Positions 1-64,000 of a stretch of DNA of 64,000 bases are shown here, piece by piece; positions within the stretch are counted from its first letter, which is position 1, and every line of letters begins with the position of its first letter. The DNA is taken from positions 4,282 to 68,281 of the forward strand of contig JAUSAB010000023.1 of assembly GCA_030653035.1 (NCBI GenBank), in the 5' to 3' direction. The notes below the pieces were generated by a model. It did no database searches and had not been told where the DNA came from. It worked only from the letters and a program-made list of their open reading frames with translations. The translations under genes and the position numbers were made by a program. The stretch comes from Desulfocapsaceae bacterium. GTDB taxonomy: Bacteria > Desulfobacterota > Desulfobulbia > Desulfobulbales > Desulfocapsaceae.

Positions 1-657
1 AGGCCTGACTGGTGGCCTGTTCCGAGAGCATGGAGAAGGAGAACATCCGCTCGTTGAAAAGATAACTCATGGTCAGCTCAGACAGACCGCGATAGAAGTC
101 ACTCTTGGCGGCGGATGCCAGAACGGCGCAGAATTCGACGGTCCAGCCCATGAGGTGGTTGCGCAGAAAGGTGAACTGCTTTTCCTGATCCTCGTTGTTA
201 TAGGCAGCCCGTTCCGCCAGATAGCGCATGAATTCGAGTTCGACGGCGATATGGTCATCGAGATCGAAATAACCTGGATTTTTGTGGACGCCGGCCGCAT
301 TCAGGGCGGCGCGGATGGCGACCACAGGTTCCTGCATGACCAGCGGTTCCCGTGTGGCGTAACAGGATTCATAGGGAAAGGCGGGATTGTTGCTGGCATT
401 CAAGAAAAGGTTGGCATATTCGTAGCGTAACTCGCTGAAGACCTGCTCCGCTGTTCCTGATTGGAGCCCTGAGGTCATCTTGGTCAAACCGGAACAGAAA
501 TCCTGGATGGTACATATCTCTTGCAGTGCATCGATACGATCCAAAAAATCGCGGCTCTTCATCTGTGTTATCAGATGTAGGGGGATTTCGTCTCGATACA
601 TGGCTGAGAGAAAGTGATAGAGTTTGGCCCTGGCTAGATTCATTGCTTTGATGTCCA
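1..657 (-). CDS. TorD/DmsD-family redox-enzyme maturation chaperone (3' end runs off the window)
   Basis: My own minus-strand translation from ATG (657-655) gives MDIKAMNLARAKLYHFLSAMYRDEIP...ELRYEYANLF...DHIAVELEFMRYLAE... and stays open to position 1. It is absent from the ORF track because there is no stop in the window. The motif pattern is typical of TorD/DmsD/NarJ-like chaperones. Confidence 0.65.
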
Positions 658-675
658 TGGGAAATTATCCTCCAG

Positions 676-1062
676 TTATACGTTGATGCTGCTTTTTTTG
701 TCTTTGGCTTTCAAGACCTTTTCTACCTTCTCTTCCAGCTCTGCGCGGTCAATGGGCTTGACGCAATATTCGTCCGCCCCAAGACTGATGGCCTCACGGG
801 CCGTTTCCACTGTTGGATAACCGGTAAGCATGATGGCACGTATTGTCGGAACCTCTATTTTGAGCAACGCCAGCACCTCGATGCCGCTCATTTTTTTCAG
901 CTTGATGTCAAGAATGGCCAGATCCACCTTGTTGGCCTTGGCATAGGCAATAGCCTCGTCCTCTTCCGTAAAGGTGTGAACATTATGACCCTTTTTGGTT
1001 AAAATCTTGCCAATGAGCACGGTGGCATCCTGTACATCGTCCAATGCTAATATTTCAGCCAT
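676..1062 (-). CDS. Stand-alone response regulator receiver (CheY-like REC) protein
   Basis: 128 aa with an acidic pocket (LALDDVQD), a phospho-acceptor context (DLAILDIKLKKMSG) and a conserved ...LTGY...K.. layout. No output domain. Confidence 0.85.
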   Translation of the reverse strand: MAEILALDDVQDATVLIGKILTKKGHNVHTFTEEDEAIAYAKANKVDLAILDIKLKKMSGIEVLALLKIEVPTIRAIMLTGYPTVETAREAISLGADEYCVKPIDRAELEEKVEKVLKAKDKKSSINV

Positions 1063-1123
1063 GATCTACCTCCTATAAAGTTTACTTAGCCATCTCCTTG
1101 ATGACTTTTTCCTTCCATTACTA

Positions 1124-2692
1124 TCATTCACGTACACTTGCCGTTTCAACGAGTACTGCCGGAAGTTTGACGTGAAACGCTGCTCCCGGCATTTTTTCTC
1201 CAGACTGCCTGTTTACAACTGGACTTTCCACCTCTATCTGTCCCCCATGATCCTGAATGATGCCGTAGGAAACCGAGAGTCCCAGTCCGGTTCCCTTGCC
1301 CACTGATTTGGTGGTGAAAAACGGATCAAAGATTCGAGCCCGAATCTTTTCCGGGATGCCATGGCCGGTATCCTGGACGGTGGCTACAACTTTATGGGTG
1401 TCAGGATCATAGCGGGTGCTCATGAGCAGCTCCCCTGACCCCTGTTTTTCCATGGCATGATGGGCATTGTTGACCAGATTGACAAAGACCTGCCGTAGCC
1501 GTTCGGTATCGCCGACGATGAGGGGCAGATCCTTGGTAAAATCCTGATGCACATTGATATGATCCATATTCAGAAAGTGCTGGGTCACGGCAATCACATC
1601 CATTAAGATCTCGTTAATGGAGATATCTTCCCGGGCGTTTTCCGATTGCCGGGAAAACTTGAGCAGATCCGCCACGATCTTGCGGCAGGCCTTGGTCTGC
1701 CGCTCAATGATTGCCAGATTTTGCCCTTGATCACTCTCCGGCGTAAAATCATCCATCATCAACTGCGAGTACCCCAGGATGACTCCCAGGGGGGTGTTGA
1801 TTTCATGTGCCACTCCGGCTGCCATCTGGCCCACTGAGGCCATTTTCTCACTGGCGGCCAGTTGCTCCATCATGGTTTTGATCCGGGTAAGATCCTTGAC
1901 GATACCTTCACAACCGCTAAACTGGTTTTTTTCATTGTAAACAGCTGTGGCGGACAGGAGAACATAGATGCCTGCTCCGTCCGCCTTGGCAAATTCTACC
2001 TCCAGGTCTTCCACAAATCCCCGGGTGAGCAGGGTCTCATAGTAGCTGTCCAGGTCGGTTTCATTTTTGAAGATATCCAGAAGGTTCAGGGGCGGGGCGT
2101 TTTCGACAGGATAATCAAGCATTTCAAAGCCGGCACTATTCATGGTCAGAACCTGATTGGTCGAGTCACTGAAATAAACCATGTCTTTGGAATTGTTAAA
2201 AAGATTGCGGAATTTTTTCTCTGAGGCCGAGAGCTCAAGCGTTCTTGCCGCCACCATCTCTTCCAGGTGCAGGTTCATCCCATGAAGCTGGTCGGCGGCA
2301 ACTTCCAGTTGGTCGTAGGCCTCTTTCAGGCTTCTGGCCTTTTTGTTAATGGCCTGGTATCCCTCAATGCCTTTATGGTAATAAATAGTGACGGACGCCA
2401 GTGAGATCATGAGCAGGGTGTTGGTTCCCCCGGAGATGGGAGAGATGGTTTGCCACAATTCCTGCTTGTCAGCAAACAGGAGGATATGTTTCAGCAGATG
2501 TCCTATGGCCCGGGAGATGGCAAAGGCGGCAAGAGTCATACAAAAGTAAAAGAGAAATCCCCACAGGAAATTCTCCGGCTGTTTTCTGGTCAGAAGCCAG
2601 GCATAGCGCAGGGAAAGAAATGACAGAACAATAATAAACAGTGAGCCCACCATATCGGTGACAATGGCGGAAGAGAGGGGAAGGCTGTTCAT
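1124..2692 (-). CDS. Membrane-bound PAS sensor histidine kinase
   Basis: Taken from internal ATG 2692 ([11 protein letters not shown]...). It has N-terminal TM helices, a coiled coil, a PAS-like region, an H-box ([12 protein letters not shown]) and HATPase N/G boxes ([28 protein letters not shown]). The upstream part of the 689-aa track ORF is non-protein-like and overlaps another frame's gene. Confidence 0.85.
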
Positions 2693-3159
2693 TTCTTGTC
2701 CGCCTCGTCTGAGCTGTGATACAGGGAGCGCAGGCTCAGGAAGAGGAAAAACAGGGCCGGGACACTGAGCAGGTGGTCCAGGGTGGCGCTGAAATAGATC
2801 AGCTTGATGACGGACAAGGGGCCCGTGATTTGTGACGAAAAGTAGCCTGCTGGACGGATGATATCGGAATCGGCAATGTGCATTCCCAGCCAGTGCCCGG
2901 AAAAGGCCACGAGATTCCAGAGGATCATCAGAATGCAGAAGATCTGGAGATAGCGCCAGCCCTTGCCGGAGAAGGCGTTCCGCCCCACATCCCAGAAGAG
3001 ATAACCGAGGGCCGCCGAATAAAAGAGGTGGGCCAGCTGATGCACATAAATACTTTCGGTGGGACCGTGCGATTGCAATGCCCAGGCCTGATCCGGGGCA
3101 AGAATCAAGGCCAGGGGCAGGAACAGGGCAAGCATGTTGATTTTTTGCAATGGCTTCAT
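2689..3159 (-). CDS. Polytopic membrane protein of unknown function, translationally coupled to the kinase
   Basis: Start chosen at MKPLQKINMLALFLPLALILAPDQAWA (signal-peptide-like); the track ORF extends to a GTG at 3240. Several hydrophobic helices follow. Its TGA stop overlaps the kinase ATG (ATGA at 2689-2692). Confidence 0.5.
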   Translation of the reverse strand: MKPLQKINMLALFLPLALILAPDQAWALQSHGPTESIYVHQLAHLFYSAALGYLFWDVGRNAFSGKGWRYLQIFCILMILWNLVAFSGHWLGMHIADSDIIRPAGYFSSQITGPLSVIKLIYFSATLDHLLSVPALFFLFLSLRSLYHSSDEADKK

Positions 3160-3479
3160 ATAACTTTGGAGCAAAAGAGGGATGTTTCTGCATGGAGCTT
3201 GACGGACATGAATCAACTCGGTGTGACTGGTACCATGCACATTGAGCGCCAGAAAGAGGATGTAGGGGGATAAATAATAAATATTCTATGATATCGGGAT
3301 TTTGTGTGGTTGGCTCCCGGTGGATAGGTCATAGGGAATGAGGTGATTATTTTTAATCACTCTCGGGAGACTGCAACAAAAAAGAGACAGTGAAACATTC
3401 TGGTATCACTCCTGTTCTCATATGGCTGCCACATTCAGGATGTGGAAGGAGGTTGGGGCGAACCTTTTTAAGGTATTAT

Positions 3480-4901
3480 TCAGGCTGTTCTGAAGAGGTC
3501 GGCATCAATTGCATGACGGCGCATCAGCCGTTGAAAGGCCTGACGCTCCATGCCGCTGGCCTTGGCTGCGGCCGAGACATTGCCCTTGGAGTTCGCCAGG
3601 CAGTGACGCAGATAGGCGCTGGTAAAGGGGCCGATCACCTCTTCCTTGGCCTGTCGATAGGGAAGCTGGTACACACAGGCGGGAACCTGGCCGTGTGCTT
3701 CTCCGGTCTTGCCATTGTCCTCGAAACTGGTCAGTTCATGCGGGGTGATCTTACGGCTGTCGGAGAGGAGTACCGCCCGGTTGATGATATTCTGTAATTG
3801 GCGGACATTGCCCTTCCATTGTCTACGCATCAGGCATTGCAGGGCCTCGGGGGTGAATTCCATCCCTTCCTGATCATATTCCCGGGAGTACTGGATCAGA
3901 AAATGCTGGGCCAGCAGGGGGATATCATCTTTGATCTCGGCCAGGGTGGGCAAGGTGACGGTCATCACGTTCAGCCGGTAGAAGAGATCTTCCCGAAATT
4001 CCCCTTTGGCCATTTTTGCCTCCAGATCCTGATTGGTGGCGGCCAGCACCCGGACATCAACCTTGATGGTCTTGGTTTGGCCCAAGGGCTGAATCTCTTT
4101 CTCCTGCAGGACCCGCAGGAGCTTGGTCTGAAGTCCCAAGGGAATATCGGCAATTTCATCCAGAAAGATCGTGGAGCCATCCGCCTCAAGAAAGAGGCCG
4201 GTTTTGTCATGATCGGCGCCGGTGAAGGCCCCTTTGCAATAGCCAAAGAGTTCACTTTCCAGGATCTGTTCAGGCAGGGCCGGACAGTTGACCGTGATCA
4301 TCTTTTTGGCGGCCCGTTTACTCATGGCATGGATGGCGCGGGCAGCCACCTCTTTGCCGGTTCCTGATTCCCCGCGAATGAGTACGGTGGCATCACTTTT
4401 TCCCAGACGTGCCAGGAGATCAATGGCTCGTTGTAAAGGCGGTGAATGACCGATAAAGCCGGTCAATCCGTTTTTGCCGGTCAGGCGCTGCTGGAGTTGC
4501 AGGTTTTCGCGCAGCAGATACGTCCGCTCCAGAGCGCGTTTGACCACCCGGCTGATCTTGTCGTTATCAAAGGGTTTTTCAAAAAAATCATAGGCGCCGT
4601 CTTTCAAGGCTTGGACGGCGATCTCAATAGTGCCATAGCCGGTCATGATGATGGTGCTGATGGTGGGATCAATGGTGGTAATGGATTGCAGGAGCTGCAG
4701 GCCGTCCATGTCCGGCATGATAATGTCGGTGAGCACAACATCCGGCTCCCAGCTCTTGACCAGCTCCACGGCCTCCAGGCTTGACGAGGTCAGGGCAACA
4801 TCACAACCGCATTTTTTGGACAGGACCTTTTTGAGCAGGTCAAGGAGATCCTGTTCATCATCGACAATCAGTAGACGCTTTGCTTTTTGTTCCTGCTGCA
4901 T
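3480..4901 (-). CDS. Sigma-54-dependent response regulator (NtrC/AtoC family: REC + AAA+ + Fis-type HTH)
   Basis: REC domain (LLIVDDEQD...VLTDIIMPDMDG), Walker A GESGTGKEV, GAFTGA loop (KGAFTGA), ESELFGY, and a C-terminal HTH (GNVSAAAKASGMERQAFQRLMRR). Confidence 0.9.
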   Translation of the reverse strand: MQQEQKAKRLLIVDDEQDLLDLLKKVLSKKCGCDVALTSSSLEAVELVKSWEPDVVLTDIIMPDMDGLQLLQSITTIDPTISTIIMTGYGTIEIAVQALKDGAYDFFEKPFDNDKISRVVKRALERTYLLRENLQLQQRLTGKNGLTGFIGHSPPLQRAIDLLARLGKSDATVLIRGESGTGKEVAARAIHAMSKRAAKKMITVNCPALPEQILESELFGYCKGAFTGADHDKTGLFLEADGSTIFLDEIADIPLGLQTKLLRVLQEKEIQPLGQTKTIKVDVRVLAATNQDLEAKMAKGEFREDLFYRLNVMTVTLPTLAEIKDDIPLLAQHFLIQYSREYDQEGMEFTPEALQCLMRRQWKGNVRQLQNIINRAVLLSDSRKITPHELTSFEDNGKTGEAHGQVPACVYQLPYRQAKEEVIGPFTSAYLRHCLANSKGNVSAAAKASGMERQAFQRLMRRHAIDADLFRTA

Positions 4902-4907
4902 AAAAGT

Positions 4908-5945
4908 TTATTCCTTGGAGTCCTTGATCATGGTTTGAAAATATTGTTGCACAAAACGACCGGAAACCGTATCAAAATTTGAGAATCGCAGGCCGGCAGT
5001 GGGTGGGAAGTCACCGGTCAGGGCAAGAAAAACAGTGCGTGAGCAGTTCTCGATTGCCATGTGCAGCCTGTTTTGCGCCTGGATATCCAGACCAGACCGG
5101 CACCGGAGCGGGCGATTGGTGTGCAGGATACAGGCTCGATCGACCAGGAGCGGACAGGAAAGGGTCTGGGAGGAAGAAATCCGCTGGGCCGCCTGTTCTG
5201 GGCTTCCGCCTCCTGTCTGTTGCACTTTTTTGAGCAGACAGGATGTCTCGTCGGCCCGTGCCATGGTGGCAAGGCGTTGTTCCCGGTTTAACTGTCGATT
5301 CAGGGTGTGGCTGATATTTACGGCCTCAATGAGTTCCATCTCGAAATAGGCATGACAGCAGGTGTCCGTATCCAGTTCCGTGGGGGCAATTCCTGCGGCC
5401 GTGGCCATGGCCTCTGCCTCCTGGAGAACAGCTGCATATTCCCGGAGAAAGGGCAGAAGGCTCACCGTCTCCTTGTCTTCAATGGTTGGCTCACGCGCAC
5501 TCAGTTGACCCTGTTGCTTACCATACTTGCGCAATAGTTGCCACTGGCTGTAGCTGCCGGGAGTCACCCTGTCAGCCTTCAGTCTTTTTTCAGTGAGCTT
5601 TAATCCCAGTCCCCGTCTCAGCAGATAGGCGGAGACAAAGGTGCCGGTGCGGCCCAGGCCATGCCGACAGTGAATCAGAACTTTTTTCTTCAGGTAGAGG
5701 GCTTCATCGAGCCAGTGCAGGGCCTCTTCCATCAGATCCATATCCGGGGCGCATTCATCGGGGATGGGTAAATAATAGACCTCAAATCCTGATTGCTCCT
5801 CGATCTGGTGCAGGTCGCAGAACTCGCCGCACAGATTGACAATGGCATTAATCCCCTGTTCGGTGATGGCATCAAGATCCTCATAGGACATGGGCGCCGA
5901 GCCGACGGCTAGTTGGCTGGTGATCCAGGTTAAGGTGTAGGCCAT
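4908..5945 (-). CDS. Dual-specificity/tyrosine phosphatase domain fused to a Cys-rich YkgJ (UPF0153)-like domain
   Basis: CX5R P-loop VLIHCRHGLGRTGT in the N-terminal half. The C-terminal half has CCHAYFE...CPLLVDRACILHTNRPLRCR, which resembles the CxxCxxCC zinc/iron-chelating family. Confidence 0.7.
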   Translation of the reverse strand: MAYTLTWITSQLAVGSAPMSYEDLDAITEQGINAIVNLCGEFCDLHQIEEQSGFEVYYLPIPDECAPDMDLMEEALHWLDEALYLKKKVLIHCRHGLGRTGTFVSAYLLRRGLGLKLTEKRLKADRVTPGSYSQWQLLRKYGKQQGQLSAREPTIEDKETVSLLPFLREYAAVLQEAEAMATAAGIAPTELDTDTCCHAYFEMELIEAVNISHTLNRQLNREQRLATMARADETSCLLKKVQQTGGGSPEQAAQRISSSQTLSCPLLVDRACILHTNRPLRCRSGLDIQAQNRLHMAIENCSRTVFLALTGDFPPTAGLRFSNFDTVSGRFVQQYFQTMIKDSKE

Positions 5946-8491
5946 GGTCTCATTTCTTCTTTTGTGGTCTCAGCCAGGAAATCCTGAAGAGAGTGTTGTA
6001 CATCCTGTTTGTCATGGAGGGTCATATCCATAAGTTTAGTGGCGCCAAGTAAGCGACCCAGGGTTACCAGATGCACCTGCATTTCCGGGGATGAAAGGGC
6101 GGAAACCCTGGCGTCCAGCAGATCCCCCCGGCTCTCGACCAGAAAACCTGCGTCTTTAAGCAGGGTGCGGATAAAATCCAGACGCAGCAGACGACCGGAA
6201 AAATCAGCCCCGCCACCAGCAAAACGAAAATAACAATAGTTGGTGGAACTGTCCTCGCCGCAGATGCAATCGACCAAGGTAAAATGATAGCCGAAACGCA
6301 TGTTCAGATTGACGTAATCGGCTCCAAGAACAGCATAGCTGGCAAATTCCGGCGCCTCGGTGCGGACTATGCCATCGGCCATGGTCATCTCACCGAAGTG
6401 TTTCCAGTTAAAATGCGTTCTTTCCTGCCATTGGATAGACGGATGGGTAAGTCCTGTCCACAGGGCCTGGAAAGGTGTGGAACGGATCTGATCCTTCTTG
6501 ATCATTTCTTCCCCAGCGGCTGACGAGGTCAGGCCACCACCGACATCAACGATAAAGATAGCAAAGGGGAGTTCGGAAAGCAATTTTTTCCGACTACGGG
6601 ATCTGACGCCCAAACGGTCTCCCAGGGAGAACATGGTTCTGACCCCCTGTTCATGGGCAAAACGGATAATATCATGCAGCGATCGGCACGATTCAGGGGT
6701 AAATTCCTTGGCCTTGGGGGTCGCTCTTTCGCCATCCCTGGCTCGAGCGACACTCGGCCATCCCTGGCCAGCGTCCACCAGATGCAGGGGGGTGATGTGG
6801 TCCAGGAGCTTGCGCAGTTTCCGGTAAAAGGGGAGTTGCTTTTGTGATTCGTGGCGAGGAACAGTTGCCTGATGAGGCAAGAGATCACCCTGGTACACCA
6901 CCCTGACTGCGGCGTCCATGGTTATGATCTGGCCATGCTCAATGGCCTCGACCTTGGGGCCCAGGCCACAGAGCAAGGGAACGCCAAATTCCCGGCAGAC
7001 GGTGGAGAAATGACCGGCAACGCTGCCCAGCTCAGCCAGTACACCACTGACCCGGTCCAGAACCTGGACAGAGGAAGGCAGAGTCTCTCTAATGACCAGG
7101 ATGGCGCCGGCAGGCACCTGTTCTACTGGATGGTCGGCATTAACGCAGAACGCCTGCCCGCAAGCCTGTCCCCAAGCCGCCATGGTTCCTCCCTGCAGCA
7201 ACGGTTCGTCCTTGATCTCAGGGATTTTGGTGGATTGTTCTCGGTCAGGTGCGGCTTGTGATTGTAAAGGACGGCTCTGGAGAAAAAGAATAGTGCCGGC
7301 AGCGGTCAGGGTCCACTCGATATCCTGGGGTGTCCCAAAATGGGCCTCGATCTGCAAGGCATTATCGGCAAGAATGGTTGTCTGGGCATCGGTCAGTACT
7401 TTTGTTTGCGTGGGCGTTTCCGCATCCTGCGGAATTAAGGGTTGGCCTGTGATTGTTTCTCTATTCACCGGCAGGACCTCCGGAATTACCTGACCACTGA
7501 CCAGCGCGTCACCCTGTCCCCGCACCGTATGGATGAAGAGATTGCTTGTGTCCCGGCCTGACGGGTCAATTGTGTAAACGACCCCGCTGGCCAGGGCATC
7601 AACCATTTCCAGCACCAGAACGGCCATGGGCGCCTCTTCATCACTGAGTCCGCAGTGGATCCGGTAGGCCAAGGCTTCTGGTGTGTATTTGCTGGCAAGG
7701 ACGGTCAGATAAGCGGGGATGATGTTTTCTTTTTGGACTGCAAGGACGGTGGTGTACTGCCCGGCAAAAGAGCACTCGCCATCTTCACCCACGGCGCTGC
7801 TGCGTACGGCCACCTGGAGATTGTCGGTCTGGTTTGTGGCTAATGTTGTGGAAGCGGCCAGGATTGCATCATTAATATCAGGTGGAACCTCGGCGTTTTT
7901 GATCAAGGTCGTTAACTTTTTTGAGATCCGGGTCAAGGTGTCAGGAACGGTCAGATCGATCTGGGCCAGGAGTTCGTTGATCCTGCTCCGCAGATCATTA
8001 TATTCGAGCAGATATTGAAAACTGTTGATTGTAATGACAAAACCGGAAGGTACAGGCAGGTGCAAGGAGGTGGCAAGCTCGGCCAAGTTGGCGCTTTTGG
8101 CGCCGACAAGTTCCGGTCTCGCGGCGGTATCGGTCAGACCCAGGACAAAGGGCGGGCCAAAGTGAAGGGCAGGCGGGGCCAGTAGGAATCGGCTGTAGAA
8201 ATCAAATTTACGAAAATATTCACGCAGGGTCACAAAAGAACCAGGGGCCATCCGTTCGAGGTTCTCCACCATGCCGCCGACACTGGCCGAAAGGGCCTCG
8301 TAGCGAGCGCTAATACGGCAGAAATCTTCTTTTTTCCCTTGATAATAAAGGTCTTCCAGGTCAGCCATGAGCTCGTGACTCCGGCTGTCCAGGGTAAGGA
8401 GTTCCCGAAAGGCATCATAGGTTCCGCGCAGGACAACACCGGGTGCAAAAAGACGATATGTCCAATAGTTAAACAGGGCATGGAGATGCAT
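5930..8491 (-). CDS. PEP-utilising enzyme (pyruvate,water-dikinase-like ATP-grasp + mobile His domain) with a non-canonical C-terminal domain
   Basis: PPDK_N-like motifs (GAKSANLAEL, VAVRSSAVGEDGECSFAGQYTTVL, QDIEWT) and a swivel-domain His (GSVAGHFSTVCREFGVPLL). I recognised no PEP/pyruvate TIM-barrel motifs. It overlaps the phosphatase gene by 16 nt. Confidence 0.8.
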   Translation of the reverse strand: MHLHALFNYWTYRLFAPGVVLRGTYDAFRELLTLDSRSHELMADLEDLYYQGKKEDFCRISARYEALSASVGGMVENLERMAPGSFVTLREYFRKFDFYSRFLLAPPALHFGPPFVLGLTDTAARPELVGAKSANLAELATSLHLPVPSGFVITINSFQYLLEYNDLRSRINELLAQIDLTVPDTLTRISKKLTTLIKNAEVPPDINDAILAASTTLATNQTDNLQVAVRSSAVGEDGECSFAGQYTTVLAVQKENIIPAYLTVLASKYTPEALAYRIHCGLSDEEAPMAVLVLEMVDALASGVVYTIDPSGRDTSNLFIHTVRGQGDALVSGQVIPEVLPVNRETITGQPLIPQDAETPTQTKVLTDAQTTILADNALQIEAHFGTPQDIEWTLTAAGTILFLQSRPLQSQAAPDREQSTKIPEIKDEPLLQGGTMAAWGQACGQAFCVNADHPVEQVPAGAILVIRETLPSSVQVLDRVSGVLAELGSVAGHFSTVCREFGVPLLCGLGPKVEAIEHGQIITMDAAVRVVYQGDLLPHQATVPRHESQKQLPFYRKLRKLLDHITPLHLVDAGQGWPSVARARDGERATPKAKEFTPESCRSLHDIIRFAHEQGVRTMFSLGDRLGVRSRSRKKLLSELPFAIFIVDVGGGLTSSAAGEEMIKKDQIRSTPFQALWTGLTHPSIQWQERTHFNWKHFGEMTMADGIVRTEAPEFASYAVLGADYVNLNMRFGYHFTLVDCICGEDSSTNYCYFRFAGGGADFSGRLLRLDFIRTLLKDAGFLVESRGDLLDARVSALSSPEMQVHLVTLGRLLGATKLMDMTLHDKQDVQHSLQDFLAETTKEEMRPWPTP

Positions 8492-8586
8492 TGCGGGCGC
8501 CGGAGAACTCGGAAAAGAAAAAAGCTTAATTCTGCCAGACTTGATTATCGGTCAGATGAGGTCTGCAAGTCAACTGGAGATTGGCG

Positions 8587-9657
8587 TTATTTTTCTTTTG
8601 TTTTCTCGGCTTGCTGATATTTATGAACTGCTTGATTATGCTCGGAAAGATTTTTGGAAAATTGGTGGGTGCCGTTGTTTCTGGAGACAAAATAAAAAAA
8701 GTCGGTGCCGGCAGGATGCAGAACAGCCTCTATGGCCTTTTGTCCTGGATTGCAGATGGGTCCGGCCGGCAAGGCTGGAATGACATAGGTGTTATAGGGA
8801 TGGTCGGCCCGAAGATCGGTTCTGGTCAGATCCCCTGAGAAATCTTTCAGGCCATAGATAACGGTAGGGTCTGATTGCAGGCGCATGCCGGTCTTGAGCC
8901 GGTTGAGAAAGACGGCGGCAATCATGGGCCGTTCCGCCGCATCACCCGTCTCCTTTTCCACCACTGATGCCAGGGTGACAATCTCATGTCGACTCATATG
9001 TTGATTGGAATCATTATCCAATCCAGACCATATTTTTAAAAAACGGTTCACCTGCATGGTGATCAGGCTTTTGGTGTCCCGATGTTCCCGGGTCAGGAGA
9101 TAGGTGTCGGGATAAAGATAGCCTTCCAGGCTACGCACTGATTTGAACCCCAGGGACTTAATAAACTCCGGGTCATGGGCCAGGGCAATGAAACGGTCAC
9201 GGTCACACCAGGCCCCGGAAGCAAAGATATCCGCCACCTCTTCTATCCGCAATCCTTCTGGGATGGTCACGGCATGTTCAATTTGTTTGGCCGTTGCCAG
9301 TTGCCGCAAAACGTCTTCCGGTTTTTGGCCAAGGGTCAACTGGAACTCGCCGGCTGGAAATTTCCCGGCCAGACCGAGATATTTTGTCAGGAGGAGAAAA
9401 CGGATATCGTCATGAATGAGTCCGGCCTTGGCCAGGATCCGGCCAATACCTTTTGTTCGTGTGCCGGGAGGAATAAGGACAATGGCGTATTTTGCCTCTT
9501 GAGATGGCCCTGATTGCAGGCAATACAAGCCCAGCCAGCCCCCGAATGCAACGGAGCAAAGCAGCAAGAAAAGGGCCGTCCAGCGAACGACCCTTTTCTT
9601 AAAAAAAAGAGATTTTTGAGGTGGGTATTCAGGGGCTTGTTTGTCGCTTGTGTCCAA
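8587..9657 (-). CDS. mltG: Endolytic murein transglycosylase MltG (YceG-like)
   Basis: N-terminal TM anchor followed by the YceG pattern (EGYLYPDTY, ASVVEKET, VFLNRL...MRLQSDPTVIYG, YNTY). Confidence 0.85.
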   Translation of the reverse strand: MDTSDKQAPEYPPQKSLFFKKRVVRWTALFLLLCSVAFGGWLGLYCLQSGPSQEAKYAIVLIPPGTRTKGIGRILAKAGLIHDDIRFLLLTKYLGLAGKFPAGEFQLTLGQKPEDVLRQLATAKQIEHAVTIPEGLRIEEVADIFASGAWCDRDRFIALAHDPEFIKSLGFKSVRSLEGYLYPDTYLLTREHRDTKSLITMQVNRFLKIWSGLDNDSNQHMSRHEIVTLASVVEKETGDAAERPMIAAVFLNRLKTGMRLQSDPTVIYGLKDFSGDLTRTDLRADHPYNTYVIPALPAGPICNPGQKAIEAVLHPAGTDFFYFVSRNNGTHQFSKNLSEHNQAVHKYQQAEKTKEK

Positions 9658-9659
9658 TA

Positions 9660-12056
9660 TTATTTATTTTCCAGTTTTTGTGCCCGTCCGAAGGCAATTT
9701 TTACCACCTCGTCCATGTCCTTGACCGGGAAGAACTGCATCTTTTCCCGGATATCTTTGGGAATATCGGCAAGATCTTTTTTGTTCTGCTCGGGGATGAT
9801 CACCTTGTTGATATTGGCGCGTAGAGCAGCCAGGGCCTTCTCTTTCAGGCCGCCGATAGGCAGAACCCGACCTCGCAAGGTTACCTCACCGGTCATGGCC
9901 AGACCTTTGATCAGTTCTTGCTTGGTTATGGCCGAATAAATGGCGGTGGCCATGGTAATGCCGGCCGATGGCCCATCTTTAGGGATGGCGCCGGCCGGGA
10001 CATGGACATGGATATCGGTTTTTTCAAAAAAGCTGTCTTCCACCCCCATTTCTTGAGAGCGGCTGCGGCAATAGGTGAGCGCGGCCTGAACCGATTCTTT
10101 CATCACATCGCCAAGCTGACCGGTAAGGGTCAGAGTACCCTTGCCCGGCATGAGATTGACCTCGATATGGAGGATCTCGCCACCTACCTCGGTCCAGGCC
10201 AGTCCCGTGACCAGACCTGGCTGTGACAGGCTGTCCAGCTCGGACTCAGGGATATTTTTTGGTGGGCCCAGATAGCGGTCAATGGTGGCGATGGTGATGC
10301 TGTACGGCCCTTTGCCGCCTTCGGCGATTTTCCGGGCCACCTTCCGGCAGACCTTGCCGATTTCGCGTTCGAGATTGCGCAGGCCGGCCTCGTAGGTGTA
10401 ATGGCTGATAATATATTGCAGGGTATCATCCTGCAGGCGGATATGACTGGCCTTGATGCCGTTTTCCTTCAATTGCCGCGGCAGCAGATAGCGCTTGGCG
10501 ATGGCCAGTTTTTCTTCCTGGGTATAGCCGGACAGCCGGATCACCTCCATCCTGTCCAAGAGCGGGCCGGGGATGGTGTCGGTCATATTGGCGGTGGTGA
10601 TAAACATGACCTTGGACAGATCAAAGGGCATGTTCATATAGTGGTCGGTGAACTCGAAATTCTGCTCCGGGTCCAAGACCTCAAGCAGAGCGGAGGAGGG
10701 ATCGCCGCGGTAATCGGAGCCGATCTTGTCGATTTCATCCATCATGAAGATCGGATTATTGGAATCGACCAGTTTCAATCCCTGGATGATCCGTCCCGGC
10801 ATGGCTCCGATATAGGTGCGACGATGGCCGCGGATCTCGGCCTCATCGCGCATCCCGCCCAGCGACATCCGGTGGAACTTGCGGCCCATGGCCCGGGCAA
10901 TGGACTTGCCGAGTGAGGTTTTACCCACGCCTGGAGGCCCTACAAAACAAAGGATCGGCCCCTTGGTGGTGGTGTTGAGTTTGCGCACGGCCAGATATTC
11001 AAGGATGCGTTCCTTGACCTTCTCCAGGCCATGATGATCCTCGTCCAGAACCTCTCTGGCGGCCACGAGATCAAGATGATCCTTGGTGGATTTCCGCCAG
11101 GGCACATCAAGGATCCAGTCAATGTAGGTGCGGATAATGGTGGCCTCAGAGGAATCAGGATGCATCATTTCCATGCGACTGATCTGTTTTTCACCCTCTT
11201 TCCGTACGGTCTTGGGCATCTTCTTTTTTTTGAGCATCTTGTAAAGATCTTCAATCTCCTGCACCCGTTCGTCGCCGTCACCCAACTCTTTTTGCAGGGC
11301 ATGGAGCTGCTCGCGCAGATAATATTCCCGCTGGGATTTTCCCATCTCCTCCTTGGCGTCAGATTGGATTTTGGCCTGAACGGTCGTGACCTCAAGTTCT
11401 TTGGTTAGCAGGGTGTTGACGAGTTTCAAACGGGCTACAGCGTCTACCTCTTCGAGAATGGACTGTGATTCCGCAACCTTCAATCGAAGATTGGAACCCA
11501 CCAGATCCGCCAGTCGTCCCGGTTCTTCGATGTTGTTGATGATGGTCATCAGGTCGGCCGAAAGAATCCCCCGCAGGGACATGATCTTTTCCGTTTGTTC
11601 ACGCACGGTGCGGATCAGGGCCTCAATCTTGACCGTGATTTTTTCAGGTTCGATCTCCTGCAGCACGTCGATCTTCACCTGATAAAAAGGTTCTTTCTGC
11701 ACATATTCCTGGATGCGGGCCTTGGAAACTGCCTGCACCAGCACCTTTAAACGGCCATCGGGCAGCTTCAGGGTGCGCATGACCATGCAGACCATGCCTA
11801 CTGAGTACAGGTCATCAGATGCGGGATTGTCCTGGGTCGAATCTTTTTGGGTGACCAGCATTAACAGCTTGTCTTTCTTCAGCGCTTCGCCCACGGCCTC
11901 AACTGAGCCAGGACGGCCGACAAAAAGGGGAATGATCATATAATTAAAGATGACCACATCCCGGACTGCCATCATCGGCAGGGTATCCGGGATCTTCATA
12001 TTTTCACTGTCGGAAAAATCATCCATGCCAATGGATAATGAATCATTAAATTCCAC
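9660..12056 (-). CDS. lon: ATP-dependent Lon protease
   Basis: LON N-domain, Walker [16 protein letters not shown], Walker B FMMDEIDK, protease motif [14 protein letters not shown]. Start placed at GTG 12056, preceded by AGGAGG-TTTGC. The track ORF continues to 12161, and ATG 12026 is an alternative start. Confidence 0.95.
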
Positions 12057-12410
12057 GCAAACCTCCTGATCCAGCGTAACTGGATAAGTGACTTTTATTG
12101 AGTTCGGGAGTTGCTCCCGGTAATTTCTTTGTGATTGAGCGGGTCTCACAGAAACCATCAAAACAGCCGAAAAACCTAAACATTTCTTTGGTCGAAGTCA
12201 AGACTGCAAATGCGGAAGGAACAAGGTAAAGGATGAAAGTTGCAGGAGCAAAGGTGAAAGTTCCTGTTTTTTCTTGAATTAACGGATTCTTTCAATCATA
12301 TTTATTTGTCATTATTTATTGACACACTTGTTGGTTTAATGGTGTTTGTGGTGTATCTCTGTTTTTGCTGCTCTTTCAGTTGAACTTTTTCTTTTTTGTG
12401 GAGTCCAGTC

Positions 12411-13211
12411 ATGTTTAGCCCGCGCTCTTTTTTTGATCTCTCTGAGTTTTCGCATGCCTCACTTTTCCTCGATCAGGAGTATGTCTGGATGGCCCTGGCC
12501 AGATTGAAAGGGTATATGGATGGATATCTGTATCCACAACTCAAAAGTCCCCTGCTTCCGGAAGCTGAACCCTTGACCAGGACGGTTGTCCTGTATAACG
12601 GGCAGATTCTTTCGGCAACAGGATTAACCATTTCTTATGGCGATACCACTAAAGAGCAACTGCGGGTGAGCGCGGAAGACCGCGTGCTTAGCGGTGCCAC
12701 TGTGATCATGGCCGGGGCCGTACTCATGGGCAGTCAGATAGCTATAGGAAAGGGAGTGCTGATTGAGAGCGGGGCCCTGATCAAATCGCCCGCCATTATT
12801 GGCGACTATACCGAGATTCGTCAGGGGGCCTATCTGCGCGGCTATTGCCTGACCGGGACCCATTGCGTTATTGGTCACACCACCGAGGTGAAGCACTCCA
12901 TCTTCCTTGGGTCTGCCAAGGCCGGTCATTTTGCCTATCTTGGCGACTCCATCCTCGGTCGGGATGTCAATCTGGGGGCGGGCACCAAGTTTGCCAATCT
13001 CCGGTTTCTGCCTGGCAATGTTGCGATACGTACCAGTGACGGGTTGATTGATACCGGTCGCCGCAAGTTTGGTGCTATCCTTGGAGACAAGGCCCAGACG
13101 GGCTGCAACTCCGTGACCAATCCCGGTACTCTGATCGGCAAGGAAGGTATTTTGATGCCCAACACCACTGCCCCATCCGGTTTTCACCCGCCCCGCACTA
13201 TTCTGCGTTGA
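12411..13211 (+). CDS. Left-handed beta-helix (hexapeptide-repeat) transferase-like protein
   Basis: The C-terminal two-thirds consists of hexapeptide repeats ([LIV]G..xx pattern: IGKGVLIESGALIKSPAIIGDYTEIRQGAYL...IGHTTEVKHSIF...LGDSILGRDVNLGAGT). ATG 12411 is preferred over the upstream TTG. Confidence 0.65.
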   Translation: MFSPRSFFDLSEFSHASLFLDQEYVWMALARLKGYMDGYLYPQLKSPLLPEAEPLTRTVVLYNGQILSATGLTISYGDTTKEQLRVSAEDRVLSGATVIMAGAVLMGSQIAIGKGVLIESGALIKSPAIIGDYTEIRQGAYLRGYCLTGTHCVIGHTTEVKHSIFLGSAKAGHFAYLGDSILGRDVNLGAGTKFANLRFLPGNVAIRTSDGLIDTGRRKFGAILGDKAQTGCNSVTNPGTLIGKEGILMPNTTAPSGFHPPRTILR

Positions 13212-13248
13212 TTCATTGGTCCAAAGGCTGATGTTCCGATTATTCAGA

Positions 13249-15525
13249 TCAACTGGTGAGGATCCGGTAAATTTCCGGCACCCGCAGCGGTAGGTTTTTT
13301 ACATCATTGATAAAGGTGTAGTTGATCTCGCCAAAGAGATGGCCCAGGTAATCCTGGGCCTCCTTGTCAATGGAAATGCAGAACGGATGAATGCCGGCAG
13401 CCTTGGCCTCTATCAGGGCATGGCGGGTATCTTCGATGGCGTATTCCCCTTTATAGTCATCATAATCTTCCGGTTTGCCGTCAGTCAAAATAATCAACAG
13501 CCGGGCCCGGGCATCAACATCCTTGAGAACCTTGGTGAAATGGCGGATGGGAGGTCCCATGCGCGTATAATCCATGGGAGATATCGCGGCAATACGTCCT
13601 TTAATCTCTTCCGAATAGGGTTCGGTAAAATCCTTTACATGGAAGATTTCGCTTCGGCTTCGGCGCATTCCGGAAAAACCGTAGATGGCATAGCGGTCGC
13701 CTAAAGAATGCAGGGCTTCACTGAGAAGAACCAGTGATTCTTTCAGGGCTGTGCCTACCCATCCCTCGGTGGAAGAGGACATGTCAACGAGAAAAAGAGC
13801 GGCGATGTCACGCTCGTCTCTCTGCAGCCGGACAAAAAGCCGCTCCGAGGGGACGAGTCCGGCCCGGACATCGGCGTACGCTTCCGTCAGGGCGTCAAGA
13901 TCGATATCGTCCCCGTCTTTCTGGCGTTTCATGAAACGCTGCTGGGTTTGCATCATCTCAAACTGGCGTTTCAGCTGGAGGATCTGGCCCCGGTATTTTT
14001 CCATGGTATTGCTGACAAAGGTCGCTCTGGCAGGAGTGATTCGTTTTTCAATGAGCGTGCACCAGCTTTTACGAAAACCGCGGCGCCGAAAATCCCATTC
14101 ATCGTAGAGCAGCCCTCCCTGCAGGGGCAGCCCTTCTTCCGGTTCAATACTCTTTCCCGGGGCCCTGCCCCTTCCCCCGGCTATCTGGCTGGCGCTGGCT
14201 ATGTAGAATGAAGGCACTTCTCCCAGATCATCTTCTATCTCTCTGGCAATATGGCGCAGCTCTTCTGGCAGTCCCAGCTGCTCATCATCCAGGCAGATAT
14301 AATGGGGGTCATTTTCCTTGTCCGTCGCCGGTTTTTCTTTTTTGCCATCCTGGCGCATTGGTGACAGGATGGCCCCGTTTTCACTGACACTGGGGGCCTG
14401 ATTCTTTTCTTCCGGCTCCGTATCCTTTTGTCCTGCGGTTGACTGAGGAGGGATAGCAGCGGCCATGGCCTTGATAAACTGCTGTTTGTGCTCTTGTCTT
14501 CTCGACAAACGGGCAAGTCTGGCTTCCCGGGGACGGAGATCTCCCTGAAAAAACAGCGGCCTGGGCAGGGGGAATCCTCCCTGCCGACAACGCATGCTCT
14601 CATAGAAGCTTGTTGTGGCGGTAAACACCTCCTTATAATGAGTGTCTGCGGCCAGAACTTTCCGGATCATTGATTCTGTCTCCCCGGAAAGTTCCGGTAA
14701 GGGATCATCGGCACAAAGGGCGAGAAGCCATGAGCGCACGGTTGTAAAATCGTCCCCTGCCCCTGGTGAAATATCCGCCAGGCCGATATCCTTGCGCAAG
14801 CGTCTGAATAAGGTCTGGCCGTCCCGCATCAGTCCCGGCAAGTATGCTTTAAGGAAATCAGCCACGCGGACCGTCTGCAGCAGATGGTAGCATGCCATTA
14901 CCAGTTGCTGATCCTCAAAGGAGAGAAAAAAACTCTCCAGAGTTTCCGGATCCGTCTGCTGCTGGCAGTAAATATCTTTCTCAATGCCTGCCCACAGGAA
15001 AGAGGCCAGCAGTTTATAGATATAAAAATTGTGACTCAGATTGACAGGGGCAATAATTTCCAGGGGTAGAAAAAGAATATTGGTATCGGTATACAAAGAT
15101 GCTGAGGGCTGAAGATCCAGTGTCCTCCGTGAAAGTCCTCGGATATAGGGCAGAAGTCTGGGGATGATTTCAGCCAGGGTAAGCCCTTTTTCCCCTCTGA
15201 TGCTACACAGGAAATTGCTCTCCACATCATCAATGTACCGACGGGCTGCCTGCAGGCCATCAGCCTCATAGACCTCAAGTATCCCTTTTACCCAGTCGGG
15301 CAGCTGCTCCGTGCTCAGGCAGGCCAGGCCGTTCTTGAGATGACCAAGAAAATCAAAACAGAGCGCCGAACTTATCGGCCAGATAATGCCAAGCTGTTCT
15401 ATGACCGCTTTTTCGACCAGGGGTTCATAGCGGGCCAGATGAGAGAAAATCTCATCCCGCTCCCAGTCATTCAGCCAGTCAACAGGGATGACCTGCTGCA
15501 GTCTTGCCGCTAATCCGCTTGCCAT
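13249..15525 (-). CDS. VWA-domain protein of the CbbO/NorD type
   Basis: 758 aa. C-terminal von Willebrand A domain with MIDAS DxSxS (LVDMSSSTEGW) and ...ILTDGKPEDYD. It lies immediately downstream of a CbbQ/NorQ ATPase gene. Confidence 0.8.
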   Translation of the reverse strand: MASGLAARLQQVIPVDWLNDWERDEIFSHLARYEPLVEKAVIEQLGIIWPISSALCFDFLGHLKNGLACLSTEQLPDWVKGILEVYEADGLQAARRYIDDVESNFLCSIRGEKGLTLAEIIPRLLPYIRGLSRRTLDLQPSASLYTDTNILFLPLEIIAPVNLSHNFYIYKLLASFLWAGIEKDIYCQQQTDPETLESFFLSFEDQQLVMACYHLLQTVRVADFLKAYLPGLMRDGQTLFRRLRKDIGLADISPGAGDDFTTVRSWLLALCADDPLPELSGETESMIRKVLAADTHYKEVFTATTSFYESMRCRQGGFPLPRPLFFQGDLRPREARLARLSRRQEHKQQFIKAMAAAIPPQSTAGQKDTEPEEKNQAPSVSENGAILSPMRQDGKKEKPATDKENDPHYICLDDEQLGLPEELRHIAREIEDDLGEVPSFYIASASQIAGGRGRAPGKSIEPEEGLPLQGGLLYDEWDFRRRGFRKSWCTLIEKRITPARATFVSNTMEKYRGQILQLKRQFEMMQTQQRFMKRQKDGDDIDLDALTEAYADVRAGLVPSERLFVRLQRDERDIAALFLVDMSSSTEGWVGTALKESLVLLSEALHSLGDRYAIYGFSGMRRSRSEIFHVKDFTEPYSEEIKGRIAAISPMDYTRMGPPIRHFTKVLKDVDARARLLIILTDGKPEDYDDYKGEYAIEDTRHALIEAKAAGIHPFCISIDKEAQDYLGHLFGEINYTFINDVKNLPLRVPEIYRILTS

Positions 15526-15534
15526 GGTCTCGCC

Positions 15535-16359
15535 TTAGAGAACCGAACTGACCATCTCATCGATCGCATAGAGCAGCTCCCGGTCATCGGTCAGGGCCTG
15601 GGTGATGGTCACCCGACAGGCCTCCCTTGGTGGGATGCCATCCTTGATCAGCAGCCCGGCGTGCACCAGAAGCCGTGTGCTTGCTCCCTCCTGCAGGCCT
15701 GCATCTTTGAGACCTCGTGTCATCTCTGCGATACGGACAAGCAGCCGGGCCAGCTTTTCGTCTATGCCTGATTCATGGCTGACAATCTCTGCTTCCAGTT
15801 CGGCATTGGGGTAGCCAAGCTCAAGAGCGATAAACCGCTGCCGGGTTGATTGTTTCATATCTTTTAAAATCGACTGATATCCTGGATTGTATGACACTGC
15901 CAGCATGAATTCCGGCGGTGCAGTGAGCAGTTCGCCTCGTTTTTCAATGGCCAGTTCCCGTCGGTCATCAGCCAGGGGGTGAATCACCACCGTTGTGTCT
16001 TTTCTTGCCTCAACCACCTCGTCAAGGTAACAAATGGCTCCATGCCGGACCGCCAGGGTCATGGGGCCGTCCATCCAAACTGTTTCGCCGCCGCGGATCA
16101 GATAGCGCCCGACCAGATCACTGGTTGACAGGTCATCGTGGCAGGAGACGGTGATAAGCGGTCTTTGCAGTTTCCAGGCCAGAAACTGCATAAAGCGGCT
16201 TTTACCGCTGCCGGTCGGGCCTTTGAGAAGAAGAGGAATGCCGTTTTTATAGGCGGCCTCGGCGATTGTCAGCTCATTCTTCTGCGGTAAATAAAAGGGC
16301 TTTTCATGAATTAGGTGTTCTTCTATTTTCTGACCAGTGATCTGCATAATCTCCACCAT
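15535..16359 (-). CDS. MoxR-class AAA+ ATPase, CbbQ/NirQ/NorQ family
   Basis: Walker A LKGPTGSGKS, Walker B ICYLDEV, SYNPGYQ and ...ASTRLLV motifs. Size (~270 aa) and pairing with the VWA protein fit the family. Confidence 0.85.
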   Translation of the reverse strand: MVEIMQITGQKIEEHLIHEKPFYLPQKNELTIAEAAYKNGIPLLLKGPTGSGKSRFMQFLAWKLQRPLITVSCHDDLSTSDLVGRYLIRGGETVWMDGPMTLAVRHGAICYLDEVVEARKDTTVVIHPLADDRRELAIEKRGELLTAPPEFMLAVSYNPGYQSILKDMKQSTRQRFIALELGYPNAELEAEIVSHESGIDEKLARLLVRIAEMTRGLKDAGLQEGASTRLLVHAGLLIKDGIPPREACRVTITQALTDDRELLYAIDEMVSSVL

Positions 16360-16812
16360 TGAGACGTCTTATAAAGCTCTTGCAACACGATCCAATAATC
16401 TTTTCTTGGTAACATGTTGTAATAATTTGTCTGCATGGCATTTCATGATGTTGTTTGGTTGTTGATACAACAAAAAATAAGGAGAATGCCAATGAAACTT
16501 AAAGAGAAAGTAAGCATGGTTGCTGGTTCGTGTCCAAAGAAGTTTGTTCCCCTCCTGTTTTAACGTATACGTTGAATATTGCATAAGATCATTTCTAGGA
16601 GATTATGGGACTATTGTTGTATCTCGTTGAAAATTTAGCTTGTTTCCGGTAGGTTAATCTTTGCTTTGATATGATACCTTTTTTAGTTTGAATGGTTTGA
16701 TGAACCTCGAATTTTTTAAAATGAAAATGGTCTGTTAACTGCCTTTGTGCAGAAGTCACTCACGATATTATCTTCTATCAATACTTAAAGACCAGCGTCC
16801 GAGGGATTCGTC

Positions 16813-17985
16813 ATGTTTCACCGCAATTTCCCCTGCTTGCTCATTTGTATACTCCTGCTTTTAGTACTTCCTGCCTGTTCTCCCGGAAAGAAAGCAAAGG
16901 CTAAATCTCAGTCGCCAGCCTTGGTGGTGACCGCTGTTGCCCAGCAACAGGATGTGCCGATTGAAATCAAGACCTTCGGCACCATGGAGGCATCGGAGAG
17001 TGTTATTGTCAAGCCTATGCTGAGTGGTGAGTTGACCGCGGTTGCTTTCCGGGAAGGGCAGGATGTCAGCAAGGGGGCGTTGCTCTTTGAGATCGACCCC
17101 CGGCCTTATCAGGCGGCCTTGAATAAGGTTCGGGCTTCCCTGGAGCGAAATCGGGTTGTCATGAATAATGCCCGTAAGGATTATGAGCGTTATGCGCCAC
17201 TGGCCAAGGAGGGTATTGTCAGTCAGGAGCAGGCCGAGGGGTATCGAACCCGGGCTGAAACGGCGGCGGCTGATTTAGCGGCTGATCAGGCAACAGTGGA
17301 AAATGCCCAGACCCAGCTTTCCTATTGCACCATTACCGCACCCATCAGTGGCCGGCTGGGGACGCTGGCTGTGGATCAGGGGAATGTGGTCAAGGCCAAC
17401 GAGACTGCACTGGTCACCATCAATAAGCTGATACCTATTCGCGCCACCTTTACCATCTCGGAGCAAAGCCTCTCTTTGCTCCGGCAGCGGCTGGCTGCCG
17501 GGGAGATAACAGTGGAGGCCGAGGTGTCGGGGGTGGCTGGGTTTACTGAAAAAGGGGTGGTGTCCTTTCTTGACAATGCGGTTGACCCCGCCACCGGCAC
17601 TATTCGCCTGAAAGGACAATTTGCTAATGAGCAGAAACGGTTGTGGCCCGGTCAGTTTGTCACCCTCTCTCTTGTCCTGGATGTCAGGAAACAGGCGGTT
17701 GTCGTTCCTACCCAGGCGGTGCAGACAGGTCAGAAAGGGGTGTTTGTTTTTGTGGTCAAGCCGGATGGTATCGCGGAAGTCCGACCAGTGGTCCCTGGTC
17801 CGGCCTACGAGGCAATAACAGTGATCGATAGCGGACTGGATGCTGGAGAGCAGGTCGTCATTGACGGCCAGATGCGGGTCGTCCCCGGCTCCAAGGTAGA
17901 GATCAAGGCGGCAAATAAAGAAGAGAAGGATGTAAAGGATAAACCGACAGAAGCAGCAACGCCGGGAGTGGTGTCTGGACGATGA
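16813..17985 (+). CDS. RND efflux periplasmic adaptor (membrane fusion protein)
   Basis: Lipobox LVLPAC, then the typical MFP layout (alpha-hairpin with QAALNKVRASLERN..., lipoyl/beta-barrel motifs YCTITAPISGRLG). It overlaps the next gene by 4 nt. Confidence 0.9.
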   Translation: MFHRNFPCLLICILLLLVLPACSPGKKAKAKSQSPALVVTAVAQQQDVPIEIKTFGTMEASESVIVKPMLSGELTAVAFREGQDVSKGALLFEIDPRPYQAALNKVRASLERNRVVMNNARKDYERYAPLAKEGIVSQEQAEGYRTRAETAAADLAADQATVENAQTQLSYCTITAPISGRLGTLAVDQGNVVKANETALVTINKLIPIRATFTISEQSLSLLRQRLAAGEITVEAEVSGVAGFTEKGVVSFLDNAVDPATGTIRLKGQFANEQKRLWPGQFVTLSLVLDVRKQAVVVPTQAVQTGQKGVFVFVVKPDGIAEVRPVVPGPAYEAITVIDSGLDAGEQVVIDGQMRVVPGSKVEIKAANKEEKDVKDKPTEAATPGVVSGR

Positions 17986-20900
17986 ATATCTCGGAACTGT
18001 TTATTAAACGACCGGTCATGACCAGTCTGGTCATGCTGGCGGTGGTGATCTTTGGTCTTTTCGCCTACCACTTGCTGCCGGTCAACGACCTGCCGAAAAT
18101 TGATTATCCCACCATCCAGGTTACTTCCAACTTGCCGGGGGCCAGCCCGGAAACTATGGCCTCGGCCGTAGCCACGCCCCTGGAGCGGCAGTTTTCGACG
18201 ATTGCCGGTCTTGATTCCATGAACTCCACCAACGGCCAGGGCATATCCATCATTGTTCTTAAATTTACGCTGGAGAAGGATATCGATGCGGCGGCCCAGG
18301 ATGTGCAGGCGGCCATCTCCATGGCGGCCCGCCAGTTGCCTGGGGACATGCCGAATCCGCCGTCTTACAAAAAGGTCAATCCGGCTGATTCGCCCGTTCT
18401 CTATCTGGCCCTCAGTTCCCCGACCTTGCCCCTGTCGCAGATTAACGAATTTGCCGACACCGTTATCTCGCCCCGCATCTCCATGATCAATGGGGTGGCC
18501 CAGGTCATGGTCTACGGCTCACAGAAGTATGCGGTGCGGGTGCAACTCAACCCCCAGGCCCTGACCAGCCGCAAGATCGGGCTGGAGGAGGTTTCGGCGG
18601 CCATCGCCAAATGGAATGTCAATCTGCCCACCGGCGGTCTGCAGGGTGACAAGCAGACCTTTACCCTGCTTGCCAGCGGCCAGCTCTTTAATGCTGAAGC
18701 CTTCAAGTCGATGGTGGTGGCCTTTCGCGGCAATGCCCCGGTCCGCTTGTCCGAGATCGCCACCATCAGTGACAGCGTTGAAAACGACAAGATCGCTGCC
18801 TGGTACAACACCAAGGGGAAGTCAACCCGGGCCATCGTCTTGGCGGTCCAGCGGCAGCCCGGCACCAACACCATCGAGGTGGTGGACCGCATCAAGGCCC
18901 AGATCCCCTCTTTTCGCTCCCAATTGCCGGGGGCAGTCGAGGTTGATGTCCTCTACGACCGTTCCGAGACCATCCGGGCCTCGGTGGCCGATGTCAAGTT
19001 CACCCTGCTGTTGACTATCGGCCTGGTGATTCTGGTTATCTTTCTCTTCCTGCGCAAACTTTCGGCGACGATCATCCCCAGTCTTGCCCTGCCCATTTCC
19101 CTCATCGGCACCTTTGCCGCCATGTACTCACTGGGCTTTTCCGTCAACAACATTACCCTGATGGCCCTGACCTTATCTGTTGGATTTGTGGTCGATGATG
19201 CCATTGTCATGCTGGAGAATATCGTTCGTCACATGGAGGCCGGTGAAGATCCGCATACCGCCTCCTTGCATGGAGCCAAAGAGATTGGATTTACCATTAT
19301 CTCCATGACCATCTCCCTGGTGGCGGTCTTTATCCCGGTGCTGTTCATGTCCGGGATGCTCGGCCGGATGCTGCATGAGTTTGCGGTCACCATCACTGTT
19401 GCCATTCTCATCTCTGGTGTTGTCTCGCTGACCCTGACGCCGATGCTGTGCAGTCGTTTTCTTCGCTCACCGAAAAAGGAGCAGCATGGCCAGCTCTATA
19501 CGGCCATGGAGAATTTTTTTAATGGCTGGCTGCATCTTTATGAGAGGTCATTGTCTGCAGTTCTCAACTATCGCCGCACCACCGTCCTCTTCACCGTGGC
19601 GACCACGGTGATTACGGTCTGGCTCTTTACCCAAATGCCGATGGGGCTGTTGCCGGCCGATGATATCGGGGTCATCCGTGGTACCTCCGAGGGTGCTCAG
19701 GGGGTTTCGTTTGCCGAGATGAAGCGGAACCAGCAGAAATTGGTTGAGATCGTCCTGCAGGAGCCGAATGTGGAGGCCTTCATGTCATCGGTTGGAGCCA
19801 GCGGCACCCGAGTCGGCTCCAACAGCGGCTTCCTCTTTATGAAATTGAAACCGCGGCAGGAGCGCGAGCTGAATGCCGACCAGATTATCCAGAAATTGCG
19901 GCCTAAGCTGATGAGCGTGCCGGGGATCAACCTCTTCATGCAGAATCCTCCTCCCATTCAACTGGATACAACCTCTTCCAAGGCCCAGTATCAGTTCGTG
20001 CTGCAAAGCCCTGATACTGAGGAACTCTATCGCCAGGCCACCGATTTTGAGATGAAGGTCCGGAAGCTGCCGATGCTGCAGGATGTCACCAGCGACCTGC
20101 AGATCAAAAACCCGCAGCTCACCCTCGAGATCGATCGTGACCGGGCGGCGAGCCTGGGGGTGACGGCCCAGCAGATCGAGGATACTCTGTATCTGGCCTA
20201 CGGCACCCGCCAGGTCTCCACCATTTATTCCCCGACCAACCAGTACAAGGTGGTGCTGGAGCTTGATCCCCACTATCAGACAGATCCGGCAATACTTGGG
20301 GCGCTCTTCGTCCGGTCCACCAGCGGCCAGATGGTGCCGCTCTCATCGCTCGGTCAGATGAAACAGGGCTTAGGGCCGCTGTCGGTCAATCACCTGGGTC
20401 AGATCACGGCGGTTACCCTTTCTTTTAATCTCAAACCGGATGTACCGCTGGGGGATGCGGTGAAGGCCATTGAAAAAGAGGCCAAAGAGCTGCCGGCGGT
20501 GATTACCACCGGCTTTCAGGGGACGGCACAGGTCTATCAGCAATCGACCACCGGCCTTGCCCTGCTGCTGATCCTGACCATTCTGGTGATCTATATCATC
20601 CTCGGCATTCTCTATGAGAGCTATATCCATCCGCTGACCATTCTCTCAGGTCTGCCCTCCGCCGGACTCGGGGCCCTGTTGACCCTGCTCCTTTTCGGCA
20701 AAGATCTGAACCTTTATTCCTTTGTCGGCATTATCATGCTGGTAGGGATCGTGAAGAAGAACGCCATTATGATGATCGATTTTGCCCTTGAAATGCAGCG
20801 GCGGGAAGGCTTGACGCCGCTGGAAGCCATATTCCAGGGCTGTCTGGTCCGTTTCCGGCCGATCATGATGACCACCTTTGCGGCGCTGATGGGGACGCTG

Positions 20901-21098
20901 CCCATTGCGCTTGGTATCGGTGTTGGGGCGGAATCACGGCGGCCGCTGGGGCTGGCAGTGGTCGGTGGGCTTCTGGTGTCGCAGTTCCTGACCCTCTATA
21001 TTACTCCGGTGATTTATTATTATCTGGATCGTGCGCAGACTTGGGTGATGGCCAGCTGCGTGCGGCAGCCTGTCGTGCAAGATCCAGATAGAGGGTGA
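17982..21098 (+). CDS. RND efflux transporter permease (AcrB/MdtB/MdtC family)
   Basis: 1038 aa. N-terminus ISELFIKRPVMTSLVMLAVVIFG, 12-TM architecture, conserved VVDDAIVMLENI and GIVKKNAIMMIDFA motifs. Confidence 0.95.
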   Translation: MNISELFIKRPVMTSLVMLAVVIFGLFAYHLLPVNDLPKIDYPTIQVTSNLPGASPETMASAVATPLERQFSTIAGLDSMNSTNGQGISIIVLKFTLEKDIDAAAQDVQAAISMAARQLPGDMPNPPSYKKVNPADSPVLYLALSSPTLPLSQINEFADTVISPRISMINGVAQVMVYGSQKYAVRVQLNPQALTSRKIGLEEVSAAIAKWNVNLPTGGLQGDKQTFTLLASGQLFNAEAFKSMVVAFRGNAPVRLSEIATISDSVENDKIAAWYNTKGKSTRAIVLAVQRQPGTNTIEVVDRIKAQIPSFRSQLPGAVEVDVLYDRSETIRASVADVKFTLLLTIGLVILVIFLFLRKLSATIIPSLALPISLIGTFAAMYSLGFSVNNITLMALTLSVGFVVDDAIVMLENIVRHMEAGEDPHTASLHGAKEIGFTIISMTISLVAVFIPVLFMSGMLGRMLHEFAVTITVAILISGVVSLTLTPMLCSRFLRSPKKEQHGQLYTAMENFFNGWLHLYERSLSAVLNYRRTTVLFTVATTVITVWLFTQMPMGLLPADDIGVIRGTSEGAQGVSFAEMKRNQQKLVEIVLQEPNVEAFMSSVGASGTRVGSNSGFLFMKLKPRQERELNADQIIQKLRPKLMSVPGINLFMQNPPPIQLDTTSSKAQYQFVLQSPDTEELYRQATDFEMKVRKLPMLQDVTSDLQIKNPQLTLEIDRDRAASLGVTAQQIEDTLYLAYGTRQVSTIYSPTNQYKVVLELDPHYQTDPAILGALFVRSTSGQMVPLSSLGQMKQGLGPLSVNHLGQITAVTLSFNLKPDVPLGDAVKAIEKEAKELPAVITTGFQGTAQVYQQSTTGLALLLILTILVIYIILGILYESYIHPLTILSGLPSAGLGALLTLLLFGKDLNLYSFVGIIMLVGIVKKNAIMMIDFALEMQRREGLTPLEAIFQGCLVRFRPIMMTTFAALMGTLPIALGIGVGAESRRPLGLAVVGGLLVSQFLTLYITPVIYYYLDRAQTWVMASCVRQPVVQDPDRG

Positions 21099-21207
21099 TT
21101 TTTTGGAAATAATTTTGCAGGTGTCGTAAATTATGATCTTTTGTCTTGCAACCTGATTCACTGCTCATTTGTGTTCGCGTATTTCTCTCTTTGCCTGGAG
21201 TTTTCTC

Positions 21208-21396
21208 ATGTCCTCTTTAAAATTGTTTGTTCTATTGATTGCTCTTCTTCTGCTTAATGGCTGTATCTTGACCAAGGTTGTGACCGTGCCGATGCGACTT
21301 GGTGGCGCAGTGATCTCCATTATTCCAGCGGTTGGGAATAGCGCCCATGATGCCATTGACGAAGCGGCGGAGATCGTTGATGCTGTTCCCCTCTGA
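21208..21396 (+). CDS. Small lipoprotein (62 aa)
   Basis: MSSLKLFVLLIALLLLNGC has a clear lipobox (LLNGC). The competing minus-strand 125-aa ORF looks non-protein-like. Confidence 0.45.
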   Translation: MSSLKLFVLLIALLLLNGCILTKVVTVPMRLGGAVISIIPAVGNSAHDAIDEAAEIVDAVPL

Positions 21397-21565
21397 GGTG
21401 GCAGAAATTTGTGTTGCTGCGTCGCTGATCCTTCACTGATTAGAGAGGATTCGTCCCATTTGCCAATCCAATAAAAGTGGAGTAGGCTAAAGGTGTTATT
21501 ATAGGTGGTATAATGAGGGACTAAAAAGTGTTTTTGGGCCATTTTAAACAGAACAGGTTTTGGAA

Positions 21566-22168
21566 ATGATTGTAGAAATAGCTCTAATCCTGGCCAGTTA
21601 TCTGATTGGGGCCATTCCCTTCGGGCTGCTTGTCGGCCGGATAGTCGGCGCTGACGTGCGCCGGGAAGGGAGCGGAAATATTGGCGCCACCAATGTGGGC
21701 CGGGTATTGGGAAAAAAATTGGGGATATTGACCTTAGTCTGCGATGTGGCCAAGGGATTCATGCCTGTTTGGGGGGCTGCCCTTATGCTTTCCCATACAA
21801 CAGCGGCCAGTGAGCTGATCGTGGTGATGTGTGGGCTGGCCGCTGTTGTCGGTCACATGTTTCCGGTGTATCTTAAATTTAAGGGGGGCAAAGGGGTGGC
21901 CACAGCCCTGGGTGTCTTCCTCTTTGTTTCCCCGTGGAGCATCCTGATCAGTTTGATTCTTTTTGTCGCCGCAGTTGCCGGATCCGGGTATGTCTCCGTG
22001 GGTTCACTGACGGCCACGGCCCTGCTCCCTCTGTGGCTCTGGATCTTTGGCGCATCTCCGGAAAATCAGGTGGTTGCGGTTATCATTGTTCTCCTCATCT
22101 GGTTCAAACATCGATCCAATATCGGCAGATTGCGGCGGGGCGAGGAAAAGGGCTGGAAAAAGGGTTGA
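21566..22168 (+). CDS. plsY: Glycerol-3-phosphate acyltransferase PlsY
   Basis: YLIGAIPFG, GSGNIGATNVGRVLG, and GGKGVATALGV within a multi-TM protein of ~200 aa. Confidence 0.9.
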   Translation: MIVEIALILASYLIGAIPFGLLVGRIVGADVRREGSGNIGATNVGRVLGKKLGILTLVCDVAKGFMPVWGAALMLSHTTAASELIVVMCGLAAVVGHMFPVYLKFKGGKGVATALGVFLFVSPWSILISLILFVAAVAGSGYVSVGSLTATALLPLWLWIFGASPENQVVAVIIVLLIWFKHRSNIGRLRRGEEKGWKKG

Positions 22169-22171
22169 ACC

Positions 22172-22510
22172 ATGACCAAGGAAGAATGGCAGGCCATTGA
22201 TGAGGCCAGACAGTTATTGAATCTGAGTGAGCGGGCCACCCTGGGTGAGATTAAGCGGGCCTATCGGCAGAGGTGCAAGCAGCACCATCCTGATAAGGTT
22301 GGTGACGAATCGGCAGGAGATGCGGTGATTATCCGGGAGCTTACCCGCAGTTATGATCTGCTCATGCGTTACTGTGAGCAGTTTCGAATCCCTTTGGTGC
22401 CGGGCGATGGTGAAAGTATAGATCCTGAAGACTGGTGGATGGATCGTTTTGGTCGTGACCCCCTGTGGGGGAAAAAAGAAGGACAAGCGAAAGCTGCTTC
22501 AAAAAAATAA
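22172..22510 (+). CDS. J-domain (DnaJ-like) protein
   Basis: LGEIKRAYRQRCKQHHPDKVG carries the HPD tripeptide in a J-domain context. 112 aa. Confidence 0.75.
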   Translation: MTKEEWQAIDEARQLLNLSERATLGEIKRAYRQRCKQHHPDKVGDESAGDAVIIRELTRSYDLLMRYCEQFRIPLVPGDGESIDPEDWWMDRFGRDPLWGKKEGQAKAASKK

Positions 22511-22614
22511 TATCAGCATTGAGCAGGAAAAACGGTAGAAGGAGCTGTAAGCGTAATAGCCTGCCAAGTCGTTGGCTGTTGCGTAACAGCTCCAAAAAAT
22601 AAGGAGAAACTTCA

Positions 22615-23007
22615 ATGGCACAAGAAGACAGAAGAGACCAGGAACGTTTTTCTCTCAGGCTGCAGACCAAGATCAGGGCGGAATCCCGTACCGGCGCAAC
22701 GCCCTTACTGGAGTTTGTCACCGCAGACATCAGCGCCGGCGGCGCTTTTATTGCAACCAGCCGCCCCTTACCCATTGCCAGTAAGGTGCGGCTGGAGTTC
22801 TTCCTCTCCCTTGCAGAGCTTTCCCACCTGCGGTTTGTTCTGGCCCGGGAAAGCCTCAAGGTGTGGCAGGGTGAACGGGCCTGGGTTACAGCGACCGGGG
22901 TGGTTATCCGCGTCGAAGATAGTGGGGTTGCCGTTATCTTCGACCAGAATTATCAGATTTCTCCTATCAGGAGCATAGATACGGAACCGGCATCCGTGCC
23001 TGAATAA
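22615..23007 (+). CDS. PilZ-domain protein (putative c-di-GMP receptor)
   Basis: RxxxR (RDQER) and DxSxxG (DISAGG) motifs at canonical spacing. 130 aa. Confidence 0.7.
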   Translation: MAQEDRRDQERFSLRLQTKIRAESRTGATPLLEFVTADISAGGAFIATSRPLPIASKVRLEFFLSLAELSHLRFVLARESLKVWQGERAWVTATGVVIRVEDSGVAVIFDQNYQISPIRSIDTEPASVPE

Positions 23008-23059
23008 GCGGTTATTGTCGCTGGGGTTCCGTGCTTCAGCGGAGATGAAGGCGTTTACG

Positions 23060-23971
23060 TTATTCCTTGGCAAAGAGCAGGGCTGCCCATTCCTTTTTCT
23101 GCTCCTGCCGGTTCAGCGAAAATCCCAATGCGGTAAAACAGGCGACAATATTGGTTACCTGTTGCCCGGCAAGGAGGCCGGAGAGGATCAGCTGACCGCC
23201 ACTTGCCGTCAAACGGCCAAGATCAGGGGCCAGTTCCAGCAGCACGTCATGGACAATATTGGCGATCACCAGGGAGAAAGGTGCGGTTAACGAGGCGAGG
23301 GGGGTGATCTGCACCTCCATAATCTGTTGCAACTTGTTGATTTCGATATTTTTCTTTGCTGCGCTTACGGCCTCAGGATCGTTGTCAATGGCCATGACCC
23401 TGGAGGCACCAAAAAGGGCGGCGGCCATTCCCAAGATCCCGGTACCGGTGCCCACATCAAGGACGCTGGTGTTTGATTTTCCCGCCAAGGCCGCCTGTAC
23501 AAGCTGCAAGGAGAGGCTGGTGGTGGCATGATGGCCGGTGCCAAAGGCCATGCCCGGGTCCATGACAATGACCTGTTCCTGCTCTTTGGGCTGATACTCC
23601 TCCCAGGTGGGGACGATGATCAGGCCGGGGATAATGGCAAAGGGCTTGAAATGTTCCTTCCAGGTTGCCGACCAGTCCTCGTCCTCGATAAAGGTGGTGG
23701 TGATGGTGGGGACGGCAACCTCAAAGATCGTCGCCAGCTCCTGCAGATGACTGGCGAGCTGTGTCAGGATGAGATTCGTATCCGGCTGATCCTCCTGATT
23801 CTTGTCAAACCAGGCGTTGAGTGTGGCTGTATCTCCTGGCTGATCCACGGCAAGCTCTACTCCTGCGCCGCTTATCCCCATCATGAAATCTTCAATCGCA
23901 TCGATCAGAACCGGATCGGTGGTAATAGAAACCTTGAGCCACTGGCGGGTTGAGTTGGGTTGTAAAGTCAT
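23060..23971 (-). CDS. prmA: Ribosomal protein L11 methyltransferase
   Basis: PrmA layout (W..HF.PF...IVP.WE, DPGMAFGTGHHATT, SAM motif VLDVGTGTGILGMAAALFGA, DNDPEAV). Confidence 0.9.
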   Translation of the reverse strand: MTLQPNSTRQWLKVSITTDPVLIDAIEDFMMGISGAGVELAVDQPGDTATLNAWFDKNQEDQPDTNLILTQLASHLQELATIFEVAVPTITTTFIEDEDWSATWKEHFKPFAIIPGLIIVPTWEEYQPKEQEQVIVMDPGMAFGTGHHATTSLSLQLVQAALAGKSNTSVLDVGTGTGILGMAAALFGASRVMAIDNDPEAVSAAKKNIEINKLQQIMEVQITPLASLTAPFSLVIANIVHDVLLELAPDLGRLTASGGQLILSGLLAGQQVTNIVACFTALGFSLNRQEQKKEWAALLFAKE

Positions 23972-24321
23972 TGTCTGGTTCTCCTGGCGTTGTCGATCTG
24001 GCTTCAGCCCGTTATTCTTGAGAGACGCCCCTGACGGTTGTCATCTTCTTTGGAGTCCCATGAAAAATTGTCTTTTTGACCAATCTCTGCGTTGTGCAAA
24101 AAAAATTTATCCTTGTAATATCAGCTATATGCTTGCAGTAAATTTTTTCTTACGCCTTGATCTTGCGCAAAAATCCTGATTTTTCAAGAGACTCTCTGAT
24201 CAAAGATTTTTATGAAACCTATCAAGGATATTTCTTGACAAGGGGCTGCTACCTGTTATTTTTCTTCAAATAATCCAATTATCCACTCAAGTCACCCTGA
24301 ATTTCAGATAAGGCAGATGTT

Positions 24322-26244
24322 ATGGAACATACCATACACTTTTTACCCGATGATATCCGTGTCAAAGTTGCACCCGGAGAAAATTTACTGACCGCTGCGG
24401 CTGCCGCCGGGGTCTATATCCATGCCTATTGCGGCGGGGACGGGGTCTGCGGCAAGTGCAAGGTGCATCTGGAACAGGGCGAGGTGGAAACTGATCATGC
24501 CGCTACCCTTAAACAGGCCGACTATGAGAAAGGGATTCGCCTGGCCTGCAAGACCCGGGTGGTATCGGATATTACGGTGCGGATTCCCGACACGATCAAG
24601 TCGGACGGCAAGGCCCTGAAACGGGAGCCCAAGACCACCCGGGCCATTTCCGCCCGCTCCATGGAGACCCTGGTCGGCACCTGGAAGATTGATCCGCCGG
24701 TGGGCAAACTGTTTCTTAAACTGTCGCCGCCCAGTATGGATGACAATGTCTCGGATATGCAGCGCTTGATGCGGGCCATAAAAATTGCGATGCCGGATAA
24801 TCCCGAACCCAACTATGACCACCCCCAGCTGATCCGGGAACTCTCCGGGATCCTGCGCGAGGCGGCCTGGGAGGTGACGGTTATCCTCCTGCACGGTAAG
24901 GGGGCGACCGAGCCTGACCGGATTATTGCAGTCGAGCCGGGGGATACCACCGACCGTCTCTATGGTCTGGCCATTGATATCGGCACCACCACGGTCAACG
25001 GGATCCTCATTGATCTGAACAGCGGCGAGGTCATCGTCGACGGTTCAGGCTATAATGCCCAGATCGGCTATGGCGAGGATGTTATCTCCCGTATGATTTA
25101 TGCCGCCCGTCCCGGCGGACTGAAGACCCTGCAGGAAAAGGTGGTCTATACCATCAATGGCATCATTGAAGAGATGTGCCACAAAGTGATGATCAGCCCC
25201 AGTGATATCAGCTACATAATGACTGCCGGCAACACGGTCATGGCCCATCTGCTGCTCGGCATCAATCCCCGTTATATTCGCGAGGCCCCGTATGTGCCCA
25301 GTGTCAGCCAGTTCCCGCTGACCAAGGCCGCCGATCTCGGTATCATGGCCCATCCCTCGGTCCGGCTCTTTCTCTATCCTTGTATCTCGTCTTATGTGGG
25401 CGGCGATATTGTGGCTGGGGTTCATGCCTGCCAGATGCACAAGAGCGAGCAGATATCGCTGTTCATTGATATCGGAACCAACGGTGAGATTGTGGTCGGT
25501 AATCAGGAGTGGATGGTCTGCGCTGCCTGCTCGGCAGGTCCGGCTTTTGAGGGCGGCGGCATCAAGCACGGGATGCGGGCCAGTCAGGGGGCCATAGAAA
25601 ATTTTCACATCCATCCCGAGACCTATGACCCGATGATCGTCACCATCGGTCATACCAAACCCAGGGGCATCTGCGGCTCCGGCCTGATCTCCATTGTCTC
25701 CGAACTGCTGGAGGCCGGTGTTATTGATCCTCAGGGCAAATTCAACCGGGAGCTGAATCATCCCCGGATTCGTGAGGGCGAGGATCGGTGGGAGTATGTT
25801 CTGGCCTGGGGCCATGACTCCATGACCGGTGAGGATGTGGTCATCACCGAGGTGGATCTGGACAACCTGATGCGGGCCAAGGGCGCCATGTATGCCGGAT
25901 ACCAGACCCTGCTCGAGTCGGTGGGCCTGGGATTCGGCGATCTGGACCGTATTATCCTTGCCGGCAATTTCGGCGCCTATATCGATCTGGAACGGGCCAT
26001 CTGCATCGGCCTGCTGCCGGATATTGACCGCGAGCGGTATTACTATATAGGCAATGCCTCGCAGCTGGGTTGTCAGATCAGTCTGCTGGATCATCGTCGT
26101 TTCCGGGATCGGGTGGATGTGCGCAAGCTGATGACCAATATGGAGTTGTCGGAGAATCCCGACTTTATGAATCATTATATGGCCGCTCTCTTCCTGCCGC
26201 ACACCGACATGAGTCTATTCCCATCGGTGCATCTCAAGAAATAA
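24322..26244 (+). CDS. Corrinoid activation/regeneration protein (RACo/AcsV-like: 2Fe-2S ferredoxin + ASKHA ATPase, DUF4445)
   Basis: N-terminal plant-type ferredoxin cysteines (YCGGDGVCGKCKV...LACK). ASKHA phosphate motifs (GLAIDIGTTTV, FIDIGTNGEIV, CSAGPAFEGGG). It lies next to a methyl-THF:corrinoid methyltransferase gene. Confidence 0.85.
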   Translation: MEHTIHFLPDDIRVKVAPGENLLTAAAAAGVYIHAYCGGDGVCGKCKVHLEQGEVETDHAATLKQADYEKGIRLACKTRVVSDITVRIPDTIKSDGKALKREPKTTRAISARSMETLVGTWKIDPPVGKLFLKLSPPSMDDNVSDMQRLMRAIKIAMPDNPEPNYDHPQLIRELSGILREAAWEVTVILLHGKGATEPDRIIAVEPGDTTDRLYGLAIDIGTTTVNGILIDLNSGEVIVDGSGYNAQIGYGEDVISRMIYAARPGGLKTLQEKVVYTINGIIEEMCHKVMISPSDISYIMTAGNTVMAHLLLGINPRYIREAPYVPSVSQFPLTKAADLGIMAHPSVRLFLYPCISSYVGGDIVAGVHACQMHKSEQISLFIDIGTNGEIVVGNQEWMVCAACSAGPAFEGGGIKHGMRASQGAIENFHIHPETYDPMIVTIGHTKPRGICGSGLISIVSELLEAGVIDPQGKFNRELNHPRIREGEDRWEYVLAWGHDSMTGEDVVITEVDLDNLMRAKGAMYAGYQTLLESVGLGFGDLDRIILAGNFGAYIDLERAICIGLLPDIDRERYYYIGNASQLGCQISLLDHRRFRDRVDVRKLMTNMELSENPDFMNHYMAALFLPHTDMSLFPSVHLKK

Positions 26245-26518
26245 TGGCGTCGCCAAAATGCCCAAATACTTCGTTGCCCTGCATCCTTCGTCACTGCGGC
26301 GTACCCAAAAGTACGCCTCATTCCTCAGGATTGGCGCGCCTCGTCTTTGAACATTTTTGCTTAGCCATCTTCTTGGGGACTTTTTAGAGACCGTTCTGCG
26401 GCCTGGGCTGAGAGTGGCCCTGACATTGACAGAAGAATGAATAATGGGTAAAATAAAGAGCTTTATTGATATCAATCCCTCTATTTAAGAGATAACTCAT
26501 CGAGACAAGGAGAACAGT

Positions 26519-27415
26519 ATGTCACAGAAAGTAATGGCAATTGCCGAAAGCATCAATATCATGGGAAAACGTAGCGGCACCGCCATGAAAGAGCGGATTC
26601 AGGGGCCCGTCCAGGAAATGGCCAAAGAAGAAGCGGCGGCTGGTGCTTCTTACCTTGACCTGAACATCGGACCTGCCCGCAAAGATGGTGTTGAGCTGAT
26701 GCCCTGGGTTGTGCAGACCGTTGAGGCCGTTACCGATGTTCCTCTCTGTCTCGATACCACCAATATGGATGCCATGACCGCCGGTTTCAAGGTGGTAAAA
26801 AATAAAGAACTGACCATCATGAACTCCATCTCTGCCCAGCCCGAGCGTATGCAGAATTTGATCCCGGTGGCCGCCGAGGCCGGATGCAATGTCATCGCCC
26901 TGCTTTGGGGACCGGATGGCATGCCGCGGGATTCAAACGAGCGCGCCTCCATGGCCGTTGACCTGATGATGGCCCTGAGCGAGGCCGGGATTCCCAATGA
27001 GAAGATGCTCTTTGATCCCATCGGCACCCCCATTACCCTCGGCGCCGATCAGATTGCCTCCGGCCTTGAGTTCATGATGATGCTGGCCGACATTGCCCCC
27101 GGCGCCGGTTCCACCGTCGGTCTGTCCAATGTCTCCAACGGCGTGGCCGAGCATCTGCGCAAGTATCTGGATCGCACCTATCTGATCATGCTGATGAAAT
27201 ACGGCATCACCACCGCCATCGTCAATGCCTACGATACCGAGCTGATGGCCATCTGCAAAGGCGAGCGTCAGGCCCATGTGGATATGGTTCATGCCATGAT
27301 GGATGGTGATGATCCCGATCCTTCAACCCTGAAAGACGTGGCCCTGCAGCATTACAAGACCTACAAGGCCCTGTCCGGTCAGTCGGTCTTCTCCGAGTCG
27401 TGGCTTGAGCTGTAA
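26519..27415 (+). CDS. acsE: Pterin-binding methyltetrahydrofolate:corrinoid/Fe-S protein methyltransferase (AcsE/MeTr-like)
   Basis: IAESINIMG..., YLDLNIGP, LCLDTTN, NSIS and LSNVSNG are motifs of the DHPS-like pterin-binding barrel used by MeTr. Genomic context with RACo supports the call. Confidence 0.75.
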   Translation: MSQKVMAIAESINIMGKRSGTAMKERIQGPVQEMAKEEAAAGASYLDLNIGPARKDGVELMPWVVQTVEAVTDVPLCLDTTNMDAMTAGFKVVKNKELTIMNSISAQPERMQNLIPVAAEAGCNVIALLWGPDGMPRDSNERASMAVDLMMALSEAGIPNEKMLFDPIGTPITLGADQIASGLEFMMMLADIAPGAGSTVGLSNVSNGVAEHLRKYLDRTYLIMLMKYGITTAIVNAYDTELMAICKGERQAHVDMVHAMMDGDDPDPSTLKDVALQHYKTYKALSGQSVFSESWLEL

Positions 27416-27443
27416 CGGTTGACTGGTACAATCTTTGTTTGAT

Positions 27444-27480
27444 GATGCCCCTTCGCGTATGCCAAGGGGCATCGTCGTTT
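27444..27480 (+). terminator. Rho-independent terminator after acsE
   Basis: 10-bp GC-rich stem GATGCCCCTT / AAGGGGCATC (27444-27453 and 27464-27473) with a 10-nt loop, followed by GTCGTTT. Confidence 0.6.
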
Positions 27481-27493
27481 CAGGAGGGTGGAA

Positions 27494-28042
27494 ACTATGT
27501 TGCGGGTCTCATCACATCATCTCGTCTATGGTTCTCTTCGGGATTATCTCACCGACGAGGAACTGACTGACACCGATGACGAGCGGAACAGGCAGCAACT
27601 GGCACGCATGATGGTTGAGGAAAAGGGCTATGCCAAAGAAGACCTTGAACCCCGCCGCTTTATCGAGACTCTTTTTTCCGCCCTGTTTGTCCGCTCCACC
27701 ATTGAGCTTGTGGTCAGCCTTGAGGGGAAGAGGTTCATGATTATCCGCTACGCCCCTGGCTCCCTGGTCACCCGAGAACGTTCGGCCATTGCCGCGGCCA
27801 GGGTATTGGAAAAGCAGTATCAGATCCCGCTGGCCGTGGTCACCAACGGCCGGGACGCGGAGCTGCTTGATACCGCCACCGGCCAGGTGCTGGTCACCGG
27901 CATGGAGGCCATCCCTGACTGCCGGCAGGCGCGGGAGCTTCTTCCCACCCTGGTCTTTCGCGAGAGGATGGAAGGCAAGAAGCGGGAGCGGGAACTGCGG
28001 ATTCTTAATGCCTTTGATGTGGAGATATGCTGTCGAAGATAG
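27494..28042 (+). CDS. HsdR-N-terminal-like (PD-(D/E)xK fold family) small protein, possibly catalytically degenerate
   Basis: The pattern ...EEKGYAKEDLEPRRFIE...IELVVSLEGKRFMIIRYAPG...IPLAVVTNGRDAELLD resembles the HSDR_N_2 family, but RY stands where E-x-K is usual. Called from memory of the family only. Confidence 0.45.
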   Translation, partial: TMLRVSSHHLVYGSLRDYLTDEELTDTDDERNRQQLARMMVEEKGYAKEDLEPRRFIETLFSALFVRSTIELVVSLEGKRFMIIRYAPGSLVTRERSAIAAARVLEKQYQIPLAVVTNGRDAELLDTATGQVLVTGMEAIPDCRQARELLPTLVFRERMEGKKRERELRILNAFDVEICCRR

Positions 28043-28143
28043 GGGTCAGGGGATTTTTGAAGAGGTCGGATTTGTGTTTAGTGGGACGGCCTGATGTCTT
28101 AGATTTCATTTTAAATACTTTTTGAGTAATATTCCTTTCTATT

Positions 28144-31100
28144 ATGGATATACCAAGATTCACAGACGAAAATATTGCCCCAGAACGAAAAAAATCCCGC
28201 GCCGGCGATGGCTTCCAGGAGTTCGTCGCCGCTCTGCTTGTTAGAGAATTTGAAGACCTCACACTGTTCCCTATCGGAGGCAAGGACGGGGCCATCGACC
28301 ACACCATCCATTTTGCCGACGGAAAAGGAGTTGTCGAATGCAAAGATATCCAAGGCGGCTATGATCACGCCCTCAAGGCTTGGTTGGCAGTTGCCGATAA
28401 ACTCCGCCGCAATATCACGCCTGTCGACGGCCCTCCAACAGGACAAGGCCAATACCGCCCCTGGTACAACACCAAATCACCGATAAACACCTACCTTTTC
28501 TGCACCAGTTCCGAAATCGGCAATGAAGGGCAGCACCAGAACCTGGAAAGGGAAATCCAAGAGTTCTTTGCGGAAATATCTTGCAATTGTATTCACTTAT
28601 GCCATCTGTCCACAATTCAGGTAGAAGTCCTGCCCTGGAACCGGCTCCAAGCCAAAGTTCAAAAAAATGCCGATCTTGCTTTCAAGTGGTTCCCAGCCTG
28701 TCGTCCCACCGGTCTCAGCCCCCTAAAATCCTCCACGGATGCCCGCCTCAACTTCCGCAGCTACCTGGAACATCATCAGCTACCATTTTACAGTGTTGAG
28801 ATGTTTGTTGCGTCAGGCTTTTTGAGTCAAGACAATGCGCTGCCCGAGGTGTCCCACCTCTTCAGCCATTTGACAGGGGAAGGTGGCAATGGCCTGATTA
28901 TCACCGGCAAGGGAGGAATTGGCAAAACAAGACTGGTGCTTGAGATCGGTCGCCATGCAGAGCAAGAAGGTTGGTTGGTGCTGCAGGCCGGCAAACGATT
29001 CGAGGCCGCCTCTATCGACAGCCTTTGCCAGCGCATCACGACTACCCAGCCCATACTTATCCTGTTCGACTACGTGGAGGCTCAAAAGGGATTTTCCGAA
29101 AGCATTGACACCATCAACAATTACAACGAGGAATATGGTTACCGTATCCGCTATGTTGCCAACTGCCGAACTAATTTTTACAGCACCATTCGTGACATGG
29201 AGGGCCACAGGGAGGTCAACCTGAGTCCTGGCGGAATAAACGCCGGATTTTTCTTAACATACCGAGAGGCCATCGTACGTCACATCCTGGAGCATTGCGG
29301 ACTGGATGCACCCGAAGAGTATATTGCCCTATGTCGCGATCTCCCCATCTTGGCGGTTTTTATCAGCTTTCTCCGCCAAAATGGCCGGATGGCGGAACTG
29401 GCGGAATTGCGCCACGAAGAGAGTTTCGTGCCCTGGCTCAACAAACGCCTCACAGCAAGTCTCTCTAGCCTCTACCCGAACAACCCCGACGGCATGCGAC
29501 GGGATCTGCACCGGCTCCTGGTGCAATATCCCCTGTCGGAAAGGGGCCTGGAGCTGTTGGGCGATCAGGAGGAGCACCTGTATAGCCTGCACGTCGGACT
29601 TGCCAACGATGGCTGGGTTCTTGTCGATGACAGTGATTCATGGGTAAGCGCCCACGACATCTTCGTCGATCAGATTCTTGGTGATTTTTTCCAGCATTCC
29701 CAGTCCGCCCAACCAGAGATCAAGCAGGCACTAAATCTTTCCCGACGCCTCGCCAATATCAGATCCGCCCTGATCAGCTACCAGCGTATTTCCGAGGAAC
29801 TGGAATCGCTCCCCTGGAAGGACATGATCACCGAACAGATTGATAGCCATGGGGAAGAGTGGCTCCAGGTCCGCAGTATATTGCTGACCACACCCCTGCT
29901 GCGTCCCCAACAAGCGCTGGAATTGCTGGATGGTCGGCCCGAATTCTGGGAGGGGTTCGAGTGTCAGATTAGCACCCAAAATGCCCTTGGCTTTCTTGCC
30001 AGGCGCCAGGTCAGAGGGGAGTTGCGGCTCCCGTCACCTCTTCTCGACACCCTCTTGGTGTGGTTGACCAAGGCAGCGACCTGTCCGGGTCGAAGTAATT
30101 TCTTCCTCAACTGGGCACTGCGTCTATCCCCTACCAAATTCCAGGATGTCGTGCGTGATTGGATACAGGCCCAGCCACGGTTATTCCAAAGCCATTACCT
30201 CATGGTTGCTTGGCTGGAGGCTAAACTCCCGGCCATGGAGATCGTGGCGGCGGTAAAAAACTGGTGCAGCGCTTTCCCCAGTGATAGTCATCTGACCTTT
30301 TTGGCAAAGGCATGGCTGGATAACGGTGCGTCTTTGCAAGAGGCCAGGGATCAAATTTTGGCTTGGTTGCAAGCTGGCAATAACTGTACCGTGCTCGAAG
30401 CACAATTTGTCTACTCAAGCTGGCTCAATGCGGGCGGGGGAATCGAAGAGATCAAAGAGTTTATCCTGCAGTGGCTGCAAGCCGGCAATAACTGTACCGT
30501 GCTCGCAGTCAGCTTTATCTACAAAAGCTGGCTCGATGCGGGCGGGGGAATCAAAGAGGTCCAAGAGTTCATCCGGCAGTGGCTGCAAGCCGGAAATAAC
30601 TGTACCGCGCTCGAAGCACAATTTGTCTACAAAAGCTGGCTCGATGCGGGCGGTGGAATCGAAGAGGTCAAAGATTTCATCCTGCAGTGTCTGCAAGCCG
30701 GAAATAACTGTACTGCGCTCGAAGCACAATTTGTCTACAAAAGCTGGCTCGATGCGGGCGGTGGAATCGAAGAGGTCAAAGAGTTCATCCGGCAGTGGCT
30801 GCAATCCGGCAATAACTGTACCGCGCTCGAAGCACAATTTGTCTACACAAGCTGGCTCGATGCGGGCGGGGGAATCGAAGAGGTCAAAGAGTTCATCCTG
30901 AAGTGGCTGCAAGCTTGCAATAACTGTACCTCGCTCGATGCCAGATTTGTCTACAAAAGCTGGCTTGATGCGGGTGGGGGAATCGAAGAGGTCAAAGAGT
31001 TCATCCGGCAGTGGCTGCAATACCTCGACAATGCTGAACAAGAGAATGTCGATTTTCTCCTTCGAAGCTGGATGAAAGCGCATGGCGATTTTTCCTTGGT

Positions 31101-31743
31101 TCAGGAATCTGCCTGCCGGTGGCTGACAGCCAATAAAGAGAAATACGATGCGGTATATATCACCAAATACTTAGCAAGGGTTCGAGATTTGCCCGTTGCC
31201 ACCGCTAAGGACATCTTGAGCTGGTGTCGTTCCTTTTGCGGGAACGAAGACGCCATTTCCCGCTTGGCTAATTTGGGGCTAAACCTTCAACACGACGCTA
31301 TCATGGAGGAAGCCATGGAGACCTGGGCGCTTGTCCTGCCCCATGTCCTGCACCGGACAACCCTTATAGAGTGGCTGCAGAATCACGTTACCAACATCTT
31401 TATTAATCTGCGCTACAACCCCGGCCTGAGACGGGGTCAGAACACAGAAAAGCTGGTGACTCTATTCGCGTTATGGGTCCGGGACACGCGTTCCTTTGCG
31501 CAACTTCGGGTGTACCCAAACAATACTTCCCAACAAACCAAGGCCATCTTTCAAATGTTAGTGGATGGCCTTGCCCAGGGCCAGCTTGACGGAAAACGTG
31601 ATAAGGAAGGCATTCGGAACTTTCTCGTCTGGATCAATTCCTGGCGACCGGAAAGAAAAGAAAAAATCAAAGCCGCGTTTAATGTTCTCATTAACACTCC
31701 GGAACTCAAAGAATTATTTTATTGTATAGAGTTTAATAGCTAA
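28144..31743 (+). CDS. STAND-class P-loop NTPase with N-terminal Mrr-like PD-(D/E)xK nuclease motif and C-terminal 36-aa helical repeat array (Avs/bacterial-NLR-like candidate defence protein)
   Basis: N-terminus GFQEFVAALL...GGKDGAIDH...VVECK (D48/D52...E65-x-K67 by my count). Walker A ITGKGGIGKT (28906-28929) and Walker B ILILFDYVE (from 29053). The C-terminal ~450 aa shows a periodic WLxxG.N...FVYxSWLxAGGxxExVxxF pattern. Confidence 0.8.
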   Translation: MDIPRFTDENIAPERKKSRAGDGFQEFVAALLVREFEDLTLFPIGGKDGAIDHTIHFADGKGVVECKDIQGGYDHALKAWLAVADKLRRNITPVDGPPTGQGQYRPWYNTKSPINTYLFCTSSEIGNEGQHQNLEREIQEFFAEISCNCIHLCHLSTIQVEVLPWNRLQAKVQKNADLAFKWFPACRPTGLSPLKSSTDARLNFRSYLEHHQLPFYSVEMFVASGFLSQDNALPEVSHLFSHLTGEGGNGLIITGKGGIGKTRLVLEIGRHAEQEGWLVLQAGKRFEAASIDSLCQRITTTQPILILFDYVEAQKGFSESIDTINNYNEEYGYRIRYVANCRTNFYSTIRDMEGHREVNLSPGGINAGFFLTYREAIVRHILEHCGLDAPEEYIALCRDLPILAVFISFLRQNGRMAELAELRHEESFVPWLNKRLTASLSSLYPNNPDGMRRDLHRLLVQYPLSERGLELLGDQEEHLYSLHVGLANDGWVLVDDSDSWVSAHDIFVDQILGDFFQHSQSAQPEIKQALNLSRRLANIRSALISYQRISEELESLPWKDMITEQIDSHGEEWLQVRSILLTTPLLRPQQALELLDGRPEFWEGFECQISTQNALGFLARRQVRGELRLPSPLLDTLLVWLTKAATCPGRSNFFLNWALRLSPTKFQDVVRDWIQAQPRLFQSHYLMVAWLEAKLPAMEIVAAVKNWCSAFPSDSHLTFLAKAWLDNGASLQEARDQILAWLQAGNNCTVLEAQFVYSSWLNAGGGIEEIKEFILQWLQAGNNCTVLAVSFIYKSWLDAGGGIKEVQEFIRQWLQAGNNCTALEAQFVYKSWLDAGGGIEEVKDFILQCLQAGNNCTALEAQFVYKSWLDAGGGIEEVKEFIRQWLQSGNNCTALEAQFVYTSWLDAGGGIEEVKEFILKWLQACNNCTSLDARFVYKSWLDAGGGIEEVKEFIRQWLQYLDNAEQENVDFLLRSWMKAHGDFSLVQESACRWLTANKEKYDAVYITKYLARVRDLPVATAKDILSWCRSFCGNEDAISRLANLGLNLQHDAIMEEAMETWALVLPHVLHRTTLIEWLQNHVTNIFINLRYNPGLRRGQNTEKLVTLFALWVRDTRSFAQLRVYPNNTSQQTKAIFQMLVDGLAQGQLDGKRDKEGIRNFLVWINSWRPERKEKIKAAFNVLINTPELKELFYCIEFNS
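30355..31002 (+). repeat. Six in-frame tandem copies of a 108-bp (36-aa) unit inside the STAND gene
   Basis: Units start at 30355, 30463, 30571, 30679, 30787 and 30895. They are near-identical at the DNA level (ILxWLQAGNNCTxLEAQFVYxSWLDAGGGIEEVKEF). More degenerate units flank them on both sides (~30140-31250). Confidence 0.9.
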
Positions 31744-31866
31744 TAGCCATTCTCAGCAAACACAAGGAAATATGAAAGGAATATGAAAGCCGTGGAATAT
31801 GCATTCTATAAGCCACGTTCATTGGCCGTCGCTGGTTACCCTTAGCATTAGCGGCTTTGCACCACC

Positions 31867-31900
31867 TTGACAAAACGTACGTATTGCCGTACGGTAACAT
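31867..31900 (+). promoter_or_regulatory. Putative yefM-yoeB promoter/operator
   Basis: TTGACA at 31867-31872, then two CGTACG palindromic hexamers (31876-31881 and 31888-31893) 12 bp centre-to-centre. This mirrors the paired-palindrome operators of YefM/YoeB loci. AAGGAG SD lies at 31906-31911. Confidence 0.4.
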
Positions 31901-31917
31901 CAATCAAGGAGAACATC

Positions 31918-32160
31918 ATGCACACACTCACGGCAAGCCAAGCACGCTCAAACCTCTACCGCATCATTGACGAAGCGGCCACAAACCATGAACCGGTAGT
32001 CATCACCGGCAAACGAAATAATGCCGTGCTTATCTCGGCTGAAGATTGGGCATCGATTCAAGAAACCATGTACTTGCTGTCCGTGCCGGGTATGCGCGAG
32101 TCCATTAGGGAAGGGTTGCAGACTCCAGTTGACGAATGTGCCAAGGAACTGGACTGGTGA
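31918..32160 (+). CDS. yefM: Phd/YefM-family antitoxin
   Basis: MHTLTASQARSNLYRIIDEAATNHEPVVITGKRNNAVLISAEDWASIQETMYLLS is a typical YefM sequence. There is a strong SD 6 nt upstream of ATG 31918. Confidence 0.85.
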   Translation: MHTLTASQARSNLYRIIDEAATNHEPVVITGKRNNAVLISAEDWASIQETMYLLSVPGMRESIREGLQTPVDECAKELDW

Positions 32161-32420
32161 CTTGGGAATTGGTTTATACAAAACACGCCCAGAAAGATGC
32201 TCAGAAATTATCTTCAGCAGGTCTGAAAGAAAAAACACAGGCACTTTTGATGGTTCTGCGTGAAAATCCATTTCAAAATCTACCACCTTATCAAAAATTG
32301 GTTGGTAATTTGTCCGGCGCTTATTCACGGCGGATCAACATTCAGCACAGGTTGGTTTATCAAGTTTTAGAAGATCATAATGTCGTTAAAGTGCTGAGAA
32401 TATGGTCCCATTACGAATAG
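32157..32420 (+). CDS. yoeB: YoeB/Txe-family mRNA interferase toxin
   Basis: WELVYTKHAQKDAQKL...NPFQNLPPYQKLVGNLSGAYSRRINIQHRLVYQV...VKVLRIWSHYE. The GTG start overlaps the antitoxin stop (GTGA). Confidence 0.85.
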   Translation: MTWELVYTKHAQKDAQKLSSAGLKEKTQALLMVLRENPFQNLPPYQKLVGNLSGAYSRRINIQHRLVYQVLEDHNVVKVLRIWSHYE

Positions 32421-32525
32421 CGCCGCTAACCGTTTGACATGGCCATGACAAAAAAAGGACCCTCGGCCTTCATGTGCAGGAAAACGAACCCAGAACCCTT
32501 TCTCCTAACCCCGATGAACGGGATA

Positions 32526-32586
32526 AGTGCCTTTCGCAGATTATTTTCTTGCAAAAAAAAAACAAGAAAATAATCTGTAAGGCACT
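32526..32586. repeat. 61-nt long hairpin/palindrome
   Basis: AGTGCCTT-tcg-CAGATTATTTTCTTG-c(a)10-CAAGAAAATAATCTG-t-AAGGCACT. Arms of 15 bp perfect plus 8 bp perfect, with an A10 loop. Confidence 0.7.
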
Positions 32587-32603
32587 AAAGAGTCCTTGCA
32601 GCC

Positions 32604-33008
32604 ATGAACGCCACCAACATCCTTTATGTCATTATCACCATTGTTATTGCTGACTATTTCCTGGAAAGGGGGCTCAGCTTTCTCAACTGCCGGAGTATCG
32701 CCACGCAGCTGCCTGATGAGGTGAAGGGGATTTACAGCGAGGAGAAGTATCAACAGTCCCAGGAGTACAAGAGGGCAAACTGCCGGTTTGAGCTGGTCAC
32801 CGCCATCCTGCAGGTTGTGCTCCTCCTGGCCCTGCTCATGGGTGGCGGCTTTGCCTTTATCGACGGGCTTGTCCGGGGCATGGTGCAGGCGGAGTTGCTG
32901 GTCTCTCTGCTCTTCTTTGCCCTGCTTTTTTGGTATGTCTCCCGAGAGCGGTTCAAGCTCTGGTCAACGCGAAGGCCGATCTTACTTACCAGCGCGCTCC
33001 GGGCATGA
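32604..33008 (+). pseudogene. Truncated N-terminal fragment of an M48/Ste24-type metallopeptidase
   Basis: The first ~105 aa (TM helix, LPDEVKGIYSEEKYQQSQEYKRANCRFELV, TM helices) look like the Peptidase_M48_N region. No HExxH catalytic domain follows, and the frame ends after an unrelated tail. Confidence 0.45.
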
Positions 33009-33362
33009 CGATTCTGACAGAGGCGGGAGCGTGTCCGAAGGCTGAAAAGATCCTGTGGGCTGCCGGTGCTCACCGAGATGAAGAAAGTGGCAAAGTCGGG
33101 GCGTACTGTACCTGGCCAGCAGGGATAAGTTGTAACTGTTTGACAATGAAACGGTTCATGGTAAAGTATGCAAACGAAATCCCATCTGGGTAGCAGTGTT
33201 TTTAAAGAATTCACGAATGATTGGTTTTTCGCCTCGTCCGCTTTCACACCAAGGCATTGTTGGGCCGTACGAATTAGATCTGGGTGCTGACATTCTGGTG
33301 TGGAATATATAACTGCCCAATTAAGCCGTTAATTTGTTGATCGTCAAAGAGAAGGAACAATC

Positions 33363-34721
33363 ATGGGAATAGCAAAAAATAACCCGACAGACTGGACAAA
33401 GTCGAGCTGGCATAATTTTACTGCCCTGCAGCAGCCCAAATGGCCGGATATGGATGTACATGATAAGGTTTTGGCCAATCTTACTCGTCTGCCGCCTCTG
33501 GTCTTTGCTGGTGAAATCCGCGACTTAAAGGCGATGCTGGCCAAGGCCGTGGTTGGAGATGCCTTTCTCCTCCAGGGTGGTGATTGTTCGGAAGACTTTT
33601 CCCAGGTGACGGCCCCTAGGATTCGGGAGACCCTGAAGGTGCTTCTGCAGATGGCTGTTATTCTTACCTATGCCGGTGGTAAACCGGTAATCAAGCTGGG
33701 CCGCATTGCCGGTCAGTTTGCTAAGCCGCGTTCGGCTGATACCGAGATGGTGAATGGGGTCGAGCTTTCCTCCTATCGGGGCGATATGGTCAACAGCCCT
33801 GAGCCTATTGCCGCTGCCCGTATCCCTGACCCCAACCGGATGTTGCAGGGATATAATATGGCTGCCTCTACCTTGAATCTGTTGCGGGCCTATACCCGCG
33901 GCGGATTTGCCGCCCTGCACCGGGTCCATGCATGGAACCAGGAATTTGTGGTGCAGTCGCCTATGGGGAGATCCTATGAGCGTCTGGCCAAGCATATCAG
34001 TCAGGCCATCCAGTTTATGGAGACCATTGGTATTCCCACTGATATTCCGCAGATCAAGGAAGCCAATTTTTTTACCTCACATGAGGCCCTGCTCCTTGGC
34101 TATGAAGAAGCCTTGACCCGTGAGGATTCCACCAGCGGCGGCTGGTACGACTGCTCTGCCCATATGGTGTGGATCGGGGAGCGGACCCGGCAGCTGGATG
34201 GCGCCCATGTTGAGTTTTTGCGCGGGGTCTTGAATCCCATTGGAGTGAAGATCGGGCCTGATTATGATCTTGACAACGTGAAGCGGCTGATCGAGACCCT
34301 GAATCCTGAGAACGAGGCGGGCCGGCTTACCTTGATTACCCGTTTGGGGATGAAGAAGATTGAAAAAGTCCTACCGCCGCTACTGCGTGAGGTGAAAAAA
34401 GAAGGGTATAATATCGTGTGGAGCTGCGACCCGATGCACGCCAACACCTATACCGCCGAGTCCGGCCACAAGACCAGAAATTTCAACGATATTCTCTCCG
34501 AGATCACCTGTTTTTTCGAGACTCACTGGGCTGAGGGCACCATCCCCGGCGGTATCCATCTGGAGATGACAGGCGACAATGTGACCGAGTGTACCGGCGG
34601 TGCCCGCAACATCATTGACGCCGAACTTTCCAACAATTACCTGACCACCTGTGATCCCCGTCTGAACGCGGAACAGAGTCTGGAGGTTGCCTTCCAGATT
34701 GCCGAGATGATCAGAAGCTGA
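33363..34721 (+). CDS. Class II 3-deoxy-7-phosphoheptulonate (DAHP) synthase
   Basis: 452 aa. W..SSW......QQP.WPD start, then LLQGGDCSE.F, GRIAGQFAKPRS, and WIGERTRQLDGAHVEF..G..NPIGVK motifs characteristic of plant-type class II DAHPS. Confidence 0.9.
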   Translation: MGIAKNNPTDWTKSSWHNFTALQQPKWPDMDVHDKVLANLTRLPPLVFAGEIRDLKAMLAKAVVGDAFLLQGGDCSEDFSQVTAPRIRETLKVLLQMAVILTYAGGKPVIKLGRIAGQFAKPRSADTEMVNGVELSSYRGDMVNSPEPIAAARIPDPNRMLQGYNMAASTLNLLRAYTRGGFAALHRVHAWNQEFVVQSPMGRSYERLAKHISQAIQFMETIGIPTDIPQIKEANFFTSHEALLLGYEEALTREDSTSGGWYDCSAHMVWIGERTRQLDGAHVEFLRGVLNPIGVKIGPDYDLDNVKRLIETLNPENEAGRLTLITRLGMKKIEKVLPPLLREVKKEGYNIVWSCDPMHANTYTAESGHKTRNFNDILSEITCFFETHWAEGTIPGGIHLEMTGDNVTECTGGARNIIDAELSNNYLTTCDPRLNAEQSLEVAFQIAEMIRS

Positions 34722-34744
34722 GCACAATAACCTATCTTTGCAAC

Positions 34745-34786
34745 AAAAAAACCGTCAGAGCAGAATCCTGACGGTTTTTTTGTTTT
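34745..34786 (+). terminator. Rho-independent terminator after the DAHP synthase gene
   Basis: A-run, stem ACCGTCAG / CTGACGGT (34751-34758 and 34768-34775), then TTTTTTTGTTTTT. Confidence 0.8.
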
Positions 34787-34942
34787 TGGGGATAAGTTAG
34801 AATTTATCTGGTTTCAGGATAAGGTTTTGGGCAGGAGAGTATTGAGATCATTATCCAGTTTGTTGTGATTTGTGTGTTCCTCACCATTGAGAATGGTACA
34901 TGGTGAACGGGGTGTTTTACAAGAGTTAAATATGGTATTGTA

Positions 34943-34973
34943 TTATCGCTGTTATCGCTGTTATCGCTGTTAT
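34943..34973. repeat. 9-bp tandem repeat TTATCGCTG x3.4
   Basis: Read directly from the sequence. It lies in the 380-bp intergenic region upstream of the PAS kinase gene. Confidence 0.8.
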
Positions 34974-35099
34974 TGGTGATGTTGAAGATGGTGAAACAAT
35001 CGGCTCTGCAAAAAAATTTTAACCTTCGTTCCCGTGCCTGTAATAATATAAATTATCGTTGCTGAGTTAGCTGAAAATTTTTTGTAAAAGTATTGGAAT

Positions 35100-36377
35100 A
35101 TGGGGATAAATCAGGAACAGGACCATTCTTTACTCGTTCAGGAGCTGGAAAGTGCCCGTGAAGCGCTTGTCCAGTTACGCTACCAGCATGAAATGATGCT
35201 GCGTTGGGTGGAAGGAGCTGTGTTGACAGTGGATCGTGAGGGGAAAATCACGAATGCAAACCCTGTTGCCCAGAGAGCTCTGGGCTGGACACTTGAAGAA
35301 TTGCTTGGCCGGGAATGCCACAGCACCATTCAGCATACTCTGGAAGACGGCAGTGAGTATCCATTGGAATTCAGTCCGATGTTTGCTGCGCTGGAAGATG
35401 GGTCTACTCATCATGTGGATGGTGATATCTTTTGGTGCAAAGACAAGACTAATTTTTCTGTGGATTACATCGTTTGTGCCAATCGTAACGAAAAAAATGA
35501 GATTGTGGGGGCAATTCTCACTTTTCGTAATCTCACAGAGATGCGTCTTGAGGAGGTCAAGCGTATCCATGGAATGAAGCTTGAGGCCATTGGCCAGCTT
35601 TCTGCCGGCATTGCCCATGAAATCAATACTCCCATGCAGTTTATCGGCACGAATTTCTCGTTTCTCTCTGAGAGCTTTGATGATATGCTGCGACTCCTGA
35701 GTCGTTATCGGGAGTTCAAAAAATTGGTTGCGGATTTGACAATCTGCAATGATCTTTGCCAAGAACTTGCGGATCTTGAAGATCAGATCGATGTGGAGTT
35801 TTTAAGTGAAGAGATACCAAAGGCTTTTACCCAAACCCAGAGTGGTATTGAGCGGGTGACGGAGATGATTCAGGGGCTGAAAGGGTTTGCCCATTCAGAT
35901 CACACGGACCATAAGCGCGAGGGTGACATCAATGAAATTATCCGTAATACCCTTGTGGTCAGTCGTAATGAATATAAGGATGTTGCTGAAATAGAAACCG
36001 AACTTGCCGTACTTCCCTTCATTAAGGTCCATTCCGGTGATATTGGGCAGGTCATTCTTAACCTTGTTGTCAATGCCGCCCATGCCATTGCGGATCGGAA
36101 AAAGGAGGAAGAAGGCCTGTCGGGTCGCATCAAGATATCGAGTAAACTGGAGGGGGAGGAAATCATTATTGCTGTGGAGGATAATGGAAAAGGAATTCCT
36201 AAGGAGTTCCAGAACAGGGTCTTCGATCCTTTTTTTACGACAAAAGAGGTGGGACAGGGATCAGGGCAGGGGCTTTCCATTTCCCGCAATATAATCCATG
36301 ATAAACATGGAGGGCGGCTGCATTTTGAAACAACATCCGGCAAGGGGACAACCTTTTTTATTCACTTGGTTCGGTGA
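35100..36377 (+). CDS. Cytoplasmic PAS-domain sensor histidine kinase
   Basis: PAS (VLTVDREGKITNANPVAQRALGW), H-box SAGIAHEINTPMQFI, N box NLVVNAAHAI, G boxes EDNGKGIP and GQGSGQGLSIS. No TM segments. Confidence 0.85.
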   Translation: MGINQEQDHSLLVQELESAREALVQLRYQHEMMLRWVEGAVLTVDREGKITNANPVAQRALGWTLEELLGRECHSTIQHTLEDGSEYPLEFSPMFAALEDGSTHHVDGDIFWCKDKTNFSVDYIVCANRNEKNEIVGAILTFRNLTEMRLEEVKRIHGMKLEAIGQLSAGIAHEINTPMQFIGTNFSFLSESFDDMLRLLSRYREFKKLVADLTICNDLCQELADLEDQIDVEFLSEEIPKAFTQTQSGIERVTEMIQGLKGFAHSDHTDHKREGDINEIIRNTLVVSRNEYKDVAEIETELAVLPFIKVHSGDIGQVILNLVVNAAHAIADRKKEEEGLSGRIKISSKLEGEEIIIAVEDNGKGIPKEFQNRVFDPFFTTKEVGQGSGQGLSISRNIIHDKHGGRLHFETTSGKGTTFFIHLVR

Positions 36378-36450
36378 GTTTTTTCGTCTGTCCTCTTTTT
36401 GTCCTGATTAAACTGCCTCCTGCCGGGTATTTCTCAAAATTCACTCTCTA

Positions 36451-37440
36451 TCAGGAAGCGCTCCTGATGCGGGCCAGTTGATCGGCCAGATCGCCCATCT
36501 CCTGCTGCCAGTATTCGCGAGTGCCGAAGTTGGGGGCTACCCGCGACTCCCCGTCTTCGCTCACCTGGTGGGCGCACCAGGCAATATAATGGATGTAGCG
36601 CATGGCCCGCAGGGGCTCGATCAGGGCCAGGCTGCGCTGGTCAAAATCCATGAAGGTCTCATAGCCCTCAAGAAAGAGATTGATCTCTCGCCAGGAATCT
36701 TCCTTCACTCCGGGAAGCAGCATCCAGAAGTCCTGGACCGGCGGCCCCACTGCCATGTCGTCAAAGTCGATGATGTAAAAGGACTTACCGGGGAGGTAGA
36801 TGAGGTTGGAGAAATGGCAGTCGCCATGGATGCGGATCATCCGGGTGTGGTCAAAGAGCGGGGTGATCTCGGTGATCAGGGAGTTGGTCAGCTCCTTGAA
36901 TTCCTGCCGCATCTCAGCCGGAATGAGGTTGGAGGCAAGCAGAGAATCAACCTGGGATCGGGTGGAGCCGGCTGGCTTCATGGTGATCCGCTCTTCGGGA
37001 AGACGCACGGCCCCGACCGCATGGACGCGGCCGATGAGGCGGCCCAGCTCCAGCCACTGCTCTTCCGAGTACTCATCAAAGCTGCGGCCGCCGCACTTGG
37101 GAAAACAGGCAAACCAGATTTTGCCGAATCGGCCCAGGGTCGTGCCGTCCACCATCTTCAGGGGGACGATCACCGGGATCTCGAGGGCGGCAAGTTCCAG
37201 CAGGAAGGTGTGTTCGTCAAGCAGCCCCTTTTGCGACCAGCGGCCCGGCCGGTAAAACTTGATCACCAGGCCGGTTCGATCCTCAAATTCCAGTTCATAG
37301 ACCCGGTTGATGTAGCTGTTCAGGGGGCGGCAGAGGTTGGTGCAGCGCGCGCCCAGGGCTTTTTCCGTGAGGGTGATGATTACATCCGGGGTCAGTCCGT
37401 GAAACGCATGTTTCCCGGCATTTGCTGTCTTTTCTTTCAT
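36451..37440 (-). CDS. srkA: Stress-response Ser/Thr kinase SrkA (RdoA/YihE, APH-fold)
   Basis: LNSYINRVYE, KFYRPGRW, catalytic IHGDCHFSNLI, DFDD. The size and motif order match YihE/RdoA. Confidence 0.8.
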   Translation of the reverse strand: MKEKTANAGKHAFHGLTPDVIITLTEKALGARCTNLCRPLNSYINRVYELEFEDRTGLVIKFYRPGRWSQKGLLDEHTFLLELAALEIPVIVPLKMVDGTTLGRFGKIWFACFPKCGGRSFDEYSEEQWLELGRLIGRVHAVGAVRLPEERITMKPAGSTRSQVDSLLASNLIPAEMRQEFKELTNSLITEITPLFDHTRMIRIHGDCHFSNLIYLPGKSFYIIDFDDMAVGPPVQDFWMLLPGVKEDSWREINLFLEGYETFMDFDQRSLALIEPLRAMRYIHYIAWCAHQVSEDGESRVAPNFGTREYWQQEMGDLADQLARIRSAS

Positions 37441-38129
37441 TTTCCGGGATACCCCTCATCCACCGGCAGGTCTTTTATTTTTAAGGCCGCCACCGCCAGT
37501 TGATCGCAACGCTCATTGAGGGGATGGCCGGCATGCCCTTTGACCCATTGAAAGGTGATATCCATCTTTTCTGTAAGATTCAGGAGCTCGGCCCAGAGGT
37601 CTGGGTTGACTGCCGGTTGGTGGTCGGACTTGATCCAGCCCCGATTGCGCCAGCCTATGGCCCACCCTTTGCTGATGCCATTGACCACATAACTGGAGTC
37701 GGACCAGACGGTTATCGGCCGATTTTTGTCTTCCACGACGTGGAGGGCGACAATACAGGCCATCAGCTCCATCCGGTTATTGGTGGTCAGTCGGAAACCG
37801 CCGGAGAGCTCCTGTTCCTTCCCCTCAAAAACAAGGATGGCGCCATAGCCGCCGGGGCCGGGGTTGTGGCTGCATCCCCCGTCGGTGTAGATGTTGATCT
37901 CGCCTGTGCGGTGAGGAGCGACCACTGCCGGTACCGTCTTTTCCCTGCCGCCTGTTTTTGCCTGACTGCATTGGGGGGCCCGGAGCCAGGCCTCGGCTTC
38001 GGCCCGGTCGGTAAAGCCTTTAAACTTAGCCCCAGCGTACCCTTTGACCTGCTTTTCGGCCTCAGGCCAGTTATCGTAAATGCCGGGTCTGTGTCCGATG
38101 GCAATGGCGTAAAACTTTTTTTTGGTCAT
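37437..38129 (-). CDS. rnhA: Ribonuclease H1 with N-terminal hybrid-binding (RNase H1 N-terminal/caulimovirus-type) domain
   Basis: N-terminus KKFYAIAIGHRPGIYDNWPEAEKQVKGYAGAKFKGFTDRAEAEAWL. The RNase H core has IYTDGGC, NNRMEL, WSDSSYV and WVKGHAGHPLNERCDQLA. It overlaps srkA by 4 nt. Confidence 0.85.
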   Translation of the reverse strand: MTKKKFYAIAIGHRPGIYDNWPEAEKQVKGYAGAKFKGFTDRAEAEAWLRAPQCSQAKTGGREKTVPAVVAPHRTGEINIYTDGGCSHNPGPGGYGAILVFEGKEQELSGGFRLTTNNRMELMACIVALHVVEDKNRPITVWSDSSYVVNGISKGWAIGWRNRGWIKSDHQPAVNPDLWAELLNLTEKMDITFQWVKGHAGHPLNERCDQLAVAALKIKDLPVDEGYPGK

Positions 38130-38145
38130 GAAGAGATCCTGCCAA

Positions 38146-38181
38146 GAAAAAAACCGTCAGGGAGGTTTACCCTGACGGTTT
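38146..38181 (-). terminator. Rho-independent terminator (minus strand) downstream of the small TM ORF
   Basis: Stem AACCGTCAGGG / CCCTGACGGTT (38152-38162 and 38170-38180). On the minus strand it is followed by a T7-8 run (the plus-strand A-run at 38146-38153). Confidence 0.7.
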
Positions 38182-38214
38182 TTACAATCACCATTAATCC
38201 ATCTTTCATTCTTT

Positions 38215-38337
38215 TCATGAACCGATCATGGCAATAACAAAGAGTGAGATAAGGACAAAAACAAAAAACACACCAACCTTGACATTGATTGAATTATCCT
38301 CTACCGGCGCTGCTGCATGATGTTCGTGTCCGCTCAT
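38215..38337 (-). CDS. 40-aa single-TM small protein (hypothetical)
   Basis: My own translation: MSGHEHHAAAPVEDNSINVKVGVFFVFVLISLFVIAMIGS. GGAGAAAAAG precedes the ATG and a terminator follows. It is too short for the ORF track. Confidence 0.35.
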   Translation of the reverse strand: MSGHEHHAAAPVEDNSINVKVGVFFVFVLISLFVIAMIGS

Positions 38338-38497
38338 CTTTTTCTCCTTTTCATTGATTTTTCAAGATTCCCTTTATTCTGACCACCTTTACCATCTCTG
38401 CCATTTGACCAATTTTATCAAGTTTTGTCGATCACTTTCTTGATTCAAGGATGATACCAGGAGAAGAGACCTTGGTGTGGCATTGCCGGATATCGGA

Positions 38498-39046
38498 TTA
38501 CCAGACCAGATCATCCGGTATCTTATAGGCCGCATACGGATCATCAGGGTCAGTCTGGGACTCTTGTGGCGCAGCATTGTGCAGGACAATAAGATCCGGC
38601 TGCCACTCCCGAATGCGTTCCGCAATTGTAGACGGAACGACGGAATAGCTCTCTTTCTCTCTGACGATGGCCAGGATCCCTCGGCTTAATTCGTCGACCA
38701 TCTCTTTGGTCGGTAGCATGAGCCTTGCTATCTTGTTGCTGTCGGTGAAGCGATATGCAATGGCGCCATCCTGCAGGCTCAGGCGGTTGGTGGCGATGAG
38801 TTGTCTGATCTGGGCAATTGCTTCATTTTTTTTCGCCTCTTCCTGGAGCTTCCGGTTGGCAATTCTGGCCTGTTCTTTCTTCTCTGTCAGGGCTTGTTGG
38901 GCGTGGAGTTTGTTTTCGTCCGGGCTCTGGCTGCGGCCCTTGTCCTGTTCTTTATTTTTTTTATAGGTGGCCTTTTTGGCCTGGCTGACCTGTTTTTTGT
39001 CGGCCAGACCCATTTTGAGAAATTGATCCCGCAGTGCATTTGCCAT
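38498..39046 (-). CDS. DUF2058 (YaiL-like) protein
   Basis: N-terminus MANALRDQFLKMGLADKKQ, then a Lys/Glu/Gln-rich charged central region and a conserved C-terminal part. This is the DUF2058 layout. Confidence 0.65.
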   Translation of the reverse strand: MANALRDQFLKMGLADKKQVSQAKKATYKKNKEQDKGRSQSPDENKLHAQQALTEKKEQARIANRKLQEEAKKNEAIAQIRQLIATNRLSLQDGAIAYRFTDSNKIARLMLPTKEMVDELSRGILAIVREKESYSVVPSTIAERIREWQPDLIVLHNAAPQESQTDPDDPYAAYKIPDDLVW

Positions 39047-39061
39047 GGATTGAAACTCCTT

Positions 39062-42000
39062 TCAAGAAAATGTAATTGCCATCGGCAGGGTTTTTTCTTC
39101 AGTGCCACGGACTCGCTGTCCCCAGAGTGGGCACTGCTTGCCGATACACTCCTTGTTTTTCAGGTACTGATCACAGTGAAGAGTCGCCTCTGCTTGCAGG
39201 GATACCGAAAGCAGTTCGGTTGAGAGTCGGGCTGTTTCGCTTAAGGCGATATAGGTCTCGCGCTGGCAGCAGCGGCCTCCCTTGCGGCTGGCCAGGGCCG
39301 TCAGGATCCGGCCGGAAAACTCCTGGGCCAGTTGACGCGGACCGGGGGTCAGCGGCGTGGCCGCAAAAATTGTAGCGACGCCAATGCCAATGCCGATGGC
39401 CGCCCCGCATGCGCCCCAGAATCCACATACCCCGCCAGGCACATCGGCGCCGCGATTGATAGCGGTCAAGATCTCTTGAGGACCGATCTTGCCGCCGCCA
39501 TTGCGATAACAGGCGAGCAGGATGCCGGGAATCATGGCATGATGTTCCGGGCCGTGCATGGGGATGGAGGGGTGGCTGCGGATGATGGTGAGCAGTCTGA
39601 TCAGATCCTGTTCATTGGTGGTGGTACAGATGGTCTTGATTACCTCCAGGCCGTTTTCCTGATGGCACTGGTTGCAGACAAAATGGCTCTTTTCGCAGCA
39701 GCCATCGGCAAGGTATGTTTGACCGCAATAGTGGCAGGACATTTTCAGGGGTTCTGTGAAGTAGAGAAGCTCCTTACCGCAGCACATGCAGCCTGATTCT
39801 TGGCGGGCGTCGTGGTTGTCCACAGCCTCCGGTGGCGCGCAGCAGGAGGCTGCGGCGTCTGAGGCCATGGTGGTGCTTGACGGAGCGCAGCAGCAATTGG
39901 TCATGACCAGATTGGTGACCGCTCCTTGTTCATCAAGGATAAACACCGAATCATCCAGAAGTGCAATGTCGGCATGAGGAATTGTGGTACGTCTTCCTTT
40001 GACCAGCAAAACTCCGCTTTCCGTGTAGACAGCCCTATACGGCCCTCGGTAGACGACGGCCATGGAAGGCCTAGTGTCGTGGGCGCCAAGGACGGCGCAG
40101 GAACGACCGACGGTGATGGTGTCCACTTTTTCTTCCTCTTGCGGTCGCTGTGCCTGGTAAGTGAGTGAAAAAAAATCCATTCCTTCCACCTGACGATAGG
40201 GGAAGCGCTTTATCAGATGGATGCCTGTAAATCCCGCTGCCTCCAGCATGGCCACCAGCTCTTCCTGCTGCATGGCCCCTCCCAGACATTCTCCGCGGTA
40301 GAGCACATTGTTCTTGATGCTGGAAGGAATGGGGGTATCGGTGATGATATCTGAGATCACCATCCTGCCGCCAGGTTTCAGAATCCGGTAGATTTCCCGG
40401 TAGGTCTGGCGTTTATTAGGACTCAGATTGATGACACAGTTGGAGATAACAATATCGGCGCAATTATCCTCAAGCGGGATCTGCTCCAGAAATCCTCGGC
40501 GAAATTCCACATTGTCATAGCCAAGGCGGGCCACGACCTCTTGTTTTGAACTAGTGGCAAGATTGAGCATCTCCATCGTCATGTCAATGCCAAAGACCCG
40601 TCCCTGCGCGCCGACGGCGGCCGCGGCCATGAAGCATTCCACACCTGAACCGGAACCCAGATCGACCAAGGTCTCGCCTGGCTGCGGGTCGGCATCCGTC
40701 ACCGGACTGCCGCAGCCGTACGAGCGTTTTCGCGAGTCCTCAGGGATAAAATCAGCCAGGTCTTGGGCCGGGGCCAGCGGGTTGACAATATCCATGTTGG
40801 CGGAGAGGGCCGCCTGCCCATAAAATTCACGGACCTGGCTGTGTCCGTGGTCTGAGGCTAGAGAGATCACGCAGTTGCAGTGGGTCAGGGTCACGTTGCT
40901 GCCTGTTGCCTCCGGGTCAGGGCAGTCATGACGGATATCGCCCATACGCAGGGCTATGGCAGCACGGCTTGATATCGGCGAGAAGGCAGCTTGTCTGCTG
41001 ATCAGGCGCAGGACAATCTTGTCATACAATTCCACATAGGGGTCATGGCCAACCCATTCCCCGCCGGTCAGAAAGCTGTGATCACTGTCGCCGCCGCCAA
41101 TGATGAACTTCAGGGGATTCTTTTGATAGCGCGGGGAATCAATCAGGGAGGCATGGCGCAGGGTTTCGAGTACCGGGCTGGTCTGCCAGACCGTGGCCAG
41201 TCCCTGGGCCAGATCCCCGCAGGCGGCCTCGGCCAGTCCGATCAGGGCTGGGGATGGATAGACAATACAATCCGGCCCAATGGCCACGGATTCCCAGCCA
41301 CCATTGGACAGATCATGGCGGGTGCCGGGGGTGGAAAAGACCTGAGCGCGGATGGTTTCGATATTGTCAATGGGGAGTCCGCACTGGTCGGCCCGATCCC
41401 ACGCCGCTACCAGATGGGGGAAGATCTCCGCCGGTGGGACAAATTGTTCCCGGCTGCCCTTGCCGCGGATAAAATGGTAAAGCAGATGGATGCTGGCGGC
41501 CCCGATGGTGGCCGCCAGGGTGACCAGTTCGGTCAGATCGGCCACATTGGCCCGACTGACGGCAATGGAGAGGGTAAAGGGGATTTCCGCCTGACGCAGG
41601 GCGGCAAGGTTGTTCAGGAGTTTCTGATACGCTCCCGTGCCACGCAGGCTGTCATGGGCCTGTTGCAGCCCGTCGAGGCTGACCTGCAGGTGCAGGCGGT
41701 CAAGGCCTTGCAACGTCGGTATATTTTTTTTCAGGAGCGTGCCGTTGGTCAGGATAACGGCATGGGCCTGGGGGTTTTCGGACAAAAAGAGGGCCAGCCA
41801 CGGAAAAAAATCAGGGTAGAGAAAAGGCTCGCCGCCGGTGAAATAAAAGAGGCTGCAGCCAAGCGCTAGAGCCTGCCTGGCGGCCATGTCCAGCTGCGTC
41901 TGGGGCAGAGTGCGACTTTTGGCCGGAGAGGCTGCAAACAGGCAGTGGCTGCAACTGAGGTTGCAACGGTCGGTCAGATGAAACCAGCATTCTTTGAGGC

Positions 42001-42313
42001 GGTTTAGGGTCAGCTCCTGGCCGCGTCCCGCATAGCTTTTCTGACTGGTGATATGCAGGGCCTGCTGGAGACGATCGAGGTCGAGTGCGAGCCGGTGTTC
42101 ATCGGTAATGCTTGCTGCAATCATGCCGGGTGAGGTCTTGCGCAGAGTTCTGATTGCCTCGGCGATGCTTCCGGTACTGGTCAGGGCCTGTAGTAATTGA
42201 TCACCATAATCGGTTGGAACCAGCCAGTCCGGTGTTTCCGGCTGGATATAAATGGCGCGGCCTTCATCTTCCAGCCTCTGCCATTGCAAGGGGATGTGTA
42301 TTGCTGTGGTCAT
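39062..42313 (-). CDS. Multidomain fusion: radical SAM domain + ArsM-like class I SAM methyltransferase + Cys-rich zinc-ribbon / GCAxxG-type C-terminal domain
   Basis: CNLSCSHCLF (CxxxCxxC) with FTGGEPFL. The methyltransferase block SYGCGSPV...LVDLGSGSGVECF...GIDMT.EML...NVEFRRGFLEQIPLED...SNCVINLSPNK...LKPGGRMVISD matches ArsM motifs, including the two As(III)-ligand Cys positions. The C-terminus has CMCCGK...CHYCG...CNQCH, HGPEHH and CGFWGACGAA. Confidence 0.8.
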   Translation of the reverse strand: MTTAIHIPLQWQRLEDEGRAIYIQPETPDWLVPTDYGDQLLQALTSTGSIAEAIRTLRKTSPGMIAASITDEHRLALDLDRLQQALHITSQKSYAGRGQELTLNRLKECWFHLTDRCNLSCSHCLFAASPAKSRTLPQTQLDMAARQALALGCSLFYFTGGEPFLYPDFFPWLALFLSENPQAHAVILTNGTLLKKNIPTLQGLDRLHLQVSLDGLQQAHDSLRGTGAYQKLLNNLAALRQAEIPFTLSIAVSRANVADLTELVTLAATIGAASIHLLYHFIRGKGSREQFVPPAEIFPHLVAAWDRADQCGLPIDNIETIRAQVFSTPGTRHDLSNGGWESVAIGPDCIVYPSPALIGLAEAACGDLAQGLATVWQTSPVLETLRHASLIDSPRYQKNPLKFIIGGGDSDHSFLTGGEWVGHDPYVELYDKIVLRLISRQAAFSPISSRAAIALRMGDIRHDCPDPEATGSNVTLTHCNCVISLASDHGHSQVREFYGQAALSANMDIVNPLAPAQDLADFIPEDSRKRSYGCGSPVTDADPQPGETLVDLGSGSGVECFMAAAAVGAQGRVFGIDMTMEMLNLATSSKQEVVARLGYDNVEFRRGFLEQIPLEDNCADIVISNCVINLSPNKRQTYREIYRILKPGGRMVISDIITDTPIPSSIKNNVLYRGECLGGAMQQEELVAMLEAAGFTGIHLIKRFPYRQVEGMDFFSLTYQAQRPQEEEKVDTITVGRSCAVLGAHDTRPSMAVVYRGPYRAVYTESGVLLVKGRRTTIPHADIALLDDSVFILDEQGAVTNLVMTNCCCAPSSTTMASDAAASCCAPPEAVDNHDARQESGCMCCGKELLYFTEPLKMSCHYCGQTYLADGCCEKSHFVCNQCHQENGLEVIKTICTTTNEQDLIRLLTIIRSHPSIPMHGPEHHAMIPGILLACYRNGGGKIGPQEILTAINRGADVPGGVCGFWGACGAAIGIGIGVATIFAATPLTPGPRQLAQEFSGRILTALASRKGGRCCQRETYIALSETARLSTELLSVSLQAEATLHCDQYLKNKECIGKQCPLWGQRVRGTEEKTLPMAITFS

Positions 42314-42355
42314 TGTTGTCAGTGTTGATGATTGTTCAATAACTTGACGAATATA

Positions 42356-43753
42356 CTAAAAATAAATTCCTTTTACCGCCGCCTCTTCTCTGCTGGCCCC
42401 GGAGTTTTCCCGGATGGATTCAGCAACCTGGCTGGCGCTCTTGATCATATCGTTGAGTCCGATGCCCTCCCAGCCAAAACCGTGAATGAACAGTCCTGGA
42501 TTCTCTCGCATTAACTGGTCACGCCAGTTCAGAAGGGCGGGGTAACCTGCCTCTAGTTGGGGAATTCCCCCTTTGGGCCGCAGGACCTTGGCGTAGAGCG
42601 GTTCTCCCTGTAGAGGTAACAGTTGGCGCAGATCAACCAGGGTCTGACGGATCAGGGTGGTATCGTCAAGGTCGAGCCGTTCCGGGTGTCGGCGTCCACC
42701 GATCAGGGCTTCCAGGAGGATATGGCCTTGGGGTGCTCTTTCGACAAACATGTTGGAGGAAAAGAGTGCCCCCAGGCAGAAACGGTTTTCCTGCTCCGGG
42801 GCCAGATAGCCAAATCCCGGCGGCAGGGTGGAGCCTGGGCCAAAGCCCAGGGCAATAGTCACAATCCTGGCCTCGGGAACAGCGTTCTGGGGCATGGAAG
42901 TGGCAAAGGTATGGAGCAGGTCTAAGGACGGGTTGATCGGCAGGGCCAGGGCCAGATTCCTGGCCTGGTGGCTCCCTTGGTCGGATTCCACCTCCCAGCC
43001 TGTCTGGGTCTTGCGGATGGCCTTGACGCCGCAGTTGAACAGGATGTCACGGCCCGGCTGCAGCGACTCAGCCAGTTTCTCCGGGAGACGACCCATGCCG
43101 CCGGGGAAACTGGTCATGGCCGGCAGTCCCTTCTTTTTTTCGCCCGTGGTTGTCTTTGCCTGTCTGGTCTGGTTCATCTTGGCAAGCAGGCCGCGAATCA
43201 GCGAACCATGGGTCTTTTCCAGACGGCGGACCCCGGGCATGACGCCATCGATAACCAGCCGGTTCAGGTCGCCCGCGTAGGTGCCGGTGAAGACCGCGTC
43301 AACATAGGGCAGCAGGGCCTGGCCAAAACGGTGTTCCACCCACTCAGCCACGGTTGGTTCGCCCTCCAGTGGTTTTTTGAAGAGCTCGCCCAGGACCCGA
43401 ATCTTGGCCAGCGGTGAGATCAGGGGGGCCATGATGATCTTCAATGGGCTCTGCGGAATACAACGTAAGCGCCCATCCATGCAGACATAGCGGACAAATC
43501 GGCTTAAGGGGGCCTTCACGCATTCCTGGTCCAGGCCGCTTTCCTGTAATAAGAGCCGGCTTTCCGGGCAATTATCAAGAAAGCCATGGGGGCCGTTTTC
43601 AGCGAGAAAGTCATTCTCGGCATGGCTCCAGATGACCCCGCCCGCCCTGTCCGATTTCTCGAGGATAAGGGACTGGTGTCCAGGGCAGAGCTTCCGCAGT
43701 TTATGGGCCACGGTCAGGCCGGAGAGCCCGCCGCCAATAATTAGGGTATCCAT
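42356..43753 (-). CDS. FAD-dependent protoporphyrinogen/coproporphyrinogen oxidase-like (HemY family) oxidoreductase
   Basis: From ATG 43753: MDTLIIGGGLSGLTVAHKL dinucleotide-binding motif and a ~465-aa PPOX-like layout. The longer track ORF (to 43840) would translate the palindromic intergenic repeats. Confidence 0.7.
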   Translation of the reverse strand: MDTLIIGGGLSGLTVAHKLRKLCPGHQSLILEKSDRAGGVIWSHAENDFLAENGPHGFLDNCPESRLLLQESGLDQECVKAPLSRFVRYVCMDGRLRCIPQSPLKIIMAPLISPLAKIRVLGELFKKPLEGEPTVAEWVEHRFGQALLPYVDAVFTGTYAGDLNRLVIDGVMPGVRRLEKTHGSLIRGLLAKMNQTRQAKTTTGEKKKGLPAMTSFPGGMGRLPEKLAESLQPGRDILFNCGVKAIRKTQTGWEVESDQGSHQARNLALALPINPSLDLLHTFATSMPQNAVPEARIVTIALGFGPGSTLPPGFGYLAPEQENRFCLGALFSSNMFVERAPQGHILLEALIGGRRHPERLDLDDTTLIRQTLVDLRQLLPLQGEPLYAKVLRPKGGIPQLEAGYPALLNWRDQLMRENPGLFIHGFGWEGIGLNDMIKSASQVAESIRENSGASREEAAVKGIYF

Positions 43754-43763
43754 GGTTTTCTGT

Positions 43764-43839
43764 AGGTCGGGATTTATCCCAACACTTCCTTGATTGATGG
43801 TTGAAGTTATCGGGTTGCAGGTCGGGATTTCTCCCGACA
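43764..43839. promoter_or_regulatory. Two copies of a 21-bp palindrome-containing motif (putative operator pair)
   Basis: AGGTCGGGATTTATCCCAACA (43764-43784) and AGGTCGGGATTTCTCCCGACA (43819-43839), 55 bp apart. The core is TCGGGA-N4-TCCCGA. The second copy abuts the -35 box of the htpG promoter. Confidence 0.45.
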
Positions 43840-43841
43840 AC

Positions 43842-43869
43842 TTGACACCTTGGGTTCCATGTTTATCAT
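43842..43869 (+). promoter_or_regulatory. Sigma-70-type promoter upstream of htpG
   Basis: TTGACA (43842-47), 16 nt spacer, TATCAT (43864-69). Confidence 0.5.
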
Positions 43870-43996
43870 TTTGGCCGAATTCAGGTAAAAATGCAACGGA
43901 ATAGGATGGTGTGTGTTCCTTGTCTTGCCCCGCAGTTGTTCTGGTGCGCTTAACGCATCAGCAATCATTCAATATAATCAAAAAGAGGTGCTTCCG

Positions 43997-45880
43997 ATGA
44001 CCAGTCAAACTACAACCCATGAATTTCAGGCCGAGACCAAAAAACTTCTCGATATCGTTATTCATTCCCTTTATACCGAACGCGATATCTTTGTCCGGGA
44101 ATTGATCTCCAACGCCTCGGATGCCTTGGAAAAATTCCGGCACGAAAGCCTTACCGCAGGCGAGGGCTTTGATTCCCATATGCCTCTTGAGATCACCATT
44201 GATCTTGACGAGGAGACCCATACCATGACCATTACCGATACCGGCATCGGCATGACCAGGTACGAGCTTGAGGCCAATCTCGGCACCATTGCCCACTCCG
44301 GTTCCAGCAGCTTTATGAACGGCCTGGCCGAGGCGGCCAAGAAGGATGTGAGCCTGATCGGGCAGTTCGGGGTCGGCTTTTATGCCGCCTTCATGGCCGC
44401 CACCAAAGTTCGGGTGCAAAGCCGTTCCTGGGACGGCTCGGAAGGGAATGAGTGGGTCTCCGAAGGGACGGGCACCTATGATATCAGCGAGGCGCCCGGC
44501 TTGCATCGGGGCACCCGGATCATCATGGAGCTGAAGGATGACGCCCATGACTATGCCACGAAATGGAAGGTGGAGAATATCATCAAACAATATTCCTCCT
44601 TTGTCCCTTTCCCGATCAAGCTGGCCGGAGAGATCGTGAATACGGTTTCCGCCTTGTGGACCCGCAGCAAGAGTGAGATCACCGAGCAGGAATATACCGA
44701 TTTTTATAAGTTTGTCGGCACGGCCCATGATGAGCCCCTCTATCGTCTCCATTTTTCCGCCGATGCGCCGCTGGCCATCAATGCCCTGCTCTTTGTGCCC
44801 AAGGAGAATTTTGAGATCATGGGTTTTGGCCGCGTCGATTCCGGGGTCAATCTCTACTGTCAGCGGATTCTCATTGATCAGCATTCGGAAAATGTCCTGC
44901 CTGAGTGGCTGCGATTCCTGAAGGGCGTGGTTGACAGTGAGGACATCCCTCTCAATATCTCGCGGCAGTCTTTGCAGGATAACGCCCTGCTTGCCAAGCT
45001 GCGCAAGGTGATCACCAAGCGTTTCCTGAAATTCCTCGATGAGCAGGCCCAGGAAGATCCGGAGGCCTACCTGACCTTCTGGAAGACCTTTGGCATCTAT
45101 CTGAAAGAGGGGATCACCTCTGACTATGAGTTCCAGAAAGAGCTGGGCAAGCTGGTACGTTTCGAGTCTTCGCGCTCGGATGAAGGAAAACCGATATCCC
45201 TGGCCGTCTATGTGGAGCGGATGAAAGAGGGACAGGAGGCCATTTATTACATCAACGGCCCCAGCCGCGCGGCTATTGAGGCCGGGCCGTATGTGGAGAT
45301 GTTCACCAAAAAAGATATTGAAATCCTCTACACCCTGGAGCCCATTGATGACTTTGTGCTCAGTCATCTGGCCGAGTTTGACGGCAAAAAACTGGTGTCT
45401 GCCGACCGGGCGGATCTGGATCTTGGTAAGGAAGAGACGGCGGCGGAGAAGGAGGAGGCGGCCAAGCAGGAAGGAGAACGGCTGGAGCAGGGGGCCAAGG
45501 CGGTGCTGATCAGCTGGCTGAAAGAGACCCTGGGAGACAAGGTTGCCGATGTGGTGGAGTCCAAGCGTCTGGCCCACGCCCCGGCCATGATTGTCAATCC
45601 TGATGGCTATATGACCTCTTCCATGGAGCGGGTGATGGCGGCCAGCCGCCGGGAAAAAGGGTTGACACCTACAAGCAGCAAAAAAAATCTGGAGATCAAT
45701 GTCGCCAGTCCACTGATCAAGCAGTTGGCCGAGCTGCAGAAAAGCGACGAGCCCTTTGCCGCAGAGGTGGCGGCCCAGATCTATGATAATGCCATGATCC
45801 AGGCCGGGTTGGTGGTTGATCCGCTGGCCATGGTGGAGCGGAATTACAAGATTCTGAACCGGGCCGCAGGCTGTTCATGA
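43997..45880 (+). CDS. htpG: Molecular chaperone HtpG (Hsp90)
   Basis: FQAETKKLLDIVIHSLYTERDIFVRELISNASDA, DTGIGMT and IGQFGVGFYAAFM. Start at ATG 43997 with AGAGGTG upstream. Confidence 0.95.
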   Translation: MTSQTTTHEFQAETKKLLDIVIHSLYTERDIFVRELISNASDALEKFRHESLTAGEGFDSHMPLEITIDLDEETHTMTITDTGIGMTRYELEANLGTIAHSGSSSFMNGLAEAAKKDVSLIGQFGVGFYAAFMAATKVRVQSRSWDGSEGNEWVSEGTGTYDISEAPGLHRGTRIIMELKDDAHDYATKWKVENIIKQYSSFVPFPIKLAGEIVNTVSALWTRSKSEITEQEYTDFYKFVGTAHDEPLYRLHFSADAPLAINALLFVPKENFEIMGFGRVDSGVNLYCQRILIDQHSENVLPEWLRFLKGVVDSEDIPLNISRQSLQDNALLAKLRKVITKRFLKFLDEQAQEDPEAYLTFWKTFGIYLKEGITSDYEFQKELGKLVRFESSRSDEGKPISLAVYVERMKEGQEAIYYINGPSRAAIEAGPYVEMFTKKDIEILYTLEPIDDFVLSHLAEFDGKKLVSADRADLDLGKEETAAEKEEAAKQEGERLEQGAKAVLISWLKETLGDKVADVVESKRLAHAPAMIVNPDGYMTSSMERVMAASRREKGLTPTSSKKNLEINVASPLIKQLAELQKSDEPFAAEVAAQIYDNAMIQAGLVVDPLAMVERNYKILNRAAGCS

Positions 45881-45912
45881 CATAAATATTGAAAAAAAAA
45901 GGGCTACAGGCT

Positions 45913-45962
45913 ATATCCTGAATATTATTTTTGTGTAATATTCAGGATATTTCTGTTTTTTT
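45913..45962 (+). terminator. Rho-independent terminator after htpG
   Basis: Perfect 15-bp stem ATATCCTGAATATTA / TAATATTCAGGATAT with an 8-nt loop, followed by TTCTGTTTTTTT. Confidence 0.8.
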
Positions 45963-46005
45963 GAAATGGTGTTCAAGATTTTCCTTTTTTAACGGAGAGA
46001 ATGAG

Positions 46006-46467
46006 ATGTCCATTTGCGCGGTATTTGTCTTTACACGTCGTCTCGCTGGGTTATTCACCACGGTCTTGCTCTGTCTTGTTCTGTCTGGCTGTTACAACCA
46101 TCCTGTGCGTCATCTGGGTTCAGATGTCGGTCTGATCAAGGCCGGCGTGACCACCCGTCAGGAGGCGCTTTCTTTGCTGGGAGATCCAGATTCTACGCGC
46201 ACGATCTCGGCCACTACTGAAGAGTGGACGTATCATGAGGAAGATAAATCATTGTTGCAAAAGGCGCCCGTGGTGGGCGGGGCTTTTTCTTCCAAAGGGT
46301 ACAAAGCGGTTGTCCTGATTCTGAATGGTAATATTGTTGCTGCGGCCCGTTATGGTGACTATGACAAGCATGAGTTTGACTGGAAGGATGATTATACCTG
46401 GCAGAAGATTGACCAGAAGGCCGGAGCTGAGGCTGAAACTAAAACTGAGACGAAGACTGGCAAGTGA
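46006..46467 (+). CDS. Lipoprotein, BamE/SmpA-OmlA-like
   Basis: Lipobox VLSGC after a signal peptide. GLIKAGVTTRQEALSLLGDPDS...WTY resembles the SmpA_OmlA fold signature. SD GGAGAG lies upstream of ATG 46006. Confidence 0.5.
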   Translation: MSICAVFVFTRRLAGLFTTVLLCLVLSGCYNHPVRHLGSDVGLIKAGVTTRQEALSLLGDPDSTRTISATTEEWTYHEEDKSLLQKAPVVGGAFSSKGYKAVVLILNGNIVAAARYGDYDKHEFDWKDDYTWQKIDQKAGAEAETKTETKTGK

Positions 46468-47111
46468 CGGATCGTTTTGAAACCATTCGTCAGCGGATGG
46501 TACAGGAGCAGCTGGTCAGTCGTGGTATTTATGACCGCCAAGTATTGGCGGTCATGGGTGAGGTGCCGCGTCATCTCTTTGTCGATGATGCCATGCAGGC
46601 CAATGCCTATGGCGATCATCCCTTGCCTATTGTTGACGGACAGACCATCTCCCAGCCTTTTATTGTGGCCTATATGACTCAGGCCCTGCAATTGACGGGT
46701 GCGGAAAAAGTTTTGGAAATAGGGACAGGATCGGGGTATCAGGCGGTTATCTTGTCGCGACTCTGCGCCAAGCTTTATACCGTAGAACGACTCAATAATC
46801 TGCTGGCCAGTTCCCGACGGGTCTTTGATCGTCTGCGCTGTTATAATATCCAGTCCAAGCTTGATGATGGAACTCTTGGTTGGCCGGAGCATGCCCCGTA
46901 TGATGCCATTATGGTGACAGCTGGCGGCCCGGAGATTCCGGAGCCACTTGTGGCCCAACTGGCGGATCCCGGCAGGATGGTGATTCCGGTTGGTGATCAG
47001 GATGTACAGGAATTGCAGTTAGTCACCAAAAAAGATGGTCTTGTCCATGTGGTACTTCTTGAGCGTGTTCGCTTTGTTAATCTGATCGGGGAGTATGGCT
47101 GGAACAAGTAG
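46464..47111 (+). CDS. pcm: Protein-L-isoaspartate O-methyltransferase
   Basis: VPRHLFV, QTISQPFIVAYM, VLEIGTGSGYQAVIL, and the C-terminus LVIPVG. The GTG start overlaps the upstream stop (GTGA). Confidence 0.9.
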   Translation: MTDRFETIRQRMVQEQLVSRGIYDRQVLAVMGEVPRHLFVDDAMQANAYGDHPLPIVDGQTISQPFIVAYMTQALQLTGAEKVLEIGTGSGYQAVILSRLCAKLYTVERLNNLLASSRRVFDRLRCYNIQSKLDDGTLGWPEHAPYDAIMVTAGGPEIPEPLVAQLADPGRMVIPVGDQDVQELQLVTKKDGLVHVVLLERVRFVNLIGEYGWNK

Positions 47112-47174
47112 GGACAGCTCCAGCCATAATTGCCTCCGACCTTTGTTGATTGCAGCTGATGCTGCTTTCCCCCT

Positions 47175-49385
47175 CTACAAAATATTGCAGGTTGCCAGAT
47201 TGCCGCTGCCGCCAGCGGCAATCTTCTGATAGAGATCCCACAGGTGTTCATCCACCCGTTTCTGACGGGCGTTGGCGTCTGGTTTCATGAACCGGCGGCT
47301 GGCACGCGGTCCCGCATTATATGCCGCATAGGTGGCACGGGCGGCGTGCGCAGGGTTGCCATTCTCTTTGGCTACTTGTGTGCCGTATTCTTTGAAGTAG
47401 CGCATCAGGATCTGACTGCCCGCCTGGATATTATAAGCCGCATCCACCTGTAATCGTTCAATATTGTAAAATCCCCGCCACACATGTTGATTGATCTGCA
47501 TGATGCCGATTCCGCCTGAGGGAGATCGCAGCGTAACGATTTTGTCGTCTTTGCGTTCATATTGCTGCCAGCAGCTTTCAATCATGGCGGTGGCCGGAAC
47601 CAGATGCTGGTAGATTGTTGCGTAGCGAGGCTCAAGGCGTTCTTGCTTTACCTGTTCACGGGCAAAGGATTTCAGCAGTTGAGAAATGATCTTTTCATAT
47701 TCAGCGAGTTCTTCCGTCGTTGGTACCCAGTGATCCAGTCGTTTTTTCAGCTCGGTAGTGGTTAGGTGCGGCGGCCCTTCGGCATGGGCGACCCCCACTA
47801 AAAAATTCAAAAGGTACTGGCCCGTTGTCGAACCCTGTGCCGGAGCTGGTGGGTTTGGTATCGAGTCTTGTGTTGGTGGAACCGGTATGTCTTGCTCTAT
47901 TATCGGCTCTGGGGCCGTTTGTGGTGTTGCATCTGGTGTTGCATTCGGCACCGGAGCAGGTGAAGGTACTGGTACTGATTCCGGCGGGAAATTTGCTGGT
48001 GGGTTTGGTGTCAAGTCTTGTGTTGGTGGAACCGGTATGTCTTGTTCTATGATTGACTTTGGGGCTGTTTGTGGTGTTGCATCTGGTGTTGCATTCGGCA
48101 CCGGAGCAGGTGTCGGCACTGGTGCTGATTCCTGTGGGAAATCTGCTGGTGACTCATCTGTCGAGTCTGGTGGAAAGTCTTCGAACTTTGCTTCCGGCTC
48201 CGGTTGAAACTGGAACAGTGCGCGCAAGGCTGGATCGATCTTCCAGTCAAAGTGCAGAGGGTCTTCTCCGGAACCTGGCTGCAGCATCCTTGCCAATCGC
48301 CGCAGACCATCACTGGTAAGATGGATGCCAAGGCCAGGGGCGGCGGCATCCAGTGTCAGCAGAGCGTCTCCGGCATTGACAAAGGTCATGTAGCGCAGCA
48401 GTTGTTTTTGCATCAGGCCATTTTTGCCGCTGTTCTGTTCGACGATGGGGCGTAATTGCTCCCAGACATCGATAAATAACAGCCGCAATGGATCTTCATT
48501 CTCCATGGGCGCCTGACCGGTCAGGATCATCAGTAGTTGATATCGGCTGCTGATGAGCAGGTCAAAGAGCTGTTTTTGCTGCTGGGCATCAACCGGTGCA
48601 TTTGCTGTGTCGGCGCTGAGGTTCTTGATGATAAAGACCAGAAAGGCATCGAGCGGTTCAAAAATATGCTGGAGTTTTTCCATCTCTTCAAAACCGAGGG
48701 GTGCCTGCGGTGGTAGAGGCGTCACGGCTTGGGGCTGGGCGTCAGCCACAGTCATGAGCAAGGGGACAATAACACTGTCAGCCTTGGCGCGCAGGGTTCC
48801 GACGGTGAGCGAACTCAGGGCGGCCTCAAGTGGCGCTGTATTTGTCGGGGAGGAGCAGGCACGGAGCACGGCGGTAATATCTTTTTGGGGCATGGTCAGA
48901 TCAAAGGCATATTGCTCCAGACGTGGATGGAGGAAACGTTTGCAGAGTTCCCAGGCAAATCCCGTAACCACTGGCTTGCCGCCTTTTTCATTGTAGATGG
49001 CGGAGTCAATAATGCGATAACGCAGCTGCCATTGGGGATCCACATAAAAGTTTAATCGCATGAGAATGGTGCCGCCCCATTTGACTACCGATGGCAGGAC
49101 ACCGAGTGAGTCGAACCCCATTCCGGCGGTGGCGTTGCAGCTGAAATAGGGCTGGCCGTCGCGGATCGATAACTGGGGCTTGGAGATGTGAAGATAGTTG
49201 TAGGAACCCTCCTGAAAGAGTACAGTGGGGCGGTCCGGCTGCGGGGTGAGGGACTCCACCAAGGCATTTTGTAAGATCTGGGTCCGCAGAAAAAGTGGCA
49301 GTTCAATGGTCTTGGCGCTCAGAGGGGTCGCTGCTGTTATCAGCAGAAGACAGAAGAGAAGGAATGATCGAAAAAGTTGTCGCAT
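47175..49385 (-). CDS. Secreted lytic transglycosylase (C-terminal SLT domain) with a large N-terminal domain and a Pro-rich duplicated linker
   Basis: Signal peptide, then C-terminal MIESCWQQ (catalytic Glu context), GGIGIMQIN and AYNAGP motifs. Confidence 0.8.
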   Translation of the reverse strand: MRQLFRSFLLFCLLLITAATPLSAKTIELPLFLRTQILQNALVESLTPQPDRPTVLFQEGSYNYLHISKPQLSIRDGQPYFSCNATAGMGFDSLGVLPSVVKWGGTILMRLNFYVDPQWQLRYRIIDSAIYNEKGGKPVVTGFAWELCKRFLHPRLEQYAFDLTMPQKDITAVLRACSSPTNTAPLEAALSSLTVGTLRAKADSVIVPLLMTVADAQPQAVTPLPPQAPLGFEEMEKLQHIFEPLDAFLVFIIKNLSADTANAPVDAQQQKQLFDLLISSRYQLLMILTGQAPMENEDPLRLLFIDVWEQLRPIVEQNSGKNGLMQKQLLRYMTFVNAGDALLTLDAAAPGLGIHLTSDGLRRLARMLQPGSGEDPLHFDWKIDPALRALFQFQPEPEAKFEDFPPDSTDESPADFPQESAPVPTPAPVPNATPDATPQTAPKSIIEQDIPVPPTQDLTPNPPANFPPESVPVPSPAPVPNATPDATPQTAPEPIIEQDIPVPPTQDSIPNPPAPAQGSTTGQYLLNFLVGVAHAEGPPHLTTTELKKRLDHWVPTTEELAEYEKIISQLLKSFAREQVKQERLEPRYATIYQHLVPATAMIESCWQQYERKDDKIVTLRSPSGGIGIMQINQHVWRGFYNIERLQVDAAYNIQAGSQILMRYFKEYGTQVAKENGNPAHAARATYAAYNAGPRASRRFMKPDANARQKRVDEHLWDLYQKIAAGGSGNLATCNIL
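47851..48150. repeat. Exact-length 150-bp tandem duplication inside the transglycosylase gene
   Basis: 47851-48000 and 48001-48150 align base for base with few mismatches. They encode two 50-aa Pro/Thr-rich copies (...PVPNATPDATPQTAP..IIEQDIPVPPTQD...). Confidence 0.9.
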
Positions 49386-49485
49386 AAGTCCGATGAGAGA
49401 GTTGAGCGTTCAGCTTGAAAGTAAAAAACAGGGCACACTTCATCCTTACCACTTACCACTGAAAACTTAAAACTTTTTTCATATC

Positions 49486-50316
49486 ATGCACGAGATAAAA
49501 CCTGGTCAATCGGTCGAACTGCTGAAGGAATTGCACATTTTGACCCGAGACGGGAAGATGAATCAGGATAGCAGGCGTAAACTGAAACAGGTCTATCATC
49601 TTACCCAGTTCATTGAGCCGCTCCTGCAGGAAGTTCAGAAAGATCATCAAGATATTCAGCTTGTTGACCATGGGGCCGGTAAGTCGTATCTGGGCTTTAT
49701 CCTCTACGATCTTTTTTTCAAAAAGCTGGACAATGGATCGCATATCTATGGGATTGAGACGCGGGATGAGTTGGTGCAAAGGTCTCAGGAGCTGGCCCGC
49801 CGGCTTGAATTTCCCGGGATGTTTTTTTTGACTCTGTCGGTAGCCGAGGCAACGAGTTCCGACTTGCTGCCGGCCAGGGTTGACATCGTGACCGCCTTGC
49901 ATGCCTGCGATACGGCAACCGATGACGCCATCCACTTTGCCCTGCAGAAAGAGGTGCAAAGTATTGTGCTGGTGCCCTGCTGCCAGGCGGAAGTGGCGTC
50001 GGTGCTGAAAAAAAATAAAGGAAAAAGATTGGGCGGCGATAACCTTACCGAGATCTGGCGACATCCCCTGCATACCCGGGAGTTCGGCAGTCATGTCACC
50101 AATGTTCTGCGCTGTCTGCAACTTGAGGCCCATGGCTATCAGGTCAATGTCACCGAGCTTGTGGGCTGGGAGCACTCAATGAAAAATGAGCTGATTATTG
50201 CAAAGTTTAAAGACCTGCCGCGCCGGCGTCCGGCCCAGCGTCTGCAGGAACTGTTGAGTCTCCTGGGGCTCGAAGAGATGGGCTCGCGTTTTTATGTTGG
50301 GGCTGTTCAGGAATAG
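49486..50316 (+). CDS. Class I SAM-dependent methyltransferase (Methyltransf_32-like)
   Basis: VDHGAGKSYLGFILY (motif I), ALHACDTATDDAI, and LVPCC. The overlapping antisense ORF is low-complexity. Confidence 0.6.
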   Translation: MHEIKPGQSVELLKELHILTRDGKMNQDSRRKLKQVYHLTQFIEPLLQEVQKDHQDIQLVDHGAGKSYLGFILYDLFFKKLDNGSHIYGIETRDELVQRSQELARRLEFPGMFFLTLSVAEATSSDLLPARVDIVTALHACDTATDDAIHFALQKEVQSIVLVPCCQAEVASVLKKNKGKRLGGDNLTEIWRHPLHTREFGSHVTNVLRCLQLEAHGYQVNVTELVGWEHSMKNELIIAKFKDLPRRRPAQRLQELLSLLGLEEMGSRFYVGAVQE

Positions 50317-50363
50317 TCTCATCTTTGAGCGTGCTTCTTCACCGCCTTGAGTCCTGGTGGAGA

Positions 50364-50852
50364 TTACCTGGGTGGTCGTTGGTACAGACCGATGATCTCC
50401 GCATAGGCTAAGACGTGTCCCTCCATGGTCTGAAGAAGGGCGGACTTTTGGGGGATTTGCAAATTGGGCAGGATTACATCCATGGCGTAGAGTTTATGGA
50501 AATAACGATGGCAGCCTATGGGCGGGCAGGGGCCGCCGTAGCTTGTTTTTTTGCCGTCATTGCGACCTTCCAGGGTGCCGGGAGGCAGCGCCTGAGGGGC
50601 GATACCTTCAGGCAGGCCGGAGATTTCGGGTGGGATGTTGTACAGGAGCCAGTGGACCCAGACTCGTTTGGGTGCCGCCGGATCAGGGGCGTCAGGGTCG
50701 TCGATGATCAGGGCCAGGCTCTTGGTGCCAGGCGGAATTCCCGTCCATTGCAGGGGGGGAGAGATGTTTAGGCCGTCACAGGTATAGATGGCCGGGATCT
50801 GGTGATCGTCCGCAAATGCTGGTGAACTGATGGCGAGAGACATGGTTGGCAC
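50364..50852 (-). CDS. YbhB/YbcL-family PEBP (Raf kinase inhibitor-like) protein
   Basis: SLALIIDDPDAPDP...WVHWLLYNIP...YGGPCPP.G.HRYFHKLYAL are signature motifs. Confidence 0.85.
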   Translation of the reverse strand: MPTMSLAISSPAFADDHQIPAIYTCDGLNISPPLQWTGIPPGTKSLALIIDDPDAPDPAAPKRVWVHWLLYNIPPEISGLPEGIAPQALPPGTLEGRNDGKKTSYGGPCPPIGCHRYFHKLYAMDVILPNLQIPQKSALLQTMEGHVLAYAEIIGLYQRPPR

Positions 50853-51295
50853 TCCTGTTGTAAAGGATGGATTGAACGCAGTGTGTTGGTTTGTCCCCTT
50901 ATCTCACCACCTGAGAAGGTTTGCTGTCAAATGAAAAATTATTGCACTTACACTTGAATTCGCTGATTTTAAGAAAAGAAAATTTTTACCGGATATCAGA
51001 TAGCCGAGACTGCCAATATAAAATGTGCGAAAAATATTTAACACTATCAATTATTCGTAGGGTTCATCCCCCCGTTATTTTGCAATAAAAACCCTTCTTC
51101 CCGGTTTTTTTCCGGAATGACGGGAAATCACAATTTCTGGCTTTTTGCGAGATTATCAATTTTGCTGTGACCAGATTAAGCTTGCGTCTCTGCTCGCCCT
51201 CATGCTAAATTCTCTCTTTTTTCACTCAGTGGAAAAAATCTTGAGCAATAATTGCTTAGAGTCATCGATACTTTTACCTGAAAAGAGATTTTATT

Positions 51296-52909
51296 ATGAT
51301 AAACGCCTCCAATGTTGCCCTTTCCTATGGCAAGAGGACTATTTTCCGAGATGTTAATATTAAATTTACTGCAGGGAACTGCTATGGTCTGATCGGTGCC
51401 AATGGGGCCGGAAAGTCCACCTTCCTCAAGATCCTGGCGGGGGATTTTCCGCCGGATAAAGGAGAGGTCTCTGTTGGTTCACGGGAACGGATCGCCATGC
51501 TCAGGCAGGACCATTTTGCCTTTGATGAGGAAACTGTGCTTAATACGGTGATCATGGGTCATGCCCGGTTGTACCAGCTGATGGCCGAGCGTGAGGCCCT
51601 GTATGCCAAGGCCGATTTCACTGAGGCAGACGGTATTCGCAGTGGCGAGCTGGAGGCGGAATTTGGTGAGATGAATGGCTATGAGGCCGATTCCGAGGCC
51701 TCGGTGCTCCTCAGCGGTCTGGGAATAACTGAAGAGTTCCTGCACAAGAAGATGAAAGAGCTGGAGGGCGGTGAAAAGGTGCGGGTGCTCCTGGCCCAGG
51801 CCCTTTTTGGCAATCCTGATATCCTGCTCCTTGATGAACCGACCAACCATCTGGATCTCCAGTCGATCACCTGGCTTGAGGACTTTCTGGCCCGTTTCCA
51901 GAATACGGTAATCATTGTTTCCCATGATCGTCATTTCCTCAATCAGGTCTGTACTCATGTGGCCGACATTGATTTTGGCAAGATCCAGGTCTACGTGGGC
52001 AACTATGACTTCTGGTATCAGGCCAGCCAGCTCAGCTTGAAACAGCGACAGAGCGACAATAAAAAGGTGACAGACAAGGCCAAGGAGCTCAAGGAGTTTA
52101 TCCTTCGCTTTTCTGCCAACGCCTCCAAATCCAAACAGGCAACGTCCCGGAAAAAGCTGCTGGATAAGTTGCAGATTGAGGACATGCCCGTTTCTTCCCG
52201 AAAGTATCCCTTCGTCTCGTTTAAGGCGGGGCGGCCTTGTGGCGATATTATCCTCGAGGTTACTGGGCTCTCCATGACTATTGACGGTGTGTCTCTGTTT
52301 CAAGACCTGAATTTTACCCTGCGCCCGGGGGATAAGGTCGCCTTTGTCGGCACCAATAGTGTGGCCAAGACCACCTTGTTCCAGATCCTGGCCGGCGAGA
52401 TTGAACCGGACAGCGGCACTTTCCGTTGGGGCGTGACCATGAGTGTTTCCTATTTTCCTATGGACAACAGCGCCTATTTTACCCAGGATCTGACCCTGGT
52501 TGACTGGCTGGGGCAATATACCCCAATCACTGAGGGTGAGACCTTTGCCCGGGGATTCCTGGGCAAGATGCTGTTTTCAGGCGATGAGGCTCTGAAAAAG
52601 ACCAGTGTTCTGTCAGGGGGGGAGCGGGTTCGCTGTATGTTGTCCAAGATGATGCTCTCGGATGCCAATGCCCTAATCCTTGATGAACCTACCAATCATC
52701 TTGATCTGGAATCAATCACTGCCTTGAATGATGCGCTTCTGGCCTTCCCTGAGGTGTTGCTTTTTTCTTCACATGATCATCAGTTGGTGGCAACGATTGC
52801 CAACAGAATCATGGAGATCCTACCTGGTGGCGTTATTGATAAGATGATGCCGTTTGATGATTATCTGCAGGATGAGGATGTGACCCGGATGCGGGAACGG
52901 TTGGCTTGA
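51296..52909 (+). CDS. ABC-F family ATPase (YbiT/EttA-like, two ABC domains, no TM domain)
   Basis: Two Walker A sites (GANGAGKST, GTNSVAKTT), two signature motifs (LEGGEKVR, LSGGERVR) and two Walker B sites (LLLDEPTNHLD, LILDEPTNHLD). Confidence 0.9.
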   Translation: MINASNVALSYGKRTIFRDVNIKFTAGNCYGLIGANGAGKSTFLKILAGDFPPDKGEVSVGSRERIAMLRQDHFAFDEETVLNTVIMGHARLYQLMAEREALYAKADFTEADGIRSGELEAEFGEMNGYEADSEASVLLSGLGITEEFLHKKMKELEGGEKVRVLLAQALFGNPDILLLDEPTNHLDLQSITWLEDFLARFQNTVIIVSHDRHFLNQVCTHVADIDFGKIQVYVGNYDFWYQASQLSLKQRQSDNKKVTDKAKELKEFILRFSANASKSKQATSRKKLLDKLQIEDMPVSSRKYPFVSFKAGRPCGDIILEVTGLSMTIDGVSLFQDLNFTLRPGDKVAFVGTNSVAKTTLFQILAGEIEPDSGTFRWGVTMSVSYFPMDNSAYFTQDLTLVDWLGQYTPITEGETFARGFLGKMLFSGDEALKKTSVLSGGERVRCMLSKMMLSDANALILDEPTNHLDLESITALNDALLAFPEVLLFSSHDHQLVATIANRIMEILPGGVIDKMMPFDDYLQDEDVTRMRERLA

Positions 52910-52967
52910 AACGGTTTTTCTGGGGAGCCGGTAGGGGGGTGCTTGTGTTGAAGAGACATCCCGTCTG

Positions 52968-55097
52968 TCAGGGGATGTTCTCTGTTTCCTGTTGCGCCGT
53001 GTCGCCCTGACAGATGAGGATTTGATTCCGGCCGTTACTCTTGGCCTGGTAGAGGGCAATGTCGGCAAGTTTGATTATTTCCCAGATTTTTTTGGTGGAG
53101 GAGTGGGAAAATTCGGCGACGCCGATACTTATGGTCTGTTGCAGTGTCCTGCTTGGTGTTTGAATCTTGCGGGTCTCAACTAAGCTTCTGATTCGTTCCG
53201 CCATGGTGGCTGCACAGGATTCTCCGCAGTCTGGAAGGAGAATCAAAAATTCTTCCCCGCCATAGCGGATAACCAGATCTGCTTTTCTGATACAGCTCAG
53301 GATCATTTGCGCTAACTGAACCAGGACGAAATCACCCGTATCGTGGCCAAAAAGGTCATTGACCCTTTTGAAATGATCGATGTCACACATCAAAACGCCG
53401 ATTTTACTTTTTCTGCGGATTGCTCCCTCAACGAATTGTTCTATCATTGAGTCCAGATATCGACGGTTGTAGAGACCGGTAAGGGGGTCTTTAGTGGCCA
53501 TGTCTTCCAATCTTTTGGCAAAATGCTTGGCCTGGAGAATCGGGACGGCCTCGGCGATATAACCTCGGGCCTCTTCTACCGCCATGTTTTTGATATGCTG
53601 CACTTTTTCCGGCAGATCAAGGGCAAAGAGAAATTGGACAACTCCGATAACATGTCCGCTTACCAGCATGGGGATGCAGATATGGTCCATGGTATCTGCA
53701 AAAGGATATTGCTTGCAGATAAATGGAGTTTCCAGGGTGGTGATCATGAGCCCGGTCCGTTTGGCGCGGCAGTGTTCAGCAATAGCAAATTCAGGGAGTT
53801 CCTCTGTCAGTTCCGGAGGATTGCAATAAACGGCCGGCATTACTGTAGCTCGCTCATCAGGTTGTTCCCAGATAATAAAACGTTCCAATCCGAGTTTATG
53901 CTCAAATATCTGTGCCAGTCTGGTGTAGATATCTTTGGTTGATTCATCGGCCTCAATGGTTTGACGAAAGAGGGACAGCTCACGCAGGCGAGTGATCAAC
54001 ATTTGTACCGCCAGGGCTGCCTCGCCCAGTTCGTCCTGTCGGCTGTTGGCCATCTCTGAGAGCTGGAGGAGATTGTCATCTTCAGCTACCTGCTGTCCGC
54101 GCAGTCCAGCCAGGAGTTTTGTCATTCTGCGGAGCAGTTCAACAAAACCGACCAGTGGTTTAATCATTCTTTGATTCAGGAAGAAAGCAATGAGGACAAA
54201 CATGAATGCTGAACCAACGAGACTGGCTGACATAAAAAGGAGATTGGTGCGAGCCAGTTGCAGGCTTGTGGCCATCAGCGTGAAGGATTCCGTGTTTTTA
54301 TCCAAGGAGTTTTGGGTTATTTCGGAGTTCAGGATCTCCAGGAATTGTTCAATCTTATGCTGAGTCTCCAAGTTCGTGATGCGGATGGCTGTGATTGTCT
54401 GGACGGTATCATTGAGTTCGTAGTTGGTTGTTTTCAGTTTCTCGATGAACGCCCGCTGGTCGGAGTTGAGTGTCTGGCCAAGACTGGTCAGCTTGCTGTC
54501 CAGTGTGGCGAAGATTTCTGCGGCATCTTGTTGGATATGAATAAGAGCGTCTATCTGGTTGGTTACAAGAGAGGTTGCATAGAGCTGGTGATGTCGCTGG
54601 GAGGTGCCTCCAACCAGAGACCATATGGCTTTCCCCTCCTGGCTTGATATATTCAGCAGTTGTCCGGTCGTGTTGATGAGGGTCTTTTCGGTTTTGAATA
54701 TTTTCTTGGTATTTTGATCCAGGCTTTTCATCTGAATTTCCAGGGTGTTAAGCATTTCAAGAAACAGCCCCAGGGTTTTTTGTTCTGTTGTGGAGAGTTT
54801 GTGGTGCAGATCTTCTGCGTATTTGTGAACTAAATTGAGGTTGTCGGTGCTGCCGGACTGCAGATAGAGACGTAGCTGGGTGTGAATTTCACCAATGAGC
54901 CGGGTTTTTTCAAAATTGGTTTGAAGATTCTGCTGGAGGGTCTGTGACGATTGCTGCATCGTGATCTGGCTGAAGATGAACTGTTGGAGTCGCCATATCC
55001 CGAAGATTCCACAGCCCATGATTGAGAGTAGGGCAATAAGGATAATCGCGTGGAGCTGCTTTCGAAATGACCAGGTTTTTGGATGATTGGGGTGCAT
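52968..55097 (-). CDS. Membrane-anchored diguanylate cyclase (sensor region + HAMP + GAF-like + GGDEF)
   Basis: Two TM segments flank a ~270-aa region. The C-terminal GGDEF domain has LTGLYNRRY, DIDHFKRVND and active-site RYGGEEFL. Confidence 0.85.
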   Translation of the reverse strand: MHPNHPKTWSFRKQLHAIILIALLSIMGCGIFGIWRLQQFIFSQITMQQSSQTLQQNLQTNFEKTRLIGEIHTQLRLYLQSGSTDNLNLVHKYAEDLHHKLSTTEQKTLGLFLEMLNTLEIQMKSLDQNTKKIFKTEKTLINTTGQLLNISSQEGKAIWSLVGGTSQRHHQLYATSLVTNQIDALIHIQQDAAEIFATLDSKLTSLGQTLNSDQRAFIEKLKTTNYELNDTVQTITAIRITNLETQHKIEQFLEILNSEITQNSLDKNTESFTLMATSLQLARTNLLFMSASLVGSAFMFVLIAFFLNQRMIKPLVGFVELLRRMTKLLAGLRGQQVAEDDNLLQLSEMANSRQDELGEAALAVQMLITRLRELSLFRQTIEADESTKDIYTRLAQIFEHKLGLERFIIWEQPDERATVMPAVYCNPPELTEELPEFAIAEHCRAKRTGLMITTLETPFICKQYPFADTMDHICIPMLVSGHVIGVVQFLFALDLPEKVQHIKNMAVEEARGYIAEAVPILQAKHFAKRLEDMATKDPLTGLYNRRYLDSMIEQFVEGAIRRKSKIGVLMCDIDHFKRVNDLFGHDTGDFVLVQLAQMILSCIRKADLVIRYGGEEFLILLPDCGESCAATMAERIRSLVETRKIQTPSRTLQQTISIGVAEFSHSSTKKIWEIIKLADIALYQAKSNGRNQILICQGDTAQQETENIP

Positions 55098-55295
55098 GTT
55101 GCTGGGGGTAATGGCTCAAGATGGTGATTTTTGGGTTCAGTGAGAGATCTATATTGCCGAGATCAAAGCGAATAGCCGTTTCACGGCTTATAACCTCAAT
55201 AGTCAGAGTTGTATGCTGAATCGTATCTGGTGTCAATGAATAATCTGGCAGGCAACATGCAAGGGGCTGTTACGAAAGAATTCTTGCATTTTTAT

Positions 55296-56729
55296 TCATT
55301 CCGTAACGACTCCTAAGGGGATGAGTTCCATGCGGTGATTGGTGTCGGGGTGAAGCGGTGAAGGCCCTTCCGTCAGGATGGAAAACTCGCCGGGGAGCCC
55401 AAAGCGGCGTTGCAGGTTGTCAGCATAACGGTTCCATTCTTCGGGCATGGGATGGGCGGTCAGTGGATGTACGCCATAAGAAAAAAGGAGCTCCTGGCAG
55501 GTTTTTTCTGAGCTGGAGATGGCAAAGGTCCAGACTTTATGGCGAAAACGGGCAATATTGCGGGCGGATGCTCCTGATTGGGTGGGGATGATCAGGAATG
55601 CGGGTTCTATCCGTTCGATGGTCGAATCTATGGCTAGAGCGATGAGGCCTGTGGCTGCCTTCTTCCAGTCGCTGTCCAGGGAAAGCTGTCTTTTGAGTGG
55701 ACAGTCGGGGCGGAAGTTTTCAATGGATGTCCCTATAGAGGCCAGCATAGCGACGGCCTCAACAGGATAGGTGCCCATGGCTGATTCCGCAGAGAGCATG
55801 ATGCAATCGGTGCCATCAAGGATGGCATTGGCCACATCGGTGGCCTCGGCCCGGGTCGGTCTGCGGTTGGTGGTCATGGATTCAAGCATCTGGGTGGCGG
55901 TAATTACCGGTTTGCCAGCCCTTTGGGCGTGGGCCATGATTGTTTTCTGGGTGATGGCCATGTCCTCAATGGGAATTTCAACTCCCAGATCGCCACGTGC
56001 GATCATCAGGCCGTCGGTAGCCTGTAAAATGGCATCAAGATGATTGAGGGCGGCAGAGCGTTCGATCTTGGCGATAATAAAAGGAGAATATCCCAATTGC
56101 CAGGCTGTCTCTCTGACATCTCTGAGATCGGCCTCGGTCGCGACAAAGGATTGGCTGATGGCGTCCACACCATGTCTGAGGGCAAATTCCAGACATTTTC
56201 GATCATGGGCGGTAAAGGCTGAGATTCCAAGATCAATGCCCGGGAGATTGAGTCCTTTGCGTGAGCGTAATTTGCCGCCAACCTGGACGATGCAGTTTAC
56301 TTCCTGACCATGCACGGAATCAACAGCGAGCTGAATAAAGCCATCGTCGAGATAAAGGATGTCGCCTGCCTTGACTGCCTGCGGCAACTCCTGGTAGCTT
56401 ACTGAGACTCGGCGTGCATCCCCTGTTATCTCCTCAGTGGTCAGGGTGTAAATGTCGCCTGCCTGAAGCAGAATGGGTTCGTCTGCAATAGTGCCGATAC
56501 GCATCTTGGGGCCCGGAAGGTCTGCCATGATAGCGACGCGGCAGCCGCATTGCTGGGCAGCTTCTCGTATTTTAGCAATGGTCTTGCGATGGGAAGAGAA
56601 TGCGCCGTGGGAAAAATTCAACCGGGCAATATTCATCCCAGCTTTAATCATTTGGATTAAGGTTGGCACATTGTCAGAGGTGGGCCCTATTGTGGCGATG
56701 ATTTTTGTTTTGTTTTTCGGAAGGTTCAT
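55296..56729 (-). CDS. pyk: Pyruvate kinase
   Basis: From ATG 56729: KTKIIATIGPTSD, NIARLNFSHG, MADLPGPKMR, IAKIE, MIARGDLGVEIP, ATQMLESM. Confidence 0.9.
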   Translation of the reverse strand: MNLPKNKTKIIATIGPTSDNVPTLIQMIKAGMNIARLNFSHGAFSSHRKTIAKIREAAQQCGCRVAIMADLPGPKMRIGTIADEPILLQAGDIYTLTTEEITGDARRVSVSYQELPQAVKAGDILYLDDGFIQLAVDSVHGQEVNCIVQVGGKLRSRKGLNLPGIDLGISAFTAHDRKCLEFALRHGVDAISQSFVATEADLRDVRETAWQLGYSPFIIAKIERSAALNHLDAILQATDGLMIARGDLGVEIPIEDMAITQKTIMAHAQRAGKPVITATQMLESMTTNRRPTRAEATDVANAILDGTDCIMLSAESAMGTYPVEAVAMLASIGTSIENFRPDCPLKRQLSLDSDWKKAATGLIALAIDSTIERIEPAFLIIPTQSGASARNIARFRHKVWTFAISSSEKTCQELLFSYGVHPLTAHPMPEEWNRYADNLQRRFGLPGEFSILTEGPSPLHPDTNHRMELIPLGVVTE

Positions 56730-56829
56730 TTTTCTACCTTTGAGATTTTTGTAAGATTCTTTGCAGAGAAAAAACGTGTAAAAGTGTTGACGAAGATCCA
56801 GTGAGTATGCTATAAGTGGCCACAAATAT

Positions 56830-56905
56830 TCCTCGGTAGCTCAGCTGGTAGAGCAGGTGACTGTTAATCACCCTGTCGGCGGTTCGAATCCGTCCCGGGG
56901 AGCCA
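56830..56905 (+). tRNA. tRNA-Asn (anticodon GTT)
   Basis: Cloverleaf folded by hand: acceptor TCCTCGG/CCGGGGA, D stem GCTC/GAGC, anticodon stem GGTGA/TCACC with loop CTGTTAA, T arm GGCGG-TTCGAAT-CCGTC, encoded CCA. Confidence 0.9.
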
Positions 56906-56951
56906 GCAATCTCAAGTCCAACTCTTGAATTGGACTTTCTTTTTTTTGTGT

Positions 56952-57029
56952 CGGGGCGTAGCGCAGTCTGGTTAGCGCGCCTGCCTTGGGAGCAGGAGGC
57001 CGCAGGTTCGAATCCTGCCGCCCCGACCA
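56952..57029 (+). tRNA. tRNA-Pro (anticodon TGG)
   Basis: Acceptor CGGGGCG/CGCCCCG, D stem GCGC/GCGC, anticodon stem CCTGC/GCAGG with loop CTTGGGA, T arm GCAGG-TTCGAAT-CCTGC, encoded CCA. Confidence 0.9.
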
Positions 57030-57070
57030 TAAATCAAGGACTTAGCGCATTTTGGATTGTTGAAAATTGG

Positions 57071-57095
57071 CGACAATTAGCGACAATTAGCGACA
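57071..57095. repeat. 10-bp tandem repeat CGACAATTAG x2.5 just 3' of tRNA-Pro
   Basis: Read directly from the sequence. It sits at the transition from GC-rich core to AT-rich island. Confidence 0.8.
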
Positions 57096-57608
57096 TGCTA
57101 TCCAATATGTGTTAAGTTCTTTTTTTTTATTATCTTAATCGTCTGTTTAACATCATCTGTAAAACTCTTTAACATCAACGCCTGCACTCCCCATTATTTC
57201 CTTCAAAGACAAAATCCCGTATTTCTTTTAAGCATATGGTCAGCGATAAAATCAACGAACGATGTGATTTTTATTCAATCTGCTGAAAAATATGTCACTT
57301 CTTCGCTTAAAAGTATCTGAGTCTTATAGACTTCTCCAAGGGTACCATTACTACCTCTTCGTTGCAACTCCAGTGAAGATCAAAATGATTGCCAGTTAGT
57401 TTTAAAAATCACAGTTGGCCGGAATAAAAAAAAATATCTGATAGCATTTTGGGTGTCGATAATCTACACCCGTCAAAACTGGCATTGATTTTTATAGGAC
57501 AATTTCTTGTATTATCTAAAATCTGCAACTGTTCACTATTTAGGGTGTGCGGACTAATCGTAGGATTTAGACATTATCTTTTTTGGATTATGTGATATTC
57601 TGACCTGC

Positions 57609-58046
57609 ATGAAAACAGACTCCTCAATAAATGCCATTTTTGAAGTTGAACAAAAAACCAAGGTTGTATGTCCTCTCTTTACCTGCGGCGTTTCTGCCGG
57701 ATTTCCATCACCAGCCGAAGACCATATTGATCGAAAGCTTGATTTGAATGAATTGTTGATTCAGCATCCGGTTGCCACGTTTTTTGTAAGGGTTGCTGGC
57801 GAGTCAATGAAAGATGCCGGGATAAATCATGGAGATATACTGGTTGTTGATAGATCCCTTGAAGCTGTGAGTGGCAAAATTGTCATCGCTATCGTTAATG
57901 GCGAACTGACAGTAAAAAAAATCATACAAGATAGCGCATCCTGCCAGTTAGTTGCAGCAAACCCTGACTATCCTCCTGTTGAAATCACCGAAGATACTGA
58001 TTTCAGTGTTTGGGGAGTGGTCACCAGTGTTATTCATCAATTCTAA
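57609..58046 (+). CDS. umuD: UmuD-like S24 peptidase (translesion polymerase V accessory subunit / LexA-like autoprotease)
   Basis: Cleavage-site context CGVSAGFPSPAED, catalytic Ser GESM and Lys in ...ELTVKK. 145 aa. Confidence 0.85.
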   Translation: MKTDSSINAIFEVEQKTKVVCPLFTCGVSAGFPSPAEDHIDRKLDLNELLIQHPVATFFVRVAGESMKDAGINHGDILVVDRSLEAVSGKIVIAIVNGELTVKKIIQDSASCQLVAANPDYPPVEITEDTDFSVWGVVTSVIHQF

Positions 58047-58058
58047 TCGGCGTGTTCG

Positions 58059-58145
58059 ATGAAGAAAGTATTCGCCCTTGTTGATTGCAATATTCCACAT
58101 TATCTTCACAGCCGCGGCATTGGCGTGATTAACAGTGAATTCTGA
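58059..58145 (+). pseudogene. umuC: Remnant of umuC (Y-family polymerase), only the first ~11 codons recognisable
   Basis: My own translation is MKKVFALVDCN followed by an unrelated IPHYLHSRGIGVINSEF*. UmuC proteins start M.FALVDCNSFYASCE and are ~420 aa. Confidence 0.5.
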
Positions 58146-58159
58146 TACAATCAAAAAAT

Positions 58160-58759
58160 ATGAAAATAAAAATATCTGTATTTATTGTATTTTTAATTCT
58201 TTTAGCTCCCTTGAGAGTCTTTGCATTCGTGTTTGATCAATGGGAATCAGGGATGGATATAAATACAATTTATTCTATAGCTAAAAAGAATGATATTCCA
58301 TTGCACAAAGAAGGACTGATCTCGATTAATAAAAGATATAATTCGCTTATGTGTGAAAAATATAGAGATACTGCAACTGTTTATTATTACCCTGCGAATT
58401 TATTGGGAGAATTTGCGAAAGTTAATTTATTGCTCACACCGATAGGTAAAAAAGTATATCAAGTTTCCATTGTATGGAATAAACGCCAGCAGGGGAAAAA
58501 GTCAGAATTTACAAATGATGTAAAAAAGACAATAGAACAAAAATATGGGGCGGCAAAAAAGTTAAATGGAAACATTTTTGTCGATGAATTTGTGTGGAGT
58601 GTAAACGATGGAACACAAATATCCATAAAAAGTTCTCATGGAGATCTGAGTTTAATTTATGAAGATAAAATCATGAAAGACATGCTTGATAAAGAACAAG
58701 CGTCTATAGCTAACCAAAAAAAAGTAAAAGCTCATTTTACAGATGAGAGTAAATTTTGA
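58160..58759 (+). CDS. Hypothetical secreted protein (AT-rich, island-borne)
   Basis: Signal peptide MKIKISVFIVFLILLAPLRVFA. I recognised no other motifs. Lys/Asn-rich composition matches the island. Confidence 0.45.
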   Translation: MKIKISVFIVFLILLAPLRVFAFVFDQWESGMDINTIYSIAKKNDIPLHKEGLISINKRYNSLMCEKYRDTATVYYYPANLLGEFAKVNLLLTPIGKKVYQVSIVWNKRQQGKKSEFTNDVKKTIEQKYGAAKKLNGNIFVDEFVWSVNDGTQISIKSSHGDLSLIYEDKIMKDMLDKEQASIANQKKVKAHFTDESKF

Positions 58760-58774
58760 TATTCGTTGCGGATA

Positions 58775-60504
58775 AACAGGGGAATAGGGGGCCACTCCCG
58801 AATGGCGATAGTTTAAGCGTTTTTTTAAACCGCAGGGAGTAAACTTGGGACTGTCCCGAATGGCACTAGTTTAAGCGTTTCCAGCACGATATGTGCTCCG
58901 ATGTGGAATCTCTTTCATTTCATGCCTTGGCGAGGTTAGCCGTTGGTAATTTTTGGGTCGTCGCTTTAGGCATCGAGGTTCTTGTCTCCCTGGACGTTGT
59001 CTGATTGGTGTGTTGGTCATTGCGTCATATAAATCACTGATCAGCCTGAAATGCTCTGCTCTACTGATCTTCGTCTGATTTAAATGAGGTTCCCAGTTAC
59101 GAAGGGCCTGCACACTGCCCTTAAAACTCACCACTCGAACCGCAATATCCGCTTCTTCCGCCGCTTCGTACATCAATCGTCGGACACAGTTGTAGGCGAT
59201 AATATACATCAAGATTTCTTTGCGGATCATCTCTGGTGTTTGGCAGCGTAGGATATCCAGGCCCATAGTCGTCTTGATGTCGCGAAAGAATAACTCGACA
59301 TCCCACCGCTTGAAGTAAAGTTCAGCAATTTGCTCAGCAGGATATAGCTTGGCATCAAGCAGGGTGGTAACGATGTAAAACCCTTGTGTCCTAAATCCAG
59401 AATGTGGCACCGTGACCTTGATCTGTCGCAAAACCAGCTCTTCCGGAAGTTCCTCCCATGCGTCTTTCGAATACGACAGAATGGCGTTATAGACGGGGCG
59501 TTCCCATTTTATCAGCAGATCGTTGCCTCCGAGCTTTTTGAGGCTGCCTGCTGCAGTGACCGGCGTTCTTCTGGCAAGGGTAATAACGCTGTCAACGCCT
59601 TGTTTTGCCAAGTTTGCGATGTCGAAATAACTACAGAACCCTTTGTCTCCAAGAAAGATGTCTCCCTGCTTAAACATCTTCCACTGCTTGCGGAACAGCG
59701 GGAGCTCGCTACTCTTTTTATTACCGATGGCGTAGCTGAGTAAGGCCCCACTTTCCAGAGAAAAACAAGCGCAGATACGAGCCGTTGGGAACCCGCACCC
59801 CGGCTTCTGAGAGGCCGACTGCGGCCAAGCTTCCTGATTATCAGGGGTATCCGGCATGCTGACTCCTGTCCCGTCAACAACAATGACCCGCCGGTTATTC
59901 AGCAATCCGGCCACCGGCATTTTATCAAGCCGATCTGCCGTGTGTTCAAAAATCTCAACGAGCATCTGTTCATCCAACTTCTTACGAGCCGTGCAATACG
60001 AAGCGGTCGAAGACGAAGGAACCTTGCCTCCTTTGATAGAGACATAGGACTGAAGCTTACGAATCACTTCCTTGCAGCCTCCGTCCGCATCCACCACCTG
60101 ACTGAAAAAGGCCCAAAAGATATTCTCTTTGGAGAAAATCCTTCGGCGACTCATGACCCCGTCCCGCTCCGGCTTGAGAAGTGTGCGGGGGATAAACTTT
60201 TCAAAGACCTCGCCGATCTGCTTGAAAGATTTTTGCTTCAACAGAGCTATCTTTTCGGCAAGTTTCTGCTGGGCCGAACGGGGTTTTTGACGCAGGGTCC
60301 GTAGATGCAATCCTGGAAGGAATGGCATTGTCTTTTTTGTATTTTGCATTGGTAAATATACCAATTTTAGCCAATGTTTTCAGCTTGTTTCTCATACAAA
60401 AAACCCTTAAACTAGTGCCATTCGGGACAGTCCCGGTTTTGCTGGCCTCCGCCCTTAAACTAGCGCCATTTGGGGCTGTCCCTCCTTTCACTCCTTCCCC
60501 TGTT
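58775..60504 (-). mobile_element. IS4-family insertion sequence with two copies of a ~30-bp terminal motif at each end
   Basis: Inner perfect 29-bp inverted repeats GGGACTGTCCCGAATGGCACTAGTTTAAG (58847-58875 vs 60406-60434). A second degenerate copy lies at each end (58787-58819 and 60452-60482). Outermost inverted AACAGGGGAA / TTCCCCTGTT sits at 58775-58784 and 60495-60504. I found no flanking direct repeat. Confidence 0.8.
58871..60364 (-). CDS. IS4-family DDE transposase
   Basis: 497 aa with the Y-(2)-R-(3)-E-(6)-K signature (YFKRWDVELFFRDIK) and DDE context (VVDGT..., LGDKGF...). The stop codon lies inside the left inverted repeat. Confidence 0.85.
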   Translation of the reverse strand: MVYLPMQNTKKTMPFLPGLHLRTLRQKPRSAQQKLAEKIALLKQKSFKQIGEVFEKFIPRTLLKPERDGVMSRRRIFSKENIFWAFFSQVVDADGGCKEVIRKLQSYVSIKGGKVPSSSTASYCTARKKLDEQMLVEIFEHTADRLDKMPVAGLLNNRRVIVVDGTGVSMPDTPDNQEAWPQSASQKPGCGFPTARICACFSLESGALLSYAIGNKKSSELPLFRKQWKMFKQGDIFLGDKGFCSYFDIANLAKQGVDSVITLARRTPVTAAGSLKKLGGNDLLIKWERPVYNAILSYSKDAWEELPEELVLRQIKVTVPHSGFRTQGFYIVTTLLDAKLYPAEQIAELYFKRWDVELFFRDIKTTMGLDILRCQTPEMIRKEILMYIIAYNCVRRLMYEAAEEADIAVRVVSFKGSVQALRNWEPHLNQTKISRAEHFRLISDLYDAMTNTPIRQRPGRQEPRCLKRRPKNYQRLTSPRHEMKEIPHRSTYRAGNA

Positions 60505-60525
60505 CAATTTTCTCTTTAAAATTAC

Positions 60526-61011
60526 TTACGGCGCATGCAAAACCGGGTTGTCATGGGCAACGGCAGCGCCGCCCCCAAACCTGACGCCTTCATACACCCA
60601 CCATGCGCGGATATCTGTCATCCCGTCCTCTTTGCAAATCGCCCGCAGGGTCTGGTCGGCGGTTTCTCTGTACACAGGGTCAAGGCCATGCTCGCGTATG
60701 AGCTGATAGAGCGCATCGTGGACCAAGGAACCCCGCATGAAGTTCCGGGTGTCAATGGTCGGGCCCGATGGCCCATCCCAGGCATACCCTTTTTTAATCC
60801 TGAGCAGACCGTCTGACCGCAAGCAGATAAAATCCGAGTAGATATCTCTGTCCAGAGTGATCGGGATGACCACCAGATAGTCCCGGTCGAGCTGATATTT
60901 GTATCCTTCCTTGTAGGCAATCCCTGTCTTTTCAGCGTCAAAGCGGTCAAACTTAACCGACCATTTCTCCCAGTCGGCATCATTGACATCCAAGGTAGGC
61001 ATAGCGATCAT
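60526..61011 (-). CDS. DUF1353 domain protein (phage-associated)
   Basis: GYKYQLDRDY, ...GYAWDGPSGP...RGSLVHDALYQL is the typical DUF1353 core. Confidence 0.75.
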   Translation of the reverse strand: MIAMPTLDVNDADWEKWSVKFDRFDAEKTGIAYKEGYKYQLDRDYLVVIPITLDRDIYSDFICLRSDGLLRIKKGYAWDGPSGPTIDTRNFMRGSLVHDALYQLIREHGLDPVYRETADQTLRAICKEDGMTDIRAWWVYEGVRFGGGAAVAHDNPVLHAP

Positions 61012-61015
61012 GGCC

Positions 61016-61411
61016 CTATCCTTCTTTCAGGGAACGATGATGGCCGATGTCGGCGACAAAGGTCATACTGGCGGCCCAATAGGGCGGCTTACCTCTCACC
61101 ATGCCCTGCAGGGCATAGTAATGGGTGGCTCCGTGCAGGGTATCGCCTGCCAGCCACTCCGTCTGGGCGGCCTGGAAGTTTTCCATGGCATGGAGGAACG
61201 CCGCCATATCTTTTATCCAGACAGCCGGGTCTTTCAGGCCGTTGTTGAAACAGGAGAACTGCTTGCGGGCCTTGACGACATCCTCCACCGCCCAGCCTTT
61301 GGCCTTGGCCCTATTCAGGATCACCTTGACCACAGCCCGCTGGCCGATGTCGCTTTCGCCCCTGGCCTCGTGATAGACGGTAAGGGCAAGCCAAAACAGG
61401 ATCTTGACCAT
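61016..61411 (-). CDS. SleB/CwlJ-type cell-wall hydrolase (Hydrolase_2; phage endolysin-like)
   Basis: LALTVYHEARGES..GQRAVVKVILNR, QFSC and ATHYY motifs. Confidence 0.8.
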   Translation of the reverse strand: MVKILFWLALTVYHEARGESDIGQRAVVKVILNRAKAKGWAVEDVVKARKQFSCFNNGLKDPAVWIKDMAAFLHAMENFQAAQTEWLAGDTLHGATHYYALQGMVRGKPPYWAASMTFVADIGHHRSLKEG

Positions 61412-61810
61412 AAGAACACCCCGTGGAATTGGTTAAATATCAATCGTTGGTGTGTTCTTTATATACGGACTGCAGGGGAGGGTATATGTGATGGGGTTCA
61501 GGAGATGGGAACGGAGGGGAGATACCTCTATCAGCAAATTCTGCCCCAGAATTTGCGTTATGGGAGAAAATCAACTACAAGAAAAAGATGTGTGATAATG
61601 GGGCGGAATTCAATTCTGCCCCATTATTTATTGACAACAAAGATGATGGGCGCAAAAGAACCAGGGTAGAATCGGGGACGGGTAGAATCAGAGGCAAACT
61701 ATATTTTATGCATAGACAAACGTGGTCTGATCCCGATTGCACCGCTGGACGCCAAACAGCTGGCGAAAGTGAAAATAGCGTTAGCCTCAAGAATATAAGG
61801 AGTATTGCTA

Positions 61811-62434
61811 GTGCATGACTATTCAATAGACAATCATCCAAAAGAAAAAATTCTCTTTGTCCTAGCATTCTTGGCCATTGCTTTAGCCCCTATTCTTAAT
61901 TCCATAGTCCAAAATGTTTTGAAAACAATTGGTGCGAGTGCTGGGTGGAGTTCTGCTCCAATTACAGCCATCCCGGTGTTTGGCTTGTTTGGTTTGTTGT
62001 ACTGGATTTTTAATAAATACCTTTGGCGAATTTCTATGTTTAGGAAATTCCTTCTAGTCCCTGATTTAAATGGCAAATGGACAGTTGAGGGCTCTACAAC
62101 GCTGAAGAATGGAAAAGAAGTTGAATATGCTTGGGGCGGCGTATTTACTGTCACTCAATCTTGGTCAAAAATATTGATTTATCTGCAAGCAAGTCAATCA
62201 GCATCAAAAAGTGTATCAGCTAGTATACATTTAGAAGACAGCGTCGGGCATAGACTCTTGTATCAATACGAAAATGAGCCAAGTGCTGATCAGTTAGAAC
62301 TAAAAAAGCATTCTGGTTCCGCTGAACTTTTATTTGACATAGAAGGCCTAACAGCTAAAGGACATTATTATACCGATCAGCATCGAAATACTGTTGGAAC
62401 TATGAAATTAAGGAAAAGCGAAAATGATAATTAA
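61811..62434 (+). CDS. CBASS effector candidate: two N-terminal TM helices + beta-strand-rich C-terminal domain (S-2TM-beta / Cap15-like)
   Basis: TM1 ILFVLAFLAIALAPIL and TM2 ITAIPVFGLFGLLYWIF, then LNGKWTVEG...WGGVFTVTQSWSKILIYL...LLYQYENEP...GSAELLFD...KGHYYTD...GTMKLRK. GTG 61811 sits 9 nt after AAGGAG. It overlaps the NTase gene by 11 nt. Confidence 0.65.
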   Translation: MHDYSIDNHPKEKILFVLAFLAIALAPILNSIVQNVLKTIGASAGWSSAPITAIPVFGLFGLLYWIFNKYLWRISMFRKFLLVPDLNGKWTVEGSTTLKNGKEVEYAWGGVFTVTQSWSKILIYLQASQSASKSVSASIHLEDSVGHRLLYQYENEPSADQLELKKHSGSAELLFDIEGLTAKGHYYTDQHRNTVGTMKLRKSENDN

Positions 62435-63443
62435 CCGCCTAGATCGTTTGTCAGCACGCCGTACAGATTCAACTATAATTACAGCTAAACTTCTCAACGA
62501 AGCATACAAGGGATTAAGTCAGAGTGAGTCTGTACGATATATTATCGGAGCAATGCAATCGATTGATCCTGAATACACAAAAAACACTTATGCCCAGGGT
62601 GAGCGTGTATGCAATCAACTACGTAATCGCTTAACCACTACTTGTGGATATGAATACCAAGGCTCAGTCACAAATGATACTCATATCAAGGCGAAAAGTG
62701 ACATCGATGTTCTTTTGTTAATTGATAAATTTATTGGTCTAGAAAAACCCCAAGAGCCAAAGAACTCTTATAAAGGTGACCCAATTCAAGATCTTGTTGA
62801 CCTCCGTGCAGAAGCAATTACAAAGCTTAAAGCTGCATTCCCCGAGGCAACTGTCGACTCTAGTGGTAGCAAATCAATAGCAGTTGAAGGAGGCTCATTG
62901 CGGCGCAAAGTCGATGTTGTGCCATCTAATTGGTACAATACGAACCGATATACTACAACAGGGGATAAAATCTATAGAGGTGTTCAGATTCTTGATGCAA
63001 GTAAACGAGTTAGATTGAAAAACACTCCTTTTCTGCATAACGCATGGATTGGACATAAGGACAAAATCACAAATGGAGGTCTGAGAAAAGCGGCACGCCT
63101 CTTAAAATCATTAAAGTACGACTCAGAGTCAATTGATCTCTCAAGTTATGATCTGGTTTCTCTTGCATTCAATATTCCAGACAATGAATTGAATGTGCCA
63201 CATGGTATGGAATTAACAATTCTTAATTCATGTCACAATTTTTGTTCGGAGTTGCAACAAAATCGTCTCAAAAGGGAGTCTTTGGAGGTGCCGGATAAAC
63301 ACCGAAAAATATTCACAGAGGGTCATGCGACACTAAACGGTTTGAATCAACTTGTAGCTGAATTGGAAAGTCTGGTTAAGGATGTGCTCACTGAAAACCA
63401 ACGTTCATTCAAGAAACTTGCTGAGGCAAGAGTTGAATATTAA
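62424..63443 (+). CDS. SMODS-type cGAS/DncV-like nucleotidyltransferase (CD-NTase) of a type I CBASS
   Basis: Pol-beta NTase signature QGSVTNDTHIKAKSDIDVLLL (GS...DxD) plus a third acidic residue in RRKVDVVPSNWY. 339 aa. It is adjacent to the 2TM effector. Confidence 0.7.
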   Translation: MIINRLDRLSARRTDSTIITAKLLNEAYKGLSQSESVRYIIGAMQSIDPEYTKNTYAQGERVCNQLRNRLTTTCGYEYQGSVTNDTHIKAKSDIDVLLLIDKFIGLEKPQEPKNSYKGDPIQDLVDLRAEAITKLKAAFPEATVDSSGSKSIAVEGGSLRRKVDVVPSNWYNTNRYTTTGDKIYRGVQILDASKRVRLKNTPFLHNAWIGHKDKITNGGLRKAARLLKSLKYDSESIDLSSYDLVSLAFNIPDNELNVPHGMELTILNSCHNFCSELQQNRLKRESLEVPDKHRKIFTEGHATLNGLNQLVAELESLVKDVLTENQRSFKKLAEARVEY

Positions 63444-63590
63444 TAAAACGAAGGGTAACCAAAAAATCAGCGTACGGCAAGAACACATGCGGCGTTGAGA
63501 CGTCAATTTTTTTGGCACCGCCGCTGATTCAGGTCGTTAACCCCAAAAAAACGTGTATTCCATAGTGGGCATGATTACTCAAAAAATGAA

Positions 63591-63872
63591 ATGAAAGTGA
63601 CGCCTGAAATAATTGCCAAAATCATCAACTCCTTTGGACTCGGAGTTGATATTGTCGGAGCCTGTCTTGTCGCCTGGGATGTTTTTGTTCAAAACAAGTA
63701 CAATAAATACAATGCCCAGATGTTTGACGACATTGGTTCCCAGCCTAAAATTAACCCAGAATATGAAAGAGCAGAAAATATCAAATACCAAAAAATGAAA
63801 ATTGGACTTGTAATGATGGCCTTTGGGTTTTTGTTTCAACTATTTTCAAACTGGACGTGCCTATTCTTTTAA
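63591..63872 (+). CDS. Hypothetical 93-aa protein with two predicted TM helices
   Basis: Hydrophobic segments GLGVDIVGACLVAWDVFV and IGLVMMAFGFLFQLF. A competing antisense ORF (63579-63839) cannot be excluded. Confidence 0.3.
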   Translation: MKVTPEIIAKIINSFGLGVDIVGACLVAWDVFVQNKYNKYNAQMFDDIGSQPKINPEYERAENIKYQKMKIGLVMMAFGFLFQLFSNWTCLFF

Positions 63873-64000
63873 TAAAAGTACTATGCAAAAGAGCGAAAAA
63901 CTCAGGGACAGAAAAACTCAGGGCCAGGTCTTGCAATCACACAAAAAATAAACAACCTAGCGATAATTGTTTTATTGCAAGACTTGCCCCCCACATGTGA

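What the first reader, a model, noticed from the sequence alone, without database searches (positions are those of the whole stretch)
28144..31743. Single-gene STAND NTPase with Mrr-like nuclease head and repeat-array tail: candidate Avs/NLR-like antiphage sensor
Seen in the sequence: a 1199-aa ORF whose first ~70 aa carry a PD-(D/E)xK pattern (GGKDGAIDH ... VVECK), preceded by the GFQEFVAALL helix typical of Mrr_cat-type restriction nucleases. It has a P-loop (GKGGIGKT) and a hhhhD Walker B (ILILFDY). A ~350-aa helical region follows, then more than 10 units of a 36-aa repeat. Established knowledge: effector, STAND NTPase and repeat sensor in that order is the architecture of antiviral STAND (Avs) proteins and bacterial NLR-related proteins, which recognise phage proteins through the repeat domain and then activate the N-terminal effector. 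Inference: this is a stand-alone abortive-infection or defence protein. I do not recognise the repeat type (WLQAGNNC...FVYxSWLDAGGGIEE) as TPR, WD40, LRR or any Avs1-4 sensor I know, so it may be an undescribed subfamily. A type II TA pair sits directly downstream and decayed genes flank the region, which fits an accessory locus.
Basis: partly seen in the sequence, partly recalled or inferred. Interest (0 to 1): 0.8.

Follow-up and report, generated by a model that had tools for sequence, protein, structure and literature searches.

The report
Avs4-like nuclease–STAND–repeat immune sensor gene
This 1199-residue gene most likely encodes a single-protein bacterial immune sensor built like the known anti-phage protein Avs4 (DNA-cutting head, ATP-driven switch, helical-repeat sensor tail), but it belongs to an uncharacterised family whose repeat tail evolves by copy-number change and focused diversification, much as in fungal immune receptors.

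Summary
ORF 28144-31743 (+) encodes 1199 aa with a PD-(D/E)xK head (D48, D52, E65, K67), a P-loop (K261), Walker B (D309), and six near-identical 36-aa repeats plus about five degenerate ones. All catalytic residues are invariant or nearly so in 43 homologues. STAND hallmarks are also conserved: sensor-1 R342, GxP-like P401, and an MHD-like H504-D505 after a winged helix. AlphaFold models are confident (pLDDT 91 and 90). The best full-length PDB fold match is EcAvs4 (E 5.6e-10), and the head best superposes on the Avs4 Mrr-like nuclease (TM 0.48). Family members swap the head for caspase, trypsin, TIR, phosphoesterase or NNH5 domains. The gene and a Phd/YoeB pair form a 4.5-kb strain-specific cassette in a variable hotspot. 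No sequence model names the protein: Pfam hits are below threshold, PADLOC is negative for 15 members, and PDB sequence searches find nothing. The repeats are TPR-like hairpins (34 aa in most relatives) with 3-21 copies, up to 100% internal identity, and two hypervariable helix positions. Verdict: an uncharacterised Avs-like family, well supported as architecture and inferred as mechanism. Defence-island context is weak and nothing is experimentally tested.

The parts
28144..31743 (+). Complete gene, 1199 aa plus stop: nuclease head, STAND NTPase, helical-repeat sensor
28144..28770 (+). aa 1-209: Mrr-like PD-(D/E)xK nuclease domain. Catalytic candidates are D48 (28285-28287), D52 (28297-28299), E65 (28336-28338) and K67 (28342-28344). 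D52 sits immediately before strand beta2, so it is probably the canonical 'PD' aspartate.
   Evidence: Invariant residues; Mrr_cat hits in 5/25 homologues; model pLDDT 91.3; Foldseek 8dgf_B Avs4 prob 0.99, TM 0.48, plus Can2, AF1548, FokI, Hjc
28831..29229 (+). aa 230-362: P-loop nucleotide-binding domain. Walker A G255-T262 (K261 = 28924-28926), Walker B I304-D309 plus E312 (D309 = 29068-29070), sensor-1 R342.
   Evidence: five parallel strands in the model at 250-255, 278-282, 303-308, 334-342, 355-359
29230..29658 (+). aa 363-505: helical domain with GxP-like L400-P401-I-L-A, and a winged helix (H466-488 plus hairpin 492-502) ending in the invariant MHD-like H504-D505 (H504 = 29653-29655)
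   Evidence: the [AV]HD[VL].AD motif is the most conserved peptide of the family
29659..30030 (+). aa 506-629: all-helical spine linking the NTPase module to the repeat array
30031..30354 (+). aa 630-737: three degenerate helical-hairpin repeat units (N-terminal cap of the array)
30355..31002 (+). aa 738-953: six near-identical 36-aa (108-nt) TPR-like units, 81-96% nt identity, acidic (pI 4.4)
31003..31218 (+). aa 954-1025: two degenerate repeat units
31219..31743 (+). aa 1026-1199: conserved helical C-terminal cap domain (W1027, L1089, W1111, W1163, W1167 conserved), basic (pI 8.9)
28042..32584 (.). Strain-specific 4.5-kb cassette (STAND gene plus Phd/YoeB), absent from a relative whose flanking DNA is about 90% identical. 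It occupies a variable hotspot between HSDR_N_2 and DAHP synthase.
31867..32420 (+). Phd/YefM antitoxin (31867-32160) and YoeB/ParE-type toxin (32136-32420). Co-inserted cargo, not a conserved partner of the family.

Best explanation
The gene encodes a stand-alone NLR-like (Avs-like) immune sensor. In the resting state the protein is a nucleotide-bound, autoinhibited monomer. The acidic TPR-like repeat solenoid and its C-terminal cap bind a foreign protein, most probably a phage protein. Binding releases the winged-helix/His504 lock on the nucleotide site, and the NTPase modules oligomerise. This brings the N-terminal Mrr-like PD-(D/E)xK domains together so that composite active sites form and cut DNA indiscriminately, which aborts the infection.

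Shown here: the three-module anatomy, conservation of all catalytic and switch residues, fold-level similarity to Avs4, interchangeability of the head with other death effectors, accessory (presence/absence) status, and repeat-array dynamics with focused non-synonymous variation.

Inferred by analogy to Avs3, Avs4 and Avs7: ligand-induced oligomerisation, nuclease activation by proximity, DNA as the substrate, a phage protein as the trigger, and the abortive outcome.
For: Architecture and motifs. Nuclease head: Mrr_cat, Mrr_cat_2, NERD and DUF4143 hits in family members; confident model; fold hits with probability 0.9-0.99 are PD-(D/E)xK nucleases, and Avs4's own head gives the best TM of 0.48. 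STAND: the best Pfam families are AAA_16 and nSTAND_NTPase5, with PF25199 precomputed for 26 of 59 homologues; the model shows NBD, HD and WHD; full-length Foldseek gives EcAvs4 E 5.6e-10, SAMD9 8e-6, EfAvs5 3e-5, STAND-TPR 6mfv 5e-5, plus NLRP2/7 and AVAST5. Effector swapping on the same chassis: caspase, Trypsin_2, TIR_2, Metallophos, NNH5. Single-gene system with no recurrent neighbour in about 28 loci. Patchy distribution over at least 7 phyla. Strain-specific cassette with a TA module. Sensor dynamics: 3-21 units, intra-protein identity up to 100%, two hypervariable positions with N:S of 117:10 and 97:15 against 1305:801 overall. Mechanistic precedent: Avs domain logic, and Mrr/Cap4 heads forming active dimers inside tetramers (10.64898/2026.08.25.746987; PMC13581612).
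Against: No experimental data exist for any family member. The window protein has no above-threshold hit in Pfam, NCBIfam or PADLOC, and 15 family members are all PADLOC-negative. PDB sequence-profile searches find nothing. Foldseek E-values for the isolated head are all above 1e-3. Full-length TM-scores are low (0.14-0.22) because of multi-domain geometry. Homologous loci are mostly embedded among housekeeping genes and not in classical defence islands; only an occasional PIN TA pair, RHS locus or fused SIR2/AAA part is nearby. The family was not found in viral contigs. The codon tally uses non-independent pairs and is not a formal dN/dS test.
Confidence: 0.65

Rival explanations
1. Same NLR-like switch, but the trigger is not a phage structural protein. 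The protein would sense another mobile element, a bacterial toxin or effector, a cellular stress signal or a non-self (kin-discrimination) cue, and execute programmed cell death. This is the role proposed for conflict systems of multicellular bacteria and for fungal allorecognition NLRs.
For: Homologous loci are not enriched in recognisable defence genes. Characterised Avs sensors recognise conserved phage protein folds (PMC13581612). Fungal allorecognition NLRs, by contrast, show repeat homogenisation and hypervariable sites (PMC4986451) like those seen here. The alternative heads (caspase, trypsin, TIR, NNH5) are typical of the Aravind-type conflict systems (PMC8195603).
Against: Every experimentally characterised prokaryotic effector-STAND-TPR protein so far is antiphage. 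The gene is strain-specific and co-inserted with a TA module in a variable hotspot. A CBASS system in the same genome shows that the host is under phage pressure.
Confidence: 0.2
2. An NTP-dependent (type IV-like) restriction endonuclease. The Mrr-type head cleaves modified foreign DNA, the P-loop module acts as a motor or regulator, and the repeats bind DNA.
For: Mrr_cat domains are best known from modification-dependent restriction enzymes (PMC2938202, listed). The head is the best-conserved part of the family.
Against: The NTPase has the STAND switch features (WHD with an invariant His-Asp, GxP) and not those of a translocase. The repeat array is strongly acidic (pI 4.4, net charge -13), so DNA binding is unlikely. 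The nuclease head is replaced in relatives by proteases, TIR and a phosphoesterase, which makes no sense for a restriction enzyme. No methyltransferase or specificity partner recurs nearby.
Confidence: 0.05
3. A non-immune STAND protein (regulator or scaffold), or a gene whose repeat array is mis-assembled in this MAG, so that the exact protein shown does not exist as such.
For: Defence and non-defence STAND clades are interspersed in the superfamily tree (PMC13581612). Units that are 94-96% identical over 108 nt are hard to assemble from short reads, so copy number may be wrong.
Against: There is no DNA-binding output domain. Catalytic nuclease residues are under strict conservation. The ORF is intact through the array, and homologues from many independent assemblies show the same organisation. 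A mis-assembly would change the repeat number, not the nature of the gene.
Confidence: 0.07

Closest known systems
Avs4 (antiviral STAND type 4; EcAvs4, PDB 8DGF)
   Same: Same three-module order: Mrr-like PD-(D/E)xK nuclease, STAND NTPase, TPR-like helical sensor, as a single-gene system. It is the best full-length fold match (E 5.6e-10), and its head gives the best TM for the isolated head (0.48, prob 0.99). It is the likely template for the mechanism: ligand-induced tetramer with the nuclease activated by dimerisation.
   Different: No significant sequence similarity. The PADLOC Avs4 model gives only E 0.0086 and 11 bits on the P-loop, and PDB profile searches do not retrieve 8DGF. The protein here is shorter (1199 aa against about 1540). 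The sensor here is a tandem array of near-identical units with variable copy number, whereas Avs4 has a non-repetitive TPR-like domain that binds the portal protein. The trigger here is unknown.
Pfam PF25199 nSTAND_NTPase5 (novel STAND NTPase clade 5)
   Same: Apart from the generic AAA_16 domain, it is the best-scoring STAND family for the NTPase module of the window protein and its homologues. It is listed for 26 of 59 homologues in the precomputed annotation.
   Different: All scores measured here (19.5-25.5 bits) lie below the Pfam gathering threshold of 34 bits. This is therefore a peripheral or sister group, not a certified member.
Fungal NLRs with highly internally conserved TPR/ANK/WD repeats (e.g. 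Podospora NB-ARC-TPR, HET-E/NWD family; PMC4986451)
   Same: Effector-NOD-repeat architecture with combinatorial effector swapping. Repeats within one gene are nearly identical, copy number varies, and a few hypervariable positions lie on one helix face (searches compared).
   Different: Different kingdom, different NTPase clade, and a different repeat sequence family. In fungi, positive selection was shown with formal tests and population data. Here there is only a crude non-synonymous/synonymous tally.
Other nuclease-headed Avs families (Avs3 and Avs7, with Cap4 or Mrr heads) and Avs2-trypsin, Avs5-SIR2
   Same: Same modular logic. The alternative heads seen in this family (trypsin-like, TIR, caspase) parallel the effector repertoire of the Avs families.
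   Different: Different NTPase clades and sensors, and no sequence-level relationship was detected.
Mrr / Mrr_cat (PF04471) type IV restriction nucleases
   Same: Helix (F-Q-x-F), then G-x-D-G-x-I-D, then (E/Q)-x-K motif arrangement; E/Q alternation at position 65; alpha-beta-beta-beta-alpha-beta core.
   Different: The window head does not hit the Pfam model on its own. It carries a conserved ~100-aa extension (GQxQYxPWY, C120, H154, W165, W182-F183). It is fused to a STAND switch and not to a winged-helix DNA reader.

Membership tests
STAND NTPase superfamily | Walker A GxxxxGK[ST] and Walker B hhhhD followed by an acidic residue | tested here: met
   G255-T262 and I304-D309 plus E312. G255, G258, G260, K261, D309 and E312 are invariant in 43/43; position 262 is T or S.
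STAND NTPase superfamily | Sensor-1 arginine, a helical domain with a GxP-type motif, and a winged-helix domain carrying a conserved histidine (MHD-like) that contacts the nucleotide | tested here: met
   R342, P401 (LPILA) and H504-D505 are invariant in 43/43. The model shows HD 364-460 and WHD 466-502. Contact of H504 with the nucleotide could not be checked because there is no ligand in the model.
STAND NTPase superfamily | Fold similarity to solved STAND proteins | tested here: met
   Foldseek: 8dgf_B E 5.6e-10, 9zjz SAMD9 7.9e-6, 9jap Avs5 3.3e-5, 6mfv 5.3e-5, NLRP2 2.3e-4. TM-scores are low (0.14-0.22) owing to multi-domain geometry.
Pfam nSTAND_NTPase5 (PF25199) | Score at or above the gathering threshold (34 bits) | tested here: not met
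   Window protein 19.5 bits, E 8.9e-4. Homologues 23.2-25.5 bits.
Avs4 as defined by PADLOC (PDLC02169) | Significant full-length HMM match | tested here: not met
   E 0.0086, 11.3 bits, residues 248-300 only. 0 of 15 family members match any Avs model at E < 0.005.
Avs4 as defined by PADLOC (PDLC02169) | Mrr-like nuclease, STAND and TPR-like sensor in one polypeptide | tested here: met
Avs4 | Recognition of the phage portal protein and phage-dependent DNA degradation | not testable with these tools
   Requires genetics and biochemistry.
Mrr_cat / PD-(D/E)xK nuclease | Pfam Mrr_cat match | tested here: inconclusive
   No hit for the window head even at E <= 10. 5 of 25 homologous heads hit Mrr_cat (best E 1.5e-5), 2 hit Mrr_cat_2, and 1 each hit NERD and DUF4143.
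Mrr_cat / PD-(D/E)xK nuclease | Catalytic D...(D/E/Q)xK on an alpha-beta-beta-beta-alpha-beta core | tested here: met
   D48, D52 and K67 in 43/43; E65 in 40/43 and Q in 3/43. Model elements H20-32, E39-41, E53-57, E60-67, H73-91, E114-121. Fold hits to Avs4 head, Can2, AF1548, R.BspD6I, FokI and Hjc with probability 0.8-0.99, but E from 0.02 to 0.3.
TPR repeat | Pfam TPR-family HMM match | tested here: not met
   No TPR, PPR, HEAT or Sel1 hit at E <= 1 on the window protein. Pfam 'hits' in the repeats of homologues have 0 significant stretches and are artefacts.
TPR repeat | 34-residue helix-turn-helix unit forming a solenoid | tested here: met
   The dominant period is 34 aa in 119 family proteins and 36 aa in 10, including this one. 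There are two helices per unit in the model. Solenoid and STAND-TPR fold matches.
Antiphage defence system (operational definition) | Enrichment next to known defence genes | tested here: inconclusive
   About 28 loci were inspected. There is no recurrent neighbour and few defence genes. The window copy sits next to a TA pair in a variable hotspot. No statistical test was possible.
Antiphage defence system (operational definition) | Immune-type effector domains on most members (criterion used by PMC13581612) | tested here: met
   A nuclease head in about 50 of 59 first-round homologues and most of the top 150. Alternatives are caspase, trypsin, TIR and Metallophos.
One of the 589 STAND clades / 684 sensor clusters of Lee et al. 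2026 (PMC13581612) | Listed in the paper's Supplementary Tables 2-5 | not testable with these tools
   The supplementary files are not held for either version. Accessions to look up: MDO9041095.1, WP_085214346.1, WP_146048752.1, HEX8360103.1, MEO1389408.1.

The most novel reading that the evidence does not exclude
This is a bacterial NLR family whose sensor is a programmable array. TPR-like units are amplified, deleted and homogenised by recombination, while a handful of surface positions per unit (two on the first helix, others on the second helix and the loop) are kept hypervariable. Specificity would then be re-tuned quickly by repeat shuffling. That is the diversification mode known from fungal allorecognition NLRs, and it differs from the fixed sensors that recognise conserved folds in characterised Avs proteins. 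If true, bacteria would have a repeat-shuffling route to immune-receptor diversity alongside DGR-driven hypermutation.
Probability: 0.3. Interest if true: 0.65.

Novelty: new variant of a known kind. Interest (0 to 1): 0.45.

Why it matters
Avs/NLR-like proteins are the main way bacteria recognise phage proteins directly. Only a few of the 90 or more predicted families have known triggers. This family (about 680 representative clusters at E <= 1e-30) is invisible to PADLOC and below threshold in Pfam, so current annotation pipelines miss it and label it 'ATP-binding protein'. It offers a compact, single-gene test case with clear mutational controls (K261, D309, D52/E65/K67, H504). Its repeat array has natural copy-number and sequence variants that could show how specificity is encoded. 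It also provides a bacterial parallel to the concerted evolution of fungal NLR repeats, which bears on how NLR-type receptors diversify across kingdoms.

Tried and rejected
(1) Direct HMM annotation of the window protein (Pfam, NCBIfam, PADLOC) gave only sub-threshold P-loop hits. An NCBIfam KDPG-aldolase 'hit' (E 2e-6, 0 stretches) is a repeat artefact.

(2) Sequence-profile searches of PDB with the head alignment and the full-length alignment found nothing meaningful. The top hits (BIG, mS29, ArsA) are noise or P-loop only.

(3) Pfam names attached to homologues in the big database (SPP1_GP23-1, Pox_D5, Smr, DUF5990, VapB, HAT_PRP39_C) were checked and rejected. They are summed short-motif matches inside the repeats, with 0 significant stretches.

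(4) The top E-value Foldseek hits for the head (Mglu glutaminase) were rejected: TM about 0.2 and rmsd above 12 A.

(5) HSDR_N_2 as a functional partner or a decayed flank was rejected. It is conserved backbone in relatives that lack the STAND gene, and PADLOC is negative.

(6) The TA pair as an obligatory partner was rejected, because it does not recur in other loci.

(7) A search for insertion signatures (direct repeats, integrase, tRNA) around the cassette found none. There is only a REP-like palindrome at the right edge.

(8) The promoter/terminator scan was at chance level.

(9) The viral-contig scan was negative.

(10) A nucleic-acid-binding (PPR/TALE-like) reading of the repeats was considered and rejected, on charge (pI 4.4) and on the spread of variable positions.

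(11) An attempt to find the family in the 2026 STAND census failed because the supplements are not held.

Full report
OBSERVATION. It is identical to GenBank MDO9041095.1, annotated only as 'ATP-binding protein' from a Desulfocapsaceae MAG. The quoted motifs lie at residues 23-32 (GFQEFVAALL), 45-53 (GGKDGAIDH), 63-67 (VVECK), 255-262 (GKGGIGKT, K261) and 304-310 (ILILFDY). Tandem Repeats Finder reports a 108-nt period, 6.1 copies, 90% matches at 30364-31020. In protein register there are six 36-aa units at aa 738-953 (nt 30355-31002), 81-96% identical in DNA. They are flanked by three degenerate units upstream (aa 630-737) and two downstream (aa 954-1025). 'More than 10 units' is therefore true only if the degenerate units are counted.

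NOT CHANCE. A word-indexed search found 58 homologues at 27-40% identity. An exhaustive HMMER search of 1.84 billion representative proteins with a 15-sequence profile found 678 representatives at E <= 1e-30 and 1650 at E <= 1e-3. In a 43-sequence alignment the following are invariant: D48, G49, I51, D52, K67, G255, G258, G260, K261, R263, D309, Y310, E312, R342, P401, A404, H504, D505 and D509. Position 65 is E in 40 sequences and Q in 3. Both enzymatic modules are thus under purifying selection.

THE HEAD (aa 1-209). The window sequence alone does not hit Mrr_cat, even at E <= 10. Of 25 homologous heads scanned individually, 5 hit Mrr_cat (best E 1.5e-5), 2 hit Mrr_cat_2, and 1 each hit NERD and DUF4143. 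All of these are PD-(D/E)xK families. An AlphaFold2 model built on the 25-sequence alignment is confident (pLDDT 91.3, pTM 0.86). It shows helix 20-32, strands 39-41, 53-57 and 60-67, helix 73-91 and strand 114-121, which is the restriction-endonuclease core. Foldseek against PDB gives no hit at E <= 1e-3. However, all hits with high probability and sensible superposition are PD-(D/E)xK nucleases: the nuclease domain of EcAvs4 (8dgf_B; prob 0.99, TM 0.48, rmsd 4.0 A over 171 columns), Can2, AF1548, R.BspD6I, FokI (TM 0.45), Hjc, SfsA and Hachiman. The E/Q alternation at position 65 is typical of Mrr-type enzymes (my own knowledge). D52 lies immediately before strand 2, so I infer that D52, and not D48, is the canonical 'PD' aspartate. 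Both are invariant. A family-specific extension (GQxQYxPWY at 99-108, C120, H154, W165, W182-F183) enlarges the domain to about 210 aa.

THE CENTRE (aa 230-505). Pfam's best families are AAA_16 (E 1.1e-5) and nSTAND_NTPase5 (E 8.9e-4, 19.5 bits), both below the gathering threshold. Homologues reach 23-25 bits against a cutoff of 34. The full-length model (43-sequence alignment; pLDDT 89.6, pTM 0.67) shows a five-stranded P-loop domain, a helical domain and a winged helix (helices 466-488, hairpin 492-502). The sequence carries the classical STAND switch set (Leipe et al. 2004; my own knowledge of the family definition): Walker A, Walker B plus E312, sensor-1 R342, a GxP-like LPILA (P401), and an invariant His-Asp (H504-D505) directly after the winged-helix hairpin. 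The last of these corresponds to the MHD motif of NB-ARC proteins. Full-length Foldseek against PDB puts EcAvs4 first (E 5.6e-10, alignment across the whole chain). SAMD9, EfAvs5, the archaeal STAND-TPR protein 6mfv, NLRP2, NLRP7 and AVAST5 follow, interleaved with generic alpha-solenoids such as importins. TM-scores are low (0.14-0.22), as expected when multi-domain proteins in different conformations are superposed globally. The E-values rest on local 3Di/sequence alignment.

THE TAIL (aa 506-1199). It is entirely helical. Each repeat unit forms two helices, so it is a TPR-like hairpin. Across the family the dominant period is 34 aa, the canonical TPR length (119 proteins). Ten proteins, including this one and the Methylomagnum homologue, have a 36-aa variant with a two-residue insertion. 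The consensus is A-x-F-V-Y-x-A-W-L-D-A-G-G-D-x-E-L-V-x-x-x-I-x-x-W-L-x-x-H-x-x-x-x-E. No Pfam repeat family matches. Pfam names attached to homologues (SPP1_GP23-1, Pox_D5, Smr, DUF5990 and others) are artefacts of summed short matches, with zero significant stretches. The core array is strongly acidic (pI 4.4, net charge -13) and the C-terminal cap is basic (pI 8.9). This argues for a protein ligand and against a nucleic-acid ligand. Unit number ranges from 3 to 21 among homologues. Units within one protein reach 100% identity, and the mean intra-protein identity (0.46) exceeds the inter-protein identity (0.32). The arrays therefore expand, contract and homogenise independently in each lineage. 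Within proteins, variation is concentrated at two positions four residues apart on the first helix (pair-difference 0.71 and 0.62, against 0.48 or less at every other position). A codon tally over 179 within-gene unit pairs from 11 loci gives non-synonymous:synonymous counts of 117:10 and 97:15 at these sites, against 1305:801 overall. Further excesses occur at positions 23, 28 and 32-34. This tally is crude: the pairs are not independent, there is no correction for the number of sites, and recombination is ignored. Even so, the pattern matches what was documented for fungal NLR TPR, ANK and WD repeats: high internal conservation, repeat-number polymorphism, and positively selected sites on the concave face (PMC4986451).

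MODULARITY. Most family members carry the same nuclease head, with the P-loop at about residue 254. On the same NTPase-plus-repeat chassis, other members carry a caspase (Peptidase_C14, E 4e-20), trypsin-like proteases (Trypsin_2, E 4.5e-14; several proteins), TIR_2 (E 4e-23), a calcineurin-like phosphoesterase (E 1.7e-8), the NACHT-associated helical domain NNH5 (E 6.5e-12), or unknown heads. Such effector swapping is the signature of NLR-like conflict systems (PMC8195603; PMC13581612).

GENOMIC CONTEXT. In the window the order is PrmA(-), RACo, pterin-binding methyltransferase, HSDR_N_2 (27488-28042), the STAND gene, Phd/YefM, YoeB, a truncated M48 protease fragment, class-II DAHP synthase, and a PAS histidine kinase. 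In a more distant relative (L036, anchor protein 89% identical), HSDR_N_2 is directly followed by DAHP synthase. In a very close relative (L034, anchor protein 98% identical, DNA about 90%), the same interval holds about 8 kb of unrelated cargo and no STAND gene. DNA homology between the window and L034 stops at 28041, the end of HSDR_N_2, and resumes at 32585. The window-specific segment 28042-32584 therefore contains exactly the STAND gene and the TA pair. It is a strain-specific cassette in a variable hotspot. No integrase, tRNA or target duplication marks it. An 83-nt palindromic REP-like element lies at its right edge. Elsewhere the family is patchy: Acidobacteriota, Chloroflexota, Planctomycetota, Verrucomicrobiota, Pseudomonadota, Actinomycetota, Cyanobacteria, Armatimonadota, a Longimicrobium MAG, and Desulfobacterota here. 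It was not found in viral contigs. In about 28 loci no neighbouring gene recurs, apart from a shared block in four related Acidobacteriota. The surroundings are mostly housekeeping genes, with an occasional PIN TA pair, an RHS locus, or, in one case, a SIR2_2 plus AAA_15/21 part fused or read through at the C-terminus. The family thus behaves as a single-gene, horizontally mobile accessory system. Classical defence-island enrichment was not demonstrated.

MECHANISM. By analogy with Avs3, Avs4 and Avs7, sensor binding of a phage protein triggers STAND oligomerisation, and Mrr or Cap4 heads form active dimers within a tetramer (PMC13581612). I propose the following sequence: ligand capture by the acidic repeat solenoid and cap; release of the WHD-His504 lock; nucleotide-dependent oligomerisation; proximity-induced activation of the PD-(D/E)xK heads; non-specific DNA cleavage; abortive infection. 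The anatomy, conservation, fold relationship, modularity and accessory status are shown here. Oligomerisation, substrate, trigger and outcome are inferred. Confidence is about 0.65 for the antiphage version. A further 0.2 or so goes to the same switch responding to a non-phage cue.

COMPARISON AND NOVELTY. The protein works like Avs4 but is not a member of Avs4 by sequence criteria: the PADLOC Avs4 model gives 11 bits on the P-loop only, and 0 of 15 family members match. Its nearest catalogued NTPase family is Pfam nSTAND_NTPase5, but below threshold. The 2026 census of prokaryotic STANDs (589 clades, 684 sensor clusters, seeds that included Mrr-headed proteins) may well contain it. I could not check this because the supplementary tables are not held. 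Given that census, another Avs-like family is not surprising in itself. The distinctive feature is the homogenised, copy-number-variable TPR-like array with focused hypervariability. I found no description of this for characterised Avs sensors in the papers read. I rate it a new variant of a known kind, with interest 0.45.

CAVEATS. No experiment exists for any member. The source is a MAG, and the number of near-identical repeat units may be mis-assembled. AlphaFold inter-domain geometry (pTM 0.67) should not be over-read. The statistics on repeat variation are descriptive only.

Noticed in passing
window 61805-63443 (+): A complete type I CBASS pair in the low-GC end of the window (GC 0.39-0.44). 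The 2TM/Cap15 effector (61805-62434; Pfam Cap15_CD_rec E 5e-32, PADLOC 2TM effector E 3e-63) overlaps a CD-NTase cyclase (62424-63443; PADLOC E 2.8e-120). It is about 30 kb from the STAND gene, so it is a separate defence islet.
   Followed up: partly
window 58871-60364 (-): An IS4-type DDE transposase (DDE_Tnp_1, E 1.2e-28) beside the CBASS islet, within the region where GC drops to 0.37-0.44. It suggests a recently acquired mobile segment.
   Followed up: no
window 32507-32589; L035 10915-10994: An 83-nt palindromic REP/MITE-like element (perfect 15-nt inverted repeat 32537-32551 / 32563-32577 around an A-rich loop) at the right edge of the STAND+TA cassette. A 94%-identical copy lies inverted at a different intergenic site (between the pterin methyltransferase and HSDR_N_2) in a related genome.
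   Followed up: partly
window 28042-33362; L034 11525-19633; L036 11541-11598: The interval between HSDR_N_2 and DAHP synthase is an integration hotspot. It is empty in L036. In L034 it holds 8 kb of signalling and other cargo (FIST, PAS-GGDEF, SpoIIAA-like, ferritin, ADH). In the window it holds STAND+Phd/YoeB. A truncated M48 protease fragment persists in both the window (32604-33008) and L034.
   Followed up: yes
L037 10001-15580 (protein P0007): One family member is called as a single 1859-aa protein with an extra C-terminal SIR2_2 domain plus an AAA_15/AAA_21 ATPase. This is either a true fusion of two defence modules or a read-through of adjacent genes.
   Followed up: partly
window 27488-28042 (+): A stand-alone 184-aa HSDR_N_2 protein (type I restriction R-subunit N-terminal, PD-(D/E)xK-like; E 3.8e-11). 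It is conserved in synteny after the corrinoid methyltransferase genes in all three relatives examined. Its function is unknown and it is unrelated to the STAND gene despite the adjacency.
   Followed up: partly
L008, L011, L012, L028 (about 2-6 kb upstream of the STAND gene in each): Four Acidobacteriota loci share a block of about five upstream genes next to their STAND homologue. This is probably vertical inheritance within Pyrinomonadaceae-like genomes. The identity of the block was not determined.
   Followed up: no

Follow-up and report, generated by a model that had tools for sequence, protein, structure and literature searches.

Fungal NLRs of the HET-E, HET-D and NWD types carry WD40, ANK or TPR repeats with high internal conservation (Dyrka et al. 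2014; PMC4986451), a property that, together with hypervariable positions, is thought to yield new specificities fast. The same phenomenon has been reported for bacteria, in NLR-like proteins, found mostly in Actinobacteria and Cyanobacteria, that have NB-ARC or NACHT domains and TPR or WD repeats which are recognisable as such and 80-90% identical internally; in the available part of Dyrka et al. 2020 (10.1101/2020.01.06.895854, citing Marold 2015 and Hu 2017) the pattern is noted only in passing, with no analysis by site, and only for repeats of these kinds. Another group of STAND proteins, Avs1-21 (Gao 2022; PMC13581612; PMC11564622), is encoded by single large genes in accessory DNA and combines a nuclease-type effector, a STAND NTPase and a C-terminal helical-repeat sensor; the sensors characterised so far are irregular, bilobed, shape-complementary domains and not regular arrays (PMC13581612). 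Finally, STAND sensors of multicellular bacteria can be diversified by DGRs, through mutagenic retrohoming that targets a C-type lectin fold (Dore et al. 2024, PMC10907252).

The gene considered here lies in a window of 64,000 nucleotides, the whole stretch of DNA analysed, and its product comprises an N-terminal nuclease-like domain, a STAND NTPase, an alpha-solenoid containing a repeat array and a conserved C-terminal helical domain (Table 1). The comparison with fungal NLRs drawn in the initial annotation is accurate (PMC4986451): shared are the effector-NOD-repeat layout, units that are about 80-90% identical, differences in repeat number between related genes, concerted evolution and a small number of replacement positions. 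High repeat identity with few exposed changing positions is a combination known in fungal receptors and noted in bacterial ones. Unlike the fungal proteins, the window protein is bacterial, its effector is nuclease-like, its NTPase is neither of the NACHT nor of the NB-ARC type, its repeat matches no Pfam model for TPR, ANK or WD, and the differences in repeat number are seen between homologues and not between alleles of the gene itself. From the bacterial NLRs covered by the available part of Dyrka et al. 2020 it differs in belonging to another STAND clade, in its unclassified 34/36-aa repeat and in its Desulfobulbales-like genome. The tripartite architecture that characterises Avs proteins is present, in a single large gene within accessory DNA, but the sensor contains a regular array of near-identical units whose copy number varies in the family. 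With the DGR-associated sensors the protein has in common a C-terminal sensor of a bacterial STAND protein under dedicated diversification, which here would proceed by homogenisation and shuffling of repeats in an alpha-solenoid; no reverse transcriptase is found among the annotated ORFs of the window.

Table 1. Positions of the features of the repeat-bearing STAND gene and its surroundings in the window.
Feature	Coordinates	Strand	Basis
Segment of 5.35 kb missing from a syntenic relative (STAND gene, YefM/YoeB pair, gene fragment)	28042..33392		Collinearity
Complete ORF, 1199 aa	28144..31743	+	ORF list and translation
N-terminal domain, aa 1-200, putative PD-(D/E)xK restriction-endonuclease-like effector	28144..28743	+	Motif and topology
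Walker A (P-loop) GKGGIGKT, aa 255-262	28906..28929	+	Sequence
Walker B-like strand ILILFDYVE, aa 304-312	29053..29079	+	Sequence and model
Diverged N-terminal helical-hairpin units, aa 683-740	30190..30363	+	Repeat HMM, model
Six near-identical 108-bp (36-aa) units, aa 741-956	30364..31011	+	Tandem Repeats Finder, alignment
Diverged C-terminal unit, aa 957-992, WLQYLDNAEQENVDFLLRSWMKAHGDFSLVQESACR	31012..31119	+	HMM anchor 36 aa past the last core unit
Conserved C-terminal helical domain, aa 993-1199, and stop codon	31120..31743	+	Homologues and model
Phd/YefM-type antitoxin gene	31918..32160	+	Pfam PhdYeFM_antitox, E=4.7e-22
YoeB/ParE-type toxin gene, overlapping the antitoxin gene	32136..32420	+	YoeB_toxin E=4.4e-10, ParE_toxin E=1e-7

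The AlphaFold2 model of the protein has a mean pLDDT of 90.7 and a pTM of 0.70. Since Pfam gives no match for the N-terminal domain, and neither does a PDB sequence search, its putative assignment to the PD-(D/E)xK nucleases is one by motif and topology. Within the motif GKDGAID ... ECK, residues D48, G49, I51 and K67 are invariant and E65 and C66 at least 90% conserved among 48 sequences, and the modelled domain follows the order alpha-beta-beta-beta-alpha-beta (H20-32, E39-41, E53-57, E60-67, H73-91, E114-121), with GKDGAID at or before strand E53-57 and E65-C66-K67 on strand E60-67, in agreement with the core topology of these enzymes. The P-loop NTPase core has both the Walker A motif and the Walker B acidic residue of STAND proteins, with strands and helices alternating in the model: G255, G258, G260 and K261 of the former and D309, Y310 and E312 of the latter are invariant in the 48 sequences, the Walker B-like segment forming beta strand E303-308. 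Pfam similarity in this region is weak, AAA_16 (E=1.1e-5, 26.4 bits) and nSTAND_NTPase5 (E=8.9e-4, 19.5 bits) lying below their cut-offs of 32.6 and 34, respectively; nSTAND_NTPase5 is found in 15 of 25 family members with a best E of 1.8e-8. For the NTPase, Pfam searches of the window protein and 25 relatives return nSTAND5, AAA_16 and nSTAND3 only, with no match to NACHT or NB-ARC.

At the level of the whole protein, PADLOC, NCBIfam and Pfam contain no family that scores above its cut-off. The sole PADLOC match, to Avs4 (E=0.0086, 11.3 bits), covers 53 residues (248-300) of the P-loop; no defence family validated by experiment, and no described Avs family, is matched by profile. Neither the protein nor the family profile finds anything significant among PDB sequences beyond P-loop noise, and among the Foldseek matches STAND proteins appear at low TM-scores (STAND-TPR 6mfv, Avs5 9jap and 9nc9, and 9zjz). 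The C-terminal domain, helical in the model and without a Pfam match, is recognisable across homologues by the consensus ...AVY.TKF.A.Q.D.P..TVKDIL.WC..FP..EDALWRL....

Tandem Repeats Finder places the array at 30364-31020 (period 108, 6.1 copies, 90% matches, score 1044), and units cut at 30364+108k translate in the frame of the long ORF as WLQAGNNCTALEAQFVYKSWLDAGGGIEEVKEFIRQ-like segments. The initial annotation had described six in-frame, near-identical 108-bp units at 30355-31002, inside a sensor domain and between strongly diverged neighbours. The array is the same, although read there in a register 9 nt earlier; it does belong to the helical repeats in the C-terminal part of a STAND (NLR-like) protein, and its units show pairwise DNA identities of 84.3-96.3% and a mean amino-acid identity of 81% (69-92%). 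Identity above 85% over at least 100 aa, as used in Dyrka et al. 2014, is reached by the central three units only (units 3-5, 108 aa, 86-92%), against the six-unit mean of 81%. The divergence of the neighbours also holds. The N-terminal units, whose repeat HMM anchors lie 34 aa apart ahead of the array and whose helices are modelled at H683-692, H701-710, H717-726 and H731-743, are 14-38% identical to the six in DNA, and the C-terminal one is 44-47% identical. With flanking units at only 14-47%, the contrast with the core is real and far beyond chance. Along the array, adjacent-unit DNA identity runs 0.32, 0.54, 0.84, 0.86, 0.94, 0.93, 0.78 and 0.47, and the same centre-high profile, with the interior units most alike, is present at five homologue loci.

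Among the six units, 30 of the 108 nucleotide sites are variable, as are 22 of the 36 codons and 16 of the 36 residues, so that the earlier description of variation as confined to a few codons overstates the case. Fifteen of the 16 variable residues had been listed correctly (in a numbering equal to the present one plus 3), the V/I exchange in FVY having been missed; of the scaffold said to be invariant, NNCT and SWL stand, whereas FVY, AGGGIEE and WL do not (unit 2 has FIY and AGGGIKE, unit 4 CL). Synonymous sites are alike too, with a pooled pS among the six units of 0.18-0.21, and the informative sites form a mosaic: of 36 pairs of them, 13 do not pass the four-gamete test. A two-unit (216-bp) super-repeat, prompted by the alternation L/R/L/R/L/R at position 35, was discarded, identity between units i and i+2 being no higher than between i and i+1.

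According to two AlphaFold2 models, both confident, each unit consists of a helix (positions 13-22), a GGG turn and a second helix (27-36) that runs into positions 1-3 of the next unit, connected by a loop (positions 4-12) with a 3-10 turn at NCT. With two helices and a 3-10 turn per unit, and with a family period of 34 aa but one of 36 aa in the window, the repeat agrees only in part with the 34-residue helix-turn-helix unit of TPRs. Membership of the TPR family was rejected, as no TPR model matches the window repeats (TPR_2 matches one of 25 relatives, at E=0.0076) and Foldseek pairs the repeat domain best with RESC6 (TMq 0.68), mitoribosomal repeat proteins (0.63), and PUF and importin-alpha proteins (about 0.4). 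With PUF/Pumilio, ARM, importin-alpha and HEAT-like solenoids the array shares a unit of about 36 aa made of a short turn and two helices, but no sequence similarity, and it is acidic; this is a likeness of fold and not membership.

The repeat is not restricted to this protein. Fifty-eight homologues with 27-40% identity, from many phyla, carry 2-25 copies of it. The family is rare: at E<=1e-30, a search of 1.84 billion representatives yields 337 clusters (50% identity). Nearly all homologues have a period of 34 aa, the ancestral one in the family, and the window array has a 2-aa insertion in the loop. No close relative of the gene was recovered: the best homologues found have about 40% identity, an exhaustive search of representatives gave nothing above about 41% full-length identity except one 587-aa fragment at 50%, and a scan of genome contigs with the protein gave 61 pattern matches and no confirmed one, and a look-up of the exact product found no record. 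The effector is swapped in some homologues, for a caspase or for a SIR2 domain at the C-terminus, as is typical of conflict systems, and gene neighbours around five homologues show no conservation.

Units resemble one another more within proteins (66-91% identity within arrays) than between them (about 50%), the nearest unit being in the same protein for 154 of 173 units. Unit number was compared on pairs of close homologues within the family. Pairs that are 75-88% identical outside the array differ by two to eight whole units: 10 versus 6 units in P0010 and P0017 (87% and 84% identical outside the array), 18 versus 15 in P0025 and P0028, 8 versus 5 in P0034 and P0051, and 15 versus 7 in P0004 and P0012. 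In close homologues, the edge or cap units correspond one to one (29-32 of 34 residues identical) and the interior units many to many. The likeness of units within proteins, the whole-unit differences and the recurrence of variability hotspots described below lead to unequal recombination with a local diversification hotspot, which is well supported. Unequal recombination or concerted evolution, as the initial annotation had supposed, also fits the low pS and the mosaicism within the window array.

Three alleles occur at just four positions, 10, 12, 14 and 18, located directly before the first helix and on one face of it; in a family frame in which the W of SWL is 0, these correspond to -9 (or -9/-10), -8, -6 and -2. 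On a helical wheel, the variable residues 14, 18 and 22 lie at 100, 140 and 180 degrees, opposite F15, V16, S19 and W20. Per-site variability in the window array correlates with that of 24 others (Spearman 0.66, p=2e-4). Twenty of 25 arrays have position -6 among their three most variable, and in each of the six arrays analysed at the DNA level pN at this position (0.34-0.59) is higher than pS over the whole array. Minimum-event counts give 50:17 replacement to synonymous changes at the hotspots and 64:64 elsewhere (Fisher p=0.0012), a contrast that is inflated because the sites were picked post hoc, after inspection of amino-acid variability. When exposed sites of the two helices are compared, the contrast is not significant (p=0.12), with about 3.8 replacement events per site at exposed second-helix sites and 14 at -6 and -2. 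Across the array as a whole, pN/pS ranges from 0.34 to 0.72 in the family and is about 0.5 in the window, pairwise values that take no account of phylogeny or gene conversion and that indicate purifying selection on most of the unit. The per-site comparison proposed in the initial annotation recovers about four hotspot positions but, in the window itself, a pN/pS of about 0.5; with only six units, positive selection is not demonstrable from the window alone, and the evidence for selection comes from the family.

The gene is located in an accessory islet. Window positions 23148-28041 and 33393-34725 are collinear with positions 5132-9836 and 10022-11354 of a Desulfobulbales contig, L009, which has 185 bp in place of the 5.35 kb of the window. 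No direct or inverted flanking repeats and no integrase were found at the islet. An HSDR_N_2 gene immediately upstream (27488-28042) was considered as a partner of the STAND gene and dropped because the relative without the STAND gene also has it. The islet and its toxin-antitoxin pair provide a context that is suggestive of an anti-phage role.

Synonymous likeness, centre-high identity, mosaicism and whole-unit changes point to the array as a product of crossing-over, conversion or slippage between units. In the mechanism proposed, the gene would have been acquired within the small accessory islet, and unequal crossing-over, gene conversion or slippage between units would homogenise the interior of the array and change the number of units, while replacement changes would accumulate, despite homogenisation, at three or four positions in the pre-helix loop and on one face of the first helix. 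These positions would form a ligand-contact stripe along the modelled solenoid, and gain, loss and reshuffling of units may alter binding. By analogy with the Avs proteins characterised so far, an invader protein would, once bound, set off NTP-dependent oligomerisation and activation of the N-terminal nuclease; a phage ligand is what the architecture and the islet context, and only these, would suggest. Taken as a whole, this explanation probably holds: a single-gene, Avs-like (NLR-like) STAND protein with a PD-(D/E)xK-type nuclease domain, a P-loop NTPase and a helical-repeat region, whose C-terminal solenoid contains a real, in-frame array of six recently homogenised units exposing a contact stripe.

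Other explanations account for part of these observations. The array might be a recent neutral expansion, in which young duplicates produced by slippage or unequal crossing-over drift at exposed residues and the solenoid, lying between the NTPase and the C-terminal domain, acts as a structural spacer or scaffold and not as a tunable binding surface. An array-wide pN/pS of about 0.5 and the many changes among the six units that are singletons agree with it, as does the location of most variable residues of both helices on polar faces, which relaxed constraint alone predicts; the conserved flanks on either side are also compatible, and length variation could tune geometry. It is nevertheless unlikely: against it stand the recurrence of one to three positions as the most variable in independent arrays, the excess of pN over array-wide pS at -6, and the concentration of replacement events at -6 and -2 relative to the second helix. 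An assembly artefact, with collapsed or chimeric units in a number and order unlike those of the genome, would be in keeping with a known hazard of short-read metagenomes, tandem 108-bp units of 84-96% identity, and with an apparently uncultured, Desulfobulbales-like source and no identical gene on record. It is rendered highly improbable by the six units being all distinct, by a longest exact repeat of 68 nt, shorter than usual reads, by a frame that stays intact through the array into the conserved C-terminal domain, and by the presence of like arrays in dozens of independent assemblies.

As for what the solenoid recognises, discrimination between self and non-self (kin), as in the fungal HET/NWD incompatibility NLRs, could replace phage sensing. 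The evolutionary signature is that of these NLRs (PMC4986451), the same proposal has been made for STAND sensors that are diversified in multicellular bacteria (PMC10907252), and the host lineage is Desulfobulbales-like, but nothing points to a multicellular organism, the islet shows no evident partner and no gene for an allelic ligand, and homologues occur in many phyla; this is the least credible of the readings weighed. A modular reader of linear polymers, taking an extended peptide or single-stranded nucleic acid unit by unit in the manner of PUF, PPR or importin-alpha proteins, with the hotspots as a code for each unit and with shuffling of units as the way to a new target sequence, is very doubtful. 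The specificity residues of PUF and PPR proteins are placed similarly, at the helix start and in the preceding loop, and the hotspots here occupy i and i+4 of the helix start and the loop before it. The Foldseek matches to PUF (with its 36-aa repeats), importin-alpha, RESC6 and mitoribosomal proteins and not to TPR, the lack of any match to the Pfam TPR model, and the regularity of the array compared with the bespoke Avs sensors point the same way; on the other side stand TM-scores to PUF and importin-alpha of only about 0.4 and the acidity of the array, with a net charge of -12 over 216 aa, for which reason nucleic-acid binding, prompted by the PUF-like folds, was judged unlikely, a basic peptide still being conceivable. 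A more speculative reading, with a rather slim chance of being correct, makes the solenoid a programmable reader, in which three or four residues per 34/36-aa unit (-9/-10, -8, -6 and -2) would form a code and recombination would rewrite specificity; the target might then be an extended basic peptide or some other linear polymer and not a folded phage protein.

The regime known from fungal NLRs is now documented at the DNA and family levels in a nuclease-STAND family that is uncharacterised and whose repeat is unclassified; this yields candidate contact positions and natural unit-number variants for direct testing. For annotation, such arrays are easily mis-assembled, and long spurious ORFs arise in their other frames. 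A regular, expandable array represents a type of Avs-like sensor unlike the bespoke ones solved so far; and, if it were indeed a programmable reader, it would parallel, in bacteria and by means of recombination, the shuffling of repeats in fungal NLRs, with a mode of recognition unlike that of the shape-complementary sensors of characterised Avs proteins.

The repeat region of the STAND gene is a single tandem array that is real, in frame, homogenised at the DNA level and mosaic. The initial annotation had reported near-identical 108-bp repeats at 30355-31002; these belong to the present array, cut 9 nt further upstream (unit position n of that annotation is n-3 here), and the observation is borne out. 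Cut at 30364+108k, the six units (30364-31011) follow the pattern WLQAGNNCT[V/A/S]L[E/A/D][A/V][Q/S/R]F[V/I]Y[S/K/T]SWL[N/D]AGGGI[E/K]E[I/V][K/Q][E/D]FI[L/R][Q/K]. Their pairwise DNA identity is 84.3-96.3%, and that of the flanking units on both sides, in the same register, 14-47%; mean amino-acid identity is 81%, with 86-92% for units 3-5. Variation had been described as confined to a few codons, but it reaches 30 of the 108 nucleotide sites, 22 of the 36 codons and 16 of the 36 residues, six codons of the unit differing only synonymously. All but one of the variable residues had been listed (15 of 16), whereas FVY, AGGGIEE and WL, taken to be invariant, become FIY and AGGGIKE in unit 2 and CL in unit 4. 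Three alleles occur at only four positions: 10 (V/A/S), 12 (E/A/D), 14 (Q/S/R) and 18 (S/K/T). Pooled over the six units, the Nei-Gojobori estimates (pS 0.178, pN 0.092, ratio 0.51) place the array overall under purifying selection.

From the perspective of its origin, 13 of 36 informative site pairs fail the four-gamete test, so that the units are mosaics of one another or bear recurrent changes. The strict Leu/Arg (CTG/CGG) alternation at position 35, L/R/L/R/L/R, gives a hint of duplication by blocks of two units, but a 216-bp period is absent from the overall unit identities. An alternation resembling that of position 35 is also seen in the homologous protein P0008 (EAGFVYE / EAEFVYK). Short-read assembly of the array is feasible, since no exact repeat in it exceeds 68 nt and no two units are identical, although some collapse may have occurred. 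Two long ORFs crossing the array in another frame or strand (191 and 222 aa) are most simply by-products of a repeated unit free of stop codons, and annotation pipelines might take them for genes.

According to two AlphaFold2 models, the second covering aa 683-1030 (pLDDT 94.5, pTM 0.86), each unit comprises a loop (positions 4-12) in which N-C-T forms a 3-10 turn, a 10-residue helix 1 (13-22), a GGG turn and a 13-residue helix 2 (27-36, extending into 1-3 of the next unit). On a helical wheel of helix 1, variable residues 14, 18 and 22 lie at 100-180 degrees, facing away from F15, V16, S19 and W20, and positions 10 and 12 belong to the loop just before this helix, so the three-allele positions cluster where a single helix begins. 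Structurally, the repeat domain is best matched by RESC6 (TMq 0.68), mitoribosomal helical-repeat proteins (0.63), PUF/Pumilio (about 0.4) and importin-alpha. Assignment to the TPRs was rejected, since no Pfam TPR model matches the repeat and its best structural matches are not TPR proteins; it is therefore called an unclassified helical-hairpin repeat of TPR length.

In the confident AlphaFold2 model of the whole protein (pLDDT 90.7), a continuous alpha-solenoid spans aa ~560-1030, and the C-terminal domain beyond it is helical and conserved. Foldseek matched the full model, with low TM-scores throughout, to the STAND proteins 6mfv (STAND-TPR), 9jap and 9nc9 (Avs5) and 9zjz (SAMD9), and also to karyopherin-like solenoids. 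Pfam matches to AAA_16 and nSTAND_NTPase5 are both sub-threshold, the latter model being matched by 15 of 25 relatives. PADLOC returned only a P-loop-sized Avs4 match (E=0.0086), and the protein is outside every named Avs family. Its N-terminal 200 residues, without a match in a Pfam search, carry a conserved GKDGAID...ECK motif on an alpha-beta-beta-beta-alpha-beta core and, from motif, modelled topology and established fold knowledge, are read as a putative PD-(D/E)xK nuclease-type effector.

A word-indexed search recovered 58 homologues at 27-40% identity, and an exhaustive scan across 1.84 billion representatives gave 337 clusters at E<=1e-30, among which there is no close relative of the window protein. 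Homologues retain the NTPase and the solenoid, and effectors differ in some. P0037 and P0059 place an N-terminal caspase on the same chassis, P0007 has an extra C-terminal SIR2 and ABC/OLD-like ATPase, and P0026 bears a long canonical TPR tail. In a repeat HMM the canonical period of the family is 34 aa (36 aa in the window protein and in P0046 from Methylomagnum) and unit number ranges from 2 to 25. In 25 of 54 proteins, four or more units have a counterpart elsewhere in their own array with 70% identity or higher; units are 0.66-0.91 identical within these 25 arrays but only about 0.5 identical from one protein to another, and for 154 of 173 units the nearest unit lies in the same protein, so arrays were homogenised or expanded independently in each gene. 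The DNA of five homologue loci shows the same profile as the window array (units 77-94% identical, pS 0.09-0.42), with interior units most alike and edge units diverged. Unit number changes by whole units between close relatives: in homologue pairs with 75-88% identity over the rest of the protein, the counts are 10 vs 6, 18 vs 15, 8 vs 5, 21 vs 18 and 15 vs 7. The terminal units of such pairs match one-to-one (29-32 of 34 residues identical) and the interior units many-to-many, as unequal crossing-over leaves them when the caps are conserved.

The same few positions vary most across the family. With the W of SWL set to 0, variability within arrays is highest at -6 (0.77), -8 (0.55), -2 (0.53) and -9 (0.45), that is, at window positions 14, 12, 18 and, given a loop insertion, 10, whereas W0, L1, G5, W17 and L18 are essentially invariant. 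Position -6 ranks in the top three in 20 of 25 arrays, and the per-site variability of the window array is correlated with that of the remaining 24 (Spearman 0.66, p=2e-4). In the six arrays with DNA, pN exceeds array-wide pS at -6 in all six (pN 0.34-0.59), at -9 in all six, although this frame position is out of register in the 36-aa window array, and at -2 in four. Counted as minimum events, changes at the four hotspots have an N:S of 50:17, and those at all other sites 64:64 (Fisher p=0.0012); the hotspots had been selected with amino-acid variability already in view, and neither this count nor pN/pS allows for phylogeny or gene conversion. Exposed sites of helix 1 and helix 2 do not differ significantly (p=0.12). 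Local diversifying selection at the hotspots is likely.

By the sequences of its housekeeping neighbours, the genome is Desulfobulbales/Desulfocapsaceae-like; its DAHP synthase shares 93% identity with a metagenome protein and 87% with that of a Desulfocapsa sp. MAG. The related Desulfobulbales contig L009 shares the gene order PrmA, RACo, pterin-binding protein, HSDR_N_2 and DAHP synthase, and has 185 bp in place of a 5.35-kb segment of the window, which marks the STAND gene as accessory DNA. Defence genes are usually accessory DNA. Flanking repeats or an integrase were looked for at this segment and none was found; the 134-aa ORF within it looks like a truncated gene remnant. The HSDR_N_2 gene is probably not part of the STAND system, being conserved in L009, which lacks the STAND gene. 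The neighbouring genes of five homologues bear no relation to each other, which indicates a single-gene system. Elsewhere, the stretch 56000-64000 may be another acquired segment.

Features of the STAND gene, its surroundings and other parts of the window
Feature	Position	Strand	Remarks
STAND gene	28144-31743	+	1199-aa ORF, array in frame
Tandem array	30364-31020	+	Tandem Repeats Finder: period 108, 6.1 copies, 90% matches, score 1044
Position-35 codons	30466, 30574, 30682, 30790, 30898, 31006	+	
ORF over array	30326-30901	+	191 aa
ORF over array	30415-31083	-	222 aa
Walker A GKGGIGKT	aa 255-262		invariant in 48 aligned homologues
Walker B-like ILILFDYVE	aa 304-312		invariant in 48 aligned homologues
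Small HSDR_N_2 protein gene	27488-28042		type I restriction R-subunit N-terminal, nuclease-like; directly upstream of STAND gene
5.35-kb segment	28042-33392		STAND gene, YefM/YoeB pair, M48 protease gene fragment
YefM (Phd) antitoxin and overlapping YoeB/ParE toxin genes	31918-32420		175 bp downstream of STAND gene
134-aa ORF	32604-33008		matches only N-terminal membrane helices of CAAX/M48 proteases (Peptidase_M48_N, profile 10-87 of 179)
Phosphatase gene	4908-5945	-	345 aa, dual-specificity phosphatase domain, 'polymorphic toxin / Swiss Army Knife' type (Tc-R-P, PTP-SAK); overlaps end of next
PPDK_N/PEP-utilizer gene	5930-8491		
MoxR-VWA type pair	13249-16359	-	CbbQ/NirQ/NorQ-type AAA_5 ATPase (274 aa) gene adjoining that of 758-aa protein with C-terminal VWA
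Fusion protein gene	39062-42313	-	1083 aa, radical SAM + class I methyltransferase + DUF5714
Low-G+C stretch	56000-64000		G+C 0.39-0.45 vs ~0.52 elsewhere
DDE_Tnp_1 transposase gene	58871-60364	-	inside low-G+C stretch

Recombination between units, whether RecA-mediated unequal exchange, gene conversion or slippage, would keep the units alike and would also yield new unit combinations. The hotspot residues would contact a ligand, whose binding may drive NTP-dependent oligomerisation and thereby activate the nuclease, as described for Avs proteins (PMC10907252; PMC13581612). That the array binds nucleic acid is suggested by the PUF-like fold matches of the repeat domain but argued against by its acidity (net charge -12).

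The array bears the same signature as those fungal NLRs whose WD, ANK or TPR repeats are highly conserved (PMC4986451). The fungal-type repeat shuffling first proposed is supported in part, by the homogenised mosaic array and the unit-number changes between close relatives. Dyrka et al. 2020 (bioRxiv 10.1101/2020.01.06.895854) already describe TPR and WD repeats of 80-90% internal identity among bacterial NLRs and suggest for them a regime similar to that of fungal NLRs. Characterised Avs sensors have irregular, shape-complementary TPR-like domains enveloping a folded phage protein (PMC13581612), whereas the window array is regular and expandable. No published description of such a repeat regime was found for this STAND clade and repeat type. 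The pattern itself is unsurprising to specialists; what the family supplies is a set of defined candidate contact positions, together with natural unit-number variants, for testing repeat shuffling against specificity in a bacterial NLR-like protein.

Follow-up and report, generated by a model that had tools for sequence, protein, structure and literature searches.

A conserved fusion of a radical SAM enzyme, an ArsM-type methyltransferase and DUF5714, found mainly in Desulfobulbales

A 64-kb stretch of a Desulfocapsaceae genome (64,000 nucleotides, here called the window) carries a long open reading frame in which radical SAM, methyltransferase and cysteine-rich motifs follow each other in one polypeptide. 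A preliminary description had read it as a four-part fusion that might serve organoarsenical biosynthesis in an anaerobe. Is this a single gene, and on what substrate could its product act?

One reading frame with five parts

The fusion gene (39062..42313, minus strand) starts with ATG and runs as a single uninterrupted frame of 1083 aa, with full-length homologues in the databases. All the motifs quoted in the preliminary description were located in the translation: RCNLSCSHC, GGEPF (160-164), SYGCGSP, ISNCVINL and GECLGGA, followed toward the C-terminus by NCCCAP...SCCAPP (807-830), CMCCG...CHYCG, HGPEHH and CGFWGACGAA. A Pfam scan of the 1083-aa protein gave Radical_SAM (113-263), Methyltransf_31 (545-694) and DUF5714 (892-1064, E 1e-57), and the Pfam and NCBIfam scans agreed with the four-part anatomy proposed earlier. 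With the N-terminal domain, the protein is made of five parts: a probable RRE/PqqD-like domain, a radical SAM core with its extension, an ArsM-type methyltransferase, an arm with vicinal cysteines (CC arm), and a double zinc ribbon with DUF5714. The full-length AF2 model has a moderate pLDDT of 69, at which inter-domain geometry is not reliable.

The whole three-domain architecture (radical SAM, ArsM, DUF5714) recurs in over 120 database proteins, with lengths of 1020-1110 aa and 54-97% identity, and the fusion is one reading frame in all of the best 80 loci from GTDB species genomes, where the contig permits. Complete genomes with an intact fusion include Thiovibrio JS02, and isolates that carry it are found in Desulfurivibrio, Thiovibrio and Hydrosulfovibrio. 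Because the architecture is identical in these independent proteins and loci, the ORF represents one genuine gene; the artefact feared earlier, two or three genes joined by sequencing or assembly error, is refuted and retains next to no probability. The GC content of the gene runs on unbroken from its neighbours, which are those named before: upstream the HemY-like oxidase, a TIGR00562 protoporphyrinogen oxidase (196.6 bits, cut-off 97.85), and downstream the DUF2058 gene, assigned through a syntenic homologue in locus L003. Frameshifts are seen in a few homologous loci (L005, L014, L033 and L065), where errors split the fusion gene and do not join separate genes.

The three-domain fusion occurs mainly in Desulfobulbales. 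Within a large uncharacterised family of radical SAM–ArsM fusions, the window protein stands on a derived branch. The two-domain members of this family make up over 700 clusters when grouped at 90% identity and are found in Nitrospirota, Nitrospinota, Elusimicrobia and Omnitrophica. The radical SAM part precedes ArsM in P0270-P0293, and ArsM precedes radical SAM/SPASM in P0294-P0296, P0351 and P0381; the existence of both orders points to repeated selection for the coupling of radical SAM and ArsM.

Domains and conserved residues

Residues ~10-85 (42059..42286, minus strand) probably form an RRE/PqqD-like winged-helix domain, as judged from the fold order in the AF2 model (beta-beta-beta-alpha-alpha-alpha, pLDDT 84-90), from Foldseek and from PqqD matches of homologues. 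P28-D29-W30 is invariant in this domain, and the N-terminal half of the protein aligns with the RRE-containing maturase CteB (5wgg; Foldseek TMt 0.74 over 480 columns). The Pfam scan gave the window protein no match of its own here, while the homologous fusions P0293 and P0288 match Pfam PqqD (PF05402) in the aligned region. The radical SAM core (residues ~105-330; 41324..42001, minus strand), recognised earlier from CNLSCSHC and GGEPF, matches PF04055 with 71.7 bits against a cut-off of 29.5 and is modelled as a barrel at pLDDT 85-95. Its cluster cysteines C117, C121 and C124 (CX3CX2C) and G160-P163 (GGEP) are invariant in 40 homologues, and both motifs are unchanged over 40-97% identity and across phyla.

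The extension that follows (residues ~331-485; 40859..41323, minus strand) is about 150-220 aa long instead of the ~250 aa first estimated, and was classed as SPASM/twitch-derived from structure matches and from relatives with SPASM matches. The canonical SPASM 7-Cys motif, like the 3-4-Cys motif of twitch domains, is absent from the window protein, with no PF13186 match and no CX2CX5CX3C. The extension keeps C365, C464, C479 and C481 invariant in the 40-homologue alignment, and these might be cluster ligands; C464 and C481 ('HxNCV') are conserved in the two-domain relatives as well. The fold, together with the SPASM matches of relatives P0284, P0293 and P0294, which also have the CX2CX5CX3C motif, argues for descent from SPASM. 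Foldseek placed CteB, anSME and SkfB, and also SuiB and ChlB, closest to residues 1-480, and the best NCBIfam radical SAM matches were sactipeptide, ranthipeptide and mycofactocin maturases. ArsS (TIGR04167) and ArsL are not among the best 25 of 111 NCBIfam matches; with 55 bits for the 25th, any ArsS or ArsL match would lie far under the equivalog cut-offs. The radical SAM domain is thus a member of the RRE + SPASM/twitch lineage of peptide maturases, and the parallel drawn earlier with ArsS and ArsL does not reach homology beyond the superfamily.

The ArsM-type methyltransferase (residues ~490-805; 39899..40846, minus strand; assigned by NCBIfam, PDB 5evj and Foldseek) is complete, with the N-terminal helix, the SAM-binding fold, the As(III)-site cysteines and the ArsM C-terminal domain. 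Arsenite methyltransferase PRK11873 (NF008823) is by far the best NCBIfam family (224.7 bits, E 1.5e-66), though the NCBI cut-off of 263 bits is not reached; the two-domain relative P0284 passes it (273 vs 263 bits). Residues 614-809 align to positions 167-355 of the 356-position methyl_ArsM profile (NF040538), and Foldseek against ArsM structures gave E 4e-15 with about 290-320 columns aligned. The alternative of a generic UbiE/COQ5-type enzyme had been raised, and the domain falls on the ArsM side: in a PDB sequence search ArsM chains (5evj, with its cysteines in register) reached E 4e-36 and the top generic methyltransferase 5e-9, and Pfam Ubie_methyltran reached 51 bits against the 224.7 bits above. 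In alignments to ArsM structures, C534 (YGCG), C626 (SNCVINL) and C676 (GECLGGA) are the equivalents of CmArsM C72, C174 and C224, and all three are invariant in 40 homologues. The near residue-for-residue agreement with ArsM that had been claimed holds for these three cysteines; it fails for the score and for the fourth canonical cysteine (the N-terminal 'CC' before YGCG), which is missing, with a gap in its place when HMMER aligns the domain to 5evj. At this site the two-domain relatives retain 'ELCCP' and every three-domain member has 'NP(V/L)'; the loss of this pair coincides exactly with the gain of the DUF5714 module.

That module begins with a disordered Pro/Ser/Thr-rich arm bearing vicinal cysteine pairs (residues ~806-840; 39794..39898, minus strand; pLDDT <50). 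C808/C809 is invariant in 40 homologues, a survey of the linker in 58 homologues found 1-3 'CC' pairs in each, with the arm present in every member, and the same motif precedes stand-alone DUF5714 proteins. Next comes a double zinc ribbon or RING-like region (residues ~841-890; 39644..39793, minus strand), assigned from the model, a pair of beta-hairpins (pLDDT 92 model), and from predicted zinc ligands that are all invariant (C842, C845, C860 and C863; C873, H877, C880, C883 and H884); family members give weak zinc-ribbon and RING Pfam matches. The C-terminal domain, first described as GCAxxG-type, is DUF5714 (residues 892-1064; 39122..39640, minus strand): PF18978 is covered over its full profile (1-173) at 194.7-200.4 bits against a cut-off of 26.2, and the all-alpha model has a pLDDT of 92.4. 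HGPEHH, GGxCGxxGxCGAA, RCCQR and a C-terminal C...C....C are invariant. The model found no fold match in the PDB (best E 0.88). The link to C_GCAxxG_C_C (PF09719) is remote; the window sequence gave no match even at E <= 10, and 40 of the 103 DUF5714 family members gave weak ones (best E 4.5e-4). The CC motif, zinc ribbons and DUF5714 are also found together as a stand-alone protein and fused to, or adjoining, the TrsS radical SAM protein, which makes the module a recurrent partner of radical SAM enzymes.

Gene neighbourhoods and possible substrates

TIGR04282 and TIGR04283, with cut-offs of 134 and 182 bits, are named 'arsenosugar biosynthesis glycosyltransferases' by NCBI; we take these names to rest on guilt by association with ArsS. 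In locus L093 a two-domain fusion lies in a co-directional cluster with a PiT/PHO4 transporter, TIGR04283 (230 bits vs 182), TIGR04282 (208 bits vs 134), DUF547, DedA/VTT and an FAD disulfide reductase. Adjacency to TIGR04282/TIGR04283 is also seen in two-domain loci L096, L102, L105, L111, L113 and L134, with genes above the cut-offs in L096, L102 and L105. Such above-cut-off genes are the immediate neighbours of the three-domain orthologues in L079, L082, L083 and L086; oxidoreductases of the 'diclust_near_Sec' type flank L082 and L086. A TIGR04282 homologue was found in 6/6 deep-branching three-domain loci. In the two-domain metagenome loci, homologues of one or both transferases were found in about 9/24 and PHO4 in 9/24, and mid-distance three-domain loci have VTT (15/46) and the FAD disulfide reductase (5/46). 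Wherever the transferases are present, the fusion is the sole ORF bearing a radical SAM signature.

None of the transferases, VTT, reductase, PHO4 or ars genes is present in the 64-kb window, in keeping with the absence of ars resistance genes noted before, and none lies beside the 28 closest relatives (at least 58% identity). In the window's clade the gene behaves as a vertically inherited stand-alone gene amid housekeeping genes. The organoarsenical idea is strengthened by the transferases beside orthologues and weakened by their absence from the window and from close relatives. The context of the orthologues is a new result and supports the idea independently: a conserved fusion with relatives beside "arsenosugar" genes can be put to the test as a candidate enzyme of organoarsenical synthesis in anaerobic bacteria. 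To our knowledge, arsenosugars have not been reported from such anaerobes.

The reading that we prefer, to which we give about even chances, is a self-contained multi-step enzyme that methylates arsenic or a similar soft metalloid and then carries out radical C–As chemistry. In the order of steps that we infer, trivalent arsenic would be captured by the vicinal-cysteine arm, by the thiols of C534, C626 and C676, or by both, and the ArsM domain would methylate it with SAM. The methylated As(III) would pass to the adjacent radical SAM site, perhaps held by C464 and C481, where a second SAM would be reductively cleaved and a carbon radical would attack the arsenic, forming a C–As bond. This step would be analogous to the adenosylation of DMAs(III) to an arsenosugar precursor by ArsS, and evolutionarily independent of it. 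The CC arm, double zinc ribbon and DUF5714 may be a built-in metalloid-binding and redox partner that replaces the lost N-terminal cysteine pair of ArsM, and later steps could be catalysed by TIGR04282/TIGR04283 transferases encoded elsewhere in the same genome. Against arsenic stand the score under the arsenite methyltransferase cut-off, the absent fourth catalytic cysteine, the partner and ars genes absent from the window and the 28 closest relatives, transferase names that themselves go back to association with ArsS, and a radical SAM lineage whose usual substrates are peptides or proteins and not small molecules.

That lineage brings to mind a peptide or protein maturase whose radical SAM domain would modify a Cys-containing peptide (its own CC arm in cis or an unlinked precursor) and whose methyltransferase would methylate that same substrate at a thiol or a carbon, with no metalloid involved. 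The RRE-like fold of the model, the PqqD matches of relatives, the Cys-directed CteB, SkfB, anSME, SuiB and ChlB as best structural neighbours, the maturases heading the NCBIfam matches and the CC arm conserved in every member would all suit it. We nevertheless find it unlikely: no conserved small ORF or precursor adjoins the gene in 80+ loci, the peptide-thiol-binding cysteines of the SPASM auxiliary cluster are gone, and the ArsM tri-thiolate site and C-terminal domain are kept in full, although nothing obvious in the work of a peptide methylase calls for them. Moreover, the genes that recur beside the fusion encode transporters, glycosyltransferase-like proteins and reductases and not RiPP machinery.

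ArsM enzymes accept Se and Te, and the same two-step SAM chemistry could be directed at Se, Te, Sb or a persulfide or thiol metabolite, in line with the sulfur and selenium physiology of Desulfobulbales. Among curated NCBIfam families, those nearest to the C-terminal module and to ArsM-like fusions are selenoprotein families, namely MbdU, ArsM/AhpD, ArsM/DUF2284 and TrsS (PMC13188914). DUF5714 pairs with the Tes-like TrsS, the 'diclust_near_Sec' genes lie beside L082 and L086, and the window's clade has a core-like gene without ars context. Yet the tri-cysteine geometry and the resemblance over the whole domain match As(III) methyltransferases, the PiT/PHO4 neighbour fits arsenate or phosphate uptake and the partner transferases bear the arsenosugar label, which leaves another element only an outside chance. 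It is very unlikely that the protein is an arsenic-detoxifying ArsM whose radical SAM and DUF5714 parts serve structure, regulation or redox supply and carry out no radical chemistry on the substrate. Canonical ArsM does require a disulfide reductant, and, going by NCBIfam names, many ArsM-like proteins of anaerobes have a redox domain attached, AhpD or DUF2284 for example; however, the invariance of the radical SAM cluster motif and GGEP, the position of the gene outside ars operons and the existence of the fusion in both domain orders speak against this reading.

Comparison with known systems

Residues 1-480 have their best structural and sequence neighbours in CteB (5wgg), SkfB (6efn), anSMEcpe (4k36), SuiB and PqqE. 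They share the order of putative RRE-like domain, radical SAM barrel and C-terminal extension, and relatives of the fusion still match Pfam PqqD and SPASM; unlike these maturases, the window fusion lacks the 7-Cys motif and a precursor peptide gene and is fused to ArsM. ArsD-type metallochaperones have vicinal cysteine pairs, and the repeated 'CC' on a flexible segment would similarly suit As(III) binding and hand-over, a chemical analogy only, as the arm has no sequence homology to ArsD. DUF5714 has a Gly/Cys-rich 'C-G-x-x-G-x-C-G-A-A' signature similar to that of C_GCAxxG_C_C, but Pfam keeps it as a separate family. MbdU (NF045648) and TrsS (NF045646) were reportedly described by Haft and Tolstoy in mSystems in 2025 (cited in PMC13188914). 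The first 271 positions of the MbdU profile are matched by residues 806-1069 of the window protein, but at 123.8 bits against a cut-off of 600 and without the C-terminal half. MbdU is termed a 'metal-binding double selenoprotein', with two selenocysteines and a 'CU' motif (PMC13188914); the window protein has cysteines in its CC motif, no in-frame TGA and no selenocysteines. Its radical SAM part is of another lineage than TrsS/Tes.

With ArsM/AS3MT (CmArsM 4fr0/4fsd, CrArsM 5evj, human AS3MT 8xt7) the homology spans the whole domain (residues ~490-805) and takes in the C-terminal domain specific to ArsM, the SAM-binding motifs and the three As(III)-site cysteines. The window domain differs in sitting in a 1083-aa fusion outside an ars operon, in lacking the fourth N-terminal cysteine (pair) and in scoring under the family cut-off. 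In known pathways ArsS attaches 5'-deoxyadenosyl to DMAs(III) (PMC13598754), and arsinothricin is made by ArsL and ArsM (PMC8552651). As in those systems, a radical SAM enzyme is paired here with ArsM, and fusion orthologues adjoin genes labelled for arsenosugar biosynthesis; but the radical SAM part descends from RRE + SPASM maturases, homologous to ArsS and ArsL at the superfamily level only, and both enzymes are joined in one polypeptide with an extra DUF5714 module.

Integrity and distribution of the fusion gene

The fusion protein is encoded at 39062..42313 on the minus strand by one ORF with an ATG start and 1083 codons, and the base composition of the gene is continuous with that of the flanking genes. 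All the motifs quoted in the preliminary description were found in the translation. That description had also read the gene as a single uninterrupted ORF, and the same architecture was recovered in one frame in more than 120 full-length homologues and in the best 80 loci, which rules out a fusion created by sequencing error. The homologues, retrieved from 5.8 billion proteins, are 1020-1110 aa long, with 54-97% identity and an identical Pfam architecture, and originate from Desulfocapsaceae, Desulfurivibrionaceae, Desulfobulbaceae and the complete genome of Thiovibrio sp. JS02. When one genome per GTDB species was scanned, DUF5714 relatives were detected in at least 550 genomes, and the complete protein (radical SAM, ArsM-type methyltransferase and DUF5714) was encoded in all 80 best loci wherever the contig permits. 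The cultured carriers among these best loci include Desulfurivibrio dismutans, Desulfurivibrio sp. D14AmB and Hydrosulfovibrio ferrireducens; MAGs classified as D. alkaliphilus or Electrothrix carry the gene too. Public annotation of the homologues reads only 'DUF5714 domain-containing protein' or 'methyltransferase domain-containing protein'.

The rare broken copies (loci L005, L014, L033 and L065) are frameshifts splitting the gene. On the long-read metagenome contig L005 (6307-9428) the fusion is broken into at least six frameshifted pieces; the 487-aa 'MT+DUF5714' database protein P0163 is therefore spurious and was rejected as a true two-domain protein, being a frameshifted full-length fusion. 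A hidden in-frame selenocysteine in the truncated gene call P0224 was also rejected, as P0224 has a mis-called start and a normal CCC motif. Two contigs with the three-domain fusion were seen in each of three MAGs (L022/L023, L026/L033 and L084/L085); the duplicate copies could be paralogues or strain mixtures.

Domain organization and the DUF5714 module

Pfam placed Radical_SAM at residues 113-263, a class-I methyltransferase (several models) at about 545-694 and DUF5714 at 892-1064 (E 1e-57), and gave no match in the N-terminus, the radical SAM extension or the linker/zinc-ribbon segments. No NCBIfam model scored at or above its own cut-off on the window protein; the top match was the arsenite methyltransferase PRK11873 (224.7 bits, E 1.5e-66, residues 510-732). 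The alignment to the NCBIfam 'arsinothricin ArsM' model reaches within one position of the model C-terminus, and the ArsM C-terminal domain is therefore included in the protein. The methyltransferase region matched ArsM/AS3MT structures in Foldseek (E about 1e-14). Its C534, C626 and C676 do not vary across 40 aligned homologues and fall at the positions of the As(III)-binding cysteines in ArsM proteins of known structure. The ArsM-type assignment of the preliminary description is upheld by the top match, the cysteine positions and the structural comparison.

Also invariant among the 40 homologues are the radical SAM cluster residues C117/C121/C124 and the SAM-site motif GGEP; four cysteines of the C-terminal radical SAM extension (C365, C464, C479 and C481); the C808/C809 pair of a disordered arm; the double zinc ribbon ligands C842, C845, C860, C863, C873, H877, C880, C883 and H884; and the DUF5714 signature, made up of HGPEHH, GGxCGxxGxCGAA and RCCQR with three C-terminal cysteines. 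The arm (residues 806-840) holds one to three 'CC' pairs in each homologue examined. The full-length AlphaFold model is moderate (pLDDT 69) and confident over residues 10-330, where the N-terminal domain follows the order beta-beta-beta-alpha-alpha-alpha typical of RiPP recognition elements (RREs). By Foldseek, the N-terminal half resembles peptide maturases, namely CteB (TMt 0.74), anSME (0.75), SkfB, SuiB, ChlB and PqqE. The canonical SPASM cysteine motif was absent from the window protein by Pfam and motif search. Bona fide PqqD and SPASM matches (Pfam/NCBIfam) in more distant fusion members support such an ancestry for its N- and C-terminal radical SAM appendages.

Modelled alone with 103 sequences, the C-terminal module reached a pLDDT of 92.4, and the DUF5714 model has no significant Foldseek neighbour among PDB structures (best E 0.88). 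Residues 806-1069 match the N-terminal half of the NCBIfam 'metal-binding double selenoprotein MbdU'. The domain had been described from the sequence as GCAxxG-type. Pfam found no C_GCAxxG_C_C match in the window sequence and weak ones in 40 of 103 DUF5714 family members (best E 4.5e-4), so that a remote resemblance stands and membership does not. A literature search returned no papers on DUF5714 and nothing functional on C_GCAxxG_C_C.

Six stand-alone DUF5714 genes occur in variable contexts; two adjoin radical SAM genes and the rest are uninformative. The radical SAM gene overlapping a stand-alone DUF5714 gene at L004:6719-8795 is TrsS (553 bits against a cut-off of 490), and our HMMER survey turned up DUF5714 fused to a radical SAM protein of another kind, P0327 and P0331 being TrsS (Tes-like radical SAM) joined to an MbdU-like DUF5714 (NCBIfam). 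The DUF5714 module therefore occurs time and again with radical SAM enzymes and may be a general accessory of them. TrsS itself, a (seleno)protein of the radical SAM superfamily, is a relative of Tes, the tetraether lipid synthase, and is fused or translationally coupled to the DUF5714/MbdU-like module. Past an IS110 insertion near the TrsS–DUF5714 pair, L004:11005-15436 encodes an AMP-binding ligase, a 219-aa methyltransferase, DUF7479 and a 747-aa FAD/dicluster oxidoreductase, a set that we take to resemble the NCBIfam 'DVU_1553-1557' cassette.

The wider fusion family and its gene neighbourhoods

When 1.84 billion cluster representatives were searched exhaustively with HMMER, the three-domain protein proved to be one branch of a much larger set of fusions. 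Two-domain radical SAM–ArsM fusions of about 720-850 aa (P0270-P0293), without DUF5714, form a family of more than 700 clusters at 90% identity in Nitrospirota, Nitrospinota, Elusimicrobia, Omnitrophica and others. Further members (P0294-P0296, P0351 and P0381) have the reverse order, with an N-terminal ArsM-like and a C-terminal radical SAM/SPASM part, and indicate that these two enzyme types have been fused more than once, independently. The ArsM signatures YGCG and SNCVIN occur throughout the fusion relatives examined, and one member, P0284, lies above the NCBI arsenite methyltransferase cut-off. The two-domain family retains the ArsM 'ELCCP' cysteine pair and carries a C-terminal tail 'CCxPGxSCC'; the 'CC' pair of 'ELCCP' is lost in every DUF5714-bearing member. 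Because this loss correlates with the gain of the DUF5714 module, the sequences suggest that the C-terminal module took over the redox role of the lost pair.

In the window, the gene upstream of the fusion (42356-43840, minus strand, TTG start) passes the TIGR00562 protoporphyrinogen oxidase (HemY) cut-off, and the downstream gene is DUF2058, assigned from a syntenic homologue. Neither had been taken as a pathway clue in the preliminary description; we likewise rejected both, since the synteny is kept only in 7 close relatives. The HemY-type gene ends 42 nt upstream of the fusion, in a presumably strict anaerobe. A 736-aa ORF at 47175-49385 (minus strand) has two Pro-rich repeats, nearly identical and each about 60 residues long (…DIPVPPTQD…PVPNATPDATPQTAP…); for the syntenic gene in L003 (809-2800, 663 aa), Pfam gives no more than a weak SLT (lytic transglycosylase) match. 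Housekeeping genes surround the window gene and the 28 relatives closest to it (at least 58% identity), with nothing recurrent beyond local synteny.

A first clustering of neighbours had indicated no conserved partner at all, a result overturned by tblastn with proteins from a cluster at the Elusimicrobia locus L093. There, a two-domain fusion lies among co-directional genes for a PiT/PHO4 transporter, GT87, TIGR04283 (230 bits, cut-off 182), TIGR04282 (208 bits, cut-off 134), DUF547, DedA/VTT, a PRK06370-type FAD disulfide oxidoreductase, AhpC, patatin and DsrE. NCBI names TIGR04282 and TIGR04283 'arsenosugar biosynthesis glycosyltransferases', names that are themselves inferential. These probes revealed the transferase pair, the VTT membrane protein and the reductase in more distant orthologues. 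In each of the six deep-branching loci (L079 and L082-L086; fusions 40-43% identical to the window protein), the three-domain fusion is flanked by homologues of the transferases, and by NCBIfam above-cut-off TIGR04282/TIGR04283 adjoin it in L079, L082, L083 and L086. The two are fused in one ORF directly downstream in L079 (6705-7988) and L083 (6864-8243). Among 46 mid-distance loci, tblastn found VTT in 15 (adjacent in 11) and the reductase adjacent to the fusion in 5. A metagenome scan added about 24 two-domain loci, of which ~9 have homologues of TIGR04282 and/or TIGR04283, 9 a PHO4 transporter, mostly adjacent, and several VTT, reductase or DUF547. The fusion is the sole ORF with a radical SAM signature in these loci, which would be consistent with its radical SAM domain taking the place that ArsS has in the cyanobacterial pathway. 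The functional link rests on orthology at 40-57% identity, and within the window's clade the gene stands alone.

Other arrangements were seen beside this pattern. At L097:10720-12783 and L130:3466-5658, beside ArsM-type genes, one ORF joins a DedA/VTT-like membrane domain to a PRK06370-type FAD disulfide oxidoreductase. L130, inspected for an unfused ArsM + ArsS form of the cluster, has ArsM, the VTT-reductase and weak glycosyltransferase homologues, with no radical SAM gene within the stretch covered. In L082 and L086, the VTT match falls inside an ORF for a 'diclust_near_Sec'-type oxidoreductase.

Proposed function and relation to known pathways

ArsM methylates thiol-bound As(III). In ArsS, a 5'-deoxyadenosyl radical adenosylates DMAs(III) to give the arsenosugar precursor (PMC13598754), and in the ArsL reaction As(III) receives the aminocarboxypropyl group of SAM, after which ArsM methylates the product (PMC8552651; bioRxiv 10.1101/2024.02.01.577332). 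Because the ArsM and radical SAM sites are invariant, both fusion orders exist and the genes are linked to transferases with an arsenosugar label and to a transporter of the phosphate/arsenate type, we propose, with about even confidence, that in this family a single polypeptide may both methylate its substrate and form a C–As bond by radical chemistry, with the CC arm and DUF5714 as helpers that would bind the metalloid and/or supply reducing equivalents. This is the most economical explanation of the combined findings.

The main rival, a peptide or self-modifying maturase acting without metalloid, would fit the RRE/SPASM ancestry and the structural neighbours, which are Cys-directed, but leaves both the ArsM tri-thiolate site and the gene neighbourhood unexplained, and we consider it improbable. 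It is similarly improbable that the substrate is a soft element other than arsenic (Se, Te, Sb or a sulfur species), a reading favoured by the absence of ars genes and by related families that are often selenoproteins (PMC13188914). If the substrate is not arsenic, the family would still be a new type of bifunctional SAM enzyme.

An extended version of the C–As proposal, which we regard as rather unlikely, is an ArsS-independent C–As assembly line in strict anaerobes. Arsenic would ride on the vicinal-cysteine arm of the enzyme itself; the vestigial RRE would dock this arm, which would shuttle between the ArsM active site and the radical SAM site derived from peptide maturases. DUF5714, with its previously unseen fold, would service the arm as a general metalloid/redox helper for radical SAM enzymes, since TrsS is also its partner. 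If true, a cryptic metabolism of arsenosugar/arsenolipid type would exist in Desulfobulbales, Nitrospirota and Elusimicrobia.

No paper on a radical SAM–ArsM fusion was found in our literature search. Haft and Tolstoy reportedly described MbdU, TrsS and ArsM-fusion selenoproteins in 2025, probably the nearest prior description. The family bears on which organisms make complex organoarsenicals without oxygen and on the arsenosugar steps after ArsS. It offers a concrete, clonable candidate, present in the cultured anaerobes Desulfurivibrio, Thiovibrio and Hydrosulfovibrio and broadly distributed among Nitrospirota and Elusimicrobia. It also gives a functional context to TIGR04282/TIGR04283 and the DedA and PiT neighbourhood, and a first one to DUF5714, a domain with neither a solved structure nor a PDB fold match.

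The superfamily of each catalytic domain and the pairing of a radical SAM enzyme with ArsM are already known; the convergent radical SAM lineage, the missing catalytic cysteine pair and the domain of unseen fold are unusual. If confirmed, a maturase-derived radical SAM enzyme in C–As chemistry would be a case of convergent enzyme evolution. Compared with the arsenosugar and arsinothricin pathways, the same two SAM chemistries would be physically coupled in the fusion, whereas its radical SAM lineage appears to have been recruited from peptide maturases.
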